This document shows, in pieces, positions 1 to 64,000 of a stretch of DNA of 64,000 bases (within the stretch, counting starts at the first letter, position 1; each line of letters starts with the position of its first letter). Under the pieces are notes generated by a model. That model searched no databases, was not told the origin of the DNA, and worked only from the letters and a program-made list of their open reading frames with translations. Made by a program: the position numbers and the translations under genes. This DNA comes from an uncultured Chloroflexia bacterium (GTDB lineage Bacteria > Chloroflexota > Limnocylindria > Limnocylindrales > CSP1-4). Location of the stretch: NCBI GenBank assembly GCA_963752475.1, contig CAVVYR010000029.1, forward strand, positions 32,001 to 96,000, given 5' to 3'.

Positions 1-883
1 CGTGCACTTCGAAGGAGACCGGCTCCGGGATGCCCGGACCGCTCAGGTCATGAGCGCTCAGGCGAACGTCGCCGATCTCGACGGATTCCTTCACGAAGAA
101 GGCCGATGCGTCGCGCCCCACCATCAGCTGGACGAGGCCATCCGGGGTGGTCTCTGCCACCGGCTGTGTACCCACCCAGCGGCCATCCTTGAGCACCGTC
201 ACACGGTCGCCGATCTCAAGGACCTCCTCGAGGTAGTGCGAGATGTAGATGATGCCCAGTCCCTTTTCCGCCAGCCGGCGCACCAGGCCCAGTAGGTGCT
301 CCGTCTCGCTCTGGCCGAGCGAGGCCGTGGGTTCGTCGAGCACCAGGACCGACGGCTCGAAGCTGAGCGCCCGCACGATCATCGTGAGTTGTCGCTCCGC
401 TGGCGAGAGATCCGCCCCCAGCGCATCGGGGTCGAGCCCGACGCCAAGGTCGTCGACCAGCTCGCGAACCACGCGGCGCTGGTGGCTACCGTCGACGACG
501 CCGAGCCCGCTCGTCGGCTCCTTGCCCAGGAAGATGTTCTCGGCCACCGACAAGCTGGTGACGATGTCCGCGTCCTGATAGATGGTGCTGACACCAAGCG
601 CCAACGCGGTGCGTGGCGTGAGGTGGTCGTGCGGCTCTCCGGAGATCCGGACCGTGCCTCGATCCGGTCGTTCGACGCCGGCCAGGATCTTCATCAGCGT
701 GGACTTGCCAGCGCCGTTCTCACCGACCAGGCAATGCACTTCGCCGGCGTACAGGTCGAAGCTGACGTCGACGAGGGCGCGCGTACCCGGATACGTCTTG
801 GAGATGGCCTCGAGAGAGAGGACCGGCCGCTCGGTTCGCGTCTCCGCGACCGAACGCCCGGTCCCTTCAGCTTGCGCGATCAA
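1..883 (-). CDS. Monosaccharide ABC transporter ATP-binding protein (RbsA/MglA type), runs off the window edge
   Basis: Absent from the ORF track because there is no stop in the window. Manual translation from TTG at 883 gives GEVHCLVGENGAGKSTLMKIL (Walker A), LSVAENIFLGKE and MVGRD. Confidence 0.92.
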   Translation of the reverse strand, partial: MIAQAEGTGRSVAETRTERPVLSLEAISKTYPGTRALVDVSFDLYAGEVHCLVGENGAGKSTLMKILAGVERPDRGTVRISGEPHDHLTPRTALALGVSTIYQDADIVTSLSVAENIFLGKEPTSGLGVVDGSHQRRVVRELVDDLGVGLDPDALGADLSPAERQLTMIVRALSFEPSVLVLDEPTASLGQSETEHLLGLVRRLAEKGLGIIYISHYLEEVLEIGDRVTVLKDGRWVGTQPVAETTPDGLVQLMVGRDASAFFVKESVEIGDVRLSAHDLSGPGIPEPVSFEVH

Positions 884-907
884 GGGTGAGCAGGGTGGCT
901 CTAGGGA

Positions 908-1981
908 CTAGCGACCCACGAGCAGTTCGGGGTAGTGGGTCTCGGTCAGCTCCCAGTAGATGTCGTCGGGGATCCACGGAACGACCTGGGTGGGGTCGTC
1001 CATGTTCGCCTCGGTGACCTCGATGACCGGCAGCACGATGTGCTGGTTGATCTCATCGGTGCAGCCGCTCACGTAGTTGTTGAGCGCGTGATAGGCGACG
1101 AAGCCCTCCCAGCCGGGGGAGCTGCTGATGGTGTAGTGCAGCGAACCGTCCTGCAGCAGCTGGACGCCGACATCGGGATCGCCGTTCTGCGCGAAGACCT
1201 TGATGGGGTCGTTCAGCGCACCCTCGTTGCGGAGCATGCGGATGACCGCGCTGGCCATGTCCTCGTCCATGACGAAGAGGAGGCCGAAGTCCTCGCCTGC
1301 GAAGAGCAGGTCCTGGGCCAGCTGCGCGGCGTTGTCGGGGCTGTAGCCGGTCTCCTGGATGCCGACGAGCTCGTTGACGCCCAGCTCTTCAGCCTTGGTC
1401 GTCATGCCCTCGTTGATCTTCTCGCTCGGCGGAGAGCCGAAGATGCCGGTCAGGATGTAGAAGGCCTCGCCGGGATGGTTGTCGGCCATCCACTGGGCAT
1501 AGGACTCACCCATGCCGACCCAGTCGAAGTCGACCGAGGCGACGTGGTCGGTACCGTTGGCGATGACCGTGCCCACGCTATCGGTGAGGACGACCGGGAT
1601 GCCAGCGTCGTTGCCGGCGTTGGCGGCCGCGGTCGCACCAGCCTCGGTGGACGAGAACATGCTGATGCCGTCGACCTCTTCGTTCACCGCGTTGGCGATG
1701 TTCTGGAGTTCCTTCTCGGCGTCGTAGGCGGTGTCGTACTCGATGACCGTATTGCCGTCTGCCTCAGCCGCGAACTTGAAGCCGTCGACATCTCGCTGGT
1801 ACCAGGTGTCCGGTCCGGGCTTGATGTAGGCGTACGTCTTGCCGCCGGCGGTCGGGTCACAGGCCGCGGCGTCGTCCTGCGCCACCGCCGGTGCCGCTCC
1901 AGCGAGCATCGAGCCGGCCAGGACCGCGCCACTGACAAGGGCGATGCGCGCGTGCGCGCGAGTAGGGGAACCAGCAGTCAT
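908..1981 (-). CDS. Sugar ABC substrate-binding protein (Peripla_BP_4/RbsB-like)
   Basis: Signal peptide ending AVAQD, GIPVVLTD motif, GGAG RBS, directly upstream of the ABC ATPase. Confidence 0.9.
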   Translation of the reverse strand: MTAGSPTRAHARIALVSGAVLAGSMLAGAAPAVAQDDAAACDPTAGGKTYAYIKPGPDTWYQRDVDGFKFAAEADGNTVIEYDTAYDAEKELQNIANAVNEEVDGISMFSSTEAGATAAANAGNDAGIPVVLTDSVGTVIANGTDHVASVDFDWVGMGESYAQWMADNHPGEAFYILTGIFGSPPSEKINEGMTTKAEELGVNELVGIQETGYSPDNAAQLAQDLLFAGEDFGLLFVMDEDMASAVIRMLRNEGALNDPIKVFAQNGDPDVGVQLLQDGSLHYTISSSPGWEGFVAYHALNNYVSGCTDEINQHIVLPVIEVTEANMDDPTQVVPWIPDDIYWELTETHYPELLVGR

Positions 1982-2115
1982 CAGTAACTCCTCACTCCTG
2001 CTTGGACCGAGAGCATCCGGGAATCCGGAGCCCGGGGGCCCTCATCGTGACACGCACTGTCAATCGAGGATCGACCAACGTGCCGCCATGGATGGGCGCG
2101 CTCAGCGACGCCCGC

Positions 2116-3018
2116 TCAGGCCTCGCTGTGGGCGATCGCCTCGCGCCAGCGACGCACCGATTCCACGAGGTCGGTGAGCGTTTCATCATCGGGCGCCTCG
2201 AAAGCGGGCATGACCTCGAAGATGAGCGGCGCCGTCGATCCCGGCCCCAGAGCCTCGAGTACCGCCGCTGGACGGATCCGTCCCGTCTCATCGTGCTCAG
2301 GGGTGAACGGCCAGTGCCGGTCACCGTGGACGTCGGTCTGCTGGATCTGGATGACCGCTGCCCGCTGGCCCAGCCGTCGCAGCCAGGCATAGGGATCACG
2401 CTCCTCCCCCTCGGTCCCCGGCACGCACATGTGTCCCACGTCGAGACACAGCTGGAGCGGGACGTGCTCGTCGTCACCATCGGTGATGAGTGATTCGATG
2501 TCGGCCATCGTCGACGGCTCGCGCCGGGCGGCGAGGTTCTCGACGAGGAACCCCTGCAGCCCGCGGCGTCGAGCTGACGCTGCGAGTCGGTCGAGGCGCA
2601 TCCGTAGCTCGTCCCAGAGCTTCGAGCGTCGCTCCGCATCAGCCCAGTCAGGGACGCTGAAGGCACCGACATGCCCGCCGACCGACTCGGCGCCGAGCCG
2701 CGACGTGAACTCGATGGCGATCTCGTACCAGCGCTCCGCCGCATCCCGTTCGCGCACGTCCGGGTGCAGGAGCAGGTTCGAGGAATAGCCGGCGACGCCG
2801 GTGAAGGCCGAGTGGATGGCGATCCCGTGCCGATCCGCCGCCTCCCGGTGCTCGACGGCCACGCGGGCCAGCGTGTCGCCGTCCTGGGTCAGGTCGACGA
2901 GGTCAAGTGAGACCTGGACCAGATCGAGGCCGAGCGTGTCACGCACGACCGGGGCCCAGTCCGCGGGACGTGGCCAGCGCTTGACGGCGAAACAGGTGTT
3001 GATTCCGAGCTGGACCAT
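2116..3018 (-). CDS. Sugar phosphate isomerase/epimerase, xylose-isomerase-like TIM barrel (EryC-like)
   Basis: Starts MVQLGINTCFAVKRWP after a GGAGG RBS. Metal motifs LVENL, LCLDVGH, QQTD..GDRHWPF and IFEV are present. Confidence 0.8.
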   Translation of the reverse strand: MVQLGINTCFAVKRWPRPADWAPVVRDTLGLDLVQVSLDLVDLTQDGDTLARVAVEHREAADRHGIAIHSAFTGVAGYSSNLLLHPDVRERDAAERWYEIAIEFTSRLGAESVGGHVGAFSVPDWADAERRSKLWDELRMRLDRLAASARRRGLQGFLVENLAARREPSTMADIESLITDGDDEHVPLQLCLDVGHMCVPGTEGEERDPYAWLRRLGQRAAVIQIQQTDVHGDRHWPFTPEHDETGRIRPAAVLEALGPGSTAPLIFEVMPAFEAPDDETLTDLVESVRRWREAIAHSEA

Positions 3019-3127
3019 GTCACTTCCTCCGGCGGGCGGGACAGCCGAGACGATATCAGCAGGAACGATCGAGGCGGGCTCGCAGATGGTCAGGGCCTTC
3101 GGCATCGAGCCGAACGACGCTGCTGGT

Positions 3128-3898
3128 CTAGAACTTGCCGCTGTTGGGCTGTGGGCCCTCCGGCATCGGCTCCATGTTGTCCCAGTGCTCGACGATCTGG
3201 CCATCCTTCACCCGGAAAAGGTCGAAGACGGCCAGCTCCTGGCCCAGGAACACGTGGCTGTAGACCATCACGAAGTCACCCTGGCCGATGATCTTGAAGA
3301 CGTCGCGATAGACCATGTCGCTGCCGGGGCCGGCCATGAACGCCTGGAGGGCCTCCAGCCCGTCGGGCACCCGCGGGTCGTGCTGGATGTACCTCTCGGC
3401 CGAGACGTAGTCGACGATGCGCTCGGTCCGGTGGTGGACCAGGACGTCATCGACGAACGATGCCACCAGCGCCTTGTTCTCCTCGGTCTTGTCCTCATCG
3501 CTGATCCGCGTGGGGCCGTCGATCTGGGTGTGACCGTTGGCGGAGGGCTCATCGCTGTAGGCGGCGATGACGTCCCAGTGCTCGACGATCCTGTCGTTCT
3601 GGTCGGTATCGAAGAGGTCGGTCGTGACCCACTTGGCGGCGCCGTCGTTGATGTCCTGGTAGACGTGGACGAAGACGAAGTTCCCGTCCACGAGCGAACG
3701 GACCACCCGGATATCGCGCTTGGGGTTGTTCCGGACGAACGGCTCGAAGAAGGCTACGAAGCCCTCGACGCCGTCGGCCACGCCGGTGCTGTGCTGGGTG
3801 TAGCGATCGCCGGTATAGGCCTCGACCGCGCAGCGGACATCGCCGTCACGGATGCCTTCCATGTACAGGGCCGTCGCGTTGGCGAGCTTCTGGTTCAT
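3128..3898 (-). CDS. Tandem NTF2/SnoaL-like domain protein
   Basis: Two repeats, each with Y(T/I)QH and ending in DLF..D..IVEHWD. Confidence 0.85.
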   Translation of the reverse strand: MNQKLANATALYMEGIRDGDVRCAVEAYTGDRYTQHSTGVADGVEGFVAFFEPFVRNNPKRDIRVVRSLVDGNFVFVHVYQDINDGAAKWVTTDLFDTDQNDRIVEHWDVIAAYSDEPSANGHTQIDGPTRISDEDKTEENKALVASFVDDVLVHHRTERIVDYVSAERYIQHDPRVPDGLEALQAFMAGPGSDMVYRDVFKIIGQGDFVMVYSHVFLGQELAVFDLFRVKDGQIVEHWDNMEPMPEGPQPNSGKF

Positions 3899-4006
3899 GC
3901 GTGTCCTCTGCTTCCGAGACATTCGGGGGCGACTAACTGGAGGGTGCCAGCGCGATGAGGGTGTCCCTCGCGGCCCGTCAGCCTGTGCGCTGCCGGGCCG
4001 TTGCTC

Positions 4007-4958
4007 TCAGGCAGCCCACTCCTTGGCGAGGGCGCCCAACAGGTCGACGTAGTCGAGGTCGTGAGGCATGAAGTCCTGGAGCACGATCATGTCGACCCCA
4101 GCGTCTGCGTAGGCGCGGATCGTGGCGGCCGCCTGGTCTGGTGTACCGACGGCCCAGGAACCGCCCCGCTCCGACGTGAGCGACGCCGCGCTCTCGAGTT
4201 CCAAGGTCTCGACGATGTCGGCGATGCGGCGGTCGGCCTCGCCGCGATCGGCGCCGATAGCGGCGGCACACAGCACGGATGTCATGACCTCGCCCGGGTC
4301 GCGGCCAACGGCTGAGCAAGTGTCGCGGAAGCGACCGAGGGTCTCGGCCGTGCCGGCGGGATCGATGGTGTTGAGGTTGAGATGGTCGGACCACCGTGCG
4401 GCCGTGCGCAGCCCTCGCGGCTTGCCGACGGTACCCATGATCAACGGGATCCCCGGCTGTCTGTACGGGCTTGGGCGCGTACCGCGTGTCCTCCACCGTG
4501 TAGTGCTCCCCGTGGAATGACCAGCCCGGCGCCTCGGTCCAGAAGCCGCGCACGACCTGGAACTGCTCCTCCATCATCTCGATGCGAGTGGTCCAGTCGT
4601 GGAAGGCCAGGCCGTGGCGCGTGTGTTCGGCTTCGTTCCAGCCGGCGCCCAGGCCTAGCTCCACGCGACCGCCGCTCATCTCGTCGATGGTGGCCACGAC
4701 CTTGGCCACGTTGGCCGGATGTCGGAACGTGACCGGCGAGACCATCGTCCCGTGCCGCAAGGTGGAGGTCTCGTGCACGAGGCCCGCGATCGTGGCCCAG
4801 GCATCGGTCGTGTGCTTGCCCGCAGGGCCGGGGAACGACTCGTAGTGGTCGGACCGATAGAGGGTCTCGAAGCCGGCGGCCTCGGCGTGCTGCGCGATCT
4901 CGACGTGGGTCGACCAGTCGACGTCTTGCTGGTTCTCGATCATCAGGGCGAAACGCAT
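4007..4958 (-). pseudogene. LLM-class F420-dependent oxidoreductase, split by a +1 frameshift near 4460 (possibly a sequencing error)
   Basis: N-part has YRSDHY, VSPVTFRHP and SGGRVELGLGAGW. Removing the T at 4460 restores PKPVQQPGIPLIMG and joins ORF 4007-4444. Confidence 0.85.
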
Positions 4959-5173
4959 ACTCACCTCTTGCCGGGCTGCCAATCGCGGTCGTTGCCGCCA
5001 GCCCATGGTATGTCGGCGCTGCGCTTGGAATCGGTCTGGTCCATCGTCTCACTGGGGTTCTGTTGCAACCGGCTTGCCGGATCGCGCGACTCGACAACGG
5101 GTCTTGATCAGCGCAGCGTCGGGCGAGATCGGGTACCAGACGCACCTGGCTCTCGCGCCCGGGAGACGATGAA

Positions 5174-5196
5174 GCCCCGGACTTCATGCCCGGGGC
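5174..5196 (-). terminator. GC hairpin downstream of the SBP gene
   Basis: gccccgg...ccggggc inverted repeat with a short A-run on its left side. Confidence 0.45.
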
Positions 5197-5247
5197 CCAT
5201 CGCGTTAGCGGACGGGTTTGCAGCTCCCGCCCGATTCGATCAGGTCG

Positions 5248-6330
5248 CTATTCGGCCTTGGGGCACGCGAACGTGTTGCAGACCTCCTGTGCGTTGTCCG
5301 GCGCGACCGTGTCGAACGGCAGCACCAGCCACAGCGGCGGATTGGTGCCGTTCACGAGCAGTTCATAGGCCCAGTCGATGGCCTGCTGGCCGCCGGTGGG
5401 ATAGACGAACGTGACGCCAAGCCTGCCGTCGAGGACGGACATGATGCCGCCGTCGGGGGTCGGCAGGGCGTCGATGCCGATGAACAGGACCTCGCTAGCG
5501 TCGATGCCCGCGTCCTGGGCGGCGATGTATGCGCCCTCGGCCATGGGGTCGTTGTGTCCATACAGGACGTCGACATCGGGATGGGCCTGGAAGGCAGCTG
5601 CCGCGGACGGCACGGCCTTCTCACGCAGCCAGTCGGCGTTCTGCGAGAAGACGATGTTGTCCTCCGCCAGGCCACCGGCCTCGAGACCCATACGGAAGCC
5701 GTCACCACGGTCCTTGGCGGGCGGAGCGCCCTCCAGGCCGCGGATCTCAGCGATCTTGCAGGCGTCGCGACCGTTGTCCGCGCACCACTGGGCCGCATAC
5801 TCACCGGCGCCCTGGCCGATGGCCACGTTGTCGGCGCCGATGAACATGGAATAGTTGGTCTCGACCAGGTTGCGGTCGAGCACGATGACCGGGACGCAGT
5901 CCTCCCAAGCCTCCTTGACGATGTCATTCAGGGGAGCCGCCTCGTTGGGGGAGATGATCAGCAGGTCGATGCCCTGGATGAGCAGGTTCTCGACGTCACT
6001 GACCTGGTCGGCATTGTCCTGGGCGGCATCCTGGAAGACGATCTCGATCTCGGGATAGCCTTCCGCCGCAGCGGCGAGCTGGCTGTCCATGGCCTCGCGC
6101 CATGGCTCGGCGCGGTTCGCCTGCGACATGCCCACAAGGTACGTGTCCTTGGCTTCCGGCATCGGACAATCGGCGGGCAGCGGGCCGTCGGCTCGCGCGT
6201 CCTCCTTGACGGTGCCGCCACCGAGCTGATCGTCGGTATACGGGGTCCAGGCGTCTGCGGCCAGGGCAGCGGACGCCGAGCCTACGGTCAGCGCGGCTGT
6301 GAGCGCGCCGACGAGGATCTTCTTGGTCAT
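5248..6330 (-). CDS. Sugar ABC substrate-binding protein (RbsB-like)
   Basis: Signal peptide, VGMSQAN..EPWR, LLIISPNE, FIGADN, YGHNDPMA and FIGID motifs. Confidence 0.93.
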   Translation of the reverse strand: MTKKILVGALTAALTVGSASAALAADAWTPYTDDQLGGGTVKEDARADGPLPADCPMPEAKDTYLVGMSQANRAEPWREAMDSQLAAAAEGYPEIEIVFQDAAQDNADQVSDVENLLIQGIDLLIISPNEAAPLNDIVKEAWEDCVPVIVLDRNLVETNYSMFIGADNVAIGQGAGEYAAQWCADNGRDACKIAEIRGLEGAPPAKDRGDGFRMGLEAGGLAEDNIVFSQNADWLREKAVPSAAAAFQAHPDVDVLYGHNDPMAEGAYIAAQDAGIDASEVLFIGIDALPTPDGGIMSVLDGRLGVTFVYPTGGQQAIDWAYELLVNGTNPPLWLVLPFDTVAPDNAQEVCNTFACPKAE

Positions 6331-6502
6331 CCTTGGTTCCTTTCAGGTAGACGTACGTGACTGGAACTCGGCTCGTGATCGTACTTCTGTCAGGTGCCAC
6401 CCCCTCGTCGCGTGATCCGGTGCTCGACGTGGTCGTCGGTATGCATCGGCTGTCCTTCGCGTGATGACCGAGAACGCAGGTTCGTCGCTTCTCCTCCTCG
6501 TG

Positions 6503-8065
6503 CTACTCGTCTGCCAGGCGTGGACGCATCTGCTGAAGCGCTACCGCACCCACCACTAGCATTCCCTTGATGATCAACTGGGCGTTGCTGTTCACGTTGT
6601 TGAGGCTGAGCATGTTGTCGAGGATGCCCAGGATGAATGCGCCCGCGACGGCGCCGGCGATGGTCCCTCGGCCGCCCATCAGACTGGCACCGCCGATGAC
6701 CACTGCCGCGATGGCGTTGAGCTCGTAGCCCACGGCTTCATTGGGACTGCCCTGGTCGAGCTGTGCCGCATGCACGATGCCAGCCATGGCGGCGAAGAAG
6801 GCGCAGAGCATGAAGGCCATGATCTTGATGCGAGAGACGGCCAAGCCTGACAGTCGTGCAGCGACCTGATTGCCGCCGATCGCGTAGAGATACCGACCCC
6901 ACGTCGAGTAGCGCAAGACCAGGGCCATGATGGTGGCCACGCTGAACATGATGAGCGCCGGTACCGGGAGCTGCGGGAGCGCGTCGTGCACATCCAGGCG
7001 CTGGCCGATGACCTCGAACATCGGGTCGGCCCCGCCCTCGCCATAGGAGATGGGCACGGCGATATCGTTGGACCAGATATGGGCGATGCCGCGGGCTACG
7101 CTCATCATCGCCAGGGTGGTGATGAAGGCGGGAACTCGGAAGCGCTCGCTCAGCCAGCCGTTCCACCAGCCGATGAACAGGCCCAGCGCCAGGATGACCA
7201 TGACCGCCGCGTACCAGGGCACGAGGTCGCGCATGAGCAGATAGGCCACGCCTGTAGCGCCGAGGGCCACGACCGAGCCGACAGAGAGGTCGATGCCGCC
7301 GATGATGATGACCAGCAGCATGCCCACCGCGAGGATCCCGGTCTCCGAGACGTCACGCGCGACGTTGCTCAGGTTGCGCTGGTTGAGGAACAGGATGCTG
7401 TCGTCGCGCGTGGGCGAGAAGACGATGGCCAGCACGATGACGATGAAGAGCCCGAAGAACGGCTGGAAGCGGAAGACGAGCGAGACCGACTTGGCCACGC
7501 GCGGGTTGTCCATCCAGGCGCCCACGGACTCGCGCAGTCGTTGCAGCCAGTTCACCTCGCTCGAGACGGTCTGCAAGGACGCGGTCGACCGCACTGCGAA
7601 GCGCTGGATGATGAGCACGGCTGAGGCGAAGCACGCCAGCCAGAACCCGACGCCGGTGTGCTGCAGCAGTTGCACCGGCGAGTCGCTGTCGTCGAGGAAA
7701 TACAGCACGAAGTAGGCGAAGGTGATGAGCCCGCCGACCGGCACGAGGGCCGAGGCCCAGCGGAGACCCCAGCGCTCGCTGGTCGTGATGTAGAGGCTGA
7801 CGCCGGCGACCACGGCCCCAAGAGGCACGAGCAGCAGCCGCCATCGCGTGTCCGCGAGGTAGGCGCTGAGATCCTCCGACAGCGGCGGCGAGCCTGAGAA
7901 GAGCAGGCTGATCGCGCTGACATCGACGCCTTCCTCGCTCATCCATGGCAACGCGAAGAAGGCCAGGGCCACAGCCACGATGCCGCCAAGACAGAGGACG
8001 TCGACCGGCGTCAGGCGAGCGCTCCTCCAGCCCCGTGGCGTGGCCCTTGCGGATCGCTGGCTCAT
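6503..8065 (-). CDS. Sugar ABC permease (RbsC-like) with an extra N-terminal membrane domain
   Basis: GGIDLSVGS, VPAFITTL, YAIGGN and GYELNAIAAVVIGG motifs; about 190 extra hydrophobic N-terminal residues. Start inferred at MSQRS. Confidence 0.9.
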   Translation of the reverse strand: MSQRSARATPRGWRSARLTPVDVLCLGGIVAVALAFFALPWMSEEGVDVSAISLLFSGSPPLSEDLSAYLADTRWRLLLVPLGAVVAGVSLYITTSERWGLRWASALVPVGGLITFAYFVLYFLDDSDSPVQLLQHTGVGFWLACFASAVLIIQRFAVRSTASLQTVSSEVNWLQRLRESVGAWMDNPRVAKSVSLVFRFQPFFGLFIVIVLAIVFSPTRDDSILFLNQRNLSNVARDVSETGILAVGMLLVIIIGGIDLSVGSVVALGATGVAYLLMRDLVPWYAAVMVILALGLFIGWWNGWLSERFRVPAFITTLAMMSVARGIAHIWSNDIAVPISYGEGGADPMFEVIGQRLDVHDALPQLPVPALIMFSVATIMALVLRYSTWGRYLYAIGGNQVAARLSGLAVSRIKIMAFMLCAFFAAMAGIVHAAQLDQGSPNEAVGYELNAIAAVVIGGASLMGGRGTIAGAVAGAFILGILDNMLSLNNVNSNAQLIIKGMLVVGAVALQQMRPRLADE

Positions 8066-8070
8066 CGGTG

Positions 8071-9672
8071 CTACCCCTGCGGCTGGGCGCCAGCCAGGAG
8101 GCTGTCGCTGGGCTTGTCGGTGAAGCGAGTGGCCGCTTCCATGATGGCTTCCTGGTCGAACGCCTCCCGCTCGAACTGACCCGTCAGGCGACCGTCGCAG
8201 AGCACATAGATGCGGTCGCAAACAGCTAGCAGCTCGGGCATCTCGCTCGACACCAGTAGGAAGGCCGTGCCGTTCTTGGCCAGCTGTCCAACCAGCTGGT
8301 AGATCTCGGCCTTGGCGCCCACGTCGATCCCTCGCGTAGGTTCGTCGAGGAGGAAGAGCGAGATCTCGCTCAGCAGGAACTTGCCGATGACGACCTTCTG
8401 CTGATTACCGCCGCTGAGGCTGGCGACCATGGTGTCGATGCTCGGAGTCTTGATGCTCAGGTCTTCCACGACGCGGCTAACGGCCTGCTTCTCAGCGCGC
8501 TGGCTGATGACGCGCAGCCGATTGGTGAACTGGCCCAGCGAGGCCAGCGTGGCGTTGGCTGTCACTGACTGCTCCAGTACCAGGCTCTGCAGCTTGCGGT
8601 CCTCGGCCACCAGCCCCAGGCCGCGGGCGATGGCGTCCTGTGGCGAATCGAAGACGACCCGCTGACCCTTGAGGAAGATGCTGCCGCTCAGGCTCTCGGG
8701 TGGGTATGCCCCGAAGACGGCCTCCAGTAGCTGGGTGCGTCCGGCACCCATGAGGCCGGCCACGCCCACGATCTCGCCCTCGCGTACGTTGACCGAGACA
8801 TCGTCGAGCACATGCGTGCGGCCCTGGCGGTAGGTCAGGTGCTCGACCCGCAGGACCTCCTCGCCTGTCTCAACGGGCACCTTGGGGTAGAGCTCGTCCA
8901 GGTCCCGACCGACCATCAAGCTGATGAGCTCGCGGCGGGGCAGTTCCGCGGCCCTGCCATGGCCCACAACGCGGCCGTCACGCAGGACGGTGATGCGATC
9001 GGTGATGGCGTAGACCTCGTCGAGCCGGTGCGAGATGTAGACGACGGCCACGTCGTGCTCGCGCAACCCTCGGATGACACCGAAGAGGTACTCGACCTCG
9101 CTATCGCTGAGCGCTGAGGTCGGCTCGTCCATGACGAGGACCCTGGTATCGAGACTAAGAGCCTTGGCGATCTCGACCAACTGGCGTTGGCTCACGCGCA
9201 GGCGGTCGATGGTGCGATCCGTGTCGATGTCCAGCCCGAGGCGTGACATCAGTTCCTCGGCCGCCTTGCGCATGGCGCCCCGGTCGATCGTGCCCAGACG
9301 GGTCTTCATCTCGCGACCCAGGAAGATGTTCTCGAAGACCGACAGCTCCGGCACCAGGTTCAGCTCCTGGTGGATCATGGCTACACCGCTGTCGATGGCC
9401 TCGCGTGTGCTGTCGAAGGCGACCGGTTCGCCATCGAGCAGCATCGAGCCGTCGTACTCGGTATAGATGCCGCTCATGATCTTCATCAGGGTGGACTTGC
9501 CCGCACCGTTCTCTCCCACCAGGCCGTGGACCTGGCCCACGTGCACGTCGAACGAGACGTCGTCGAGGGCGACCACGCCAGGGAAACGCTTGGTGATGTT
9601 GCGCATGACCATGTGAGGCGGCACAGCCGTGACCCCCATCGCTCCCCCATCAGCCGGTCGCGGGTCGGTCAT
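8071..9672 (-). CDS. Sugar ABC ATP-binding protein (RbsA-like, two NBDs)
   Basis: GENGAGKS, VMDEPT, LSGGNQQK and DEPTRGIDVGAK motifs. Confidence 0.96.
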   Translation of the reverse strand: MTDPRPADGGAMGVTAVPPHMVMRNITKRFPGVVALDDVSFDVHVGQVHGLVGENGAGKSTLMKIMSGIYTEYDGSMLLDGEPVAFDSTREAIDSGVAMIHQELNLVPELSVFENIFLGREMKTRLGTIDRGAMRKAAEELMSRLGLDIDTDRTIDRLRVSQRQLVEIAKALSLDTRVLVMDEPTSALSDSEVEYLFGVIRGLREHDVAVVYISHRLDEVYAITDRITVLRDGRVVGHGRAAELPRRELISLMVGRDLDELYPKVPVETGEEVLRVEHLTYRQGRTHVLDDVSVNVREGEIVGVAGLMGAGRTQLLEAVFGAYPPESLSGSIFLKGQRVVFDSPQDAIARGLGLVAEDRKLQSLVLEQSVTANATLASLGQFTNRLRVISQRAEKQAVSRVVEDLSIKTPSIDTMVASLSGGNQQKVVIGKFLLSEISLFLLDEPTRGIDVGAKAEIYQLVGQLAKNGTAFLLVSSEMPELLAVCDRIYVLCDGRLTGQFEREAFDQEAIMEAATRFTDKPSDSLLAGAQPQG

Positions 9673-10052
9673 CGCGAGGTGGTGGCGATGATGATGCCCA
9701 CGGCTCGCTCGGCCGCCATCGCGCCAAAGCTGGCCGCCTCTCGCTCAGGACTCTCATCGGTGCTGGAGAGCATCAGCGTGTAGCCGTGGCGCTGGGCCAC
9801 ATCTTCGGCACCGCGGGTCACGGCGGTGAAGAAGGGATTGCCGATGTCGCCGCTGACCAGGCCCAGAATGCGAGCGGTATCCGCGCGCATGTTGCGGGCC
9901 AGGTTGTTGGGGATGTACTCCAGGTCGTCAGCGGCATCGATGATGACCCTGAGCGCGGTGGTGCTGACCTGTCTGGGATCTCCTGAAAGCGCGCGTGAGA
10001 CCGTCGCGACGAATACCCCGGCCCGCTCTGCGACATCAGCCATCGTTGGCAT
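9669..10052 (-). pseudogene. Truncated LacI-family regulator (HTH plus start of the sensor domain only)
   Basis: TMADVAERAGVFVATVSRAL, YIPNNLAR and NPFF motifs; stops at 127 aa instead of about 340. Confidence 0.85.
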
Positions 10053-10174
10053 CTGCGGTCCCTGGTCCCCTCCCCGGGATGCGTCTCATGAAACCGATCT
10101 CGGGTCCCTGACGCGCATGCCCAACGTGATCCACGCATGATTCGAACGCCACGCAAGACCTCTGCCAAGGGTAG

Positions 10175-10188
10175 TGAAACCGATTACA
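10175..10188. promoter_or_regulatory. LacI-family operator-like palindrome TGAAACCGATTACA (weaker copy TGAAACCGATCTCG at 10089-10102)
   Basis: Fits the TGwAAnCGnTTwCA consensus and lies upstream of the LacI remnant and ABC operon. Confidence 0.7.
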
Positions 10189-10428
10189 TGACTGAAGTCA
10201 ATGATCCGGCTCTCGCCCATCGCACGAGTTCGATACACTGAATCCGGCATCCGATGTCGAACGCCCAGCGATCCCACTTGTGCCCTGCGCAGCAGCGTGA
10301 GTTGCGAATAGGGCATCGTCAATCCGGTGCGGCTCGAGCGCTCGTTGATCGGCGCCGACGACGTGCTCCTCGGGCGCGAGGCCGGCAGCCAGGCCGCGGC
10401 GGCGGCCCCAAGAGCGCGAAAACGGCGG

Positions 10429-11040
10429 TCAGTCCTGCCAGCAGGCGGGCACGGGTGTCGTCTCGGGTCCGGGCTCCCAGCTCGGATCACGCCAGCCGGC
10501 CACCGTCTCCGACCCACGCTCGATGACGATCTCGCTGGAGGCCGTGACCCAGGCGATGAGCTGCTGGACCTGACGGTCGCTGAGATGGCCCTTCGGCTGC
10601 TTATAGGCGAGCATGAGGCTGGCCGGATCGCCACAGACGTAGCTGCCACCCTCGGTCAGCAGCTCGTCGATGAAGAGCGGATCGAGATAGCCGCCGCCAG
10701 GCTCACCGGCCGGCGTCAGAGCCTCGAAGAGCTTGGCCTGATCGTTGAGGGTGGGACCAGTCCCGCCCTGGCCGTCGGGGCCATGACACGCCGCGCAGTT
10801 GATCTGGTACAGGCCGAAGCCACGCGCGACGTCGGTGACGAGCTGGGCCTCGGCCGAACCGTCGTCGACCGGCGTCGGCGTGCGCGTGGCCGATGCGGAT
10901 GCGGTCGCTTGGGATGGGCTGGGCGGGTCGGTGGCTGTGAGCGGAGCGGAAGACCAGTCACTGCCCGTCTCGCTGGTGCATGCCACGGCCACCATGGGCA
11001 ACACGAGCAGCGCGACCCAGACCAACGGCTGAGTCCTCAC
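10429..11040 (-). CDS. Monoheme cytochrome c lipoprotein
   Basis: Lipobox-like VAVAC, S/T/P linker, CAACH heme motif, distal Met (SLM). Start uncertain. Confidence 0.85.
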   Translation of the reverse strand: MRTQPLVWVALLVLPMVAVACTSETGSDWSSAPLTATDPPSPSQATASASATRTPTPVDDGSAEAQLVTDVARGFGLYQINCAACHGPDGQGGTGPTLNDQAKLFEALTPAGEPGGGYLDPLFIDELLTEGGSYVCGDPASLMLAYKQPKGHLSDRQVQQLIAWVTASSEIVIERGSETVAGWRDPSWEPGPETTPVPACWQD

Positions 11041-11233
11041 TACTGGCCCTGATCCTGGGTAACGACGCTTCGCTCCACGATGCACCACCCCCCGTTCGTG
11101 CGTTCGCTCTACCCATGGTGCCACGCACGGAGGCGTACGGACCCGGATGTGCCGCGACTGACTCCTCCGCTGGGGATGGTGGGCAGCGCCAGGCCACCGC
11201 TACGCCAGCGGCACCCGGCGTGAGGCACTTGCC

Positions 11234-12208
11234 CTAGGGCAGCAACACCGTCGATCCGGTGGTCTTTCGAGCCTCGAGGTCTCGATGTGCCCGCGCCGCA
11301 TCGGCCAGCGGGTAGGTCTGGTTGATCTCGATCTTGACCGAGCCGTCCTCGATGGCCTCGAAGAGCTCGTTCGAGCCGGCCACGAGGTCCTCGCGCTCGG
11401 CGGTGTAGTCCATGAGCGTCGGTCGGGTCAGGTAGAGCGAACCCCTGGCCGCGAGTTCGACGGGCGCGAACGGCGGTACCGCCCCCGAGGCGTTGCCGAA
11501 GCTGACCATCGTGCCGAAGCGCTCAAGACTGTCGAGTGACGCATCCCAGGTGTCCGCCCCGACTCCGTCGTAGACCACGGGCACGCCGACCCCATCGGTC
11601 AACTCGCGAACGCGTGCGGCCACTTCTTCGCGGCGATAGTCGATGACGTGGTCGCAACCATGCGCCCGCGCGAGCCCAGCCTTCTCCTCGCTCCCAGCGG
11701 TGCCGATGACGGTCGCGCCCAGGCTCTTGGCCCACTGGCAGGCGATGAGCCCAACGCCACCGGCAGCGGCGTGGAAGAGGATGGTCTCCCCGGCCTCGAG
11801 GCGGTATGTCCTCCGAAGGAGGTACCAGGCCGTGAGCCCCTTGAGCATCGCGGCTGCCGCGGTGCCCTCGTCGATGGTGGCGGGCAGGCGTACCACTCGG
11901 GCAGCCGGCATCAGCCGCTCCTCGGCGTACGCGCCCAGCGGTCCGGAGGCGTAGGCCACGCGGTCACCCACGGACAGGTCCGCCACCTCCGACCCCACGG
12001 CCTCGACGACGCCGGCAGCCTCCAGGCCGAGTCCGCTCGGCAGTTCGAGCGGGTAGAGCCCACCGCGGTGGTACGTGTCGATGTAGTTGAGGCCCACCGC
12101 GGAGTGCCGGATGCGGACCTCGGCGGGACCGGGATCACCGACGTCGACCGTCTCCCAGTTGAGGACCTCGGGGCCACCGGTGGCGTGGATGCGAACGGCG
12201 TTGCTCAT
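11234..12208 (-). CDS. qor: NADPH:quinone oxidoreductase (zeta-crystallin family)
   Basis: GLNYIDTY, HAAAGGVG, VVYDGVG, GSLYLTRPTL and RKTTGS motifs. Confidence 0.95.
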   Translation of the reverse strand: MSNAVRIHATGGPEVLNWETVDVGDPGPAEVRIRHSAVGLNYIDTYHRGGLYPLELPSGLGLEAAGVVEAVGSEVADLSVGDRVAYASGPLGAYAEERLMPAARVVRLPATIDEGTAAAAMLKGLTAWYLLRRTYRLEAGETILFHAAAGGVGLIACQWAKSLGATVIGTAGSEEKAGLARAHGCDHVIDYRREEVAARVRELTDGVGVPVVYDGVGADTWDASLDSLERFGTMVSFGNASGAVPPFAPVELAARGSLYLTRPTLMDYTAEREDLVAGSNELFEAIEDGSVKIEINQTYPLADAARAHRDLEARKTTGSTVLLP

Positions 12209-12235
12209 GACCCCAGTCTACCTGCCGGTCGGGGC

Positions 12236-12277
12236 TTGACTAACGAAACGCGCCGTATCATAATGAATTACGAAACG
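12236..12277 (+). promoter_or_regulatory. Sigma70-type promoter TTGACT-17-CATAAT with an ACGAAACG direct repeat
   Basis: -35 at 12236-12241, -10 at 12259-12264; ACGAAACG at 12243-12250 and 12270-12277. Confidence 0.7.
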
Positions 12278-12307
12278 AGCCGACTAGTAATTGATAGGAG
12301 TCACGAC

Positions 12308-12583
12308 GTGGCCTTCCCCACCACCGCCGAGCAGGACCTCACCACCCGCGAGCTGAACGCCCGTGAGCACGCCCGTGCCGTCGACCTCATCGAGTCGGCC
12401 GAGCGCAGCGCTCCCTACTGCCTCTGTGGCGCCCACATGTTGGCCGTCGCCGACGAAAGCGATGCCGTCTGGCTGGAGTGCTCCGAGCGCGGCCGCGAGC
12501 GCAACGCCCTCAGCGCTCTCTACGCCAAGCTCACCGGCTGGACCCACACCCGACGCATGATCATGGACCAGCCGGGCCGGTAG
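12308..12583 (+). CDS. Small hypothetical protein with Cys/His motif (CLCG...WLECS...HT), possibly Zn-binding
   Basis: AGGAG RBS plus GTG start, own promoter and terminator, GC3-biased codons. Confidence 0.8.
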   Translation: MAFPTTAEQDLTTRELNAREHARAVDLIESAERSAPYCLCGAHMLAVADESDAVWLECSERGRERNALSALYAKLTGWTHTRRMIMDQPGR

Positions 12584-12608
12584 CTAACGCTCCCTCCCCC
12601 GCCAGGCA

Positions 12609-12636
12609 CGACCCGCCTTCGACCCAAGGCGGGTCG
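12609..12636. terminator. Hairpin cgacccgcctt-N6-aaggcgggtcg
   Basis: Perfect 11-bp stem 25 nt after the stop codon. Confidence 0.7.
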
Positions 12637-12835
12637 CTCGATTCCCGGTGCCCGCCACACGTCCGGGCTTCGTGACTGTCCTTCGCCGTGAGCCCGCACC
12701 GTAGACCTCGCGCAGACGGTCGATCGCCTCCAAGAACGCCAGCCGAGCCGAGCGGGTCACGGGCCCCTCCGTGGCTCGCTCATCCTGTGACCGATGGACC
12801 GTGCACGACGGCGCGCGAAAGGGAATCATCGGAGC

Positions 12836-13210
12836 GTGAAGACCGACGACTCGGGCTGGAGGGCGCTGCCTGCGCCGGCGCTGGCCTTTCGACTGTTGCA
12901 CATCACATGGGGCATCGTGGCCATGGGCGCGTTGGCCAACGTCTGGATGCATGCCGCGCGCCGCACCCGGAGCCGACTACTGTGGGCAGGGGTCGCGATG
13001 CTCGTTTCGCAAGCTGCGGGTCTGGTCATCGGCCGAGGCGACTGCCCGCTCGGGCCGTTCCAACGCAGACTCGGTGACCCGGTCCCGATGTTCGAGTTGG
13101 CCCTGCCGCCGCGCGCAGCCAAGGCCTCCATCCCCACGCTCTTCGTGATCGGCGTTGCCGGCCTGGTCCTCCTTCTGATGCGCCCACCGATGAAGGCGCG
13201 ACCGACCTAG
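12836..13210 (+). CDS. Small membrane protein (DUF2784-like, CPL motif)
   Basis: Three hydrophobic segments and GRGDCPLG. Confidence 0.7.
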   Translation: MKTDDSGWRALPAPALAFRLLHITWGIVAMGALANVWMHAARRTRSRLLWAGVAMLVSQAAGLVIGRGDCPLGPFQRRLGDPVPMFELALPPRAAKASIPTLFVIGVAGLVLLLMRPPMKARPT

Positions 13211-13761
13211 CCTTCGGTCGGCTCCATCATCTCGAGCAGCTTCGTGGTGGTGTTCCAGTTGCGGATGGTCATGCGCTGGTAGAACGGGTGCGAGGCGATC
13301 TTCGAGAGCCCGCTCTTGGATGCCAATGCGGCCTTGCGGCTGACGTAGACGACACCCGGGCCGGGCCACGCGTCGTCGACGCCATCGCGCAACTTCAGGA
13401 CCTCGAGCACCTCCTCGGACGTCAGTGGCGGCAACAGGAAGAGCACGTCGTAGCGGTAGGTGTCCCTGTCCGTGCCGAAGCCCGACGGGGCAGCGTCGAC
13501 CACGGCCTCCAGCTCGGACCGATCCCGCAACTCCACCGTCGCGGCGTAGTCGAAGGCCTCGGCCAACAGCCGCTCGAGTGCTCCCCGGAGAGCCTCGCGA
13601 TCACGTTCGCCGGACCCGAAGACGACGTTGCCGCTCTGGATGTACGTGCGCACATCGTCGTAGCCGGCATCCTTGAAGCAGACCCGCAGATCGGCCATCA
13701 GGATGCGGTTCCGCCCACCGACGTTGATCCCGCGCAGCAATGCCACGTGCCTCGTCCTCAT
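13207..13761 (-). CDS. DUF1697 family protein
   Basis: VALLRGINVGG, VRTYIQSGNVVF and TIRNWNT motifs. Confidence 0.93.
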   Translation of the reverse strand: MRTRHVALLRGINVGGRNRILMADLRVCFKDAGYDDVRTYIQSGNVVFGSGERDREALRGALERLLAEAFDYAATVELRDRSELEAVVDAAPSGFGTDRDTYRYDVLFLLPPLTSEEVLEVLKLRDGVDDAWPGPGVVYVSRKAALASKSGLSKIASHPFYQRMTIRNWNTTTKLLEMMEPTEG

Positions 13762-13852
13762 CGCCGCAGGATAGACGGGTGACTCATCGGCAGCATCGGC
13801 TGGGACCATCGACGGGTGTCCGGTCGCGGTCGGCGCTCGTACCGTTCCGGCC

Positions 13853-14368
13853 ATGGATACACGCACGCTTGGCTACGTCGGCCTTGGCGTCCTCGCCGGC
13901 ATCGTCGTGGCGACACTCATCGGCATCTCACCGGTCATCTGGATCGCGGCCGCGATCGTGGCTCTCGTCGGCACCGCGGCCATTCTGATGGCCCGATCCG
14001 ACGGCTCGAACGACGCCGCTCGCATGCTCGCCCACGAGGCACCAGCGACCCCGGCACCGCTGCCCGCACGCACATCCGATGTCGAGATGGAGCTCGTGAG
14101 TGAGGCTGACGCGTCGGTCGACACGCCCGCCGTCTGGCTCCACCGCCGTGGCGGCCGTCGGGTGCACCGCTTCGAAACCCCCGATGGCTGGGTCGTCGAG
14201 CGCGTCTCGACCAAGGATCCCGACAACCCCAGGAAGCGCGTCATCGGTGATCCGTTGACGCTCACGAGCGAGGCCGACGCCATCACCGCCGCCGACGAAC
14301 TGGCCCAGGGACAGGCCCCGACGACGCCCGTTCTCGACCGGCCCGTTCTCGTCGCAGCCGAGGCCTAG
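13853..14368 (+). CDS. Hypothetical membrane-anchored protein
   Basis: Two N-terminal TM helices and a soluble C-terminal domain; coding-like codon bias. Confidence 0.75.
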   Translation: MDTRTLGYVGLGVLAGIVVATLIGISPVIWIAAAIVALVGTAAILMARSDGSNDAARMLAHEAPATPAPLPARTSDVEMELVSEADASVDTPAVWLHRRGGRRVHRFETPDGWVVERVSTKDPDNPRKRVIGDPLTLTSEADAITAADELAQGQAPTTPVLDRPVLVAAEA

Positions 14369-14375
14369 ACGCGCC

Positions 14376-15371
14376 CTACGGCCACGGCCACGTCGAGATC
14401 CAGCGCGCCAGCACGAGCGAGAGGCCGTACAACGCCGCGACGGCGATGACCCCGAGGGCGGTCGTCACCCGCCGGCTGCGTCCGCTCGGGTAGAGCCACC
14501 AGCCGAAGATCCGGTCGGCAGCCGGCACCAGGACCCATCCGAGCGCCGCGACCGAAGCGATGTTGGCCAGGAACAGCGCCAGCCAGAATGGCACGCCGTT
14601 GCCCACCAACAGCGGGTCCTGCACGAAGAACGCGGTCAGGAAGACCATCGGGTAGAGCACCAGCAGCACCAGCATGTTGCGTTTCCAGGCCGGCGCCGCG
14701 CTTCCCTCCCCGCCGGTGTTGAACCAGGCGTCGAGCTCGTTGCGCACGATATGGACGCGGGCACGCTCATCGAAGGAGGCGCCGTCGGCGAGCAACTCGG
14801 CCCGCTCCCGGGATGAGAGCCAGGCACGCATGTGGGCATCGGTGTCGTAGCTGAGGATGGCGATCCAGTCGTCCTGGATGCCGGTGATCGGGGGCTCGAC
14901 CTGGTAGCTGATGAAGCCCTCGAAGGCCGCCTGGGCCGCGGCCACACGCGTCGACCAGTCGAGGAACTCGTCCTCGTGGCCGGGGTCGACGCGCGTCGTG
15001 AACAGCGCCGAGACGACGCCGCGGCGCCGGGGATCAGAGGTGTAGAGATGGATGTCGACCTCTCCGGTCGCGACCGACTCGACCTCAGCGAGCAGCTGTC
15101 GATGCTCCTCGGAGTGGACCCACGAGCTCGCTGCCGCGCGGTCGACGAAGCGGTGCACCAGGACCCAGTCCTCGTCGAAGCCCGGGGTCGGGCGCGTGAG
15201 GTCGTAGTCGATGTGGCCCTCGCTGACCTGGGCCTGGCCGTTGTAGCGCCGGAGCCACTCCTCGAAGGCCTCGCGCTGGCTGGCTCGCACGTCGACCTGC
15301 GTGACGACGAGCTCGGGCGCACCCGGCTGTGCCATCAGATCCTGCCGGGTCCAGCTTCGGGGTTCGGTCAC
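14376..15371 (-). CDS. Double ABM (antibiotic biosynthesis monooxygenase-like) domain membrane protein
   Basis: Two ABM repeats (W..S.E motifs), then PAWK..MLVLLVLYP and TM helices. Confidence 0.88.
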   Translation of the reverse strand: MTEPRSWTRQDLMAQPGAPELVVTQVDVRASQREAFEEWLRRYNGQAQVSEGHIDYDLTRPTPGFDEDWVLVHRFVDRAAASSWVHSEEHRQLLAEVESVATGEVDIHLYTSDPRRRGVVSALFTTRVDPGHEDEFLDWSTRVAAAQAAFEGFISYQVEPPITGIQDDWIAILSYDTDAHMRAWLSSRERAELLADGASFDERARVHIVRNELDAWFNTGGEGSAAPAWKRNMLVLLVLYPMVFLTAFFVQDPLLVGNGVPFWLALFLANIASVAALGWVLVPAADRIFGWWLYPSGRSRRVTTALGVIAVAALYGLSLVLARWISTWPWP

Positions 15372-15780
15372 CTCGATCGATCACTCACGGGTCAACCGTA
15401 CCTGACGAGAAGGGCCAAATGGACGGCTGCGCAAATCCGGTCGCCGTGCGAGATTCCTCGTGGTCGCATCCTTCTCGAGGGACCGCGAACGATGTCGTCG
15501 TTGCCGGGTCACACCTGGCAAGGGACCGACGGCCAGCCGCACGAAACGGGTCGCCCCAGCCGAACTCCGAGCACATCGAGTCGGGACTCGCGCCGAGCGT
15601 GACTGCTGCAGCCGGACCCATCGCGGACCACCCTCGAACTGCCGTGGGATGAAGACCACCGCCCATAGCCGTGGCCGCACTCGACCGTGACTTCGCCTGC
15701 GCGAAGTGAGAGCGGAGCGGGCACTCGATGTCTCCATGGCCGGGCGGAGGCCAAACACGTACGAGCGATCCGCCTTGCGC

Positions 15781-16665
15781 ATGCCACTCCGCCACCTCCG
15801 ATACCTCGTGCTCGCGGCCCTCGCTGTGGCCATCCTGCTGCCGGCCCCAGCCGGCGCGGCTCTCGATGGCGCCGTCGTCGCGACCGACAAGATGGCCGCT
15901 GCCGAAGCTCGGCTCCTGCGTGAGATCAACGAGATCCGCGCGATGAACGGCCGAGCCCCGCTGCGCCTGGACAAGCGCACCAGCCACGTCGCCCGTTCCC
16001 GCTCGCTGGACATGGCCGCAAAGCGCTACTTCGACCACACCGAGCCTGATGGCGACGAAGCCGAGGACATCCTCGATCGGCGGGACATCGAGGCCAGGGA
16101 GGTGACCGAGAACATCGGCCACACCGTGGGGCTCACGCTCAAGGCCGGGTCGAGCCGGATGGCCGACTGGTGGTATCACTCGCCGCCACACCGCGTGCAG
16201 ATGCTGGCGAACGATGTCAACTACGTGGGCATCGGCATCGCTCGATACGGCAGCCGCTTCACGTACACCGCGATCTTCACGCGTTCACCCGACAAGACCA
16301 GCCCGCGTGTGGCCGTCGAAGCGAAGCGCTGGTACAGCGGCGCTGATGGCACGGAGATCATGCTCGACTGGCATGGCGTCGATCCCAAGCTCGCGACCGG
16401 CACCGCCGGCATCAAGCGGTTCGAGGTCCAGCGCGTCACCCCGCTCGGCGACTGGGCGCGGGTCGAGACCGATCCACGCAAGTCGAAGGTGAAGCTCAAG
16501 ACCCTTGGCGGCGGCGACCAGCACGTACGCGTCCGCGCCATCGACAAAGCCGGCAACAAGGGACCTTGGAAGTACGCCCGATTCGACCTTCCCGATACCC
16601 TGCCGAGCCGTGTGATGGACGCCACCCCGACGCGCACCCCGACCCTCGACACCGACCTGGCCTAG
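15781..16665 (+). CDS. Secreted CAP (SCP-like) domain protein with C-terminal FN3-like domain
   Basis: INEIRA, DMA..YFDH, ENIG, W..SPPHR and VGIG motifs; RVRAIDKAGN at the C-terminus. Confidence 0.88.
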   Translation: MPLRHLRYLVLAALAVAILLPAPAGAALDGAVVATDKMAAAEARLLREINEIRAMNGRAPLRLDKRTSHVARSRSLDMAAKRYFDHTEPDGDEAEDILDRRDIEAREVTENIGHTVGLTLKAGSSRMADWWYHSPPHRVQMLANDVNYVGIGIARYGSRFTYTAIFTRSPDKTSPRVAVEAKRWYSGADGTEIMLDWHGVDPKLATGTAGIKRFEVQRVTPLGDWARVETDPRKSKVKLKTLGGGDQHVRVRAIDKAGNKGPWKYARFDLPDTLPSRVMDATPTRTPTLDTDLA

Positions 16666-16731
16666 CCGGCTCGGCCCCCGCCACCGCCCGCTCGGTGCGA
16701 GACTGGGAGCTCACCGAGAACCGAGGGAGCC

Positions 16732-18111
16732 ATGGCCTACAAGACGATCATCGAGCCGTTCCGTGTCCATACCGTGCAGGCCATCGACCTGCCCGACCGA
16801 GAGGCTCGTGAGGTCGCCCTCGTCCGCGCCGGCTACAACCTCTTCGGGCTCCATGCCGACGAGGTCATCATCGACCTGCTGACTGACTCGGGCACGGGCG
16901 CGATGTCCACCCGGCAGTGGTCCGGGATGATGCTGGGCGACGAGTCGTATGCCGGCTCCCGCTCGTTCTACCGCTTCGAGGAGGTCGTGCGCGACCTCAC
17001 CGGCTACACCGAGATCATCCCCACCCACCAGGGCCGCGCGGCCGAGAAGATCCTCTTCAGTGTGGCCGTCGACGACGGCGACCTGGTGCCCAACAACACG
17101 CACTTCGACACCACCCGCGCCAACGTCGAGTACCAGGGCGCGACGGCCTTCGACTGCGTCTGCGCCGAGGGCCAGGACCCGTCGCTCGAAGCGCCCTTCA
17201 AGGGCAACGTCGACATCGCACGGCTGCGTGCCACGATCGAGGAGCGCGGGGTCGAGAAGGTGCCGCTGGTGATGGTCACGGTGACCAACAACTCGGGCGG
17301 TGGGCAGCCGGTGTCGATGGCCAACCTGCGCGAGGTACGGGCGGTCTGCGACGAGTTCGGCATCCCCATGTTCCTCGACGCCTGCCGCTTCGCCGAGAAC
17401 GCCTGGTTCATCAAGATGCGCGAGGATGGCTACGCGGACGCGACGCCCAAGGAGATCGCGCAGGAGATGTTCTCCATCGCCGATGGCTGCACGGTCTCGG
17501 CGAAGAAGGACGGCATGGCCAACATCGGCGGGTTCCTGGCGCTCAACGATCGGGAGTGGGCGCTGCAGGCGCGCAACCTGCTCATCCTTACCGAGGGCTT
17601 CCCGACCTACGGCGGCCTTGCCGGCTACGACCTCGAGGCCATCGCCACGGGCCTGGAGGAGGTACTCGACGAGAACTACCTGCACTACCGCATCCGTTCG
17701 ACCGAGTACCTCGCGGACACCGTGCACCAGGCGGGCATCCCGACCGTGCGCCCTGCCGGCGGCCACGCCGTCTACCTCGACGCGGCGGCGTTGCTGCCGC
17801 ATATCCCGGCGCACGAGTACCCCGCCCAGGCGCTGGCCGTCGAACTCTATCGAGCGGGTGGCGTGCGTGGTGTCGAGATCGGCACGGTCATGTTCGGCCG
17901 AGCCCGTGAGGGCGAGCCCGACGAGCCAGCGACCATGGAGCTCGTGCGCCTGGCCATCCCGCGGCGGATGTACACGCAGAGCCACATCGACTACGTGGGC
18001 GAGGTCATCATCGACGTCGCCTCACGTGCCGCCGACATGCGCGGCTACCGCATCGTCGAACAGGCGCCCTGGCTGCGCCACTTCACCGCCCGCCTGGAAC
18101 CGCTCGGCTAG
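16732..18111 (+). CDS. tnaA: Tryptophanase (beta-eliminating lyase)
   Basis: IDLLTDSGT, THQGRAAE, SAKKD (PLP Lys) and RLAIPRR motifs. C-terminal LRHFTA has His as in tryptophanase, not Phe as in tyrosine phenol-lyase. Confidence 0.92.
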   Translation: MAYKTIIEPFRVHTVQAIDLPDREAREVALVRAGYNLFGLHADEVIIDLLTDSGTGAMSTRQWSGMMLGDESYAGSRSFYRFEEVVRDLTGYTEIIPTHQGRAAEKILFSVAVDDGDLVPNNTHFDTTRANVEYQGATAFDCVCAEGQDPSLEAPFKGNVDIARLRATIEERGVEKVPLVMVTVTNNSGGGQPVSMANLREVRAVCDEFGIPMFLDACRFAENAWFIKMREDGYADATPKEIAQEMFSIADGCTVSAKKDGMANIGGFLALNDREWALQARNLLILTEGFPTYGGLAGYDLEAIATGLEEVLDENYLHYRIRSTEYLADTVHQAGIPTVRPAGGHAVYLDAAALLPHIPAHEYPAQALAVELYRAGGVRGVEIGTVMFGRAREGEPDEPATMELVRLAIPRRMYTQSHIDYVGEVIIDVASRAADMRGYRIVEQAPWLRHFTARLEPLG

Positions 18112-18250
18112 GGCACGGGCTGCGGGCCCAGGAGGCGGGGACGACCGTGGTGCGGCTCGCCGACGGTGGTGCATCACGGGGGGTCGTGCCCGGTCGACCG
18201 GTCAGGGGTCGCACTCGGTCGACCGAGGAGCGGCCTGCCCGAGGTGCCGC

Positions 18251-18434
18251 TGTGGACAGATGTCGTCGGAGTCGACCGTAGTCACCCTCGTAGCCACCGA
18301 TCCGGGGTCCGCGGGACGACCGGCTACCAGCCCTGAGCGTGGCAGGGCATAACCGACGCCGGATGCGAGTGGCGCGGAGGCGCGAGCTGGTCGTGGCGTG
18401 CGACTACGGTCGACTCCCACGACGGTTGACCACC
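18251..18434. mobile_element. 184-bp MITE/REP-like element with ~33-bp imperfect terminal inverted repeats, copy 1
   Basis: Left arm tgtggacagatgtcgtcggagtcgaccgtagtc; right arm gactacggtcgactcccacgac...; colinear with the copy at 29302. Confidence 0.7.
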
Positions 18435-18650
18435 GGAACCGGCCCGATGGGCCGATAGCGTCGATGGGGGCGACGACCGGCCACGAGCGGCTGCTAGCGT
18501 CGACGGTTGACCACCGGAACCGGCCCGATGGGCCGATAGCGTCGATGGGGGCGACGACCGGCCGGATGGGCCGCTGGCGTCGACGGGGGCGACGACCGGC
18601 CACGAGCGGCTGCTGGCGTCGATGGGGACGACGGGGGCGACGACCGGCTA
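18420..18650. repeat. Tandem repeat array (81-bp period built from ~39-bp subunits)
   Basis: 18420-18482 is identical to 18501-18563. The core t(a/g)gcgtcga(c/t)gg recurs at 18456, 18495, 18537, 18575 and 18614. Confidence 0.88.
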
Positions 18651-18745
18651 CGATCCAGCCGGCCCCCCGGGCGCCGAGAGAAGCGACGCTAGGCGGCCGA
18701 ATGCCCCGATGCGGACGAGGTCCCGGGGCAGTCCGGCCGTTGAGC

Positions 18746-19963
18746 CTACGGCAGGGCCGCGATGGCCTCCTCGACCTTCTCGCGCTCACCGAGCGGGTCG
18801 CTGATGACCCAGATCGTGTCGGCGCTACCGAAGATGTACTGGAGGTTGTCACCATAGTCGAGCGTGGTGACCGTCTTGCCCGCGATCTCCTCCTCACCGA
18901 ACTCGACACCGGTGAGAGCTGCGGCCACCGGATCGACGTCCTGGAGCGCATCCTCCGTCTCGGTGTCCTCGCTGATCTCGGGTGGTCGGATGAGGAAGAT
19001 GTCCTCGAGCAGCCGCTGGGTCAGTTCCTCGCCACCCTCGGGCAGGCGATAGCCCTCGATCTGGACGCCGTCGGCGGTTGCCTCGAGACCCCACCAGGTG
19101 ATGACGCCCAGCATCTCGGAGGGCGCGATGCCCGCATCGAGGTAGAGGTCCAGGAGCCAGTCCTCGATACCGTCGCCCAGGCGCTCGCCAAGGGTCGGCA
19201 GGAACAGCGGCTCGGTGGATTCGTACAGGCCGATACGACGCTGGCCGGCCAGCGAGAGCGGGACATCGGTGAAGAGCGTGTCAGCGGAGGACTCGCCTAC
19301 GGGGGCGGCGTCCGGCAACTGGTCAAGCGCGTCCCACACGTATTCGTTGCCACCCTGGATGAACCAGGCTGTGTCGTCGTTGAGGTAGATCGTACGGGGA
19401 TAGACGCCGGGCATCGCCGAGTCGGTCACACGGAGCGTCCACTTGGTGCTCAGGGGGCGCATGATCAGGCCTGGTTCGATGACGTCGCCGACGAACACGT
19501 CGACCGCGCCTTCGACCCACTCGCGGGCATCGGTCCCCGCGATGCGCAGGGCCAGCACGACGCCAGGCTCGCCGGGGATCTCCTCACCGGTGAGCTCGTC
19601 GAATGACACCTGCTCGTACATGGCGGTCTTGACGCTGACATCCTCGATGGCTGCGCCGGCCGCGTCCACCAGACCCTGCACGCCTTCGACGAAGGCAGGG
19701 TCGCCATCCTCGCCGGAGAACAGCTCCAGCCATTCGGCACCGCTGTAGGTCTCGGGGGACAGTAGCTGGCCGCCGAGCATGACCGGGAAGGCGACTCCTC
19801 CCTCCACAGCGGCTTCCGTGGCGGGCAGCTCCTGGTCGGCGACCGGGCTCTCCTCGGCGTCCTGGGCCATGGCCGGTAGTGGCAGGGTCAACGCGAAGGC
19901 CGCGGCCAGCGCGATGGCGAGAGGTCGGCCGCGACCGCTACGCGAGGTATTCGGGTTGCTCAA
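18746..19963 (-). CDS. Secreted acidic hypothetical protein with two tandem copies of an unknown domain
   Basis: GAGGAGG RBS plus TTG, signal peptide ending AMAQD. Repeats start FPVMLGGQ / VPLSLAGQ and end WDALDQLP / EEAIAALP. Confidence 0.8.
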   Translation of the reverse strand: MSNPNTSRSGRGRPLAIALAAAFALTLPLPAMAQDAEESPVADQELPATEAAVEGGVAFPVMLGGQLLSPETYSGAEWLELFSGEDGDPAFVEGVQGLVDAAGAAIEDVSVKTAMYEQVSFDELTGEEIPGEPGVVLALRIAGTDAREWVEGAVDVFVGDVIEPGLIMRPLSTKWTLRVTDSAMPGVYPRTIYLNDDTAWFIQGGNEYVWDALDQLPDAAPVGESSADTLFTDVPLSLAGQRRIGLYESTEPLFLPTLGERLGDGIEDWLLDLYLDAGIAPSEMLGVITWWGLEATADGVQIEGYRLPEGGEELTQRLLEDIFLIRPPEISEDTETEDALQDVDPVAAALTGVEFGEEEIAGKTVTTLDYGDNLQYIFGSADTIWVISDPLGEREKVEEAIAALP

Positions 19964-20078
19964 GTATTCCTCCTCAGGGCTGCCGGTCCAGACACGGCTG
20001 ACCGGCGGGCGATGGAGCCAATGTACTCCCGCACGCACGAATCAGGGCGCAGGCGATGCCGGGCTGATGTAGGGCGCC

Positions 20079-21431
20079 CTAGGAAGTGGCCGGCGAGTTC
20101 GCGCGGTATGGCTTGGGCGCGGCCGGCAGGCCACCGCTCTCACCTTCGAGCCGAGCGAGCAGGTCCGTGGGGTCGCACTCCTCACCCTTGGGCAGATCGG
20201 GACAGAGCTCGAAGGCCTGGACCTCTTCCCAGGTCACGGTCGGGTACTTGACCGTCTTGCTGGGCTTGGGCGTCGGCGTGGGCTTGGGCTTGGGCGTGGC
20301 CTTGGCGGCATCGGCGGCGCGATCCTTGGCGTTCTGACCAGGGATGGTGGTGGTCTTGTCGACGTTCACCACGCCCGTCGGCAGGTACGTCGTCGGGTCG
20401 ACGTCCTTGCCGTTCCTGAGCAGCTCGAAGTGCAGGTGCGAACCAGTGGACTTGCCCGTGCTGCCCATCTTGCCGATGACCTGGCCGGTGTGCACGAGGT
20501 CGCCCGCGCGCACATGGTTCGTGGGTAGGAGATGGCCGTAGATGGAGGTGAAGCCGTCCGGATGGGCGACGTGGACCACGTAGGCGCGACCTTCCCTGTC
20601 CCACGGATTCCAGCCGCTATAGGCGACCACGCCGACAGCCAGCGACCGGACTGGCGTGCCGCTGGGGCCAGCCACGTCGATGCCGTCATGGAAGTGTTTG
20701 CAGCTGCCCCGCCGGGCGTTGAAGACGACGCCAGTGCAGCCGTAGACCTGGGTGATGCGTCCGGTCGTGGGCCAGGAGAAGGCCCCCGACTGCGCATTCA
20801 ATTCGACGGCGGCCTGCTGCTCGGCCTTGATCTTGGCGATCTCGGTCATCTGTTTGATGAGGCCGCCCAGCACGGCCGCCGAGCTGTTCCGGCGGGCCAG
20901 CACCGATCGACGCTGAGCATCGATCCGGTTCACCGCGGCCTTTCTGGCGTTGATCGTCTTCTGATGGTTGCGGATCCTCGCGTTGACGCTCTTGACCCGC
21001 GCCTCTGCGGTTCGGATCTCCTGCCGGATCGTACGCAGCCGTTCGCGGTAGATGTCCGGCGCGGGCGCCAGCTCGGGGCGACCGTATTGACCTTCGACGC
21101 GTGCATAGCGCGCTCTGCGTTCCGCGAGCACGGCCTTGGCGGAACGCAGGTCCTTGTTGATGCCGGCCACGCCCTTCTTGGCCTTCTGATAGGCATTGCC
21201 AGCGGCGACACGCTGGGACTTCAGCCGCTCCACCTGCGAGTCGAGAGCACGCATCGAGCGCTGGGCGCTGGCCTGGGCCGTGCGGATGCTGACGATCCTC
21301 GCGGTGAGGTCCTGGGCCATGACCGGCTGGGCCGCCACGACGATGGAGCTGGCGGCGAGCACGAACGCACAGAAGAGCGCGACCAGTCGTACCGAGACCG
21401 TGGACCACGTGGCGCTACCGGCCAAGGGCAC
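20079..21431 (-). CDS. Secreted M23 peptidase with coiled coil (murein hydrolase/EnvC-like architecture)
   Basis: Signal peptide, long coiled coil, FSWP, HDGID, YGHL and G.STGSHLHFE motifs. Confidence 0.92.
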   Translation of the reverse strand: MPLAGSATWSTVSVRLVALFCAFVLAASSIVVAAQPVMAQDLTARIVSIRTAQASAQRSMRALDSQVERLKSQRVAAGNAYQKAKKGVAGINKDLRSAKAVLAERRARYARVEGQYGRPELAPAPDIYRERLRTIRQEIRTAEARVKSVNARIRNHQKTINARKAAVNRIDAQRRSVLARRNSSAAVLGGLIKQMTEIAKIKAEQQAAVELNAQSGAFSWPTTGRITQVYGCTGVVFNARRGSCKHFHDGIDVAGPSGTPVRSLAVGVVAYSGWNPWDREGRAYVVHVAHPDGFTSIYGHLLPTNHVRAGDLVHTGQVIGKMGSTGKSTGSHLHFELLRNGKDVDPTTYLPTGVVNVDKTTTIPGQNAKDRAADAAKATPKPKPTPTPKPSKTVKYPTVTWEEVQAFELCPDLPKGEECDPTDLLARLEGESGGLPAAPKPYRANSPATS

Positions 21432-21591
21432 TGCTCTCCGCTCCTTCTCTAACCTGGGACGGCCATGGCCGTGGGTGGTCGGCAGGCATGCGGACCCGTC
21501 CCGTGGAGCCCGAATCGTAGCGGGCCGCTGTGGAACGTGCGGACTAGCCATTGGTCCGCTGCCATCGGTACGCATGGGCTACGCAGTACTG

Positions 21592-21903
21592 CTAAGTCAG
21601 AGCCTCAAGCAACCATACGCTGAGCATGCCCGCCAGCAGGGTCCAGCCGAACGATCTGGTGCGCCAAGCCACCACCGCCGCGATGGCTCCCGCGACGTAC
21701 CAGGTGCCGAATGGTCGGAAGTCGCCGGCGTCGAGGAAGAGCGTCTGGGCGACCAGGCCGGCCAGCACCGCCGGTGCCACGAGGCCGAGCGCCTGCTCCA
21801 CGCGCGGCGGGATGGTCACGTCGGCGAGGAGCGTGATCATCGAGGCGCGCATGGCCAGCGTGCCCACGGCCACGGCCGCGACGATGAAGAGGTCAGTCGT
21901 CAT
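21592..21903 (-). CDS. azlD: AzlD-domain branched-chain amino acid exporter, small subunit
   Basis: Small hydrophobic protein with APAVLAGLV and AWRTRS; overlaps azlC. Confidence 0.85.
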   Translation of the reverse strand: MTTDLFIVAAVAVGTLAMRASMITLLADVTIPPRVEQALGLVAPAVLAGLVAQTLFLDAGDFRPFGTWYVAGAIAAVVAWRTRSFGWTLLAGMLSVWLLEALT

Positions 21904-22642
21904 CACGGACCTCCGATCCCTCGTCAGGGACGACCACCACGGGCTCGGCCTCGCCACGCAGCTTGGCCAACATGCCGAAGGCGATGCCGGTGCCCGCACC
22001 GATGAGCAGGCCCGTGTTCATGGGCGCGTCCTTGGCGATGAGCGTGACCGAGAACGCGATGGCGGCCGCGATGAGCGCCGCGCGGTCGCGGATCGAAGGC
22101 ACGGCCAGCGCGATGAACATCAGGGGCGCGGCGAAGCCGACCTGCAGTTCGGGCGGGATGGTGGCACCGATGACCACACCGATGGTGGTGCCGATCCACC
22201 ACGAACCCGCGAAGCTGAGCCCGGCGCCGACGTAGTACGCGAAGCGCTTCCTCGGCTCCCGCTCGCCCTGGTCGTAGAGCAGGGAGGTGACCGTGGCCTG
22301 GTCGGTCATGAAGTGGGAAAGGGGGACGCGCCAACGCCGCGGGAACTGCGAGAAAGCGGGTGCGAGCGCACCCGAATACATCATGAAGCGAGCGTTGATG
22401 ACCAACGCCGTACCGATGACGATGAACCACGGCGCGCCCTGATCGATGAGATCGCTGATCGCGAGCTGGGAGGCACCGGCGAGCACGAGGAACGAGGCCA
22501 GCCAGCCGACGAGGTCGTTCATCGACGACTCGACCACGGTCACGCCGTAGGCCAGGCCGAAGGGGAAGGCCCCGATCGACAGCGGCAGGATCGCCCTGGC
22601 ACCGGCACGCATCGAGACGAAGCCGAACCAGTCGCGACTCAC
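21893..22642 (-). CDS. azlC: AzlC family exporter permease
   Basis: PFGLAYG, AGASQ, VINARF and MTDQ motifs. Confidence 0.9.
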   Translation of the reverse strand: MSRDWFGFVSMRAGARAILPLSIGAFPFGLAYGVTVVESSMNDLVGWLASFLVLAGASQLAISDLIDQGAPWFIVIGTALVINARFMMYSGALAPAFSQFPRRWRVPLSHFMTDQATVTSLLYDQGEREPRKRFAYYVGAGLSFAGSWWIGTTIGVVIGATIPPELQVGFAAPLMFIALAVPSIRDRAALIAAAIAFSVTLIAKDAPMNTGLLIGAGTGIAFGMLAKLRGEAEPVVVVPDEGSEVRDDD

Positions 22643-23649
22643 GGCACGTTCCGATACATGACGTAGTGCGGGACGGTGCTGCCATCAGGCAGCCGGAAGC
22701 CGTCGGGCACGGTGCCCACGATGCGGAAGCCGAGGGAGCGCCAGAGGTGGATGGCATTGGCGTTGGTGCTGACGACGGTGTTGAACTGCATCGCGCCATA
22801 GCCCAGATCAGCGGCCAGCTCCAGCGAGGCCTCGCCCATCTGCCGGCCGAGGCCGATGCCACGGACATCCGCACGCACCGCGTACGAGGCGTTGGCCACG
22901 TGGGCGCCTGGACCGGGGTTGTTGGGCCGGATGACGAACAGGCCCACGACCGCACCGTCGAGCTCGGCCACGAAGCCATGGCCTCGCTTCGGCGGGCACC
23001 AGTAGGCCCACAGCTCCTCGTCGCTGATGTCTGGCTCGTAGGCGTAGGTGTCGGCCGTGCGCACCAGCTCGTGGGCGATATGCAGGACTGACTCGCGGTC
23101 ACCCGCGACGGTCGGGCGGATGGTCACGGGTCTTGGCTCATGGACGCGGCGGGCACTCCCCTCCTCTCGCGCCAGGCGCCGCAGCACACGAGCGTCGAGC
23201 TCCTCCTCGTCGAAGAGCCGCTCGATCGAGGCCAGACACGAGAGTGCATCCCCACCGGCGGTCTGTTCGATGACGTCCTCGAGCTCGGCGCCGATGACAC
23301 GCCACAGGCGCTTGAACTCCGGCATCCGCTGGCGGCCCTCCTCGCTCAGGGAGAGCACCCGGCGCCGGCCGTCGGCCGGGTCCGGCGCGGCCGAGACGAG
23401 GCCCTTCGACTCCATCCGTCGCGCCATCTCGATGATCGCGGGGTGGCTGACGCGCAGGGCGATCGCGGCCTCCGTCACCGCCACCTGGCCATGGCGGTCG
23501 AGGTACGACAGCAATGCGTGCCAGTTCGGCTCGAGCGGCAGGTCGAGCGTCTCGTAGAGGCGGCGGCCGGCGTCCCCGATACGGTCGGCAAGGCGGCGCG
23601 TACGGAAAGTGAAGCCGAGGGTGCCGAGGCTGGCCAGATGGTCCGTCAT
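22639..23649 (-). CDS. MarR HTH - GNAT acetyltransferase fusion
   Basis: N-terminal VSHPA and DPADGRRRVLSL; C-terminal HVANASY, RGIGLGR, MQFN.VVSTN and LW.SLGF. Confidence 0.92.
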   Translation of the reverse strand: MTDHLASLGTLGFTFRTRRLADRIGDAGRRLYETLDLPLEPNWHALLSYLDRHGQVAVTEAAIALRVSHPAIIEMARRMESKGLVSAAPDPADGRRRVLSLSEEGRQRMPEFKRLWRVIGAELEDVIEQTAGGDALSCLASIERLFDEEELDARVLRRLAREEGSARRVHEPRPVTIRPTVAGDRESVLHIAHELVRTADTYAYEPDISDEELWAYWCPPKRGHGFVAELDGAVVGLFVIRPNNPGPGAHVANASYAVRADVRGIGLGRQMGEASLELAADLGYGAMQFNTVVSTNANAIHLWRSLGFRIVGTVPDGFRLPDGSTVPHYVMYRNVP

Positions 23650-23680
23650 TCGGGAGTCGGATCGAATCCAAGCAAATGAT

Positions 23681-23698
23681 TACGTAAGTTGTTACACG
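23681..23698. promoter_or_regulatory. AT-rich imperfect palindrome TACGTAAGTTGTTACACG, candidate MarR-GNAT autoregulatory site
   Basis: GTAA-N4-TTAC core between a minus-strand TTGACG and the start codon. Confidence 0.5.
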
Positions 23699-23728
23699 AT
23701 AGGGGCGTCGTCAAGCCCGAGCGTTGGC

Positions 23729-23796
23729 TGTAAAACATGTTTGACACAATGTACGTGATGCTTTACCTTGCTGATGTAAGACAACTTTGACATCAG
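23729..23796 (+). promoter_or_regulatory. Three TGTAA-N8-TTGACA/TTTACC type palindromes, candidate XRE operators
   Basis: TGTAAAACATGTTTGACA (23729), TGTACGTGATGCTTTACC (23750) and TGTAAGACAACTTTGACA (23775); the first contains a TTGACA -35. Confidence 0.75.
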
Positions 23797-23807
23797 GAGC
23801 CCCGATC

Positions 23808-24227
23808 ATGTCCTTCAAAGCCTCCGTCACGGCCGTCATGCTCGTCGTCCTCGGTATCGTCTACGGCTGGTACTTCGCTCAGGTCCTCATCGAGGCCGGC
23901 TCGACCCCGGTCGCGGACATCGCCTACCAGGGCCTGTTGCTGGTGATGGTCGCCATCCTCGTGGTGCTCTCGATCATCGGGGTGGCGATCGTGGCCGTGC
24001 TGCGCCGTCGAGAGTCGGACCAGGAGGATGAGCGCGACAAGCTCATCGAGATGCGCGGCGACCAGGTCGGCAGCTACGTGCTCGCGGTGGCCGCGCTCGC
24101 AGCCATGGGCCTGGCCATGCTCGAGGGCGAGTACTTCTGGATCGCCCACGCCCTGCTGGCCGGCCTCGTCCTGAGCGAGATGGCCAAGGCCGTGGTCATG
24201 CTCCTCGCCTACCGCCGAGGCTTCTGA
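23808..24227 (+). CDS. Four-TM membrane protein (DUF2178-like, DERD motif)
   Basis: AGGAG RBS, DERDKLIE motif, coupled to an XRE HTH gene. Confidence 0.82.
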   Translation: MSFKASVTAVMLVVLGIVYGWYFAQVLIEAGSTPVADIAYQGLLLVMVAILVVLSIIGVAIVAVLRRRESDQEDERDKLIEMRGDQVGSYVLAVAALAAMGLAMLEGEYFWIAHALLAGLVLSEMAKAVVMLLAYRRGF

Positions 24228-24229
24228 CG

Positions 24230-24451
24230 ATGGGAAAGCCCACGCGGGTGACCAACGACATCCGCCGCCTCCGCTTCGAGCGCGGGGAGATGACCCAGGC
24301 CGACCTGGCCGACAAGGTCGGGCTCACGCGTCAGACCATCATCGCCATCGAGCAGGGCAAGTACTCGCCCTCGCTGGAGGTGGCGTTCAAGATCGCGCGG
24401 GCCCTCGGCGTGCGCCTCGAGGAGGCCTTCGGCTACCCGGCGGAGGACTGA
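24230..24451 (+). CDS. XRE/Cro family HTH regulator
   Basis: MTQADLA..VGLTRQTIIAIEQGKYSPSLEVAFKIA. Confidence 0.95.
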   Translation: MGKPTRVTNDIRRLRFERGEMTQADLADKVGLTRQTIIAIEQGKYSPSLEVAFKIARALGVRLEEAFGYPAED

Positions 24452-24452
24452 G

Positions 24453-24779
24453 CTAGTGGACGAGGCGAGGACCGGAGTCGGTCGGATGGTCGGGCATGTC
24501 CTGCTCGAAGTCGTGGCCGATGCGCTCGGCCGTGCGATGGATGGCTTCGTCGATCTCCAGGAACTCGGCCAGACCGCCGAAGTTGGCGTGCCAGTCGAGT
24601 AGCTCATGGAAGGCCTCATGGATGACGGCGTCGCGCAGGCCCGCGACCTGTAGCTCGACGAGCACCTGGTCGTCCACACCCTCACCGGTCAGGACCATGC
24701 CGATGGCCGATTCGAGCGGCTCACCCTGGTCGAGGCGGCCGATGATCTCGCGGGCCAGCTCGCTCACCGTCTTGGCCAT
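24453..24779 (-). CDS. Small acidic hypothetical protein with HEAFH motif
   Basis: Strong GAGGAGG RBS and coding-like codon bias. Confidence 0.75.
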   Translation of the reverse strand: MAKTVSELAREIIGRLDQGEPLESAIGMVLTGEGVDDQVLVELQVAGLRDAVIHEAFHELLDWHANFGGLAEFLEIDEAIHRTAERIGHDFEQDMPDHPTDSGPRLVH

Positions 24780-24858
24780 GCGCCACCTCCTCTTTCGTCG
24801 TCGCGGGGCACGCCCTTCGCGCCCATCCCGAGGGCTAGCGTAGACGGTCTCGAGCCCA

Positions 24859-25746
24859 TCAGTCGCTCGGCGCGTCGTCCTCGCAGTCGTCCTCCTGGCA
24901 GCGCGTCTCGATCGTCTGCGGGCTGCCGTGGGCGACTTCGGCGATGGTGAAGCGACCGGCGTGCTCCTTGTGCGGGTCCTGGATGACGATGCCGAAGGTC
25001 TCCATCAGCCGATCGGGCGTAAGCACCTCACGCCCCGCGCCCAGGGCGACGACTCGTCGCGCCAGCAGTAGCACCTGGTCGTACTCCACGGCCTCGGCGA
25101 TGTCGTGCGTGGCGGTGACGATGGCGGCACCCCGGCGCAGCTCCTCGGCGAAGGCCTTGAGGTAGAGCTCACGGCCGCCCGCGTCGATACCGGCGGTCGG
25201 CTCGTCGAGCACGATGAGATCCGCACGCCGGGCCAGGACCTGGGCCAGATACACCCGCTGCAGCTGCCCGCCTGAGAGGCTGCGCATCGGCTCCCTGGTC
25301 AGGTGGCTGACACCCATGCGCTCCATGCTCTCAGCCACCAACCGATGGTCCTCCTCATCCATGTGGCCGGTGAGCCCCAGCGCCGGATAACGAGCCATGC
25401 GCACGACGTCGATGACGCGGATGGGCAGGATGTAGCCCGAGGAGTGGAACTGGGAGTGGTAGGCGATCCGCTTGGGCGACGCGCCCGGTGGCCGGCCCAG
25501 GACCTCGAGCGAGCCTCCCGCCACCGACAGCAGACCCACGAGGGTCCTGATCAGGGTCGACTTGCCCGAGCCGTTGGTCCCCACCAGCGCCACCGAGCCG
25601 CCCGGGCGGACCTGAAGATCGATGGATTCGACCACCAGGTCCCGGCCGTATCCCACGGACAGGTTCTGTGCGGAGATGCTCATGGCCGCTGACTCGCGTG
25701 TCTCCACCGACTCGCCTGCGGAGACCGCCGCTTGGACCGTGCTCAC
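24859..25746 (-). CDS. Zn/Mn ABC ATP-binding protein (AztA/ZnuC-like)
   Basis: GTNGSGKS, LSGGQ, DEPT and THD motifs; His/Cys/acidic tail. Confidence 0.92.
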   Translation of the reverse strand: MSTVQAAVSAGESVETRESAAMSISAQNLSVGYGRDLVVESIDLQVRPGGSVALVGTNGSGKSTLIRTLVGLLSVAGGSLEVLGRPPGASPKRIAYHSQFHSSGYILPIRVIDVVRMARYPALGLTGHMDEEDHRLVAESMERMGVSHLTREPMRSLSGGQLQRVYLAQVLARRADLIVLDEPTAGIDAGGRELYLKAFAEELRRGAAIVTATHDIAEAVEYDQVLLLARRVVALGAGREVLTPDRLMETFGIVIQDPHKEHAGRFTIAEVAHGSPQTIETRCQEDDCEDDAPSD

Positions 25747-26606
25747 GAGACGGTCTCGCCGCTGGCGTCGGTCTTGCCGATGTGGACGCCTGAGTCGCGT
25801 GCCTGCGTGAGAGCAAAGACGACGAAGAAGACGGCGACCGAGGTGAGCACGACGGTGGCGCCAGCTGCCAGATCGAACCAGTAGGAAAGCAACAGGCCGG
25901 CATAGGTGCTGGCGGCGCCGATGACGCTGGCGACGATCATCATCGTGTTGATGCGGCTGACCAGCAGGGCTGCGCTCGAGGCGGGTGCCAGCAGCATGCC
26001 GAAGACGAGCAGCGCTCCGACCGTCTGGAAGGAGATCACCACCGTCAGGGCCACGAGTAGCAGCATCAGCAGGTGATAGCGCTTCGACGAGAAGCCGGCG
26101 ACATCGGCTTGCTCTGGATCGAAGCTCAGCAACAGGAACGGGCGAGAGGCGAAGTAGGTCACGACCAACACAAGGATGGTGGCCGCCAGCATGATCACCA
26201 CCTGCCCTGAGCTTGTGCCCAGGATGTCGCCGAAGAGGATCGCGGTGACGTCACCCTGAAAGACATCGCTGGCGCTGATGATGACCACGCCAAGGGCGAG
26301 CATGGCCACGAAGAGCAGGCCGATGGCGGTATCCGAGGACAGACGCGAGCGGTGCTGCACGAGCGACACCCCGCCGATCATCACGATCGCACCAACCGCC
26401 GCCCCGATCATGCTCGGGACCCCCAAGAGGATGGCTGCGGCGATCCCCGGCAGCACGCCGTGGGCCAGCGCGTCACCGATGAAGGCGAGGCCTCGCAACA
26501 CCACGAACGTGCCGACGACGGCACAGGCGATCGACACGAGCACGCCGGCGACGAGGGCGCGCTGCATGAAGGCGTTGCTCAGGAATGGATCTAGGAGATA
26601 CTCCAA
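25743..26606 (-). CDS. Zn/Mn ABC permease (AztB/ZnuB-like)
   Basis: GDALAHGVLPG, DTAIG, LFGDILG and VGALLV motifs. Confidence 0.93.
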   Translation of the reverse strand: MEYLLDPFLSNAFMQRALVAGVLVSIACAVVGTFVVLRGLAFIGDALAHGVLPGIAAAILLGVPSMIGAAVGAIVMIGGVSLVQHRSRLSSDTAIGLLFVAMLALGVVIISASDVFQGDVTAILFGDILGTSSGQVVIMLAATILVLVVTYFASRPFLLLSFDPEQADVAGFSSKRYHLLMLLLVALTVVISFQTVGALLVFGMLLAPASSAALLVSRINTMMIVASVIGAASTYAGLLLSYWFDLAAGATVVLTSVAVFFVVFALTQARDSGVHIGKTDASGETVS

Positions 26607-26698
26607 GTCTGCTCCCGTCGGTGGCGACGGGCCGTGTCAGCACGACCCTGCCGCCACTCGAGCATATCAGCGAGACCGTGTCTCAGTAGGACCCTCGT

Positions 26699-27727
26699 TC
26701 ACTCACCGAGTGCCCCTGCGATGGTCACGGCCAGGGTTCGGACGAGGTCCTGGTAATCACCGCCTTCGGGCAGATTGGGCACGTCGATCTCGACGAGTTC
26801 GGCGCCGGTGTCGTCGGCTACGGCCTGCGCTACGGCCTGCGGCGTGCCGACCCCGGCGAATACGACCGTGACGCCGTTCTCCTCGATGTCATCGATGAGT
26901 TGGGTCAGCTCCCTCGCGGTGGGTGCACCGCTGGTCGTGAGACCGGGGATGACGGTGCCGATCAGCTCGAAGTCGTACTGGTCGGCGAAGTAGCCCATGG
27001 ACATGTGGCCGGTGACCATCTTGCGCTGATCCTCGGGCACGACCGCCAGGATCTCGGCGACCTCGCCGTCGAGCGATTCCAGCTCCGTCACGAGTGCGGC
27101 CGAGTTCTCGGTCACATCGACGCCGGCATCGGCAAGCACCGCGTCCAGGGCCTCGACGACGTCGATCATGAAGACGGGGTTCGTCCAGATGTGCGGATCG
27201 ATCGCGCCGTGGTCGTGCTCGTGCTCGTCCGCCTCCTCGGCGTCGTGGTCGTCCTCGTGGTCGGACTCGTGGTCGTCCTCGTCGTGTCCGTGGCCTTCTT
27301 CCTCAGCGTGGTCGTCGTACTCCTCGGCGTGGTCGTCGTGCTCCTCGGCTTCGGCGAGGTCGAGCACGGAGATGTGGTCGGCCGCCTGGAACCAGGTCAC
27401 GCCCTCGGCCTCGGCGGATTCGAGGATGCCCGTCAGCGCCTCTTCGAGCTCGAGCCCGTTCGAGACGAGCAAGTCGGCGTTGAGCATCCGCTCGGCGTCA
27501 CGGGCGGATGCCTCGTAGCTGTGCGGGTTCGCGCCACTGGGCATGATCACGGTGACGTCGGCCACATCGCCCACCAGCTGCTCGACGACGGAGCCCAGTA
27601 CCTCGGTCGTGACCACGACGGAGCGGGCCTCCTCCTGTGCGGCAGCCGGCATCGTGCCCACGAGTGCGAGTGAGGCGGCCACAGCCGTGGTGGTGACAAA
27701 CGTGAGGCGGGGGCGGGAGGTTCGCAT
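26699..27727 (-). CDS. Zn ABC substrate-binding protein with His/acidic loop (AztC/ZnuA-like)
   Basis: NPHSYE, DPHIW and VTGH motifs; long H/D/E-rich loop. Confidence 0.93.
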   Translation of the reverse strand: MRTSRPRLTFVTTTAVAASLALVGTMPAAAQEEARSVVVTTEVLGSVVEQLVGDVADVTVIMPSGANPHSYEASARDAERMLNADLLVSNGLELEEALTGILESAEAEGVTWFQAADHISVLDLAEAEEHDDHAEEYDDHAEEEGHGHDEDDHESDHEDDHDAEEADEHEHDHGAIDPHIWTNPVFMIDVVEALDAVLADAGVDVTENSAALVTELESLDGEVAEILAVVPEDQRKMVTGHMSMGYFADQYDFELIGTVIPGLTTSGAPTARELTQLIDDIEENGVTVVFAGVGTPQAVAQAVADDTGAELVEIDVPNLPEGGDYQDLVRTLAVTIAGALGE

Positions 27728-27760
27728 CTGGGCTCCTGATCTCCTGATGTCCGTGTCGCT

Positions 27761-27781
27761 TATTGATACCTAGTATCAATA
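27761..27781. promoter_or_regulatory. Zur/Fur-like box TATTGATAC-CTA-GTATCAATA
   Basis: Perfect 9-3-9 AT-rich palindrome 33 bp upstream of the Zn SBP start; resembles the actinobacterial Zur box TATTGAAAATnATTTTCAATA. Confidence 0.82.
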
Positions 27782-27845
27782 GTACACATGGAGCGGAGCG
27801 GCGGCAAGCCCCTCCGCGCGCCCGGTGGTACGCTCGAGCGACGTG

Positions 27846-28565
27846 ATGACCAAACACCGGAATACGACCCTCGCGGCGGTCGCAGCCCTCGGACTGATCG
27901 TCGCCGCCTGCAGTGGATCGGATGAAGCCACGCCCGCGCCGACGCCCGACGCGACCCAAGCCCCGGCCACCGAAACGGCGACGGAGGCCCCGACCCCCGC
28001 GCCGACGGAGGAAGCGGCTGTGGCGACCCCCGTGCCGACGGAGGAAGCGGCTGCGGCCGGAGCCCTCACGGCGACGAGCTTCGGCGACCCCGTGCCGGCA
28101 CCGGCTCTCGAGGGCCTGCTGAACCCCGATCGAAGCACCTTCGACATCACCGAGCTCCAGGGCGACCCCACGCTCGTCTTCTTCGGCTACACCCATTGCC
28201 CTGACGTCTGCCCGGCCACGATGGGCGAACTGTTCGGGGTCTTCGAGGAGCAGCCAGAGGCCCAGGCGGTGTTCGTCTCGGTCGACCCCGAGCGTGATAC
28301 GCCCGAGTTCCTCGACGAATGGACGACCTACCTGCCGGAGAACCTGCACGCCATCACCGGCACACCGGGCGCCATCCGCCGGGCAGCCGATGACTGGGGC
28401 GTCAAGTACGCGCGCGTGGAGACCACTTCGACAGCCGGCTACACGATGTCGCACACAGCGGACCTGTACCTGCTCGACGAGGAAGGCCGACTCCTCGCCA
28501 CGTATCCATTCGGCACGACGTCAGCGCAGATCGTGGAGGACCTGCGCGCGCTCGCGGCCGCCTAG
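27846..28565 (+). CDS. SCO1/SenC copper-chaperone lipoprotein
   Basis: Lipobox VAAC, FFGYTHCPDVCP, VSVDPERDTP and YTMSH motifs. Confidence 0.95.
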   Translation: MTKHRNTTLAAVAALGLIVAACSGSDEATPAPTPDATQAPATETATEAPTPAPTEEAAVATPVPTEEAAAAGALTATSFGDPVPAPALEGLLNPDRSTFDITELQGDPTLVFFGYTHCPDVCPATMGELFGVFEEQPEAQAVFVSVDPERDTPEFLDEWTTYLPENLHAITGTPGAIRRAADDWGVKYARVETTSTAGYTMSHTADLYLLDEEGRLLATYPFGTTSAQIVEDLRALAAA

Positions 28566-28579
28566 ACATTGGGGGACCC

Positions 28580-29248
28580 ATGAACCGATCGACCCGCACG
28601 ATGCTCATGTCCGGCGCCGCTGTCGCCGCCACGCTCAGCCTCACCTTCGCCTCGGTCGCGGCCGAGGAAGAAGAGGCCATGTCCGACGATATGGACGCGA
28701 TGGCGCCGATGGAGGAGATGGAGCCCGGGCTCCATGTGATGGACGCCTGGACGCGCGAGTCACCGATGCTCGACCTTGCCGGTGCCGCCTACATGGTCAT
28801 CCACAACAACACCGACGCGGATGACGCGCTGGTCGGTGCGTCCAGCCCTGCGGCCGAGTTCGTGGAGCTGCACCTCTCGTCGATGGATGACGAGGGCATG
28901 ATGTCGATGAACCAGGTCACCGAGATCCCGATCCCGGCGCACGGCGACGCGGTGCTCAAGCCTGGCAGTTACCACGTCATGCTCATCAACCTCGTGGAGC
29001 CGCTGACCGAGGGTGTCGAGGTGGAATTGAGCCTCGAGTTCATGAATGCCGAGCCGCAGACGGTCGGCGCACCCGTGATGGCCGGCGCGCCGATGATGAT
29101 GGGCGACATGGACATGGATGGCATGTCCCACGGCGACGACATGGACATGGACATGGACGATATGTCCGACGACACGATGGATATGGACGACGACATGTCC
29201 GACGACACGATGGACATGGACGAGGAGCCGGAGGAGGACGAGGGCTAG
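28580..29248 (+). CDS. Copper chaperone PCu(A)C with Met/Asp-rich extensions
   Basis: GAAYM, VELH...MMSM and LKPGSYHVML motifs; Met-rich tail. Confidence 0.93.
   Translation: MNRSTRTMLMSGAAVAATLSLTFASVAAEEEEAMSDDMDAMAPMEEMEPGLHVMDAWTRESPMLDLAGAAYMVIHNNTDADDALVGASSPAAEFVELHLSSMDDEGMMSMNQVTEIPIPAHGDAVLKPGSYHVMLINLVEPLTEGVEVELSLEFMNAEPQTVGAPVMAGAPMMMGDMDMDGMSHGDDMDMDMDDMSDDTMDMDDDMSDDTMDMDEEPEEDEG
29156..29221 (+). repeat. In-frame 33-bp tandem duplication (DDMSDDTMDMD x2)
   Basis: 29156-29188 and 29189-29221 differ only at synonymous positions. Confidence 0.85.
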
Positions 29249-29271
29249 CCGCCGCTCGACACCGCTCTCAT

Positions 29272-29295
29272 GGCCCCGGATGTGAGTCCGGGGCC
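29272..29295 (+). terminator. Hairpin ggccccgga-N6-tccggggcc
   Basis: Perfect 9-bp stem after the PCuAC stop, followed by ttcgctt. Confidence 0.7.
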
Positions 29296-29301
29296 TTCGC
29301 T

Positions 29302-29485
29302 TGTGGACGGATGTCGTCCGAGTCGACGCTAGTCATGCTCGTAGTCACCTGCACGGCAGGCTCGTCGCCATCACCGGTCGGCGTTGAGCGTGGCTGGGCA
29401 TGATCGCGTCGCGACTCGGGAGGATCCGGAGTCCAGGGGTGCCGGTTCGTGCGACTACGGTCGACTCGGGCGACATGTGTCCACA
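29302..29485. mobile_element. 184-bp MITE/REP-like element with ~33-bp imperfect terminal inverted repeats, copy 2
   Basis: Left tgtggacggatgtcgtccgagtcgacgctagtc; right gactacggtcgactcgggcgacatgtgtccaca. An extra partial right arm lies at 29511-29536. Confidence 0.75.
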
Positions 29486-29684
29486 TGATCGGGCTTGACC
29501 GGCCGACAACGTCGAGTGGAGCGACACCTGTCCACATCCGGCCACCGCTGTCGATGCGGGCGACACGCAAGGGGCCTTCCGTGTCGGCGTGAACCGCGGG
29601 GGTCGTCGGCACCCAGCACTCCGGGACCAGAGTTCCGGAGCCTCGACTATGCTGGCCGGACCTCCATCCCCCAAGAGGACCCAG

Positions 29685-30455
29685 ATGCACTTCCTCGACC
29701 GCGCTCGCCATGGCGCCTCCCTCCTCCTGACGCTACTGCTGACCACGCTGCTGGTCGCAGCCTCCGGGTCCGTCGTCGCCGCTCAGGAGCGTGACGATGG
29801 CCTGACATGGGCGCCACTGACCACGCCGCCGCCGATCGCGACCCCGCCCATCTGGTCTCCCACCGACCAGGTCGACGGCTTCTCGATGGGCGACCCGGAC
29901 GCACCGGTCGTGATCGAGGTCTGGGAAGACTTCCAGTGTCCCTACTGCCAGCGTTTCTCCTTCGAGATCAAGCCAGGTCTCGTCCAGGGCTATGTCGAGA
30001 CCGGCGACGTCCGGCTCGTGTTCCGCAACCTGGCCTTCCTGGGCGACGAGTCGCAGTGGGCGGCCGTAGCTGCCAGCCTCGCGGCGGACCAGAACATGTT
30101 CTGGCCCTTCCACGACTACCTCTTCGCCAACTTCGGGGGTAACGAGAGTGGCGCCTTCCACATCGACCGCCTGCTCGAGATGGGTGAGGCCGTCGGCCTC
30201 GACATGGAGCAGTTCCGTGAGGGCCTGGCCCTCGAGAACGCGCGCGAGCGTTGGGCCGAGATCGAGGCCGAGTCACGCATGGAGGCGTACGCCCAGGGCA
30301 TCAACGCTACCCCGACCGTGGTCGTGAACGGCGTGCCCCTTGAATCCCCGGACCTGGTCACCATCTCCGACGCGGTCGACATCGAACTGGCCAAGGCCGC
30401 CACGGCTTCGTCCGAGAGCGAGGTCGACGAGGCGGAGGATTCCGAAGAAGGCTAG
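29685..30455 (+). CDS. DsbA/BdbD-like thioredoxin-fold protein
   Basis: GDPDAPV, DFQCPYC and ATPT..VNG motifs; signal peptide. Confidence 0.92.
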   Translation: MHFLDRARHGASLLLTLLLTTLLVAASGSVVAAQERDDGLTWAPLTTPPPIATPPIWSPTDQVDGFSMGDPDAPVVIEVWEDFQCPYCQRFSFEIKPGLVQGYVETGDVRLVFRNLAFLGDESQWAAVAASLAADQNMFWPFHDYLFANFGGNESGAFHIDRLLEMGEAVGLDMEQFREGLALENARERWAEIEAESRMEAYAQGINATPTVVVNGVPLESPDLVTISDAVDIELAKAATASSESEVDEAEDSEEG

Positions 30456-30530
30456 TCCGGGACTGTTACGCCGGTGGTGGCGGGCGCGCTAGGATTGCCC
30501 AGTCCGGGCGCGCTGCAGGGAGACACCACA

Positions 30531-31310
30531 TTGACCTCGCCACCACCCACCGACGAGACCCCGGAGCCCAGAGAGTCGTCTGAGCCGGTCGAGTCCGACC
30601 ACATCGAGACCGGGCCTGCGACCGAGCCCGAAGTATCGGTGCCTGGGGCTGATCCTGAGGCCGGGTCCACGGACTCCGGCCGAAGGGCCGATATCGACCA
30701 GGTGTCGGCCATCGCCGAGGATCTCATCACTCGCGGTGCGCCCTGGGACTCCCGTACCTCCTGGACCATCGTCCTCGTCGAGGGCATCGTGGCCGCAATC
30801 GTCGGCCTGCTCTTCATCTTCAAGCCGCTCGGTGGCTCGAGCACCACGCTGCAGATCGTCGGGCTCATCCTGCTCGCGGGCTCGCTCGTGGCCAGCTTCC
30901 AACTCTGGCGCCGCCACCTGCGCCCGGAGATCGAACAACTGGCGTCGTTCCGCGCAGGGTCGGGTGTGACGGTGGGTCTCGTGGTCATCGTGGCCACCAT
31001 CTTCGTGCCCGTGACCGACGCGGTCGTGGCCGCTCTCGCGGTGGTCGTCGGCATCGGGTTCTTCATCTTCGGGATCACCGGCATCGCCGGCAGCTTCGTG
31101 CGGATGCAGATGGACGCGCCCCTGCCGCTGCCGACGCTCGTGGCCAACGCGATCCTGGCGCTCGCCGGCCTGGTGCTGGTCATCGCGGGTGCTCGCGGCG
31201 CTCAGTCGGTCGACGGCATCTTCAACCTTCTCGGCGTGCTGCTGATCGCCGCCGGCCTGGCGCTCGCCGGATACTCGTACATGCTTCGCCAACAGGACGA
31301 GGGCCGCTGA
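30531..31310 (+). CDS. HdeD/DUF308-like membrane protein
   Basis: Acidic disordered N-terminus, then about six TM helices (W..VLVEGIVA..VGL). Confidence 0.7.
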   Translation: MTSPPPTDETPEPRESSEPVESDHIETGPATEPEVSVPGADPEAGSTDSGRRADIDQVSAIAEDLITRGAPWDSRTSWTIVLVEGIVAAIVGLLFIFKPLGGSSTTLQIVGLILLAGSLVASFQLWRRHLRPEIEQLASFRAGSGVTVGLVVIVATIFVPVTDAVVAALAVVVGIGFFIFGITGIAGSFVRMQMDAPLPLPTLVANAILALAGLVLVIAGARGAQSVDGIFNLLGVLLIAAGLALAGYSYMLRQQDEGR

Positions 31311-31403
31311 TGCGGCGGCCTGGCTGAACCCGTCGCACTGAGGACCGACTAGCCCCGTCCCAACAGCTCGTCGAGTACCCCTAGTAGCTCCTCGCTCCCG
31401 GTC

Positions 31404-32720
31404 TCAGCCGAGGCCGCCCTTGCCCTCGCGGTCGGAGCTGTGGGCCTTCAGGCCGGTGATGAGCCGGCTGCCGCGGCCACGCGAGATGAACGACCACGCC
31501 CAGCGGACCATCACGAGCAAGCGGTTCTGCAGCCCGATGAGCCAGAAGATGTGGATGGCGAGCCAGGCGAACCAAGCCATGAAGCCGCTGAAGCGGATCA
31601 TGCGGAAGTCGGCCACGGCACGGAGCCGGCCGATGGTCGCGAGCTCGCCGAGGTCCTTGAACTCGAAGTCCGGGATGGCCACGCCGTCGCGCTTGGCGAT
31701 GATCGAGCGAGCTGCGTACTGACCGCCCTGGATGCCGCCCTGGGCCACGCCCGGCACCATCTGGCCCGGTGACCACTCGGCCGCGGCGAGGTCGCCGACG
31801 ACCCAGATATCGGGATAGTCGGGGATGGTCAGGTCCTGGTTGACCTGGATCCGACCGACCCGGTCGGTGGGAGCATCGGTGGCTTCGGCCACGGCCTTGC
31901 CGAACCTGCCCACGGCGACGCCGGCAGCCCAGAGCACGGTGCGGGCATTGATGCGGCTGGTTTCCGTGCCCTCGGTGCCGCGGACGGTGACGCCCTCGCC
32001 GTCGATCTCGGTGACCATCGTTCGGGTGCGGATGGTCACACCCAACTGCGCCAACTGTCGCGCGGCGGCCTTGGACAGTGACCGTGGGTAGGTCGGCAGC
32101 ACACGGTCGGTGCCCTCGACCAGGTAGACCACCGCCTCCTCGGTGTTGATGGCCCGGAAGTCGCGGGGCAAGGCGTCGCGAGCGATCTCGCACAACGAGC
32201 CAGCCAGCTCCACGCCCGTGGGGCCGGCACCGACGATGACGAAGGTCATCCAATCGTGCTGCCGAGCGCTGTCGGTCTCCAACTCCGCGTTCTCGAAGGC
32301 ATCGAGGATGCGGGCGCGCATCTGCAGCGCGTCCTCGAGCGTCTTGATGCCCGGCGCATACTCCGACCACTCGTCGTTGCCGAAGTACGAGTGCTTGGTG
32401 CCGGTGGCCACGATGAGAGAGTCGTACTCGAGGTCGGTGCCGTCATCGATACGCACGGTCCGCGCGTCCGGATCAAGGCTCATGGCCTCGGCTAGCAGCA
32501 CCCGCACGTCCTGATGCTTGCGCAGGATGAGGCGCAGGGGCTGGGCGATGTCCGAGGGCGTCAGGGCGCCGGTCGCGACCTGGTAGAGCAGCGGGCTGAA
32601 GAGATGGTGATTGCGCCGATCGACGAGCGTGATATCGACGTCGCGCTTGGCCAGGGCACGAGCTGCATACAGGCCGCCGTAGCCGCCGCCGATGATCAGG
32701 ACGCGATGTCGTTCAGGCAT
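31404..32720 (-). CDS. ndh: Type II NADH dehydrogenase
   Basis: GGGYGG, PLLYQVATG, VGAGPTGVELAG, WAAGV and VGD motifs. Confidence 0.93.
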   Translation of the reverse strand: MPERHRVLIIGGGYGGLYAARALAKRDVDITLVDRRNHHLFSPLLYQVATGALTPSDIAQPLRLILRKHQDVRVLLAEAMSLDPDARTVRIDDGTDLEYDSLIVATGTKHSYFGNDEWSEYAPGIKTLEDALQMRARILDAFENAELETDSARQHDWMTFVIVGAGPTGVELAGSLCEIARDALPRDFRAINTEEAVVYLVEGTDRVLPTYPRSLSKAAARQLAQLGVTIRTRTMVTEIDGEGVTVRGTEGTETSRINARTVLWAAGVAVGRFGKAVAEATDAPTDRVGRIQVNQDLTIPDYPDIWVVGDLAAAEWSPGQMVPGVAQGGIQGGQYAARSIIAKRDGVAIPDFEFKDLGELATIGRLRAVADFRMIRFSGFMAWFAWLAIHIFWLIGLQNRLLVMVRWAWSFISRGRGSRLITGLKAHSSDREGKGGLG

Positions 32721-32803
32721 CTGGGGACTCCTTCAGCTCGCGGACCCGTCTCCCCTCCCACGGGTGCTGCCGACAGGATGCCACGTCGCGCTTCCCCGCA
32801 CGC

Positions 32804-32843
32804 TTGACGGGAAGCTTATACTTTGTGAGTGCAAAGTACTTTG
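32804..32843 (+). promoter_or_regulatory. Promoter/operator: TTGACG plus overlapping palindromes TACTTTG-N6-CAAAGTA and CAAAGTACTTTG
   Basis: AT-rich inverted repeats upstream of a membrane protein and winged-helix regulator pair. Confidence 0.7.
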
Positions 32844-32880
32844 GGGGAAGCGATGAGCAGCACCGGCCGACCTGACGGAG

Positions 32881-33447
32881 ATGGAGCGAGAGACATACCG
32901 CGCGTACTGGTCGGACGGGATCGTGGACATCTACCTCGGGGTCTCGATGCTGTTCATGGGCGCGATGTGGACCTTGGTCAGCGACCTCGCGGGCATCGCG
33001 GGCGTGCTGCCCGCGGTGTTCGTCACGCCGGTGCTCGCGGGACGGAAACGGTTCGTCGAGGCCCGGCTCGGACACGTGGAGTGGCGGCCGCCTCGCCGAG
33101 ACTGGGAGCGACGCAATCTGCTGCTGCTCCTGACCTCGGGGATCGCGCTCTTCGTCCTGGGCGGAGCCACGTTCCTGTTGGTGGACGGCGGCGATGGCCT
33201 CCGCCCGTTCGCGCCAGGCATCCTGGCCTGGCTGCTGGCTGCCATCGCGCTGGGGCTGGCGCTCGTGCTCGACGCCATGCGGATGCTGATCTACGCGGCG
33301 GTGCTGGCACTGAGTGGTGCGGCTGTCGTTGCCCTCGGAGCCAACCCGGGTTGGCCCATGCTCGCGTGCGGTGTGGTCGCGACGGTCGTCGGCCTGGTCA
33401 TGCTTCGCCGCTTCATCGAACGCCATCCGGTCATCGAACCGGCGTGA
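32881..33447 (+). CDS. Hypothetical multi-TM membrane protein
   Basis: DGIVDI and RLGHV motifs, about six TM helices; stop overlaps the regulator start. Confidence 0.8.
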   Translation: MERETYRAYWSDGIVDIYLGVSMLFMGAMWTLVSDLAGIAGVLPAVFVTPVLAGRKRFVEARLGHVEWRPPRRDWERRNLLLLLTSGIALFVLGGATFLLVDGGDGLRPFAPGILAWLLAAIALGLALVLDAMRMLIYAAVLALSGAAVVALGANPGWPMLACGVVATVVGLVMLRRFIERHPVIEPA

Positions 33448-33752
33448 GCGACGACGCGCCCTCCCCTTTCGGGCTCGACCGCCTGATCCACGAACCGGCT
33501 CGCCTGGTGCTCGTATCCAACCTGGCCATCGTCGACGAGGCCGACTTCGTCTTCCTCTCCGCTCGAACGGGTCTCACGGCGGGCAACATCAGCTCGCACA
33601 TGTCACGACTCGAGAGCGCCGGCTACGTGCACATCGAGAAGTCGTTCGCCGGCAAGCGCCCGCGCACCACCTACGCCCTGACCCCGGTGGGCCGCGCGGC
33701 GTTCGAGCGCTACCGCGCCCAGGTCGATGGGTTGCTCAGGGCCGACCGCTAG
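33444..33752 (+). CDS. Winged-helix transcriptional regulator (HTH_34, MarR/ArsR-like)
   Basis: LDRLIHEPARL, GLTAGNISSH..LE.AGYV and RPRT.Y.LT..GR.AF motifs. Confidence 0.92.
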   Translation: MSDDAPSPFGLDRLIHEPARLVLVSNLAIVDEADFVFLSARTGLTAGNISSHMSRLESAGYVHIEKSFAGKRPRTTYALTPVGRAAFERYRAQVDGLLRADR

Positions 33753-33984
33753 CCCGAGCCTGCTCGACGAGCCACATGGCCGCAGCGTCCCGGGTCATGT
33801 ACTGGCCCGACTTCCTGCGTCGCGGGGTGGTCGCCATCCAGCGGGAGCCGAACTGCCCGGCACCCAGGCGAAAGCGGCCCACGCGGCCGATGCGCGTGTC
33901 CTTGTAGAACACCTCGTACTGACCGGCGCCCGGCGGGGATGTCTTGCGGTACTTGATGTGCTTGGAATCCGGACTCGCGACCAT
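33736..33984 (-). CDS. Small basic hypothetical protein (82 aa)
   Basis: GAGG before the ATG, GC3-biased codons, aromatic-rich beta-strand pattern. Confidence 0.65.
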   Translation of the reverse strand: MVASPDSKHIKYRKTSPPGAGQYEVFYKDTRIGRVGRFRLGAGQFGSRWMATTPRRRKSGQYMTRDAAAMWLVEQARASGRP

Positions 33985-34010
33985 GGCCTCTCGAGGATAG
34001 CGCCAGAGCT

Positions 34011-34925
34011 CTATGCGGACCGCGGCGGGTTCTCCGCTCGAGCCGCATCGATGAGCGAGTCAGCCACCGTCGATCGAGCGGGCCGTACGAGATCGTCAAG
34101 GTGCCCGTCCGCAGGTGCAAGCCTGATGTCGACCCGGCCGTCGCTGACCTCGTGCAGCCACAGCCCGGGCAGCCCGGAGCGATCGTCGACGAAGCGACCG
34201 TCACGCACCGAGCCCTCGCGTCCCTCGGGACGGACCACCCGATACCGACCACCATCGACGAGCAGCCCGGCCCAGTTGTCCAGGCCGAGCCCGGACTCGC
34301 CGGCGTGGCGCAGCATCATGGCTTCGAAGTCGCTGGCCCGAAGGACACCATTCGACTGCGTGGCCTCGTAGTGTGGGCAGAGCAACCCGGGCAGCAGGCC
34401 GAGACCGTCGACGCGGATGTAGCGCCAATCAGCCGCTCGCGGATCATCGGCCGGCAGGGGCTCGAGATACGAGGCGGGGTCCATCGAGTCGCTGTGGCCG
34501 CCGTCGAACCAGCAGATAGCGCCGGCGCTGCCACCACAGGCCACGAGCCCTCCATCGATGGCCGTGGACAGCCTCGCGTCGAGACCGAGTGAGGCCCAGC
34601 GATCCACGGCGTAGAGCGTGTTGCCGCCGCTCACGAACACGGCGTCGGCCCGCTCGAGGGCCTCGTCGATCTCCGGGGCCGACGGATCTCGTGTGGCCAG
34701 ATCGAGTGGGCGCACGCGGCAGCCGAGCTCGGCGAAACGGATGGTCTGCCGCTGGCGCGGCTCGGGCGCGTCGTATGTCGCGGTCCCAAGGTAGAGCAGT
34801 TCGAGCCCGGCGGCGTCCTTGCCGCTCAGCTCGATGACGAGCTCGGCCATGCCTGGCTCGGCCAGCCCGCCGCCGGAGCCCATGAAGAGGCCGCGGACGT
34901 TCGATGTCGAAGGTGCGTCGGTCAT
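34011..34925 (-). CDS. Peptidase S51 (peptidase E-like)
   Basis: YLGTATYD, FVSGGNT, GGSAGA (nucleophile Ser) and CPHY motifs. Confidence 0.9.
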   Translation of the reverse strand: MTDAPSTSNVRGLFMGSGGGLAEPGMAELVIELSGKDAAGLELLYLGTATYDAPEPRQRQTIRFAELGCRVRPLDLATRDPSAPEIDEALERADAVFVSGGNTLYAVDRWASLGLDARLSTAIDGGLVACGGSAGAICWFDGGHSDSMDPASYLEPLPADDPRAADWRYIRVDGLGLLPGLLCPHYEATQSNGVLRASDFEAMMLRHAGESGLGLDNWAGLLVDGGRYRVVRPEGREGSVRDGRFVDDRSGLPGLWLHEVSDGRVDIRLAPADGHLDDLVRPARSTVADSLIDAARAENPPRSA

Positions 34926-34951
34926 GCCCCTGAGTGTGCCCGGACAGGAGA

Positions 34952-34985
34952 AGACCCGGGCCGGAGGGGGGACCGGCCCGGGTCT
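34952..34985 (-). terminator. Intrinsic terminator hairpin, 13-bp stem
   Basis: agacccgggccgg-N8-ccggcccgggtct downstream of the nitroreductase gene. Confidence 0.78.
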
Positions 34986-35008
34986 GAGGGGACTGGCAGG
35001 GGGCGCCG

Positions 35009-35431
35009 CTAGCGGGGCTCGAGCACGATCACCGGGATGTACGAGCGCTTGGTCTGCTTCTCGTATTCGGCGAAGTTGGGGAGGGCTGCCTTCTGCTTGT
35101 TCCAGATGCGGTCGTATTCCTGGCCCTTGGCCTCGCGCGCCCGGACCGCGATGGACTCGGCGCCGACCTCGACGGTGGTGTCGGGGTGGGTGAGGAGGTT
35201 GTAGTACCAGGCCGGATTGTCATCGGCACCGCCCTTGGACGCGAAGACCGCCCAGCCGGCCTCGAGCTTCTGGCTGGCCAGCGGGGCGATGCGCTCGACG
35301 CCGCTCTTGGCGCCCTTGTGGTGGACGAGCGCGATGGGTACGCCGGTGAAGTAGCCGCCCACGATGCCGTCGTTAGCGCGGAACTCCTCGATGACGGCCT
35401 TGTTCTGGTCAGCCCACTTGTTGTCGGACAC
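35009..35431 (-). CDS. F420-dependent nitroreductase family (Ddn/FDOR-A) protein
   Basis: VIEEFRANDG.VGG, GAKSG..R, ASKGG...NPAWYYNL and IPVIVL motifs. Confidence 0.95.
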   Translation of the reverse strand: MSDNKWADQNKAVIEEFRANDGIVGGYFTGVPIALVHHKGAKSGVERIAPLASQKLEAGWAVFASKGGADDNPAWYYNLLTHPDTTVEVGAESIAVRAREAKGQEYDRIWNKQKAALPNFAEYEKQTKRSYIPVIVLEPR

Positions 35432-35463
35432 GGCGACTTCCTTTGTCGTTTCATTCGTAATCT

Positions 35464-35504
35464 TTGCGTATGCAACAATATCGCACGACAGCGATGTTCG
35501 TCAA
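35464..35504 (-). promoter_or_regulatory. Promoter TTGACG-18-TATTGT with MarR-like palindrome TTGCGTATGCAA
   Basis: Lies between the divergent nitroreductase and MarR genes. Confidence 0.55.
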
Positions 35505-35546
35505 GGCCTACCATCAGCACACGGAGACGACGACGCAGGAGACGAC

Positions 35547-36044
35547 GTGACCGAGACCATCGAGAAGACGGCGCACCCCAAGACCGACCTCATCCCCCAC
35601 GATCGTCGAGCCACGACCGACGCCCTGCTCGACGCCAGCATGCTCGTGGGCGCCGCTATCGAGCGACTGGCCGTGGGCCCGGCGGGGCTCGATGCGGCCA
35701 CGGCCGATCTGCTGGTTCGGCTGACGCAGTCGCCTTCGTGCGGCATCCGCGGCGTGGACATCGGCGAGCAGTGCCAGATGACGGCTACGCGTGTCTCGCG
35801 GCTGCTGGACCGGGCGGAGGCCGAGGGACTGGTCCAGCGCACGCCGGACCCGACCGACCGACGGGCGCAGCACGTGGTGCTGACCGAGGAGGGCTACGAG
35901 GCCGCCGAGCGCCTGGCGCCGATGATGAACGACGTCCTCGACGAGCTCGTCTACGAGACCCTCACGGCGCAGGAGCGCGCTACCCTCATCAAGCTCCTGG
36001 GCAAGCTGACCGCCCGTGCCCGAGAGATGCTGAACGACCACTGA
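35547..36044 (+). CDS. MarR family regulator
   Basis: AGGAG RBS plus GTG; VSRLLDR.E.EGLV.R..DPTDRRA..V.LT..G. Confidence 0.92.
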   Translation: MTETIEKTAHPKTDLIPHDRRATTDALLDASMLVGAAIERLAVGPAGLDAATADLLVRLTQSPSCGIRGVDIGEQCQMTATRVSRLLDRAEAEGLVQRTPDPTDRRAQHVVLTEEGYEAAERLAPMMNDVLDELVYETLTAQERATLIKLLGKLTARAREMLNDH

Positions 36045-36057
36045 CGAGGAGACCCAG

Positions 36058-36486
36058 ATGCACCTGATCGCACGCTCGCTCGTGGCATCCATCGCCACCC
36101 TCGCGCTGGCCGTTCCGGCCGTGGCCCAGGAAGAGGAGGTAGCCAAGTCCACCATCTCCGCCATCGAGCGGGGTGAGGCCGAGTCCATGGTCTACCTCGA
36201 GGGAGCAGCCCTCGAACACACCGAAGACGATGACGAGTACCTCTTCAGCGACGGTACAGGCACGATCCGCATCGACGTCGACGAGAACGCCGGCGCGGGT
36301 GAGCTCCCGCTCTTCGAGCTTGTGGGCATCGAAGGCACGCTGGCCGCGGACGAGATCGATGTCTCGCGTTGGGCTGTCCTGCCCATCATCACCCCGGCGG
36401 TCATCGTGCCCGAAGAACAGGTCATCGAAGCCTTCTGGGGCTGGATCGTGGCCTACGGCAGCCAGGCACCTGAACCCACGGAGTAG
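36058..36486 (+). CDS. Secreted bacterial OB-fold (YgiW/YdeI-like) protein
   Basis: Signal peptide; V.LEG, EYLFSDGTGTIRIDVD and EIDV motifs. Confidence 0.85.
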   Translation: MHLIARSLVASIATLALAVPAVAQEEEVAKSTISAIERGEAESMVYLEGAALEHTEDDDEYLFSDGTGTIRIDVDENAGAGELPLFELVGIEGTLAADEIDVSRWAVLPIITPAVIVPEEQVIEAFWGWIVAYGSQAPEPTE

Positions 36487-36491
36487 CCTGC

Positions 36492-36707
36492 CTAGGCCTT
36501 TGGAGCGCGGCGAGACAGGCGGTCGAACCATTCCCGCGCACGGCGCGGAGGGGTGGTCGACTCGGTCATGTGCCTTCGCCGAAGGCGGTGGCGCAGCCAG
36601 ATGGGCGTGGGCTCCTTGCCCAGCGGGCGCGTGCGATCCTCCAGCGTCGAACTCGACATGATGGGGACACGTTGAGAGCCCAGGTGGGCCGGCGTGTGCT
36701 GTGCCAC
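36492..36707 (-). CDS. Possible small Arg-rich protein (71 aa)
   Basis: AAGGGAG RBS before the GTG; fills the intergenic space; no recognisable motif. Confidence 0.4.
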   Translation of the reverse strand: MAQHTPAHLGSQRVPIMSSSTLEDRTRPLGKEPTPIWLRHRLRRRHMTESTTPPRRAREWFDRLSRRAPKA

Positions 36708-36932
36708 GGTCTACTCCCTTCGCCAGGAACGGTCCTGATTGCCTGACCGGGCACATGGGCAGACGCCGCCGCGGAGGCGGCTCATCAAGGATACGGGGCT
36801 CTGCAAGAGGCCGGCGGTCACCTGGTCGAAGGCGCAGTCGGGGACGACGTCGGACGCGTACCGAAGCAGGTGCCGGATGGCATCTCCTGCTTCCTGCCGT
36901 GGGCGGCCCGTCGACAGAGACGGAGCCGTTCG

Positions 36933-39140
36933 CTACCCGTCGACCAGGGAGCGCAGGAGTCGGCGGACGTCGCGCGGACCAGCCAGACGGAAGCGAGCAG
37001 CCGTGGAGCCGCTGCCGACACGGATGGTCCAAGCGCTGCGCGACAGGCTGGCGAAGAGGTCCTCGTCGGTGCGGTCATCGCCGATGGCGAGCACGAACGA
37101 CTTGCGCCGGAAGCGGGAGGCCAGGAGCGCCGCGACCTCGCCCTTGTTGGCCCAGGCATAGCGCACCTCCACGACCTTGTTGCCATGGATCACGGCCAGC
37201 TCGGTCCCGGCCAGCTGGTTCTCGAGCGTAGCCACCAGTTCGTTGGCCAGCCAGGAACCGAACTCCGCATCCACGAGCCGGTAGTGCCAGGCCAGCGCGT
37301 ACTGCTTGTTCTCGACGAGCGATCCCGGCGCGCTGGCCGCGTACTGCTCGAGCATCGGCCGTACGTGGTCCTTCCACGAGAGGTCCATGCCGCCGCGCAG
37401 CATCTCCCAACCCTCGCGACCGGGCTCCCGCATGAGCGCGCCGTGCTCGACGGCCAGACCCAGGTTCGGGATGTCGCCGAACCAGCCTTCGATGTCGGCC
37501 TGTGAGCGCCCGCTGATGATGGCGGTGGTGGTGTCGGGCAGAGCAGCCAGGTCCCGCAGGAGCGTCATCAGCCTTGAGCTGGGCGCGGCATCCTGGGGGC
37601 GCGGCTTGATGTCCACGAGCGTGCCGTCGTAGTCGAGCAGCAACAGTCGTCGCTCGGCCTTGGCGAACGCGGCTCGGGCGGCTTCGGGGTCCGGCGTGGG
37701 CCGATCCTTGTGCATCGTCTGTCCGTCGCCAGTGGTCGCGGCACGCAAGCCTTCGATGAAGCGCTCGGCCCAGACCACCGCGTCGTTGCGGTGGACGCGT
37801 TCGTGCAGCGCGGCCATGCGTTCGGCTCGGTCCTCCGAGTCCATCTCAAGGGCCCGGACCATGACCTCGGCCGTCCCGACCTCGTCGTAGGGATTGATGC
37901 GCAGCGCTTCGCCCAGTTCGTGAGCGGCACCGGCGAACTCGCTCAACACGAGCACGCCGTCACCACCGTGCTGGCAGGCGACGTACTCCTTGGCCACGAG
38001 GTTCATGCCGTCACGCACAGGCCCCACCCAGGCCACGTCCGCGGCCGAGTAGAGCGCGGCCAGCTCCTGCTTGTTGACCGAGCGACGGAGGTACACCACG
38101 GGCTGCCACTCGGGCGTGCCGAAGTCACCGTTGACCTCACCCACGAGCTCGCTGACCTCGCTGCGGAGTTCGGCGTAGGCCGGCACGCGCTCCCGCGAGG
38201 GCACCGCTACCTGCACCAACGTGACCTTGCCTCGCCAGTTCGGTGATGAGCGAAGGAGCCGTCGGAAGGTGCGCAGACGCTCGGGGATGCCCTTGGTGTA
38301 GTCGAGTCGGTCGACCGAGATCATGAGCTTGCGCCCATGGTGGCGCTCGTTGAGCTCGGCGCGACGTCGAGCCACCTTGCGGTCGTCGCGGATGAGCTCC
38401 TCCCACTCGTCGGACTGGATGCCGATAGGCAGGGCCGAGAGATGGACCGTGCGGCCGTCGACCTGGACGCTGTCCATCTGGCTCTCGAGCCCGAGCACCT
38501 GCAGCAGCGAGCGGCGGAAGTTGTGCAGGTGGCCGTGGGTCTGGAAGGCCAACGAGTCGGCCCCCAGGAGGCCGCGCAGCAGCTCCTCTCGCTCGGGCAG
38601 GATGCGGAAGACCTCGGACGACGGGAACGGGATGTGCAGGAAGAAGCCGATGCGGGCGTTGGGAGCACCCTCGCGGATCATCTGTGGCACCAGCATCAGC
38701 TGGTAGTCGTGCGCCCAGATGAGGTCGTTCTTGCGGGTGCGCGAGAGCACGGCTTCGGCGAAGCGCTCGTTGGCCGCGCGATACGCGCCCCAGCTCTCGG
38801 GCGCGAAGACGACCCTCGTGGGGAACCCGTGCAGCAGGGGCCAGAGCGTGTCGTTGGCGTAGCCCTCGTAGAACGAGCGCGAGACCTTGGCCGGGATCTC
38901 CACGGCCACGTAGCCGTGCTCGTCCTCCCACTCGCGCATGAGCCGGGCCCGGCCCTCAGGCTCACCGGGGAGCGCATCACCGGGCCAGCCGAGCCAGAGA
39001 CCGTGTGTCTGCTGCATCAACGGCGCCATGGCCGCTACCAGCCCGCCAGAAGACCGCTCGCCGCGCCAGCGGCCTGATACTCGCTTCGCTGTCAATGGCA
39101 GCCGGTTCGAGACGACCAGCAACCGCTCTTTGGTAGTCAC
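36933..39140 (-). CDS. Bifunctional trehalose-6-phosphate synthase/phosphatase (OtsA-OtsB fusion)
   Basis: [31 protein letters not shown] and DGMNLVAKE; HAD domain with DYDGTL and GDDRTDED. Confidence 0.96.
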
Positions 39141-39254
39141 CCCTTCAGCATAGGCCGAATGGCGTGACCGGGATGGACCGCCGTTCACTAGCCTTCACCA
39201 CACCATTCCCCTAACGTGAGTGCCAGCGTCGGTCGCCTGTCAGCGGAGGTCGGG

Positions 39255-41030
39255 ATGAAGCCACTCGAGGAGCCATTCGCGTCCATCGTCGCCGGACGCC
39301 CTGCCGAGATCGACCTGCGTGGCTTCAAACTGCTCGGCGCCCGCCTCTTCACCAAGGACCTCGCCTTCCGCGAGGAGGAGCGTGACGCCTTGGGGCTTCG
39401 CGGCATGCTGCCGGACCGCGTCCAGACCATCGAGGAGCAGGTCCAGCTGGAGTGGGAGCACGTCTCGCGCAAGGAAGACGCGCTGGAGAAGTACATCGGG
39501 CTGGCTGCCCTGCAGGACCGCAACGCAACCCTCTTCTATCGCCTCCTCGCCGACCACCTCGACGAGCTCATGCCAGTGGTCTACACGCCCACCGTGGGCC
39601 AGGCCTGCCAACAGTTCAGTCACATCCTGCGCCGCACGCGCGGGATCTGGATCACGCCGGACGACATCGACCGCATCCCCCAGCTGCTGCGCAACTCGCC
39701 CTACGGGGACGTGCGCCTCATCGTGGTCACGGACAACGAACGCATCCTCGGCCTCGGCGATCAGGGCGCCGGCGGCATGGGCATCCCCATCGGCAAGCTG
39801 GCGTTGTACTCGGCCGGCGGCGGGCTCCACCCCAGCCTGACCCTGCCGGTCTCGCTCGACGTGGGCACGGACAACAAGACCCTGCTGCGCGATCCGCTGT
39901 ACATGGGCTACCGCGCACGACGCCTGCGTGGCGCCGCGTATCGCGAGCTCATCGAGGCCTTCGTGCACGGCGTGGAGGAGGTCTGGCCCGGCTGCATCAT
40001 CCAGTGGGAGGACTTCAAGGGCCCCAACGCCCTGCGCATCCTGGAGCGGTTCCGCAACCACGTTCCCAGCTTCAACGACGACATCCAGGGCACGGCCGGC
40101 GTGACCGTGGCTGGGCTCTACGCCGCAGCCAAGCGCCTCGGCCGCCCGCTGACCGACCTGACGTTCGTGCTGGCCGGGGCCGGGGCCGCGGGCATCGGCA
40201 TCGCCCGCCTGCTGCGCCGGGCGCTCGAGGAGGAGGGCCTGACCGACGCCGAGATCGACCCGCGGCTGACGCTGCTCGACTCCCACGGCGTCGTCCACGC
40301 CGGACGTCACGACCTCGACGAGTTCAAGCAGGAGGTGGCCATCTCCGCCGAGCGCGTGGGCGAGCTGGAGCTGGCGCTCGAAGGCGACGACCATCAGCGG
40401 CTGTGCGAGATCATCAAGGCCGTCCGGCCGGACGTGCTCATCGGCACCACCGGTCAGCCGGGCTCGTTCGATCAGTGTGTCGTCTCGGCCATGGCCGAGG
40501 CTACCGAGGAGCCGGTGATCTTCGCCCTCTCGAACCCCTCGAGCAGGGTGGAGGCCACGCCGGCCGACATCCTCGCCTGGTCCGACGGCCGGGCGCTGGT
40601 CGCGACCGGCAGCCCCTTCGCCCCGGTCTCCTGGAAGGGCGTGCCACGGCCGGTCGGGCAGGCCAACAACGTCTTCATCTTCCCGGGCGTGGGCATGGGC
40701 GCCGTGGTCGCCGAGGCGTCGCGCATCACCGAGGAGATGTTCCTGACTGCGGCACGGGCGCTGTCGGACCATGTGTCCGAAGAGCGGCTTGCCGACGGCG
40801 CGCTCTACCCGCCGGTCGAGGCCCTCAACGAGATCTCGCACGCGGTGGCGCTGGCGGTCGCACGGGAGGCAGTCGACTCGGGGGTGGCCCAGGTCGACCC
40901 TGCCACAGACCTCGAGTTCGTCCTCGACGAGGCCATGTGGTGGCCGGCGTACGTGCCCTACATCAAGTCACGCGTGGCCGTCCATCGCGACGAGATCTAC
41001 GCCGCGCACGAGGCCTTGACCGGACGCTAG
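39255..41030 (+). CDS. maeA: NAD-dependent malic enzyme (large MaeA/SfcA type)
   Basis: VYTPTVG, ERILGLGD, QWEDF, FNDDIQGT, GAGAAG, LSNP and GQANN..IFPG motifs. Confidence 0.94.
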   Translation: MKPLEEPFASIVAGRPAEIDLRGFKLLGARLFTKDLAFREEERDALGLRGMLPDRVQTIEEQVQLEWEHVSRKEDALEKYIGLAALQDRNATLFYRLLADHLDELMPVVYTPTVGQACQQFSHILRRTRGIWITPDDIDRIPQLLRNSPYGDVRLIVVTDNERILGLGDQGAGGMGIPIGKLALYSAGGGLHPSLTLPVSLDVGTDNKTLLRDPLYMGYRARRLRGAAYRELIEAFVHGVEEVWPGCIIQWEDFKGPNALRILERFRNHVPSFNDDIQGTAGVTVAGLYAAAKRLGRPLTDLTFVLAGAGAAGIGIARLLRRALEEEGLTDAEIDPRLTLLDSHGVVHAGRHDLDEFKQEVAISAERVGELELALEGDDHQRLCEIIKAVRPDVLIGTTGQPGSFDQCVVSAMAEATEEPVIFALSNPSSRVEATPADILAWSDGRALVATGSPFAPVSWKGVPRPVGQANNVFIFPGVGMGAVVAEASRITEEMFLTAARALSDHVSEERLADGALYPPVEALNEISHAVALAVAREAVDSGVAQVDPATDLEFVLDEAMWWPAYVPYIKSRVAVHRDEIYAAHEALTGR

Positions 41031-41052
41031 ACGCCTCACCCCACTCGGCTGA

Positions 41053-41976
41053 TCAGCCCTTCACGCCACCCAGCGTCAGGCCGGAGACGAGGTACTTGGA
41101 GACATAGACGAAGAGGAAGACGATGGGCACGCTGACCATGATGGCCGCGGCCGAGAGGTCGGCCCACTGCGTCGAGAACTGCGCCTGGAAGCGAGCCATG
41201 CCCAGGGGCCAGGTCAGCAGCGCCTCGTTGCCGCCGACAAGGATGCGCGCGAAGAAGTACTCGCCCCAGGCGGCCAGGAAGTTGAGCAGGTACACGATGG
41301 CCAGCGCCGGCACCGACAGCGGCAGCAGCACGCGGTAGAAGGCCTGGAACTCGGTGCAGCCATCGATCTTGGCCGCCTCCTCGAGGTCGAAGGGGATGGT
41401 GTCGTAGTAACCCTTCAGGATCCAGATCGAGAACGGGATGGCCGTGACCGCGTAGGCCAGCATCAGGCCGGGGTAGGTGTTCACCAGGCCCGCCTGCACG
41501 TAGATGATGAAGATCGGGACCAGCAGCATGACGCCGGGGATGAGCTGGGTGGCGAAGAGGAAGGTCAGCCCGGAGTTGCGTCCGCGGAACCTGTAGCGGC
41601 TGAAGCCGTAGGCGGAGACGGCCGCGAACACGAGCCCCAGCGTGGCCACGCCGAAGGTCACCATCAGGCTGTTGAAGACCCAGTTGGTGAAGTTGCTATC
41701 GAAGAGCACCCGGGAGTAGGCGTCGATGGTGGCACCCTCGGGGATGAGCGCCAGCGACTTGTTGGTCACCGCCTGATCGGGTCGCAGCGAGGTGCTCACC
41801 ACGCGCGCCACCGGGTAGAGCACGATGATCGAGGCGATGATGAGCGCGAGATGGATGAGGGCGCGCTTCAGGGGCGAGTCCTCGCCGCGCCGCGGCGGCT
41901 GCGTCAGCCGTTGGCGCAGGCTGCGCTCGCCCCGTTGTGCGCTGACCTGGGTCATGGGTCGGGTCTGCAGGCTCAT
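41053..41976 (-). CDS. Maltodextrin/oligosaccharide ABC permease (MalG-like)
   Basis: KGYYDTIP..LEEAAKIDG EAA loop. Confidence 0.92.
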   Translation of the reverse strand: MSLQTRPMTQVSAQRGERSLRQRLTQPPRRGEDSPLKRALIHLALIIASIIVLYPVARVVSTSLRPDQAVTNKSLALIPEGATIDAYSRVLFDSNFTNWVFNSLMVTFGVATLGLVFAAVSAYGFSRYRFRGRNSGLTFLFATQLIPGVMLLVPIFIIYVQAGLVNTYPGLMLAYAVTAIPFSIWILKGYYDTIPFDLEEAAKIDGCTEFQAFYRVLLPLSVPALAIVYLLNFLAAWGEYFFARILVGGNEALLTWPLGMARFQAQFSTQWADLSAAAIMVSVPIVFLFVYVSKYLVSGLTLGGVKG

Positions 41977-41989
41977 GCGATCACCTCGC

Positions 41990-43261
41990 TCATGACTCGT
42001 AGGCTCCCTTGAGGACGTTGGTGGCGCGCACGTACCAGAGCGTGAAGGCCAGCAGGATGAGGAAGATGACGAAGGCAAAGGCCGCCGAGAAGCCGAAGCG
42101 GTTGAACTCGAAGGCCGCGCGGTAGAGCGCCGTCACCAGGATGTCGCTGCTCTCCAGCGAGTTCTGGTTGATGAAGAACGGCACCATGATGTTGTTGAAG
42201 GTCAGGAACACGCCCAGCAGCACCGCCGGCAACAGGACCGGGCGCAGGAGCGGCAGCGTGATGCGGGTGAGCTGCTGGCGGCCGTTGGCGCCGTCGATCT
42301 CGGCAGCCTCGTAGTAGTCGCTGGAGATGGCCTGCAGGCCGCCGAGCGTGATGACCATCATGAAGGGCACGCCCAGCCAGACGTTGGCGATGATCATGGC
42401 CGTGAAGTTCCAGAACGGATCGATCATCCAGGGGATGGGATCGATGCCGACGAGGCCGAGGAGCTGGTTGACGGCCCCGAACTGGAAGTTGAACTCCGTG
42501 CGCCAGATCTGCAGGGAGATGAACACGGGGATGGCCCACGGCAGGATCAGCACGGCCCGGTAGAAGGTCCGGCCGCGCATCTGGCGATTGAGCATCAGCG
42601 CGAGGGCCACGCCCAGCGTGACGTGGAAGAAGATGCACACGACCGTCCACACGATGGTCTGGAGGAACAGCTGCCAGAAGCCGGTCTGCTGCAGGATCGG
42701 CTTGGTGAAGACGTTGACGTAGTTGTCGAGGCCGACGAAGATGTCGCGCTCCGCGCCGAAGGGCTCGAGGATGGTGCCTTCCCAGGTCAGGCCCAGCAGC
42801 CCGGGATCGATGAAGTTGCGCACGCTCATGCTCGTGAACGAGAGGTTCAGCTCGTAGAGCAGCGGGTAGACGTAGAGCACGCCCACACCCACGATGGCCG
42901 GTGCCAGCAGCATCGCCGGCAGAGCCAGCCGTGCGCTGTTGCTGCGACGACGCGTCCAGATGAGCCAGATGACGCCGGCCACGGCCAGCACCAAGCCGGC
43001 GATGACGGCCGTGGAGATCCACGAGTCGCCCGAAAGCGAGGTGATCCCGTCGAGCGAGAGGGTCTCGAGGCTGAGCAGCCAGTAGGCACCGGCCGCGGTC
43101 AGTGGCGCGACCACGAGGGCGACGATCGTGGCGCGTTCGCCACGCTTGCCCATCAGCGCCAGGTACAGCAGCGCCTCGAGGGCCACGATGGCCAGGATGA
43201 TGATGGCCAGCGATGAGACCACATCGCTGAACGCGATCCATGCCTGTTCGAGGTCGAACAT
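41990..43261 (-). CDS. Maltodextrin/oligosaccharide ABC permease (MalF-like)
   Basis: FVGLDNY, ILPWAIP, WLGVPFMM and YEAAEIDGA motifs. Confidence 0.92.
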   Translation of the reverse strand: MFDLEQAWIAFSDVVSSLAIIILAIVALEALLYLALMGKRGERATIVALVVAPLTAAGAYWLLSLETLSLDGITSLSGDSWISTAVIAGLVLAVAGVIWLIWTRRRSNSARLALPAMLLAPAIVGVGVLYVYPLLYELNLSFTSMSVRNFIDPGLLGLTWEGTILEPFGAERDIFVGLDNYVNVFTKPILQQTGFWQLFLQTIVWTVVCIFFHVTLGVALALMLNRQMRGRTFYRAVLILPWAIPVFISLQIWRTEFNFQFGAVNQLLGLVGIDPIPWMIDPFWNFTAMIIANVWLGVPFMMVITLGGLQAISSDYYEAAEIDGANGRQQLTRITLPLLRPVLLPAVLLGVFLTFNNIMVPFFINQNSLESSDILVTALYRAAFEFNRFGFSAAFAFVIFLILLAFTLWYVRATNVLKGAYES

Positions 43262-43311
43262 CGTGTCGGTGTGTCCTCCTCACTTCCGACCGAAACGGGA
43301 CGCCATCATAA

Positions 43312-43343
43312 GCGAGGCCCCGACCTACTGGCCGGGGCCTCGC
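43312..43343. terminator. Intercistronic hairpin after the SBP gene (attenuator or mRNA stabiliser)
   Basis: 11-bp stem gcgaggccccg / cggggcctcgc. Confidence 0.65.
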
Positions 43344-43363
43344 GCACTATCGGTGGTTAGGAA

Positions 43364-44596
43364 CTAGGCGGGGCCGCAGGCTCCGCCGGGTGCGACCGCG
43401 GCCTCCAGCGCCGACTGCATGCCGGCAGCCACTTCCGCGGGATCCGCGTCCGCACTCGCGTAGAGCGAGACGAGGCCATTGGTCATGGCGTCCCAGGCGC
43501 AGTTCATCTCGAGGTTGACCGGCTGTCCGGTGCCGTTGGCCGAAGCCGCGGCGACGCCGGCGATGAAGGGATCGTCCTGCACGACCGGGTCCGCGATGGC
43601 CTCGGCGTTGCCGGGGATGCGCGAGAGCTCGGCGGCCATGGCGACCTGGTTCTCGGTGTTGTTGAGGAAGTCGATGAAGTCAGCCACGACGGCGGCCTTC
43701 TCCTCGTCCTCGGCGACGGCGGACGGCAGCATCAGGTACTTGCCCGACAGCCAGGGGGCCGGCCAGTCACCACCGACGACCTCGGGGATGGGGGCGATGC
43801 CGAGGCTATCGCCGAAGGTGCCGGAGTAGTTGCTCAGCTCCCAGTCGCCGTTGATGATCATGCCTGCATCGCCACCCAGGAAGAGGGCGTTGGCCACGTC
43901 GTAGTCGCTGTCGATGGGCATCACGCCCTGCTCCCACTTGAGGTCCTGCAGGAAGGTGAGCGCGTTGACCATCTCCTCGCTATCGAGCGAGGGGATGCCC
44001 TCGGCGTCGAAGACGGAGGCGCCGAAGCCACCCAGCCAGGGGGTCAGCCAGAACGACTGGGTCTGGTCGTAGACCAGCCCGAACTGCTCGCCCTCGGTGT
44101 TGGCCACGGCCACCTCGATGAGCTCGTCGGTGTTGGCCGGTGCCTCACCGACGATATCCATGTTGTAGTAGAGCATCAGTGCGTTGCCGAAGGAGTTCGG
44201 CACGCCCCATACCTGGCCGTCGACGGTCGTGACCTCGACCGCGGCCGGCTCGTACACGCTGGTGTCGACGAGGCCGTCGAGCGGCACGATCTGGCCGGCA
44301 GCGGCGAGCGGACCCACATGGTCAGCCTGGGTCCAGAGCAGGTCGGGCGCCTGGCCACCGATGGCGGCGGTCAGCACGTCGTTGACCATGTTCTCCGGAG
44401 CGTGGAAGATCGTCGTGATGTTGACGTCGGGGTTAGCTTCGCTGTAAGCGGCCGCGAGCCCTTCGACGAACTCCAGCGGACCCGCTTCCTCGGTCGTCCA
44501 CAGCGTGATGTCGGTCTGCGCGGCGGCGGGGACCGCGGTCCCGGCGACCATCGCCAGCGACCCGGCGAGCGCCAGGGCCTTGAATCGGTTGGACAT
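43364..44596 (-). CDS. Maltose/maltodextrin ABC substrate-binding protein (MalE-like)
   Basis: Signal peptide; APDL, WGVP..GNALMLYYN and MIINGDW motifs. Confidence 0.9.
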   Translation of the reverse strand: MSNRFKALALAGSLAMVAGTAVPAAAQTDITLWTTEEAGPLEFVEGLAAAYSEANPDVNITTIFHAPENMVNDVLTAAIGGQAPDLLWTQADHVGPLAAAGQIVPLDGLVDTSVYEPAAVEVTTVDGQVWGVPNSFGNALMLYYNMDIVGEAPANTDELIEVAVANTEGEQFGLVYDQTQSFWLTPWLGGFGASVFDAEGIPSLDSEEMVNALTFLQDLKWEQGVMPIDSDYDVANALFLGGDAGMIINGDWELSNYSGTFGDSLGIAPIPEVVGGDWPAPWLSGKYLMLPSAVAEDEEKAAVVADFIDFLNNTENQVAMAAELSRIPGNAEAIADPVVQDDPFIAGVAAASANGTGQPVNLEMNCAWDAMTNGLVSLYASADADPAEVAAGMQSALEAAVAPGGACGPA

Positions 44597-44773
44597 CGTT
44601 AGATGTGTCCTCCTCCTATGGCCACCGGAGGCGGTGGCTCTTCGGTACGCCAGTCGCGAGGGAACACCCCTTGGTGACCGGCCAGCGGATGATACGCCCG
44701 CTCCAAGGACTCGGCCAGGATGCGCGGACCGGCTGCGCGAGAGTCATCTGGCGGGTCTAGCATGTGCCGCGCC

Positions 44774-46948
44774 ATGACCGAACGCACCATCTCTCTCACC
44801 CTTGTCCTGCACAACCACCAACCCGTCGGCAACTTCGGGTTCGTCTTCGAGGAGTGCTACCAGCAGAGCTACGGACCCTTGCTCGACGCCCTCGAACGTC
44901 ACCCCGGCGTCCGCCTGGGCCTGCACTACACCGGACCGCTGCTGGACTGGTTCAAGACAGAGCGGCCGGACGTCATCGACCGGCTGCGGGCGCTGGTCGA
45001 GCGCGGCCAGGTCGAGGTCCTCGGCGGCGGCTACTACGAGCCGGTGCTGGCGTCGCTACGCGAGGACGACCGCGTGGGCCAGCTGACGAAGATGGCCGAC
45101 GAGATCGAGTCGCTCGTGGGGCAGCGCCCGGGTGGCGCCTGGCTGGCCGAGCGCGTGTGGGAGCCGGACATCCCCAAGGCCCTGGCCAAGGCCGGCTACG
45201 AGTTCACCATCGTGGACGATGCCCACTTCCGGGCCGCGGCCATCCCCGAGGAGCTGCACTGGGGCCCCTACTCCACCGACGACCAGGGCTACCGCGTCAT
45301 CGTCTATGGCTCCGAGCAGGGCCTGCGTTACCGCATCCCCTTCCGACCGGTCGAAGAGGTCATCGAGTACCTCCGCGAGCACGCCACAGAGGACGGCTCG
45401 CTCGTCGGGATGATGGGCGACGACGGCGAGAAGTTCGGCGTCTGGCCCGGCACCTGGGACCTCTGCTACGGCGAGCAGCAGTGGGTCGAACGCTTCTTCA
45501 CCGCGCTCGAGCAGAACGCTGAGTGGCTGAGCATGCTGAAGCCGGGCGAGGCGCTCGAGTCGCACCCACCGATCGGCCGGGTCTACCTGCCCACCGGCTC
45601 CTATGCCGAGATGGGCGAGTGGTCGCTGCCCTACAAGGCCCGCCGCGAGTTCGTCTCGCTGCATCACGCGGCGGTCGAGCGGGGCGCGCCCGAGGCCCGC
45701 TGGATGCGCGGCGGCTTCTGGCGGCAGTTCCAGGTCAACTACCGCGAGATCAACGACCTTCACAAGCAGATGCTGCGCACGTCACGCAAGGTCGAGGAGA
45801 CCGACGGGAGCGGGCTTGACGCCGGCAAGCTGGCGGCCGTCCGCGACCATCTCTTCCAGGGCCAATCGAACGACTGCTACTGGCATGGGCTCTTCGGCGG
45901 CATCTACATCTCGCACATGCGGCTGGCCACCCTCGAGCACCTCATCGCGGCGGAGGATGCGGCTGACCGCGCAGCCGGGGCGGAGGGTGTTCGGATCGAG
46001 ACCGCCGACCTCGATGTCGACGGCTTCGACGAGCTGCTCATCTCCGCACCGGGGCAGGTCGTAGCCATCAAGCCCAACGAGGGCGGTGGCATCGGCTCGT
46101 GGGACGCGCGCGCCACACGGCACGCCCTGACCTCGGTCATGCGCCGGCGCGAAGAGGCCTACCACGACACGCTGCGCGAGGCCGACAGCGGAGAGGTCGA
46201 GCAGCAGGAGGCCGGTGATGGCGCGGTCTCGATCCACGACCTGGTCAAGGTCAACGAGCCGGGCATCAGTCAGCGCCTGTGGTACGACCACTACGAGCGC
46301 CGCTCGGGGCTGGTGCACCTGATGGCACCCGGCACGACTGCCGAGGCCTTCAAGCAGGCCGACTACGAGGAGCTGGGCGACTTCGTCTCTGGCGAGTTCG
46401 CGGTCACCCAGGCGGAGGGTGACAAGGTCGTGCTCGAGCGCGAGGGTGGCATCCTGCGACCCGATGGCGCCTGCGCACCGCTGAAGGTGGTCAAGGAGCA
46501 CGTCTTCGGGGTCGACCGCCGCGTGCCGACGCTCGACCTGCGGGTCGAGGTCACCAACACCGGCGACCAGCCCATCGAGGCGCTGCTGGGTGTCGAGTTC
46601 AGCCTCAACATGCTCGGCGGTGGCGGCAACCCATCAGCCTGGTACAAGGTCAACGGCGAGACCGGCGGTTTCGACCGGGACAAGACCGTCGACTCCACCG
46701 ACCACGTGGGCCTGGGCAACGACTACATCGGGATCGAGGTCGAGTCACGTCCGTCGCCGCCCGCAGCCGCCTGGTGGTGGTCCATCGAGACGATGTCGCT
46801 GTCGGAGTCCGGCTTCGAGGCCAGCCACCAGGGAGGCTCGCTCACCTTCGTCTGGCCGCTTTCCCTGGCGCCCGGCGAGCAGATGACCGTCAGCCTGGCC
46901 AACCTCATCCGCTCGAGCCGCGACCGCGCCGAGGAAGAGGGCCTCTAG
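44774..46948 (+). CDS. GH57 alpha-amylase / 4-alpha-glucanotransferase
   Basis: HNHQPVGN, WLAERVWEP, DDGEKFG.WPGT, SY.EMGEW and NDCYWHGLFGG motifs. Confidence 0.95.
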   Translation: MTERTISLTLVLHNHQPVGNFGFVFEECYQQSYGPLLDALERHPGVRLGLHYTGPLLDWFKTERPDVIDRLRALVERGQVEVLGGGYYEPVLASLREDDRVGQLTKMADEIESLVGQRPGGAWLAERVWEPDIPKALAKAGYEFTIVDDAHFRAAAIPEELHWGPYSTDDQGYRVIVYGSEQGLRYRIPFRPVEEVIEYLREHATEDGSLVGMMGDDGEKFGVWPGTWDLCYGEQQWVERFFTALEQNAEWLSMLKPGEALESHPPIGRVYLPTGSYAEMGEWSLPYKARREFVSLHHAAVERGAPEARWMRGGFWRQFQVNYREINDLHKQMLRTSRKVEETDGSGLDAGKLAAVRDHLFQGQSNDCYWHGLFGGIYISHMRLATLEHLIAAEDAADRAAGAEGVRIETADLDVDGFDELLISAPGQVVAIKPNEGGGIGSWDARATRHALTSVMRRREEAYHDTLREADSGEVEQQEAGDGAVSIHDLVKVNEPGISQRLWYDHYERRSGLVHLMAPGTTAEAFKQADYEELGDFVSGEFAVTQAEGDKVVLEREGGILRPDGACAPLKVVKEHVFGVDRRVPTLDLRVEVTNTGDQPIEALLGVEFSLNMLGGGGNPSAWYKVNGETGGFDRDKTVDSTDHVGLGNDYIGIEVESRPSPPAAAWWWSIETMSLSESGFEASHQGGSLTFVWPLSLAPGEQMTVSLANLIRSSRDRAEEEGL

Positions 46949-46997
46949 CCCTCGGCCCCACCCTCGAAGTGGGTCGGCGGGCATCCGCTCTCGACCA

Positions 46998-47147
46998 CTA
47001 TCCGCCTGTGGCTGGACCTCGACGCGCCTGCGACCGGAGTGCGCGACCTCATGCTCGGCGGGACTCAAGTCGACGCCCCGAGCCTCCACGAGGCTGGGGA
47101 TCGACAGGCGTGGCGCAAACCCGTCGAGTTCAGCCACCAGAGGATGG
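46998..47147. repeat. ~150-bp imperfect palindromic intergenic element between convergent genes
   Basis: gtggctggacctcgacgcgcctgcg (47008) is roughly complementary to cgcaaacccgtcgagttcagccac (ends 47137). Confidence 0.55.
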
Positions 47148-47172
47148 CAGATGGGCCCCAGAGGACCCGCGG

Positions 47173-48673
47173 CTACACCTCAGCCAAGTCGGTGAAGGTG
47201 TCCTCGAGCTTGGGGTAGAGCGAGCGGTAGACCGCATAGGCCCCGTCGTAGGCGCCTGCGTGCTCGCCTGGTTCGGTGGTGTCGGTGACCTCGACCATGG
47301 CCTCGCAAGCCTCGCCGACGGTCTCGAACCAGCCGGCCGCGACCGCCGCCAGGATTGCACCACCGGTGGCGACGCCCTCGGCGGTGCGCGTAAGCGAAAG
47401 CGGCACACCCAGCACATCCGCGATGATCTGGCGCCACAGCGGCGAGTTGGTGCCACCACCCGAGGCACGCAGCTCACGCAGCGGATCGGGCGCGGTCTCC
47501 GACACGAGCTCGAAGACGTCCCGCAGCGAGAAGGCCACGCCCTCGAGCACGGCCCGCACCATGTGACCCAGCCCGTGGCGCACGGTCAGGCCCACGAAGG
47601 CGCCGCGCGCGCGGGGGTTGGCGTGGGGCGTGCGCTCGCCAGAGAGATAGGGCAGGAAGATGAGGCCCTCCGCGCCGGGTGGCACGTCTGCCGCCAGCGC
47701 GGTCAGCTCGTCCCAGCCGGTGTCCGGAGCCAGCTCATCGCGCAACCACAGGAGTGAGCCAGCGGCCGAAAGGGTCACGCCCATGAGGTGCCAGGTCCCG
47801 GGCACGGCATGGCAGAAGGCAGACAGCCGTCCGTCCCGCTCGACCGAAGGGCCCGACGTGGGCACGAAGACGACGCCGCTGGTGCCCACGGACATGGCCG
47901 CGATCCCAGGCGTGACAGCACCCAGGCCGACCGCGTTGGCGGCCTGGTCGCCGGCCCCGCCGACCACTGGCGTCCCGGCGCGCAAGCCGGTGGCCGCGGC
48001 GGCCTCGTCGGTCACGGTGCCCACGATCTCGGGGCCCTCGACGGTCCGGGGCAGCATCGACATGTCGAACCCGATGGCCTCTGCCACCTCCTGCGACCAT
48101 GTCCGCGCCTTGATGTCGAACAACACCGTGCCGGCACCGTCGTTGACGTCGAGCGCGTACTCGCCGCAGAGCTTGAAGCGGACGTAATCCTTGGGCAGCT
48201 GCAACACACGTGCCCGCTCCCAGTTCTCCGGCTCGTTGTTGCGCACCCACAGCATCTTGGTCGCGGTATAGCTCGTGAGCGCATCGTTGCCGGTGATCTC
48301 GATGAGCCGCTCAGGACCCACGGCCGCGCGGATCTGATCGCACTCGGCGGCGGTGCGGCCGTCGTTCCAGAGGATGGCCGGGCGGACGACCTCGCCGTCC
48401 TCGTCGAGCAGCACCATGCCGTGCATCTGGCCGCCGGCACCGACTGCGGCGATGTCATCCCCGGTCACCCCGGCTTCGGCCAGCACCCCCTTGATGCGTC
48501 TGCTGGGCCGCGTCCCACCACAGACCGGGATCCTGCTCCGCCCACAGCGGGAACGGCGTTTCGAAGGGGTATTCGGCAGCGGCAACGGCCAGGACCGTCC
48601 CGTCACGCTCGAGGAGGATGGCCTTCGTCGCGGTAGTCGAGACGTCGAGGCCGAGGACGAGTGAGGCGCTCAC
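47173..48673 (-). pseudogene. xylB: Xylulokinase, +1 frameshift near 48496 (possibly a sequencing error)
   Basis: LGLDVSTTATKA and AEQDP in one frame; GQMHG, ILWNDGRT, PKDY, GDQAA, GTSGV and PYLSGERTP in the next. Confidence 0.9.
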
Positions 48674-48706
48674 GGTGTTCCTTTCGGATCGATACAGGGG
48701 ATCGGC

Positions 48707-49610
48707 TTAGCGGTCGAGCTGGTCGGAGAGCACGAGACGCTCGGCCTCGGCTTCGTCCACGAGGTGGACGGCCCAGTCCTCGTGGTGCTCAGCGGCATCG
48801 CCGGGGTCAAGGTCGGTCAGCGGGCCCAGCGACTCCAGCTCGGTGAAGTCGCCGTGCGAGTAGACCTGGCCGGAGGCACCCATGTCGGCGTACTCACGGG
48901 CCTCGTCGTGGCCGGCGTACTTCACCAGCAGCAGGCCCTCGCGGTAGTGCGCGGCCCAGCCCCGGCGCATGGTCGTGCCGATCTTGAAGGGCACATCGAG
49001 GGGCCGGTCGAGCCATGACCGCGGAGCGGATCTCGAGCGCACCGTCGTGGACCACGTAGCGCGGGTCGTCGTTGCGGGAGTAGGACCACAGGACGATGTT
49101 GCGCTGGCCCTGGAAGCCACCCTCATCGAAGTCACCGGTGAGTACCGGCAGGAACGCCCGGCCCAGCGGTTTCATCATCGTGATGGCCCAGGCCGCCAGG
49201 CGCTGCGGACGCGTCGCTCGATTGAGCACGCGGTAGTCGAAGGCGAAGCGCTCGGGACCGGTCACACGGATGTCGATCTCGCGGCTGGTCTCCGATACCG
49301 GATCGGGCCGGGTCACGAGGCGCACGCCGTCATCGATCTCCTCCACGCCCACCGCATCGTCGTCCGGACGGTAGGTGAAACGCGGGTCCTCCGGGGCCGC
49401 CCACAGGCGTGAACCGCCACGCAGGTGGATGACCCCCGAGCCCGGGCAGTCGAGCGTCATCTCGGGCAGCTCGGCGAAGTGATTGCGGTCGTCCTCGGTG
49501 AGCAGGCCGAGCACGCGTGGCCCGACCGAGGTCGTGACCACCAGCCGGATCTTCCCGGCGGTGATCTGGATGGCCTCGTGGCCGGCGAATCGGGTGGTCG
49601 TGATGGGCAT
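48707..49610 (-). pseudogene. DUF4380-like / galactose-mutarotase-fold protein, +1 frameshift near 49011
   Basis: VGPRV, GGSRLWAAPE and WAITMM in one frame; FKIG, ELESLGPL..L.PG and H.EDW in the next. Confidence 0.75.
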
Positions 49611-49759
49611 CGGGCTGGGCGTCCTCTTCTCCGCTGGTACGACCGATGCTAGCGAACGATGACCCCACTCAGGTAGCGGCTGCGCGACTCGATATGGCGG
49701 GCCGTTCCGCCCACCGTGAGCGAAGCCTCCAGCGGCAGGTCCACCGAGGAGGTCCCGAC

Positions 49760-50275
49760 CATCAGCCGGAGCTCGCAGGTGCGCGCGAGCCATGCGAAGT
49801 CCGGCGGCACCGCCGACGGAACTTCGCCGCCACCGCCGTGGCCTCGTCGAGACCGCTGGCCTCGCTGCGGAAGAAGAAGCGCGTCGTGGGCTTGGCGCGC
49901 CCCGAGCACTCCTCCACGAAGTCGAGGTTGACTTCGCCCGGGAATGAGACCGGAACCAGCACAGCGCGCCCACCGAAGCGATCGATCGAGGCCTGCAGGT
50001 CGGTGGTGGGATGGGTGAAGTTCAGGTTGGCACGCATCGAAGGCCGTCAGTGTGTCGGTGATCTTGCGCAGCAAGCGATGGACGGCTTCTGGCTGCTCGT
50101 GCCACGCCATGAAGAAGGCCCCCTTCAGTCCCGGTCCACGCGTGGAGCCACAGAACACGGTCATCGCCGATGACCTCCAAGCTGCGCTGGTCCATCTCCA
50201 GCTGGCGCTTGCCAAGCTGAGCCCGGTCTTCGATGCTTCCGTGCACCAGGACTCGAACGTCAGCGTAACGATCGC
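49760..50275 (-). pseudogene. Decayed remnant resembling a UroD/MtaA-family gene
   Basis: Protein-like fragments in three different frames, e.g. GPGLKGAFFMAWHEQPEAVHRLLRKITDTL and NFTHPTTDLQASIDRFGGRAVL. Confidence 0.45.
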
Positions 50276-50415
50276 CGAACGCATTGACTCGAAACGCGTC
50301 GCGCGGAGCGTTCCGCAGCGTCTGCGATCCTTGCCGCTCAAAGCGGCTGCAGGAACCAGCAACGCACTTCCGCGACTGCTGGATGCGACCGGTCGCACAC
50401 GACCACGTACGTTTC

Positions 50416-50429
50416 TGAAACCGCTTACA
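50416..50429. promoter_or_regulatory. LacI-family operator TGAAACCGCTTACA
   Basis: Fits the consensus, 30 bp upstream of a LacI start codon. Confidence 0.75.
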
Positions 50430-50459
50430 TTCAGTTTCAGCTTTGGTACAGTCCCTGCC

Positions 50460-51509
50460 ATGCCCACGAGCAAGCGAGCGCGCAACGAAGAGCCGGTGAC
50501 CATCTACGAGGTCGCTCGCGAGGCCGGCGTGTCGACGGCCACGGTCTCGCGCGTCATCAACGGACAGCGGCACGTCCGCGAGTCCACACGCCTCAAGGTC
50601 GAGGAGGCGATGGACCGCCTCGGCTACGTCGCCAACCGCCAGGCCCGCGGCCTCGCTGGCGGCCGCTCACGCATGATCGGCCTGCTCGTGCACGAGGTCG
50701 GCTCGTCCTACTTCACCCAGATCATCCGAGGTATCGACCACGCCGTCGCCGACATCGGCTACGACCTCGTGCTCTACACCTCGCATGCGCGTGTCGAGGC
50801 TGAGGCGCAGCACGCGCTGCAGCTGGCGACAGGTCCGGTGGACGGCATCATCTTCGTGCTCGCGGTCGATCCGGCCAAGTACGTCGAGACGCTGCGCGGG
50901 CGGGGCATGCCCTTCGTGATGCTGGACCACTCGCACGAACTCAGCGGGACCACGTTCGTGACCGCCTCCAACCGCAGCGGCGCCAAAGACGCCATCGAGC
51001 ACCTCATCGGCCTGGGGCATCAGCGCATCGGCTTCATCACCGGCAAGTCCGGGGTCAGCTCGACGAGCGAGCGGCTGGCCGGTTATCGCGATGCAATGCA
51101 GGACGCGGACATCCGTCACGACGACGAGCTGGTGGTGACCGGCGACTTTCTGGAAGGACGGGGCTATCGGGCCACTGAGCAGCTGCTGGAGCTGGAGCGG
51201 CCGCCGACGGCCATCTTCACCTCGGCCGACATGGCGGCGTTCGGTGCGATCAAGGCGTGCCGGGCAGCAGGCCTGCGCGTGCCCGAGGATATCTCCATCG
51301 TCGGCTTCGACGACATCCCTGAGGCCTCCCTGGTGATGCCACCGCTGACGACCGTGCGCCAGCCGCTGATGGAGATGGGCACCACGGCCGTACGCTTGCT
51401 GCAGCGGCTGATGGACGAGCCCGAGCTCACCCCAAGCAAGACGGAACTCGTGACCGAGCTGGTGGTGCGCGACTCCACGGCCCCGCCACCGAAGGCGCCC
51501 GGGCGCTAG
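50460..51509 (+). CDS. LacI family regulator
   Basis: VTIYEVAREAGVSTATVSRVIN, GHQRIG, VPEDISIVGFDD and PPLTTV motifs. Confidence 0.96.
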   Translation: MPTSKRARNEEPVTIYEVAREAGVSTATVSRVINGQRHVRESTRLKVEEAMDRLGYVANRQARGLAGGRSRMIGLLVHEVGSSYFTQIIRGIDHAVADIGYDLVLYTSHARVEAEAQHALQLATGPVDGIIFVLAVDPAKYVETLRGRGMPFVMLDHSHELSGTTFVTASNRSGAKDAIEHLIGLGHQRIGFITGKSGVSSTSERLAGYRDAMQDADIRHDDELVVTGDFLEGRGYRATEQLLELERPPTAIFTSADMAAFGAIKACRAAGLRVPEDISIVGFDDIPEASLVMPPLTTVRQPLMEMGTTAVRLLQRLMDEPELTPSKTELVTELVVRDSTAPPPKAPGR

Positions 51510-52915
51510 GGCGACCGGGACGACAGCGGCTCCAGTCCGTTGCGGGCGATGACCTCGCGATACCAGTACGCGCTGTCCTTGGGCGTGCGCACCAGCGTGT
51601 CGTAGTCGACGTGGACGATGCCGAAGCGCTTGTGGTAGCCGTGTGACCACTCGAAGTTGTCCATCAGCGACCACCCGAAGTAGCCGCGCACGTCGGCTCC
51701 TTCTTCGATGGCGCGATGCACGGCCCTCAGATGCGCATCGAGGTAGGCGATGCGCCGCGGATCATGGCAGCGGCCATCGACCACGGGATCGTCGTAGGCA
51801 CAGCCGTTCTCGGTGACGTACAGGGGCGGCAGGTTCGGGTAGGCCTTCGCGAGGCCCACCAGGAGGGCGCGGAGGCCGTCGGGCGTGATGGGCCAACCCA
51901 TATCGGTGCGCTCGCCTTCGGGCGCGAAGGGCACGGCATCCTTCATGCCCGGGGTGGCCAGCCAGCTGCCGCCAGGCTGGGCGCGCACGTGATCATCGTT
52001 GTAGTAGTTGACGCCCAGCCAGTCGAGCGGCTGCGCGATGGCCTCGAGGTCTCCCTCGTCGATCGGCAGACCACCGAAGGCCGCCAGGTCCGCCATGGCA
52101 TCCTCGGGATAGCGGCCCAGCAACATCGGCTCCATCCAGACACGGTTGCGCAGCGCGTCGTACCGACGCACGCCATCGGCTGCGGCGCCATCGGGGTCGT
52201 CGCCCACGACGTGCATGGGCATGAGGTTGATGACCACGCCCTGCTGAGGTTCAGGGTCGATGGCACGCATGGTCTCGACCGCCAGGCCATGCGAGAGGTT
52301 GATGTGATGGACGGCCCTGGTCGCAGCGACCGGATCGGTGCGACCCGGGGCATGTGACGGATCCGCGTAGCCCAGCATCGAGGAGCACCAGGGCTCGTTG
52401 TGCGTGGCCCAGAGGTCGACCCGGTCGTGCAGCGCCTCGAACATGATGCCGGCGTACTCGGCGAAGCGGTAGGCGGTATCGCGCGCGGGCCAGCCGCCAG
52501 CGTCCTCCAGCGCCTGCGGCAGATCCCAGTGGTAGAGCGTCAGCGCCGGTGTGATGTCATCGGCCAGCAGTTCATCCACGAGGCGCGAATAGAAGTCGAG
52601 CCCTGGCTGGTTGACAGGGCCGGAGCCGGTGGGCTGGATGCGCGGCCAGGCCACGCTGAAGCGGTAGGCCCGCAGGCCCAGCCGAGCCATCATCTCGACG
52701 TCCTGCGGCATGCGGTTGTAGTGGTCTACCGACACGTCTCCGGTGTGACCGTCCTTGATCAGGTCGGTGTGGTGGCACTGCGTGTCCCAGATGCTGGGTC
52801 CGCGTCCGTCCTGGTAGACGGCGCCCTCGATCTGATAGGCGCTGGTGGCGGCGCCCCAGAGGAAGCCCTCTGGGAAGCGGAGTACGTCGGTGTCGGTCAT
52901 GGGTGGATCACTCAC
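51506..52915 (-). CDS. GH1 beta-glucosidase
   Basis: FPEGFLWGAATSAYQIEG, THNEP (acid/base), VTENG (nucleophile) and DNFEW motifs. Confidence 0.96.
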   Translation of the reverse strand: MSDPPMTDTDVLRFPEGFLWGAATSAYQIEGAVYQDGRGPSIWDTQCHHTDLIKDGHTGDVSVDHYNRMPQDVEMMARLGLRAYRFSVAWPRIQPTGSGPVNQPGLDFYSRLVDELLADDITPALTLYHWDLPQALEDAGGWPARDTAYRFAEYAGIMFEALHDRVDLWATHNEPWCSSMLGYADPSHAPGRTDPVAATRAVHHINLSHGLAVETMRAIDPEPQQGVVINLMPMHVVGDDPDGAAADGVRRYDALRNRVWMEPMLLGRYPEDAMADLAAFGGLPIDEGDLEAIAQPLDWLGVNYYNDDHVRAQPGGSWLATPGMKDAVPFAPEGERTDMGWPITPDGLRALLVGLAKAYPNLPPLYVTENGCAYDDPVVDGRCHDPRRIAYLDAHLRAVHRAIEEGADVRGYFGWSLMDNFEWSHGYHKRFGIVHVDYDTLVRTPKDSAYWYREVIARNGLEPLSSRSP

Positions 52916-52930
52916 TGTCTCAACCTTCGC

Positions 52931-53932
52931 CTATCCGGTCGGGACGGTCGAGCCCCGGATGAGCAGCTCCGTGGGGAGGATCACGCGCTGGGGCACGGTG
53001 TGGCGGTCCGAAAGCAGTCGGAAGAGCGTGCGCGCCGCTTCCTTGCCCAGCAAGCGCTCGTCCTGCCGCATCGTCGTGAGCGGCGGACCCGCCGTCGGTG
53101 CCTCGGCCACGTCGTCGAACCCGGCGACGGCGACTTCCTGAGGCACGCGCACACCACGACGTCGCAACTCGTCGAGCGCACCCAGGGCCATGGAGTCACT
53201 GGCCGCGAAGATCGCGTCGACGCCAGTCTCGAGGAGCGCGACCGCACCGTCGGTGCCCGACCGTCTAAGGTAGTCACCGCGATACACGAGCCCATCGGTA
53301 GGCAGCCCGGCACGGGCCATGGCTCGGTGATAGCCGGTGAGGCGCTCAGCGGCCGAGGTCCCGCCCTGACGACCAGCGATGTGACCGATGCGTGTCCGCC
53401 CGATCGACAGCAGATGGTCGACCACCTGCTCGGCAGCCCGTTCGTTGTGGATGTCGATGTAGCTGGCCGAGCGATCCTGGTGTCGGTGACCGATGAGCAC
53501 GGTCGGAAGCTCTGACGCCACCAGCCCGTCAACCAGCGGGTCGTCGAGCGTGTCGGCCGTGACCAGCAGGCCGTCGAACAGACGCATGCCCAGGATGCGC
53601 TCGAGCGTCTGCTCCTTCGACAGGTTCGCGAGCCAGAGCATCATGCCCGCATCCTTCTCCGCGAGGCCTTCGGTGATGCCGTGGAAGAGGCCGGAGAAGA
53701 AGGGGTCCTGGAAGAGCGTGTCCGGGTTGACGTGGATGACCACACCCACGACGCCCGACCGGCCGGAGGCCAACGTGCGGGCGACGAGGTTGGGCCGATA
53801 GCCGGTCTCCTCCATGGCCTCGAGCACGCGCTGGCGAGTAGCTTGCGAGACCGAGCCGCCGTTGAGCACGCGCGAGACCGTCGATCGCGAGACGCCACTG
53901 ACGGCCGCGACGTCCTCCAGCTTCCCGCTCAT
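52931..53932 (-). CDS. LacI family regulator
   Basis: LEDVAAVSGVSRSTVSRVLN, VAVAGFDD and PPLTT motifs. Confidence 0.95.
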   Translation of the reverse strand: MSGKLEDVAAVSGVSRSTVSRVLNGGSVSQATRQRVLEAMEETGYRPNLVARTLASGRSGVVGVVIHVNPDTLFQDPFFSGLFHGITEGLAEKDAGMMLWLANLSKEQTLERILGMRLFDGLLVTADTLDDPLVDGLVASELPTVLIGHRHQDRSASYIDIHNERAAEQVVDHLLSIGRTRIGHIAGRQGGTSAAERLTGYHRAMARAGLPTDGLVYRGDYLRRSGTDGAVALLETGVDAIFAASDSMALGALDELRRRGVRVPQEVAVAGFDDVAEAPTAGPPLTTMRQDERLLGKEAARTLFRLLSDRHTVPQRVILPTELLIRGSTVPTG

Positions 53933-54175
53933 GCTGATCCTCTCTCCATGCTGGCCATACCTGCCTCCGGCGCGCTCCACACGACGGCTCACTATGCACC
54001 GTGCGCCAAGGTGCGGTCAGCGTGGCCCTGCATCGAGGGCCATGGGGTGTTCTCGGTGCATTCGTTTGCTACGATGGAAGCATCCGCCGCGCAGGCGTAC
54101 GGGGCTCGTCCAGCCGACCAGATCGGTCAGCAGATGCAAGAGCCCGCGACCTGTCGGAGGAGGAGGTATGCCGGT

Positions 54176-55342
<1,167 letters not shown>

Positions 55343-55381
55343 ACCGACCCCAAGCCGGCATCACCGGCTCCACACACGACG

Positions 55382-55417
55382 AGGCGCCTCACCCGGAGGG
55401 TGGGGTGCCTTTCTATT
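55382..55417 (+). terminator. Intrinsic terminator
   Basis: aggcgcctcaccc-loop-gggtggggtgcct stem (with G-U pairs) followed by ttctatt. Confidence 0.8.
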
Positions 55418-55503
55418 CGCGTCGACCGGATCGCGGAGAGGCTCTAGCAGGTCGGCCGCGTAGAATCGGGTCTGTCCGGCCATCGACGAGGGAGGAGTAC
55501 CGA

Positions 55504-56373
55504 GTGGCAGACCTGCCGTTCATCGACACGCACGTCCATTTCTACGACCTCGAGAACCCGAGACTGCGCTACGACCTGCTCAGGCCGGGTGCCAAACACG
55601 AGATCATCGAGGACATCCGCGCCATCAAGGCCTCCCGCTACTGGGCTGACGACTGGCTGGCCGAGACGCGTTTCGCCAATGTCGCCAAGTCGATCCACGT
55701 GCAGTGTGCCGGCGGGATCGTGGACCCGGTCGAGGAGACAAGGTGGATCCAGGCCTTCGCTGACCGACTGGGCCATCCGCATGGCATCGTGGCCGAGGTC
55801 CACCTTGCAGAGCCGGATGCTGAAGCGGTCATCGAACGCCACCTGGAGTTCGCCAATGTCCGCGGCGTCCGTGAGTACCGCGATGACGACTACCTCCTGG
55901 ATCCGGCTTGGCAGCGCGGCTTCTCATCCCTCGACAAGCACGGCCTCCTCAGCTGCGTGCACGCCAAGCCCGAGACCTACGCAGACGTCAAGGCGCTCGC
56001 GACCAAGCATTCCAACATGATCGTGTGCCTGGACCACGCCGGCTTTCCTCGCGGGCGCGACCCCGAGTACTTCGCGTTGTGGAGGCGGGAGATCCTGAAC
56101 CTCGCCGAAGCGCCCAATGTCATCGTCAAGGTCTCGGGCCTCGACATCTGCGACCCTCGCTGGACGATCGACTCGGTCCGCCCATGGGTCTCGACCTGCA
56201 TCGAAGCCTTTGGGCCCGCGCGCACGATCTTCGCCTCGAACTGGCCCTTCGGGCGTCTGTTCGCCTCTTACCCCGATGTGGTCGACACCTGGGCGGCGCT
56301 GATCAGCGAGTACTCCGATGGCGAGCAAGCGGCCATGTTCAGTGGCAACGCGGAGCGCTACTTCCGCATCTGA
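55504..56373 (+). CDS. Amidohydrolase_2 family, sugar-lactone lactonase-like (L-fuconolactonase/LigI group)
   Basis: IDTHVH, VRGVR, LDHAG, KVSG and FASNWP motifs. Confidence 0.87.
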   Translation: MADLPFIDTHVHFYDLENPRLRYDLLRPGAKHEIIEDIRAIKASRYWADDWLAETRFANVAKSIHVQCAGGIVDPVEETRWIQAFADRLGHPHGIVAEVHLAEPDAEAVIERHLEFANVRGVREYRDDDYLLDPAWQRGFSSLDKHGLLSCVHAKPETYADVKALATKHSNMIVCLDHAGFPRGRDPEYFALWRREILNLAEAPNVIVKVSGLDICDPRWTIDSVRPWVSTCIEAFGPARTIFASNWPFGRLFASYPDVVDTWAALISEYSDGEQAAMFSGNAERYFRI

Positions 56374-56384
56374 CCACGGAAGGC

Positions 56385-56434
56385 TTGCCTGCACCAGCGC
56401 CCCGCGCTAGGCTGAACGAGGCGTGTATGCACAC
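56385..56434 (+). promoter_or_regulatory. Promoter TTGCCT-17-TAGGCT followed by operator copy 1 (GCGTGTATGCACAC)
   Basis: The motif's reverse complement GTGTGCATACACGC matches the sites at 60056 and 62392. Confidence 0.72.
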
Positions 56435-56478
56435 CTGCATGCGAGTCGGGCTCAGACAGGCAGATCGAGGAGTGAAAC

Positions 56479-57483
56479 ATGCAGCGCATCATCGATGACC
56501 CGACACTGGTCGTGGAGGACATGCTGCGCGGCTTCCTGCGCGCCCATCCCGGCCTCGTAGCCCCGACCGATGATCCGCGCGTCGTGCGCTACGTAGGCGC
56601 ACCGGTCGACGGCAAGGTCGGCATCGTCACCGGTGGTGGCTCCGGGCACAAGCCCGCCTTCATCGGCTATCTCGGGCGCAACATGGTCGATGCCGTGGCC
56701 GTCGGTGAGATCTTCAGCTCCCCTTCGGCATCGGCGTTCCTGAACGCCTTCAAGGCGGCTGACGCTGGCGCCGGGGTGGCCTGCCTCTACGGCAACTATG
56801 CGGGCGACAACATGAACGTCAAGCTGGCGCGCAGGAAGGCCGAGAAGGCGGGCATCCGCGTCGAGACCGTCATCGCCAACGATGACGTGCCCTCTGCGCC
56901 ACCCGACGAGCGTGAGAAGCGCCGTGGCGTCGCGGGCGAAGTCCTGCTGTGGAAGGTCGGCGGCGCCAAGGCCGCCCTCGGAGGAACGCTCGACGAGGTC
57001 ATCGCAGCGGCACAGAAGGCCATCGACAACACGCGCAGCATCGGCGTGGGCCTGACCCCCTGCACCATCCCGGCCCTGGGCAAGCCCAACTTCAGCATCG
57101 AGCCCGGGATGATGGAGGTCGGTATCGGCCACCACGGCGAACCGGGCGTCTCGGTCGAGTCGCTCAAACCCGCGAAGGACATCGCCCGCGGGATGATGGA
57201 CGTCATCCTGCCGGACCTGCCCTTCGAGCGCGGCGATGAGGTCACCATCCTGGTCTCCGGGCTCGGCGCCACGCCGGTGATGGAGCTGTACATCCTCTTC
57301 GACCACATCGCGGCCATGGCCGAGGAGGTCGGCTTGTCCATCCACCGGCCGTACGTCGGCAACTACTTCACCTCCCTCGAGATGATGGGTGCGACCGTCA
57401 CGCTCATGCGGCTCGACCAAGAACTCAAGACCTGCCTCGACCTCGAGGCTGACAGCGTCGGCCTACGCCAGTTCCCCGCATGA
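56479..57483 (+). CDS. dhaK: Dihydroxyacetone/erythrulose kinase substrate-binding subunit (DhaK family)
   Basis: GGGSGHKP, IFSSP, NYAGD, RRGVAG, HHGEPG and TSLEM motifs. Confidence 0.92.
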   Translation: MQRIIDDPTLVVEDMLRGFLRAHPGLVAPTDDPRVVRYVGAPVDGKVGIVTGGGSGHKPAFIGYLGRNMVDAVAVGEIFSSPSASAFLNAFKAADAGAGVACLYGNYAGDNMNVKLARRKAEKAGIRVETVIANDDVPSAPPDEREKRRGVAGEVLLWKVGGAKAALGGTLDEVIAAAQKAIDNTRSIGVGLTPCTIPALGKPNFSIEPGMMEVGIGHHGEPGVSVESLKPAKDIARGMMDVILPDLPFERGDEVTILVSGLGATPVMELYILFDHIAAMAEEVGLSIHRPYVGNYFTSLEMMGATVTLMRLDQELKTCLDLEADSVGLRQFPA

Positions 57484-58136
57484 CCAGCGAACGATCCTTC
57501 GCCAACCGCGATGGCCGGGTCATCATCGACGCGCTCATCGCCGCCATCGAGGACAACGCCGAGAGCCTCAGCCAGATCGACGGTGCCATCGGCGACGGTG
57601 ACCACGGCATCAACATGCGCAAGGGCTTCCTCATGGTCCGCGACGAGCTCGATGGCGAGATCGAGCTCTCGGCCGGCCTGACGCTCATCGGCGACACCCT
57701 CATGATCCGCATCGGCGGCGCGATGGGGCCGCTCTACGGCAGCTTCTTCAGCGAGATGGGGGATGCCTGTGAGGGCCTCGAGCGGATCGACGCGGCCAGC
57801 TTCGGCCGCATGCTCGATGCCGGACGCGAGGCAGTCGAGGACATCGGCGAGGCCCAGGTGGGCGACAAGACGCTGCTCGACACGCTCGTGCCTGCGATGG
57901 AGGCCTATCACGCGTCGATCGCCGCCGGCGACTCGTTCGCGGACGCGCTGGCGGCCTTGAGCAAGGCCGCTGAGAGCGGGAAGGACTCGACGCGGGACCT
58001 GGTCGCCAAGGTTGGCCGGGCTAGCCGCCTTGGCGAACGCTCAAGAGGGGTGCTGGACGCTGGGGCCACCTCCTGTTGGCTCCTGCTCGCCGCCATGGCC
58101 ACGTCGATGCGACAGCTGTTGACTGCGGCCGACTGA
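57480..58136 (+). CDS. dhaL: DhaL family ADP-binding subunit
   Basis: DGAIGDGDHG, GGAMGPLYG, GDKT, GRAS.LGERS and DAGA motifs. Confidence 0.94.
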   Translation: MTSERSFANRDGRVIIDALIAAIEDNAESLSQIDGAIGDGDHGINMRKGFLMVRDELDGEIELSAGLTLIGDTLMIRIGGAMGPLYGSFFSEMGDACEGLERIDAASFGRMLDAGREAVEDIGEAQVGDKTLLDTLVPAMEAYHASIAAGDSFADALAALSKAAESGKDSTRDLVAKVGRASRLGERSRGVLDAGATSCWLLLAAMATSMRQLLTAAD

Positions 58137-58171
58137 TCGACGGGAGCCGGGTCTGGACCCGCTCGCAGCCG

Positions 58172-59191
58172 TCAGGGGCGGATGACCGTCTTGACGATGT
58201 CGGCGTCACGGGCAGTGCGGTGGAAGGCCTCCACGGCCTCTTCGAGCCGGACGTCGAGCGTGAGGATGTTCGTCACCGGGACCGAGCCCTCCGCGATGAG
58301 TTCGATGGCACGCTCGACGGCAGCACGCGTGACGCCGACGCTGGCGTGGATGGTCAGATTGTTCCAGACGACTTTGAACTCGTCGATCTCCACGACACGA
58401 CCGACGTTGCCGAGCCAGACGATCTGGCCGCCGCCAGCGGTAGCATCCACCGCGCTCGCGACCGAGGCCGTGGTGCCCACCGCTTCGACCGTCAGGTCCA
58501 CACCGCGGCCATCGGTGGCGGCCGCCAGTCGGTCGGCAGCATCGGCGGCGGTCGGGTCGAGCACGTGCGTCGCACCCATCTCCTGCGCGATCTGGCGCCG
58601 CTTCTCGAGCGGCTCGAGGACGATGAGTCGGCGAGGCCGGTGCAACGCCAGGACGGCGGCGGCGATGAGCCCGATCGGTCCCCCGCCCACCACCGCGACG
58701 CTGTCGCCGGCATCGACCTTGGCGCGTGAGAGGCCCTTGACCACGACGGCCAGTGGTTCGATCAGGGCCGCTTGCTTGAAGCTGACCTCATCCGGGATGG
58801 GGATGGCCGTGCGCTCACGGATGCGAAAGAGCTCTGCGAACGCGCCCGGGAGGTCGCCTCCATACACCTTGCGATGGGGGCACAGGTCGAAGGCGCCGCG
58901 CCGACACTGGTCACAATCCGCGCACCACTCCATGGGCATGCTGAAGACACGATCTCCGGGCGAGACGGCCCGCACTCCAGTGCCAACGGCGACCACCTCG
59001 CCGCAGGCCTCATGGCCCATGACGAGCGGTGCGACCCGACGGCCATTCTTGCCGTCGTAGCCGTGCGTGTCCGATCCACACACGCTGGCGGCTCGGACGC
59101 GCACCAGCACATCGTCTTCTCGCTCGATGATGGGGTCGGGTTGATCGACGATCTCCAGCGTCGAAGGGGCGCTGAGCAGCATCGCTCTCAT
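58172..59191 (-). CDS. Zn-dependent polyol/sugar(-phosphate) dehydrogenase (GatD/sorbitol dehydrogenase-like)
   Basis: CGSD, GHE, C..C.QC......C, IEP and GGGPIG motifs. Confidence 0.92.
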   Translation of the reverse strand: MRAMLLSAPSTLEIVDQPDPIIEREDDVLVRVRAASVCGSDTHGYDGKNGRRVAPLVMGHEACGEVVAVGTGVRAVSPGDRVFSMPMEWCADCDQCRRGAFDLCPHRKVYGGDLPGAFAELFRIRERTAIPIPDEVSFKQAALIEPLAVVVKGLSRAKVDAGDSVAVVGGGPIGLIAAAVLALHRPRRLIVLEPLEKRRQIAQEMGATHVLDPTAADAADRLAAATDGRGVDLTVEAVGTTASVASAVDATAGGGQIVWLGNVGRVVEIDEFKVVWNNLTIHASVGVTRAAVERAIELIAEGSVPVTNILTLDVRLEEAVEAFHRTARDADIVKTVIRP

Positions 59192-59239
59192 GTCGTCAGT
59201 CCTTATGTCGGAGGCTGCGGCAGCGGGTCGGTACCTACC

Positions 59240-59989
59240 CTAGGCCCGAACGGCCTTCACTCGCTGCACGTACTCCCTGAGCATCGGTTCCGCCTCAGGC
59301 CCAAGCAGGTAGGGGTGGCCGATGAGGACGATGTCTGCGCCAGCCGCCACGGCCGCCTCGCCGCCAGCCGGATCGAAGGTAACCACCCCCACCGGGACGT
59401 CGACGGCCGCCTTGGTGCGGGTGAGCATATCGATCGTATCGTCAGCGTCCGGATCCTCCAAGCGCGCATCGCCACCGTAGTGGACGAGCACAACCTGGGC
59501 CCCCATGTCCACGACCTCGCGGGCTCTTGCCACCGGGTCTGGCGCAGCGTAAAGATCGACGACGACGGTGATACCGGTTTCCGCCTGACCCTCGAGCGCT
59601 TGGCGGATGCTGGCATCGTGGGCGACCCCGCAGATGGTCACGAAGTCGGCACCCATCGAGGCCGCCGAGACGACGTACTTCTTGGCACCATCGACGATCT
59701 TGACGTCGGCCAGGACCGGATCATCGGGGAACGCCTGCTTGAACGGCTCCATCACCGACAGTCCCTGGTAGAGCACCAGGGGCGTACCGAACTCCAGCAG
59801 GTCGACCCCGGCACGCTTGGCCATGTGCCCGATCTCGATAGCCTGATCGACCGTGGGGACGTCGATCGACACCTGCACGATGGGGGCCGGCGTGGCCATG
59901 AGCGCGTCGAGTGCGGCAGAACGGGCCAGGGTCCGGGCCGCTGCCGCGCTGGCGCCCGCCGGAGGTTTGGGTCGTGTCGGAGTCGTCAT
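59240..59989 (-). CDS. OMP decarboxylase/HUMPS superfamily protein, 3-hexulose-6-phosphate synthase-like
   Basis: VQVSID, LEFGTPL, LADVKIVD, VVDL and VHYGGD motifs. Confidence 0.88.
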   Translation of the reverse strand: MTTPTRPKPPAGASAAAARTLARSAALDALMATPAPIVQVSIDVPTVDQAIEIGHMAKRAGVDLLEFGTPLVLYQGLSVMEPFKQAFPDDPVLADVKIVDGAKKYVVSAASMGADFVTICGVAHDASIRQALEGQAETGITVVVDLYAAPDPVARAREVVDMGAQVVLVHYGGDARLEDPDADDTIDMLTRTKAAVDVPVGVVTFDPAGGEAAVAAGADIVLIGHPYLLGPEAEPMLREYVQRVKAVRA

Positions 59990-60055
59990 TCCATCGCTCC
60001 CTCGTGTCCGGGCGCTGGTGCGCGATCTCGGCAAGTTGAGGCTTGCCTGCGGGAC

Positions 60056-60076
60056 GTGTGCATGCAAGCATATCAG
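60056..60076. promoter_or_regulatory. Operator copy 2, GTGTGCATGCAAGCATATCAG, between the divergent HPS-like and transaldolase-like genes
   Basis: 17 of 21 positions match the copy at 62392-62412; overlaps a minus-strand TATGCT -10. Confidence 0.75.
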
Positions 60077-60128
60077 GGTACACAGGCGAGAATCAACGCA
60101 GAGCAACCAGGAAGCCACCAGGAGCCGC

Positions 60129-61172
60129 ATGAGCGAGACGTATTTCGAATGGCTACGCCACCAGACACCGAGCCGTGTCTGGATCAACAACCCCACCGCT
60201 GCGGAGATCGAGCTCTCGCTCGCGCAGGGCGCGGTCGCATGCACCACCAACCCCGCCTACGGGGGCAACCTGCTTGGCCGAGCCCCTGCCGAGATCCGAC
60301 CGGACATCGTGGAAGTCGCCGCTGGAGGAGCCAGAGGCGACGTGGCCGTGGCGCTCGTGCAGGAGCGTCTGATCGCTCGCATCCTGCCGCACTTCGCCGC
60401 CATCCATGAGCGCAGCGGTGGCCGCGAGGGCTGGGTCTCGATGCAGGGTGCGCCGGAGCTGGACACCTCGCTCGATCCCATCCTTGACGCTGCGCGCGCG
60501 GCCCGCTCGCTGGCGGACAACTGCATCCCCAAGATCCCCGCCACCGTGCCCGGCCTAGCCGCGCTCGATGTGCTGGTGCGGGAAGACGAGCCCGTGCTGA
60601 TGACGGAGGTCTTCAGCCTGGCCCAGGTCGTTCAGACCTGCGAGCGCTACCAGCGGGCCTCGGCGGAGAGCGGCAACGAGCCAGTCTTCATCATGGCGCC
60701 CATCACAGGCATCTTCGGCGATCACCTCAAGAAGGTCGCGGCTCGAGAAGGCACGACCATCGCGGCCGAGGCCGTGATGTGGGCGGGCGTCATCTGGGCT
60801 CGGGCTGCCAAGCGACTGGTCGACGAGCGCCACTACCCGGTGCAGCTGCTGTATGGGGGAGCCAGGAACACGGCCGACCTGACCGGGCTGGTGGGCGGGC
60901 CCCATGCGGCTACGGTCAACTGGTCGACCTACGTGGAGGTCCTTGAAGCGGATCCCGAGCGACGCCAGACCGTGAACGAGCCGGCGCCGGCGGACATCGA
61001 AGAGCAGCTGCTCGAGACGTTCGAGGACTTCCGCCTAGCGATGGATGAGCAGGGCTTGAGAGCCGACGAGTTCGAGGACTTCGGACCGGTGCAGCACTTC
61101 CGCGATGCATTCATCGCGGGCTGGGCGGCGGTTCGCGACGCCATCGACGAAGAGGTAGCCGCAGGAACCTGA
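60129..61172 (+). CDS. Transaldolase/FSA family protein, divergent active site
   Basis: WINNP, TTNP, VSMQG, PKIP (Schiff-base Lys) and TEVFS..Q motifs; AGGAG RBS. Confidence 0.88.
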   Translation: MSETYFEWLRHQTPSRVWINNPTAAEIELSLAQGAVACTTNPAYGGNLLGRAPAEIRPDIVEVAAGGARGDVAVALVQERLIARILPHFAAIHERSGGREGWVSMQGAPELDTSLDPILDAARAARSLADNCIPKIPATVPGLAALDVLVREDEPVLMTEVFSLAQVVQTCERYQRASAESGNEPVFIMAPITGIFGDHLKKVAAREGTTIAAEAVMWAGVIWARAAKRLVDERHYPVQLLYGGARNTADLTGLVGGPHAATVNWSTYVEVLEADPERRQTVNEPAPADIEEQLLETFEDFRLAMDEQGLRADEFEDFGPVQHFRDAFIAGWAAVRDAIDEEVAAGT

Positions 61173-61219
61173 GCCGGCGGCGGCCAGCGGCTCGATGAGC
61201 CACAGCCCCCGGGCGCCCG

Positions 61220-62374
61220 CTAGCGGTAGACGCCGGCCTCTCGGAATGCCTCCACCATGGCCACGATGTTCTCGGGCGGTACATCCGCCTGGATGTTGTG
61301 GACCGTGGCGAAGATGTAGCCGCCGCCGGGCATAAGCGTCTCGACGTTCCGTAGCACCTGCTCGCGGACCTCGAGCGGCGTCCCGCGCGGCAGCACCTTC
61401 TGCGTGTCGACGCCGCCGCCCCAGAAGGCGATCTCGCGCCCGTACTCACGCTTGAGTTCCGGCAGGTCCATGCCTTCGGCTGTGAACTGCACCGGGTTGA
61501 GCCCGTCCACGCCGGCCTCGATGAGATCGGGGATGAGCGACTTGATGGCGCCATCCGAGTGCAGGAAGACCTTGGCCCGGCTGTTGGCATGGACGAAGGC
61601 GTACAGCTCCGAGATGCGCGGCTTGATCATCTTGCGCCACAGGTCCGGAGCGATGAGCGGAGCCATCTGGCTGCCGTAGTCGTCGGCATCGTAGATGACA
61701 TCGAGGATGTCCCCGATCTCCCCGAAGACGGTCTCCCAGAAGCGCAGCTTGATCTCAAGGGCCTGGTCGAGGATGGCACCGGCCAGCGCCTGGTCCTGGA
61801 CCAGGTCCATGAAGAAGCGCTCGAAACCCCGCATCCACAGCGAAACCTCCAGCGTCCCGGGGATGATGCCCTTGCAGGCAGAGGCTCGATGCTCTTCGAA
61901 GACGACGCGCTCGCAGTCAGCTCGGATGTTGCTGAAGCGATGTGGGTCGGTGGGGTCGGGCCAGGGATACGCGGCCACCTCTGCCGGAGTCGTCACATCC
62001 GCCAGTGGACTGTCGTAGAGATCGTAGTAGAGGCCACCGTCCTTGGGCTGGCGCCAACCCATCCCGTACTCGTCGGTGAGCTCACGGTACTCCCCTGCTT
62101 CCCTGACCTCCAGATGCCAGCTGGCCGGATCGGGCGGACCCGTGGCCACGATCCCCACGTCAGCGCCCAGCAGGTCCTGGACGTCACGGTCGGTCCAGGC
62201 CAGCCCAAGACGGATATCCGCGACGTTGACCTCCGGGGAGAGCCCCAAGTACTCGCGCAATCGGCGGTAGGCGATGTGGTGGCTGCTGGTGACGAACGTG
62301 CCCCCGAAGTCATAGGGCACACGGTCAGGCTCGCGGTGGTCGAGCGCGGCGAGGACGCGTTCGCGCGAGGTCAT
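61220..62374 (-). CDS. Uroporphyrinogen decarboxylase (URO-D/MtaA) family protein, not HemE
   Basis: MTSRERVLAALDHREPDRVP, MRGFERFFMDL, DDYGSQ, FLHSDG, NPVQ, GGGVDTQ and GGGYIF..VHNIQ..VPPEN; lacks the HemE MRQAGR motif. Confidence 0.92.
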   Translation of the reverse strand: MTSRERVLAALDHREPDRVPYDFGGTFVTSSHHIAYRRLREYLGLSPEVNVADIRLGLAWTDRDVQDLLGADVGIVATGPPDPASWHLEVREAGEYRELTDEYGMGWRQPKDGGLYYDLYDSPLADVTTPAEVAAYPWPDPTDPHRFSNIRADCERVVFEEHRASACKGIIPGTLEVSLWMRGFERFFMDLVQDQALAGAILDQALEIKLRFWETVFGEIGDILDVIYDADDYGSQMAPLIAPDLWRKMIKPRISELYAFVHANSRAKVFLHSDGAIKSLIPDLIEAGVDGLNPVQFTAEGMDLPELKREYGREIAFWGGGVDTQKVLPRGTPLEVREQVLRNVETLMPGGGYIFATVHNIQADVPPENIVAMVEAFREAGVYR

Positions 62375-62391
62375 GTCACCTCTGGAGGCGG

Positions 62392-62422
62392 CTGGTATGC
62401 GTGTATACACACTAACAGTATA
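62392..62422 (-). promoter_or_regulatory. -10 TATACT followed by operator copy 3 (GTGTGTATACACGCATACCAG)
   Basis: Contains the palindrome GTGTATACAC immediately downstream of the -10. Confidence 0.78.
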
Positions 62423-62467
62423 GTGGCTCGGGCCGACGCCGGCCAGTCGGGTCGCGGCTGACGCGAG

Positions 62468-63664
62468 CTACTCGATGGGGGCGGTCGACTCGCGCACGAT
62501 GAGCTCGACGGAGATGTCCTGCACGGTAGGCACTTCGTCGCCGTCGAGCACCCGGAACAGGGTGGCGGCGGCGGCGCGGCCGAGGTCATAGTAGGAGAGA
62601 CGCACCGTGGTCAGCGGCGGCTGCAGGTGCTGGGCGAACTCCATGTCGTCGAAGCTGACCACGGACAGATCCTGCGGGATGCGCAAGCCCAGTTCTGCGG
62701 CAACTTCGTAGACATCGAGCGCCAGGAAGTCGGCGCCACAGACGATGGCGGTGGGTCGCTCTTCCAGCTCCAGCAGTCGACCCGCGGCTAGCTTGCGGTC
62801 GTCGTCGAAGACGCTGTTCACGGCCGAGACCAACTCCCTCCCGACACGGATGCCATGGCCGTCGAGAGCTTCGATGAACCCAGCCTTGTGATCGCGGTAG
62901 GTATCGGTCGAGGCCGTCGCCGAGAGCAGCCCGATGCGACGATGCCCAAGGGCGACGAGGTGTTCCACGGCCATCGAACCAGCTGTGCGGGCGTCCACCA
63001 GAACCGCCGGCACGCCTGAGGCAGGATGCGTGCGTTTGATCAGGACGGCGCCCAGCTCCTGCTCGGCAGGGATGTCCACCACGCGCCAATCGACATCGCC
63101 CGCCACGCGGAACAACAGCCCATCGACGGGCTGATCGTGCAGCAGCTGGCGCAATGCCGTCGCGGCGGTCAGGGGATCGTTCACTGGCAGCACCGTCAGC
63201 AATGCGTCGCGCTCCCACATCGAAGACGCGATGCCCCCGACCAATTGACCGAAGGATCCACTGTTCTGCCGCCAGGCACTCTCGTTGTAGCCGATGATGA
63301 CGACCGCGATCCGTGCTCGTCGTCTCAGGCCGGTGACGAACGCACCGAGGCCGCCGCGTCGCTCGACGATGCCTTCATTGAGCAGATCGAGCAGAGCACG
63401 GCGAGCGGTTATCGATGACACGCTGAACTCATCACACATCTCACGCAGCGACGGGATGCGATCGCCCTGCTGGAGTTCGCCGGCTTCGATACGGCGGGTG
63501 ATCTCGTCACGGATACGCACGTACCGCGGGACATATGCGTTTTCCCTGCGGCGCGATCGTGACACGCTGGCAAGCATAGCGGTGGAGGGTGAGCCAGGCG
63601 AGGCTGTTCCGCCGTTGCCGCCGCGCGTCGCGGCCGCCGGTTCGACTCGCCGATCACTCGTCAA
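62468..63664 (-). CDS. GntR-HTH / LacI-sensor hybrid regulator (AraR-like architecture)
   Basis: PRYVRI..GDRIPS.RE...F.VS.ITARRAL..L..EG, then GHRRIG, IPQDLSVVSFDD and PPLTTV. The true start may be further downstream. Confidence 0.93.
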   Translation of the reverse strand: MTSDRRVEPAAATRGGNGGTASPGSPSTAMLASVSRSRRRENAYVPRYVRIRDEITRRIEAGELQQGDRIPSLREMCDEFSVSSITARRALLDLLNEGIVERRGGLGAFVTGLRRRARIAVVIIGYNESAWRQNSGSFGQLVGGIASSMWERDALLTVLPVNDPLTAATALRQLLHDQPVDGLLFRVAGDVDWRVVDIPAEQELGAVLIKRTHPASGVPAVLVDARTAGSMAVEHLVALGHRRIGLLSATASTDTYRDHKAGFIEALDGHGIRVGRELVSAVNSVFDDDRKLAAGRLLELEERPTAIVCGADFLALDVYEVAAELGLRIPQDLSVVSFDDMEFAQHLQPPLTTVRLSYYDLGRAAAATLFRVLDGDEVPTVQDISVELIVRESTAPIE

Positions 63665-63675
63665 GGGGCCACCTC

Positions 63676-64000
63676 CTAGGCCTTGTGGACACCCATCTCG
63701 TCCATCCAGGCGAAGGCATCGACACCGGCTGCACTGGGCCGATACTCACAGCCCACGGGCCGCTGGTAGCCGGTCTCGGCGATGGTCTGGAGGACGTTGC
63801 CGAAGTTGATCTCACCGCTACCCGGTTCGTTGCGGTCCGGGGCATCCGCGATCTGGTAGTGACCAGTCACGGGCGCCATCTCGCGGATGGTGGGGATGAG
63901 CTCACCCTGCGTGCGCTGCAGGTGATAGACGTCCAGCTGGAAGTCAACCCGACCGTCGAGCTGCACCAGGACCGACTTCGTTCGCGCGAGCGACGAGAGC
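63676..64000 (-). CDS. Hydroxypyruvate isomerase (Hyi) family protein, 5' end outside the window
   Basis: DVYHLQR..G, HYQIADAPDRNEPGSGEINF and VGCEYRP motifs. Confidence 0.9.
   Translation of the reverse strand, partial: LSSLARTKSVLVQLDGRVDFQLDVYHLQRTQGELIPTIREMAPVTGHYQIADAPDRNEPGSGEINFGNVLQTIAETGYQRPVGCEYRPSAAGVDAFAWMDEMGVHKA

Follow-up and report, generated by a model that had tools for sequence, protein, structure and literature searches.

The breakdown of C4-C5 sugar acids follows a described logic, in which a dehydrogenase is followed by an OtnI/OrnI isomerase, decarboxylation and a ketose kinase (PMC13753588, in the text available). A second described system is the marine 6-O-methyl-galactose demethylation cluster, whose conserved layout, in the available part of the source, combines a CYP, an esterase and a Zn-ADH (PMC10033563), and in which formaldehyde is detoxified by HPS/PHI, according to the accessible text of PMC9400963. 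Finally, PMC8630106 (excerpt) counts MtvB and MtoB, two O-demethylase MT1 enzymes, among the relatives of the MtaA/CmuA family.

The locus analyzed here recalls the step logic of the sugar-acid routes, as far as the available description of these extends, through its dehydrogenase, Hyi-like gene and DhaKL, and its grouping of P450, ADH and esterase resembles the marine layout as excerpted. Judged from family profiles, it corresponds to no named pathway: among 19 locus proteins scanned, DhaL alone passes a curated NCBIfam cut-off, in agreement with an earlier note on this DNA, which could name no pathway for it. The URO-D-like genes have the appearance of methyltransferases that depend on vitamin B12, not of decarboxylases, and therefore the locus probably demethylates a decorated sugar and then breaks it down.

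A conserved sugar-utilization regulon

The locus is a real, conserved sugar-utilization regulon with a single repressor, and its host is a soil/sediment Chloroflexota bacterium, represented by a MAG (G000; 4,246,097 bases, or 4.25 Mb; 88.8% complete, 5.8% contamination). In the window (the whole stretch of DNA analyzed, 64,000 nucleotides), we located the following features.

55504 to 56373, plus strand: Amidohydro_2 protein, lactonase-like, 289 aa (Pfam PF04909, 119.8 bits)
56423 to 56434, no strand: operator copy 1, GTGTATGCACAC, exact, 45 nt upstream of dhaK
56479 to 57483, plus strand: DhaK subunit, dihydroxyacetone/ketose kinase (Pfam Dak1, 363 bits)
57480 to 58136, plus strand: DhaL subunit, nucleotide-binding (Pfam Dak2, 173.6 bits)
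58172 to 59191, minus strand: ZnADH1, Zn-dependent polyol or secondary-alcohol dehydrogenase (Pfam ADH_N and ADH_zinc_N)
59240 to 59989, minus strand: HPS/KGPDC-like protein, OMP-decarboxylase fold (Pfam OMPdecase, 64.3 bits)
60056 to 60079, no strand: block of operator copy 2, GTGTGCATGCAAGCATATCAGGGT, in the divergent HPS<>TAL promoter region
60129 to 61172, plus strand: transaldolase-fold (TAL_FSA-like) protein of a divergent family, 347 aa (Pfam TAL_FSA, 57.6 bits)
61220 to 62374, minus strand: UROD1, MtaA-like member of the URO-D superfamily (Pfam URO-D, 76.5 bits)
62401 to 62412, no strand: operator copy 3, GTGTATACACAC, exact, 27 nt upstream of the UROD1 start
62468 to 63577, minus strand: regulator with N-terminal GntR winged helix and C-terminal LacI-type sugar-binding domain (Pfam)
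63676 to 64000, minus strand: 3' part of a Hyi/OtnI-like gene, xylose-isomerase fold (whole gene 63676-64470 in the contig)

Pfam and NCBIfam recover every gene of the cluster named in the earlier note at its place, with only the 3' end of the Hyi-like gene inside the window. That note stops at the window end and therefore misses half of the locus, which continues for ~12 kb; the regulon measures ~21 kb, from 55.5k to window-equivalent ~76.3k. Besides the remainder of the Hyi/OtnI-like gene, its right part contains a P450, an SDR, a CUT2 ABC transporter (SBP, two permeases and one ATPase), a RhaM-type mutarotase (60.1 bits in a profile search of the flank), a class-III-like ADH (ZnADH2), a GDSL esterase, a second URO-D-like gene (UROD2) and a second P450. 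Among the genes that the note had sought beyond 64000, the transporter is present, no DhaM was found (no EIIA-man match anywhere in the 88.8% complete genome) and corrinoid proteins lie elsewhere in the genome. Just upstream of the locus, at 50-54k, are a GH1 beta-glucosidase and two LacI regulators.

The operator consensus GCGTGTATrCAyAC is common to three promoters in the locus, as had been claimed. Across both strands of the 4,246,097-base genome, the exact 12-mer GTGTATRCACAC occurs only twice, at 56423 and 62401, and the copy at 60056 differs from it by two mismatches; two weaker copies follow past the window end, at window-equivalent 73674 and ~74990. The block around copy 2 is identical in all seven aligned orthologous intergenic regions, while its flanks diverge. 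Of 11 related loci examined, 8 keep the dhaK site and 7 the UROD1 site at up to two mismatches; in L014 and L010, the most remote of the loci, neither was found. The regulator (GntR, 59.9 bits; Peripla_BP_3, 119.4 bits; Peripla_BP_1, 83.6 bits), whose start is uncertain (63577, 63565 or 63664), is 82-97% identical to its counterparts in orthologous loci and 57% identical to that of L010. We propose that this one GntR-HTH/LacI-PBP protein would repress the whole regulon via these operators.

Gene clustering exceeds chance. In a comparison set of 76 loci fetched with the TAL-like protein, the cluster is kept in ten, all related MAG loci: eight retain most of the gene set, and two further short contigs retain the six left-hand genes, from Amidohydro_2 to TAL-like, up to the contig edge. 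Three of the ten (L005, L069 and L014) have a rearranged gene order, and in L014 the Amidohydro_2 gene adjoins the SDR. In all five genomes tested, ~12.5 kb separate the orthologues of UROD1 and UROD2. This co-occurrence in other genomes, the operator sites and the conserved HPS<>TAL block uphold the claim of one conserved regulon.

Candidate sugar-route and C1 enzymes

The Amidohydro_2 gene starts with GTG at 55504 behind a ribosome site, GAGGGAGGAG; its product best matches L-fucono-1,5-lactonase in NCBIfam (93.5 bits vs a cut-off of 400) and 4dlf in the PDB (56.7 bits), and a 63%-identical paralogue is found near another P450 (C32:58.6k). DhaK, present in one copy in the genome, scores 330 bits against TIGR02363, under the cut-off of 406, and DhaL scores 170.9 bits against TIGR02365, over the cut-off of 138.3. 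ZnADH1, in operon behind the HPS-like gene, has IolM as its best NCBIfam match (240 bits vs a cut-off of 450) and 4ej6, a xylitol dehydrogenase and Tdh as PDB matches. The HPS-like gene is the sole HPS-family match in the genome, and its start and ribosome site are conserved in orthologues; the protein falls far below the HPS cut-off (117 bits vs 200, TIGR03128) and is closer to the PDB HPS structures 9lj9 and 3ajx (75-105 bits) than to KGPDC (~40 bits). The only PHI-like gene in the genome (140.7 bits vs a cut-off of 160) is on another contig. The TAL-like protein reaches 40.6 bits against the NCBIfam transaldolase (cut-off 367); its K135, in PKIPAT, is invariant across 15 sequences, and its model (pLDDT 93.9) is nearest to long transaldolases (TM 0.73-0.76, ~20% identity). 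Finally, the Hyi-like protein scores 120 bits for Pfam AP_endonuc_2, 239.6 bits against TIGR03234 (cut-off 353), 211.9 bits against OtnI, the 2-oxo-tetronate isomerase model NF043033 (cut-off 325), and 144 and 146 bits against PDB 1k77 YgbM and 3ngf.

All four P450 genes of the host genome are in sugar loci, 1.0-8.3 kb from a URO-D-like gene, a closeness that a random point reaches 6.6% of the time. They resemble ordinary CYP107/109/125-type enzymes, and the locus showed neither a ferredoxin nor a ferredoxin reductase. P450s are absent from ten genus genomes that have 8-18 URO-D-like matches, so the two gene types are not obligate partners. ZnADH2 scores 192 bits against ZoADH (8h2b) and 186 bits against FoADH (8h2a) of the marine cluster, and resembles class I and class III ADHs (up to 199 bits) about as closely as it does ZoADH. 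With two P450s, MtaA-like URO-D proteins, the sole HPS-family gene and a class-III-like ADH, the earlier idea of an O-methylated sugar with C1 release or capture has gained support.

Many of these enzymes could also serve an undecorated sugar, sugar acid or tetritol (apiose, D-ribonate or threonate type) with the P450s as accessories, which we consider rather unlikely. The sugar would be oxidized to an aldonate, the OtnI-like isomerase would turn the 2-oxo into the 3-oxo acid, the URO-D-like (or HPS/KGPDC-like) proteins would be the missing 3-oxo-acid decarboxylases, DhaKL (LerK-like) would phosphorylate the resulting erythrulose/pentulose, and the TAL-like enzyme would rearrange it. The likeness of the Hyi-like protein to OtnI and YgbM fits such a pathway, as does the inclusion of one true decarboxylase, HemE, in the URO-D fold. 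In the available text of PMC13753588, moreover, the D-ribonate route has an "unidentified (or spontaneous)" decarboxylase, and both L- and D-erythrulose are substrates for phosphorylation by LerK. Locus L010 joins RpiB, a Hyi-like gene, the same regulator type and a contiguous DhaK-DhaL-TAL-like unit, with no close UROD1 relative or P450 found nearby, and TAL-like relatives adjoin split transketolases, as in the apiose transketolase route. Against this, an undecorated substrate leaves no role for two P450s, the esterase and the class-III-like ADH under the same operator, and requires a decarboxylase where the URO-D-like proteins point to another chemistry.

URO-D-like proteins and their corrinoid linkage

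Placed by sequence, the URO-D-like proteins are not HemE-like and belong to the corrinoid-methyltransferase branch. A profile of 14 paralogues scores 111.5 bits against MtaA (4ay7) vs 68.9 bits for the best HemE, and aligns H-x-(C/D) and a His with the H-x-C and Cys of MtaA, metal-ligand positions that HemE lacks. UROD1 carries H272-x-D274...H359 at these positions; unlike MtaA, neither UROD1 nor UROD2 has the zinc site H-x-C...C. The UROD1 model (pLDDT 94.7) has 4ay7 and 4ay8 as top Foldseek matches, with a TM of only 0.63-0.67 because of an extra beta-rich insert (residues ~50-125) that is absent from MtaA and HemE. Among the relatives listed, all 120 are unnamed or carry a generic "uroporphyrinogen decarboxylase" or URO-D "family protein" label.

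Relatives that are 50-77% identical occur in operons with corrinoid proteins. Specifically, L089 contains a LacI<>URO-D->corrinoid-protein unit, whose URO-D is the 77%-identical orthologue of a host paralogue (C27) that is itself 50% identical to UROD1; L090 combines a sugar ABC transporter, MR_MLE, a corrinoid protein and URO-D; and L091 holds, by Pfam, SBP, RhaM, Amidohydro_2, AP_endonuc_2, three URO-D, Pterin_bind and FolD, to which tblastn adds two corrinoid-protein matches. A decarboxylase would have no need of corrinoid proteins, pterin-binding methyltransferases and FolD. Across 26 genus genomes, at least 22 of 67 non-MetH PF02607 places are within 2 kb of a URO-D-like place, and the 22 adjacencies are spread over 13 genomes; genomes with at least 8 URO-D-like matches have 3-9 PF02607 matches, vs 1-2 in the nine genomes without any.

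In the host genome, all five methyltransferase-type corrinoid proteins are outside the locus, where no corrinoid protein, MT II or activase was found in the gene content, flank included. Two of the five directly adjoin a URO-D-like gene and a third is 7 kb off, while most URO-D-like copies have no corrinoid protein adjacent. The genome also encodes a RACo activase (224 bits) and a fusion of a divergent Pterin_bind with MTHFR, and its FTHFS adjoins a corrinoid protein; C27:6-11k is a duplicate of C19:6-11k.

When UROD1 was modeled with a corrinoid protein, using small alignments of our own, the complex scored 0.80 vs 0.14 for the best of three controls, and passed a mark that 58 of 80 solved complexes attain, against 2 of 110 mismatched pairs. 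At least 98% of contacts are shared between runs (partner pLDDT ≥85), and the predicted interface sets the DxHxxG loop of the corrinoid protein over the UROD1 barrel face (residues ~235-242 and 362-364), beside H359. This pass may come from resemblance to solved methyltransferase-corrinoid complexes. Altogether, profile, operons, fold and complex model suggest that UROD1 is a methyl-ether:corrinoid methyltransferase. Of the earlier note, the conserved regulon and the unnamed pathway are supported and the O-methyl/C1 idea is strengthened, and its branched-sugar, apiose or tetritol idea may yet hold; a decarboxylase role is not the best reading of the URO-D proteins, and the locus reaches further than the note saw.

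It is distinctly improbable that the URO-D-like proteins are instead corrinoid-independent metal enzymes of other sugar chemistry (epimerization, hydrolysis or retro-aldol cleavage), with the occasional neighboring corrinoid proteins serving other methyltransferases. The ligand set H-x-D...H, which is not known from any characterized MtaA-type enzyme, would fit this, as would the beta-rich insert with its lowered TM and the many host copies that lack a corrinoid neighbor; it is opposed by the spread of the adjacencies, by copies of both ligand variants, H-x-C...H and H-x-D...H, that directly adjoin corrinoid proteins, and by the modeled cobalamin-binding loop over the barrel mouth.

A candidate route for an O-methylated sugar

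Weighing these results, we find the best reading to be catabolism of an O-methylated sugar by corrinoid and P450 demethylation, C1 handling, and then an oxidative, OtnI-like, aldolase and DHA-kinase route, at about an even chance of being right. Against it weigh the lack of corrinoid protein, MT II and activase genes in the locus, the metal-ligand set that differs from MtaA, the ordinary kinship of the P450s and the low HPS score of the HPS-like protein. A very unlikely alternative is an attack on aromatic methyl ethers, e.g., lignin-derived methoxyphenol glycosides, in which URO-D-like MT I and P450s would demethylate the aglycone (cf. Mtv/Mto/Odm and GcoA/PbdA) with the sugar genes serving only to consume the glycone set free: the characterized URO-D-type O-demethylase MT I named in the available text of PMC8630106 all use aryl methyl ethers, P450s that O-demethylate lignin aromatics are well established in bacteria according to the literature available, the P450s resemble enzymes for hydrophobic substrates and a GH1 beta-glucosidase lies close upstream, but ring-cleavage, aromatic-transport and aromatic-acid genes are absent from this and the other URO-D loci scanned, the neighbors are CUT2 and CUT1 sugar transporters, mutarotase, lactonases, LacI or GntR sugar regulators, sugar-acid dehydratases and KDPG aldolases, and the GH1 genes have their own LacI genes and, in the genome search for the 12-mer, no operator copy.

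For the O-methylated sugar, the gene content, its conservation, the operator, the family placement and the corrinoid linkage of close relatives are observed, and we infer the substrate, the step order and every catalytic assignment. The substrate would be a methyl-ether-decorated monosaccharide, possibly of the 6-deoxyhexose or pentose type and perhaps also acylated, or, as a variant, an O-methyl cyclitol. The CUT2 transporter would import it, the RhaM-type mutarotase would equilibrate its anomers, and the GDSL esterase would remove the acyl group. UROD1 and UROD2 would then be substrate-specific "MT I" enzymes, in each of which the His/Asp/His metal site may activate the ether oxygen as a Lewis acid. 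What counts against this step is that methyl ethers of the alkyl (sugar) type give up their methyl group less readily than the aryl ethers that known O-demethylases use. The acceptor of the methyl would be the Co(I) of a corrinoid protein whose gene lies outside the locus (C19 and C27), and the methyl would go on into the folate pool via the pterin-binding/MTHFR fusion and FTHFS, with the RACo-type activase keeping cobalt reduced. With oxygen, the two P450s could demethylate or hydroxylate oxidatively, and the formaldehyde released would be handled by the HPS-like enzyme and the class-III-like ADH.

The bare sugar would be oxidized by the SDR to a lactone, the Amidohydro_2 lactonase would open the lactone, and the product would be oxidized by ZnADH1. 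The OtnI-like isomerase would shift the keto group to give a 3-oxo acid, which would lose CO2 spontaneously or via the HPS/KGPDC-like protein. From the resulting ketose, the transaldolase-fold enzyme may split or transfer a dihydroxyacetone unit, which ATP-dependent DhaKL would phosphorylate to DHAP.

Extent, control and conservation of the locus

We found that the genes which the earlier note had grouped as a sugar or polyol regulon do form a real, unnamed regulon. Each gene that it named was confirmed by Pfam and NCBIfam, the genes co-occur in related loci, and the set extends past the end of the window, where we read the flank in the genome contig.

Genes of the locus (the first nine assigned by Pfam and NCBIfam; beyond 64000 the window's numbering is continued)
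55504-56373, + strand: Amidohydro_2 (lactonase-like)
56479-57483, + strand: DhaK
57480-58136, + strand: DhaL
58172-59191, - strand: Zn-ADH (ZnADH1)
59240-59989, - strand: HPS-like protein of the OMP-decarboxylase fold
60129-61172, + strand: transaldolase-fold protein (TAL-like)
61220-62374, - strand: UROD1, URO-D-like
62468-~63577, - strand: GntR-HTH/LacI-PBP regulator
63676-64470: Hyi/OtnI-like gene, only its 3' end inside the window
64463-65776 (window-equivalent), - strand: P450a
65757-66569 (window-equivalent), - strand: SDR
66665-67627 (window-equivalent), - strand: CUT2 ABC transporter binding protein (SBP)
67746-69745 (window-equivalent), - strand: CUT2 ABC transporter permeases
69742-71355 (window-equivalent), - strand: CUT2 ABC transporter ATPase
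71436-71750 (window-equivalent), + strand: RhaM mutarotase (60.1 bits)
71808-72917 (window-equivalent), - strand: ZnADH2, class-III-like Zn-ADH
72943-73635 (window-equivalent), - strand: GDSL esterase
73759-74907 (window-equivalent), + strand: UROD2, second URO-D-like gene
75036-76307 (window-equivalent), + strand: P450b

The source genome is a 4.25 Mb MAG (68% G+C, completeness 88.8%, contamination 5.8%), in which the window corresponds to 32001-96000 of contig C29, and the named relatives of the proteins belong to Chloroflexota, chiefly “Candidatus Limnocylindrales” MAGs. A search of sequencing runs listed no RNA run as a carrier and a single DNA run that contained over half of the query words. 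Among the 19 locus proteins scanned, only DhaL reached its curated NCBIfam cut-off (170.9 versus 138.3 bits). A transporter, which the earlier note had proposed to look for beyond 64000, is present as the CUT2 system; its SBP matched only generic ribose-, allose- or YtfQ-type relatives in the PDB (60-95 bits), which gives no clue to the ligand.

The operator shared by three promoters, as the earlier note had described it, was recovered with copies at 56423, 60056 and 62401. Specifically, the exact 12-mer GTGTATRCACAC occurs twice in the whole genome, both strands included: at 56423, upstream of dhaK, and at 62401, upstream of UROD1. The copy at 60056, with two mismatches, lies in the divergent region between the HPS-like and TAL-like genes, and the 24-base block around it is identical in all seven aligned orthologous regions, while the flanks of the block diverge. 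Weaker copies were found between the divergent GDSL esterase and UROD2 genes and upstream of P450b. Allowing at most two mismatches, 8 of 11 related loci retain the dhaK site and 7 the UROD1 site; no operator site was found in the most distant of these, L014 and L010. The regulator joins a GntR winged helix to a sugar-binding domain of the LacI/GalR type, which is the two-domain build of AraR-type regulators such as AraR of Bacillus subtilis. As with AraR-type regulators, the putative operator is palindromic, has GT...AC half-sites and lies between promoter and start codon, but its sequence, GCGTGTATrCAyAC, differs from the AraR box.

When the TAL-like protein alignment was used to fetch 76 loci, eight (L002, L003, L004, L005, L046, L066, L069 and L014) were found to keep most of the set, i.e., Amidohydro_2, DhaKL, ZnADH1, HPS-like, TAL-like, UROD1, regulator, Hyi-like, P450, SDR and ABC transporter genes. 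Gene order is altered in L005, L069 and L014, whose variants include a single run of P450, UROD, TAL, DhaK and DhaL. Two loci on short contigs (L006 and L049) carry the six left-hand genes, from Amidohydro_2 to TAL-like, up to the contig end. In the remaining 66 loci, the TAL-like gene stands in other sugar contexts (split transketolase, AP_endonuc_2, SDR, glyoxalase); one of them, L010, combines RpiB, a Hyi-like gene, the same regulator type, DhaK, DhaL and the TAL-like gene. In all five genomes tested, the UROD2 orthologue lies ~12.5 kb from that of UROD1.

Upstream of the locus, window 50052-55342 holds a LacI regulator, a GH1 beta-glucosidase (51506-52915, - strand, 523 bits), a second LacI (52931-53992, - strand) and a MalK/MsiK-type ABC ATPase (53681-55342, + strand); the operator is absent from all of these genes.

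Family placement of the URO-D-like proteins

The URO-D superfamily is represented in the MAG by about 20 genes (23 matches by Pfam, 22 to UROD1). Four score 189-205 bits with the Pfam URO-D model and the rest, UROD1 and UROD2 included, 56-132 bits; judged by these scores, the four are the better candidates for HemE or MtaA. UROD1 gave no match to the hemE equivalog TIGR01464 at E<=1e-5, and UROD2 scored 32.3 bits versus a cut-off of 303. With the NCBIfam MtaA/CmuA model, UROD1 scored 48.8 bits versus a cut-off of 235. A profile of 14 paralogues, when compared with solved structures, gave 111.5 bits for MtaA (4ay7) versus 68.9 for the best HemE. The structural model of UROD1 (pLDDT 94.7) has the MtaA-type TIM-barrel fold, with 4ay7 and 4ay8 as top Foldseek matches (E 2.5e-16), followed by HemE and then MetE, so that MtaA is the nearest solved relative by both profile and model. 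UROD1 also has a beta-rich insert of ~75 residues (about residues 50-125, window 62000-62225) that neither MtaA nor HemE has and that reduces the TM score to 0.63-0.67.

In the same 14-paralogue profile, H-x-(C/D)-G and, further on, a His line up with H-I-C-G and a Cys of MtaA, which form its zinc site (His-x-Cys...Cys). At these positions, UROD1 has H272-S-D274...H359 and UROD2 has H-N-D...H; the MtaA-type His-x-Cys...Cys site is absent from both, and among the paralogues of the MAG, H-x-C...C occurs only in the one at C27:48.2k. The MT1 enzymes MtvB and MtoB, which are aryl-ether O-demethylases, are grouped with the MtaA/CmuA family in an excerpt of PMC8630106. We read the UroD-family enzyme of the earlier note as most likely a corrinoid-dependent methyltransferase and not a decarboxylase, because MtaA fits better than HemE and relatives are linked to corrinoid proteins.

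The family around UROD1 is large, with 1,206 representative clusters (50% identity) at E<=1e-30, 7,796 of 7,999 scored proteins at E<=1e-20, and up to ~20 copies of genes of its branch per genome in the genus. The labels of all 120 relatives listed are either lacking or generic (“uroporphyrinogen decarboxylase” or URO-D “family protein”), and the ESM Atlas returned “uroporphyrinogen decarboxylase family” clusters only. In neighbor lists from a simple GC3-based gene caller, which mis-called some strands (around C32:55-58k; the URO-D-like gene at C19:13.8k) and may miss genes below 80-90 aa such as ferredoxins, the URO-D-like genes of the MAG stand near sugar ABC transporters, KDPG aldolase with PfkB kinases, MR_MLE dehydratases, lactonases, LacI/GntR regulators, and an FGGY kinase with a fucose-isomerase-like gene. 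The same limit on small genes applies to the neighbor lists of the other TAL-like loci and of L089 to L091.

Two arrangements were seen in passing. At C6:212.6-217k of the MAG (L084), three URO-D-like genes stand in tandem beside a phosphotriesterase-family (lactonase-like) gene. In two genomes (L083, C6:204-209k of the MAG; L090, G021:C15), a URO-D-like gene is directly followed, on its downstream side, by genes for an NAD-reducing [NiFe] hydrogenase (2Fe-2S thioredoxin-like, Nuo51-like, NuoG-like and NiFeSe hydrogenase subunits).

Corrinoid proteins and the proposed demethylation

The earlier note had also proposed to look for a corrinoid protein beyond 64000; none was found by PF02310 between window 55.5k and window-equivalent 76k. 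The MAG as a whole encodes five corrinoid proteins of the methyltransferase type that carry the DxHxxG motif; two of them adjoin URO-D-like genes, and a third lies 7 kb from such a gene in the same island. A sixth, small B12-binding protein at C19:185.6k was rejected as a methyltransferase partner, since it adjoins MeaB and belongs to a mutase. In addition, the MAG has FTHFS directly adjoining one corrinoid protein, a divergent pterin-binding domain fused to MTHFR, and a RACo-type activase (224 bits); of 14 genomes used as controls, Methanosarcina alone encodes one.

In 26 genomes of the genus, 22 or more of the 67 non-MetH PF02607 places are no further than 2 kb from a URO-D-like place; they fall in 13 genomes, and the count is a lower bound given that 47 URO-D-like matches are absent from it. 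PF02607 hits number 3-9 in genomes with at least 8 URO-D-like matches and 1-2 in the nine genomes that have none; since the genomes are kin, they do not form independent data points. Among relatives of UROD1, a corrinoid protein stands beside the gene in L089, L090, L091 and L081, of which the first three are the most telling. In L089, a LacI gene is divergent from a URO-D-like gene followed by a corrinoid protein gene; this G007 orthologue is 77% identical to the C27 paralogue of the MAG and 50% identical to UROD1. L090 brings together a sugar ABC transporter, MR_MLE, a corrinoid protein and URO-D, and L091 has, by Pfam, SBP, RhaM, Amidohydro_2, AP_endonuc_2, three URO-D genes, Pterin_bind and FolD, to which tblastn adds two matches to corrinoid proteins. 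Corrinoid-adjacent URO-D-like copies carry either ligand variant, H-x-C...H or H-x-D...H.

We also modeled UROD1 in complex with a corrinoid protein of the MAG. The complex scored 0.80, versus 0.14 for the best of three controls; 58 of 80 complexes with a solved structure attain the mark used, as do 2 of 110 mismatched pairs. Contact agreement between runs was at least 98% and the pLDDT of the partner at least 85. In the model, the DxHxxG loop lies over the barrel mouth, beside UROD1 residues 235-242 and 362-364, and residues 95, 110 and 115-118 of the insert contact the corrinoid protein. This prediction supports binding between the two proteins, but the score may reflect likeness to solved complexes.

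The corrinoid-linked genes of the MAG include a “methyl island” at C19:6.8-25k (L093, L080) and C27:6-11k (L092), with a corrinoid protein, FTHFS, the MTHFR-Pterin_bind fusion, LacI, a URO-D-like gene, SDR, GntR-FCD and a CUT2 ABC transporter, as well as a second URO-D-like gene, Amidohydro_2, SDR and aldehyde dehydrogenase. The scores of C27:6-11k and C19:6-11k are identical, so that the former repeats the latter either through an assembly artifact or through true duplication. At C19:45.5-46.3k (L094), a corrinoid protein adjoins a DUF1638 protein, presumably of a companion family of corrinoid methyltransferase systems. FecCD and Peripla_BP_2 (BtuCF-like) transporter genes, possibly for cobalamin uptake, lie ~4 kb from a URO-D-like gene at C5:19.5-21.2k (L086).

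Plant, algal and microbial glycans commonly contain methylated sugars (e.g., 4-O-methyl-glucuronate, 2-O-methyl-fucose, 2-O-methyl-xylose, methyl-rhamnoses and pinitol), whose methyl group prevents ordinary catabolism. Between the two substrates guessed at in the earlier note, a branched-chain and an O-methylated sugar, the latter, with its C1 unit, is the better; the interpretation given there is supported in part. Our own reading, which we put forward tentatively and would rate at somewhat below an even chance, is that UROD1 and UROD2 belong to a large MtaA-like branch of substrate-specific O-methyl-sugar:corrinoid methyltransferases placed in sugar regulons. The methyl group of carbohydrate alkyl ethers would pass via cobalamin to tetrahydrofolate, with P450 oxidative demethylases as backup. 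If true, this would be the first route by which methylated sugars are demethylated without oxidation, and it would explain the use of methyl-decorated plant, algal and microbial glycans by soil and sediment Chloroflexota. Such a family would extend O-demethylase chemistry to a new class of substrates, assign a role to thousands of proteins that are now named “uroporphyrinogen decarboxylase”, and tie carbohydrate turnover to folate C1 metabolism and to the cobalamin demand of soil Chloroflexota that are abundant and uncultured. The repressor, operator and transporter of the locus offer a direct way to find the ligand.

Our literature search returned no published link of URO-D-like or corrinoid methyltransferases to methyl sugars; the sugar demethylases that it found, in partial accounts, are oxidative, namely a marine P450 (6-O-methyl-galactose) and a dioxygenase (2'-O-methyl nucleosides). 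The closest parallels are the corrinoid O-demethylase systems MtvABC (Moorella), MtoABCD (Methermicoccus) and Odm (Acetobacterium, Desulfitobacterium), which consist of an MtaA/CmuA-related MT I, a small corrinoid protein with DxHxxG, an MT II for methyl transfer to a pterin, and an ATP-dependent RACo-type activase. The MAG likewise encodes all four component types, and close relatives of UROD1 adjoin corrinoid proteins, a pterin-binding protein and FolD. However, those systems act on aryl methyl ethers in strict anaerobes, whereas the MT I-like genes of the MAG are scattered over sugar loci with LacI or GntR regulators, mostly have no adjacent corrinoid protein and coexist with O2-dependent P450s. 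Their products also differ from MtaA in the H-x-D/C...H site (versus H-x-C...C) and the ~75-residue insert. The mlp cluster, which part of PMC10418091 describes in methyl-sulfur/methyl-selenide metabolism of anoxic settings, does not fit and was rejected as a parallel.

P450s, formaldehyde and the carbon skeleton

Each of the four P450 genes of the MAG belongs to a sugar locus and has a URO-D-like gene at a distance of 1.0-8.3 kb; a random point would be so placed in 6.6% of cases, which for three independent loci gives a probability of ~3e-4. Two belong to the locus under study, a third is directly upstream of the C27 URO-D-like gene, after which come KDPG aldolase, a ZnADH2 paralogue (38% identical) and PfkB, and the fourth adjoins a 63%-identical paralogue of the locus's Amidohydro_2. 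An obligate partnership was rejected, as 10 genomes of the genus lack a P450 despite having 8-18 URO-D-like matches. Among the best 60 of 382 PDB matches, P450a resembles ordinary CYP107/109/125-type enzymes, and these 60 include no CYP236A structure.

The locus groups P450, GDSL esterase and ADH among sugar-utilization genes, similar to the marine flavobacterial 6-O-methyl-D-galactose cluster, which has the CYP236A P450 “Mgd”, ferredoxin, ferredoxin reductase, esterase, Zn-ADH and RuMP detoxification. Excerpts of the marine work describe a conserved grouping of P450, esterase and Zn-ADH (PMC10033563) and, in Zobellia, HPS/PHI handling the formaldehyde released by the P450 from 6-O-methyl-galactose (PMC9400963). 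ZnADH2 falls in the ADH class of ZoADH (8h2b, 192 bits) and FoADH (8h2a, 186 bits), with class I and III ADHs similar at up to 199 bits, and an HPS-family gene is linked in both cases. The esterase here is of GDSL type. In contrast to the marine cluster, no ferredoxin or ferredoxin reductase was found in the locus. The HPS-like gene, the only HPS-family match of the MAG, is divergent (117.4 bits versus an equivalog cut-off of 200) and has no adjacent PHI; the best PHI-like gene (140.7 versus 160 bits) is on contig C26. Conversely, the excerpts of PMC10033563 and PMC9400963 report no URO-D-like proteins.

For the carbon skeleton, the known logic, as given in part of PMC13753588, runs from a dehydrogenase through an OtnI/OrnI isomerase and C1 loss to a ketose kinase; it covers OtnI/OrnI routes for L-threonate, D-erythronate and D-ribonate, and apionate/erythrulose with LerK. 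By analogy, the enzymes of the locus would fit this logic, with a dehydrogenase and a Hyi-fold 2-oxo/3-oxo isomerase, then C1 loss and small-ketose phosphorylation; the scores in this comparison all fall below the NCBIfam equivalog cut-offs. Unlike these routes, the locus has no DUF1537 kinase, class II aldolase-type OtnC, ApnO or RLP; its kinase is the two-subunit DhaKL, and the TAL-like and HPS-like proteins have no counterpart there. The fold family of the Hyi-like protein is clear (closest PDB entries 1k77, YgbM, 144 bits, and 3ngf, 146 bits), with 239.6 versus 353 bits for Hyi and 211.9 versus 325 for OtnI. Amidohydro_2 is nearest, weakly, to the L-fucono-1,5-lactonase 4dlf, and its gene is adjoined by SDR in L014; ZnADH1 resembles polyol, threonine and IolM-type dehydrogenases.

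The model of the TAL-like protein has the long-transaldolase fold (TM 0.73-0.76 to 7bbx, 3clm and 3r5e). K135 in PKIPAT, which we take to be the Schiff-base lysine, is invariant in 15 sequences. The score with the NCBIfam transaldolase model is 40.6 bits (cut-off 367), and the protein is not a canonical transaldolase, because WxNNPT has Asn in place of the catalytic Asp of the N-terminal motif. DhaKL is single copy, with DhaK below its cut-off (330 versus 406 bits). The DhaM that the earlier note had suggested looking for did not appear, with no EIIA-man match in the 88.8% complete genome; DhaKL is therefore probably of the ATP-dependent form. Altogether, the OtnI-like, HPS-like, TAL-like and DhaKL set points to an unnamed carbon-skeleton route, the order of whose steps we infer, and which a DHA-releasing aldolase with DHA kinase would close.

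Beyond P450b, window-equivalent 76196-80288 (C29:108196-112288) encodes an 853-aa FG-GAP/ASPIC protein, a VCPO/DUF6851 protein and an RpiB-like ORF (C29:111833-112288, - strand); the last has no operator and could be of the erythrulose-4-phosphate isomerase type.
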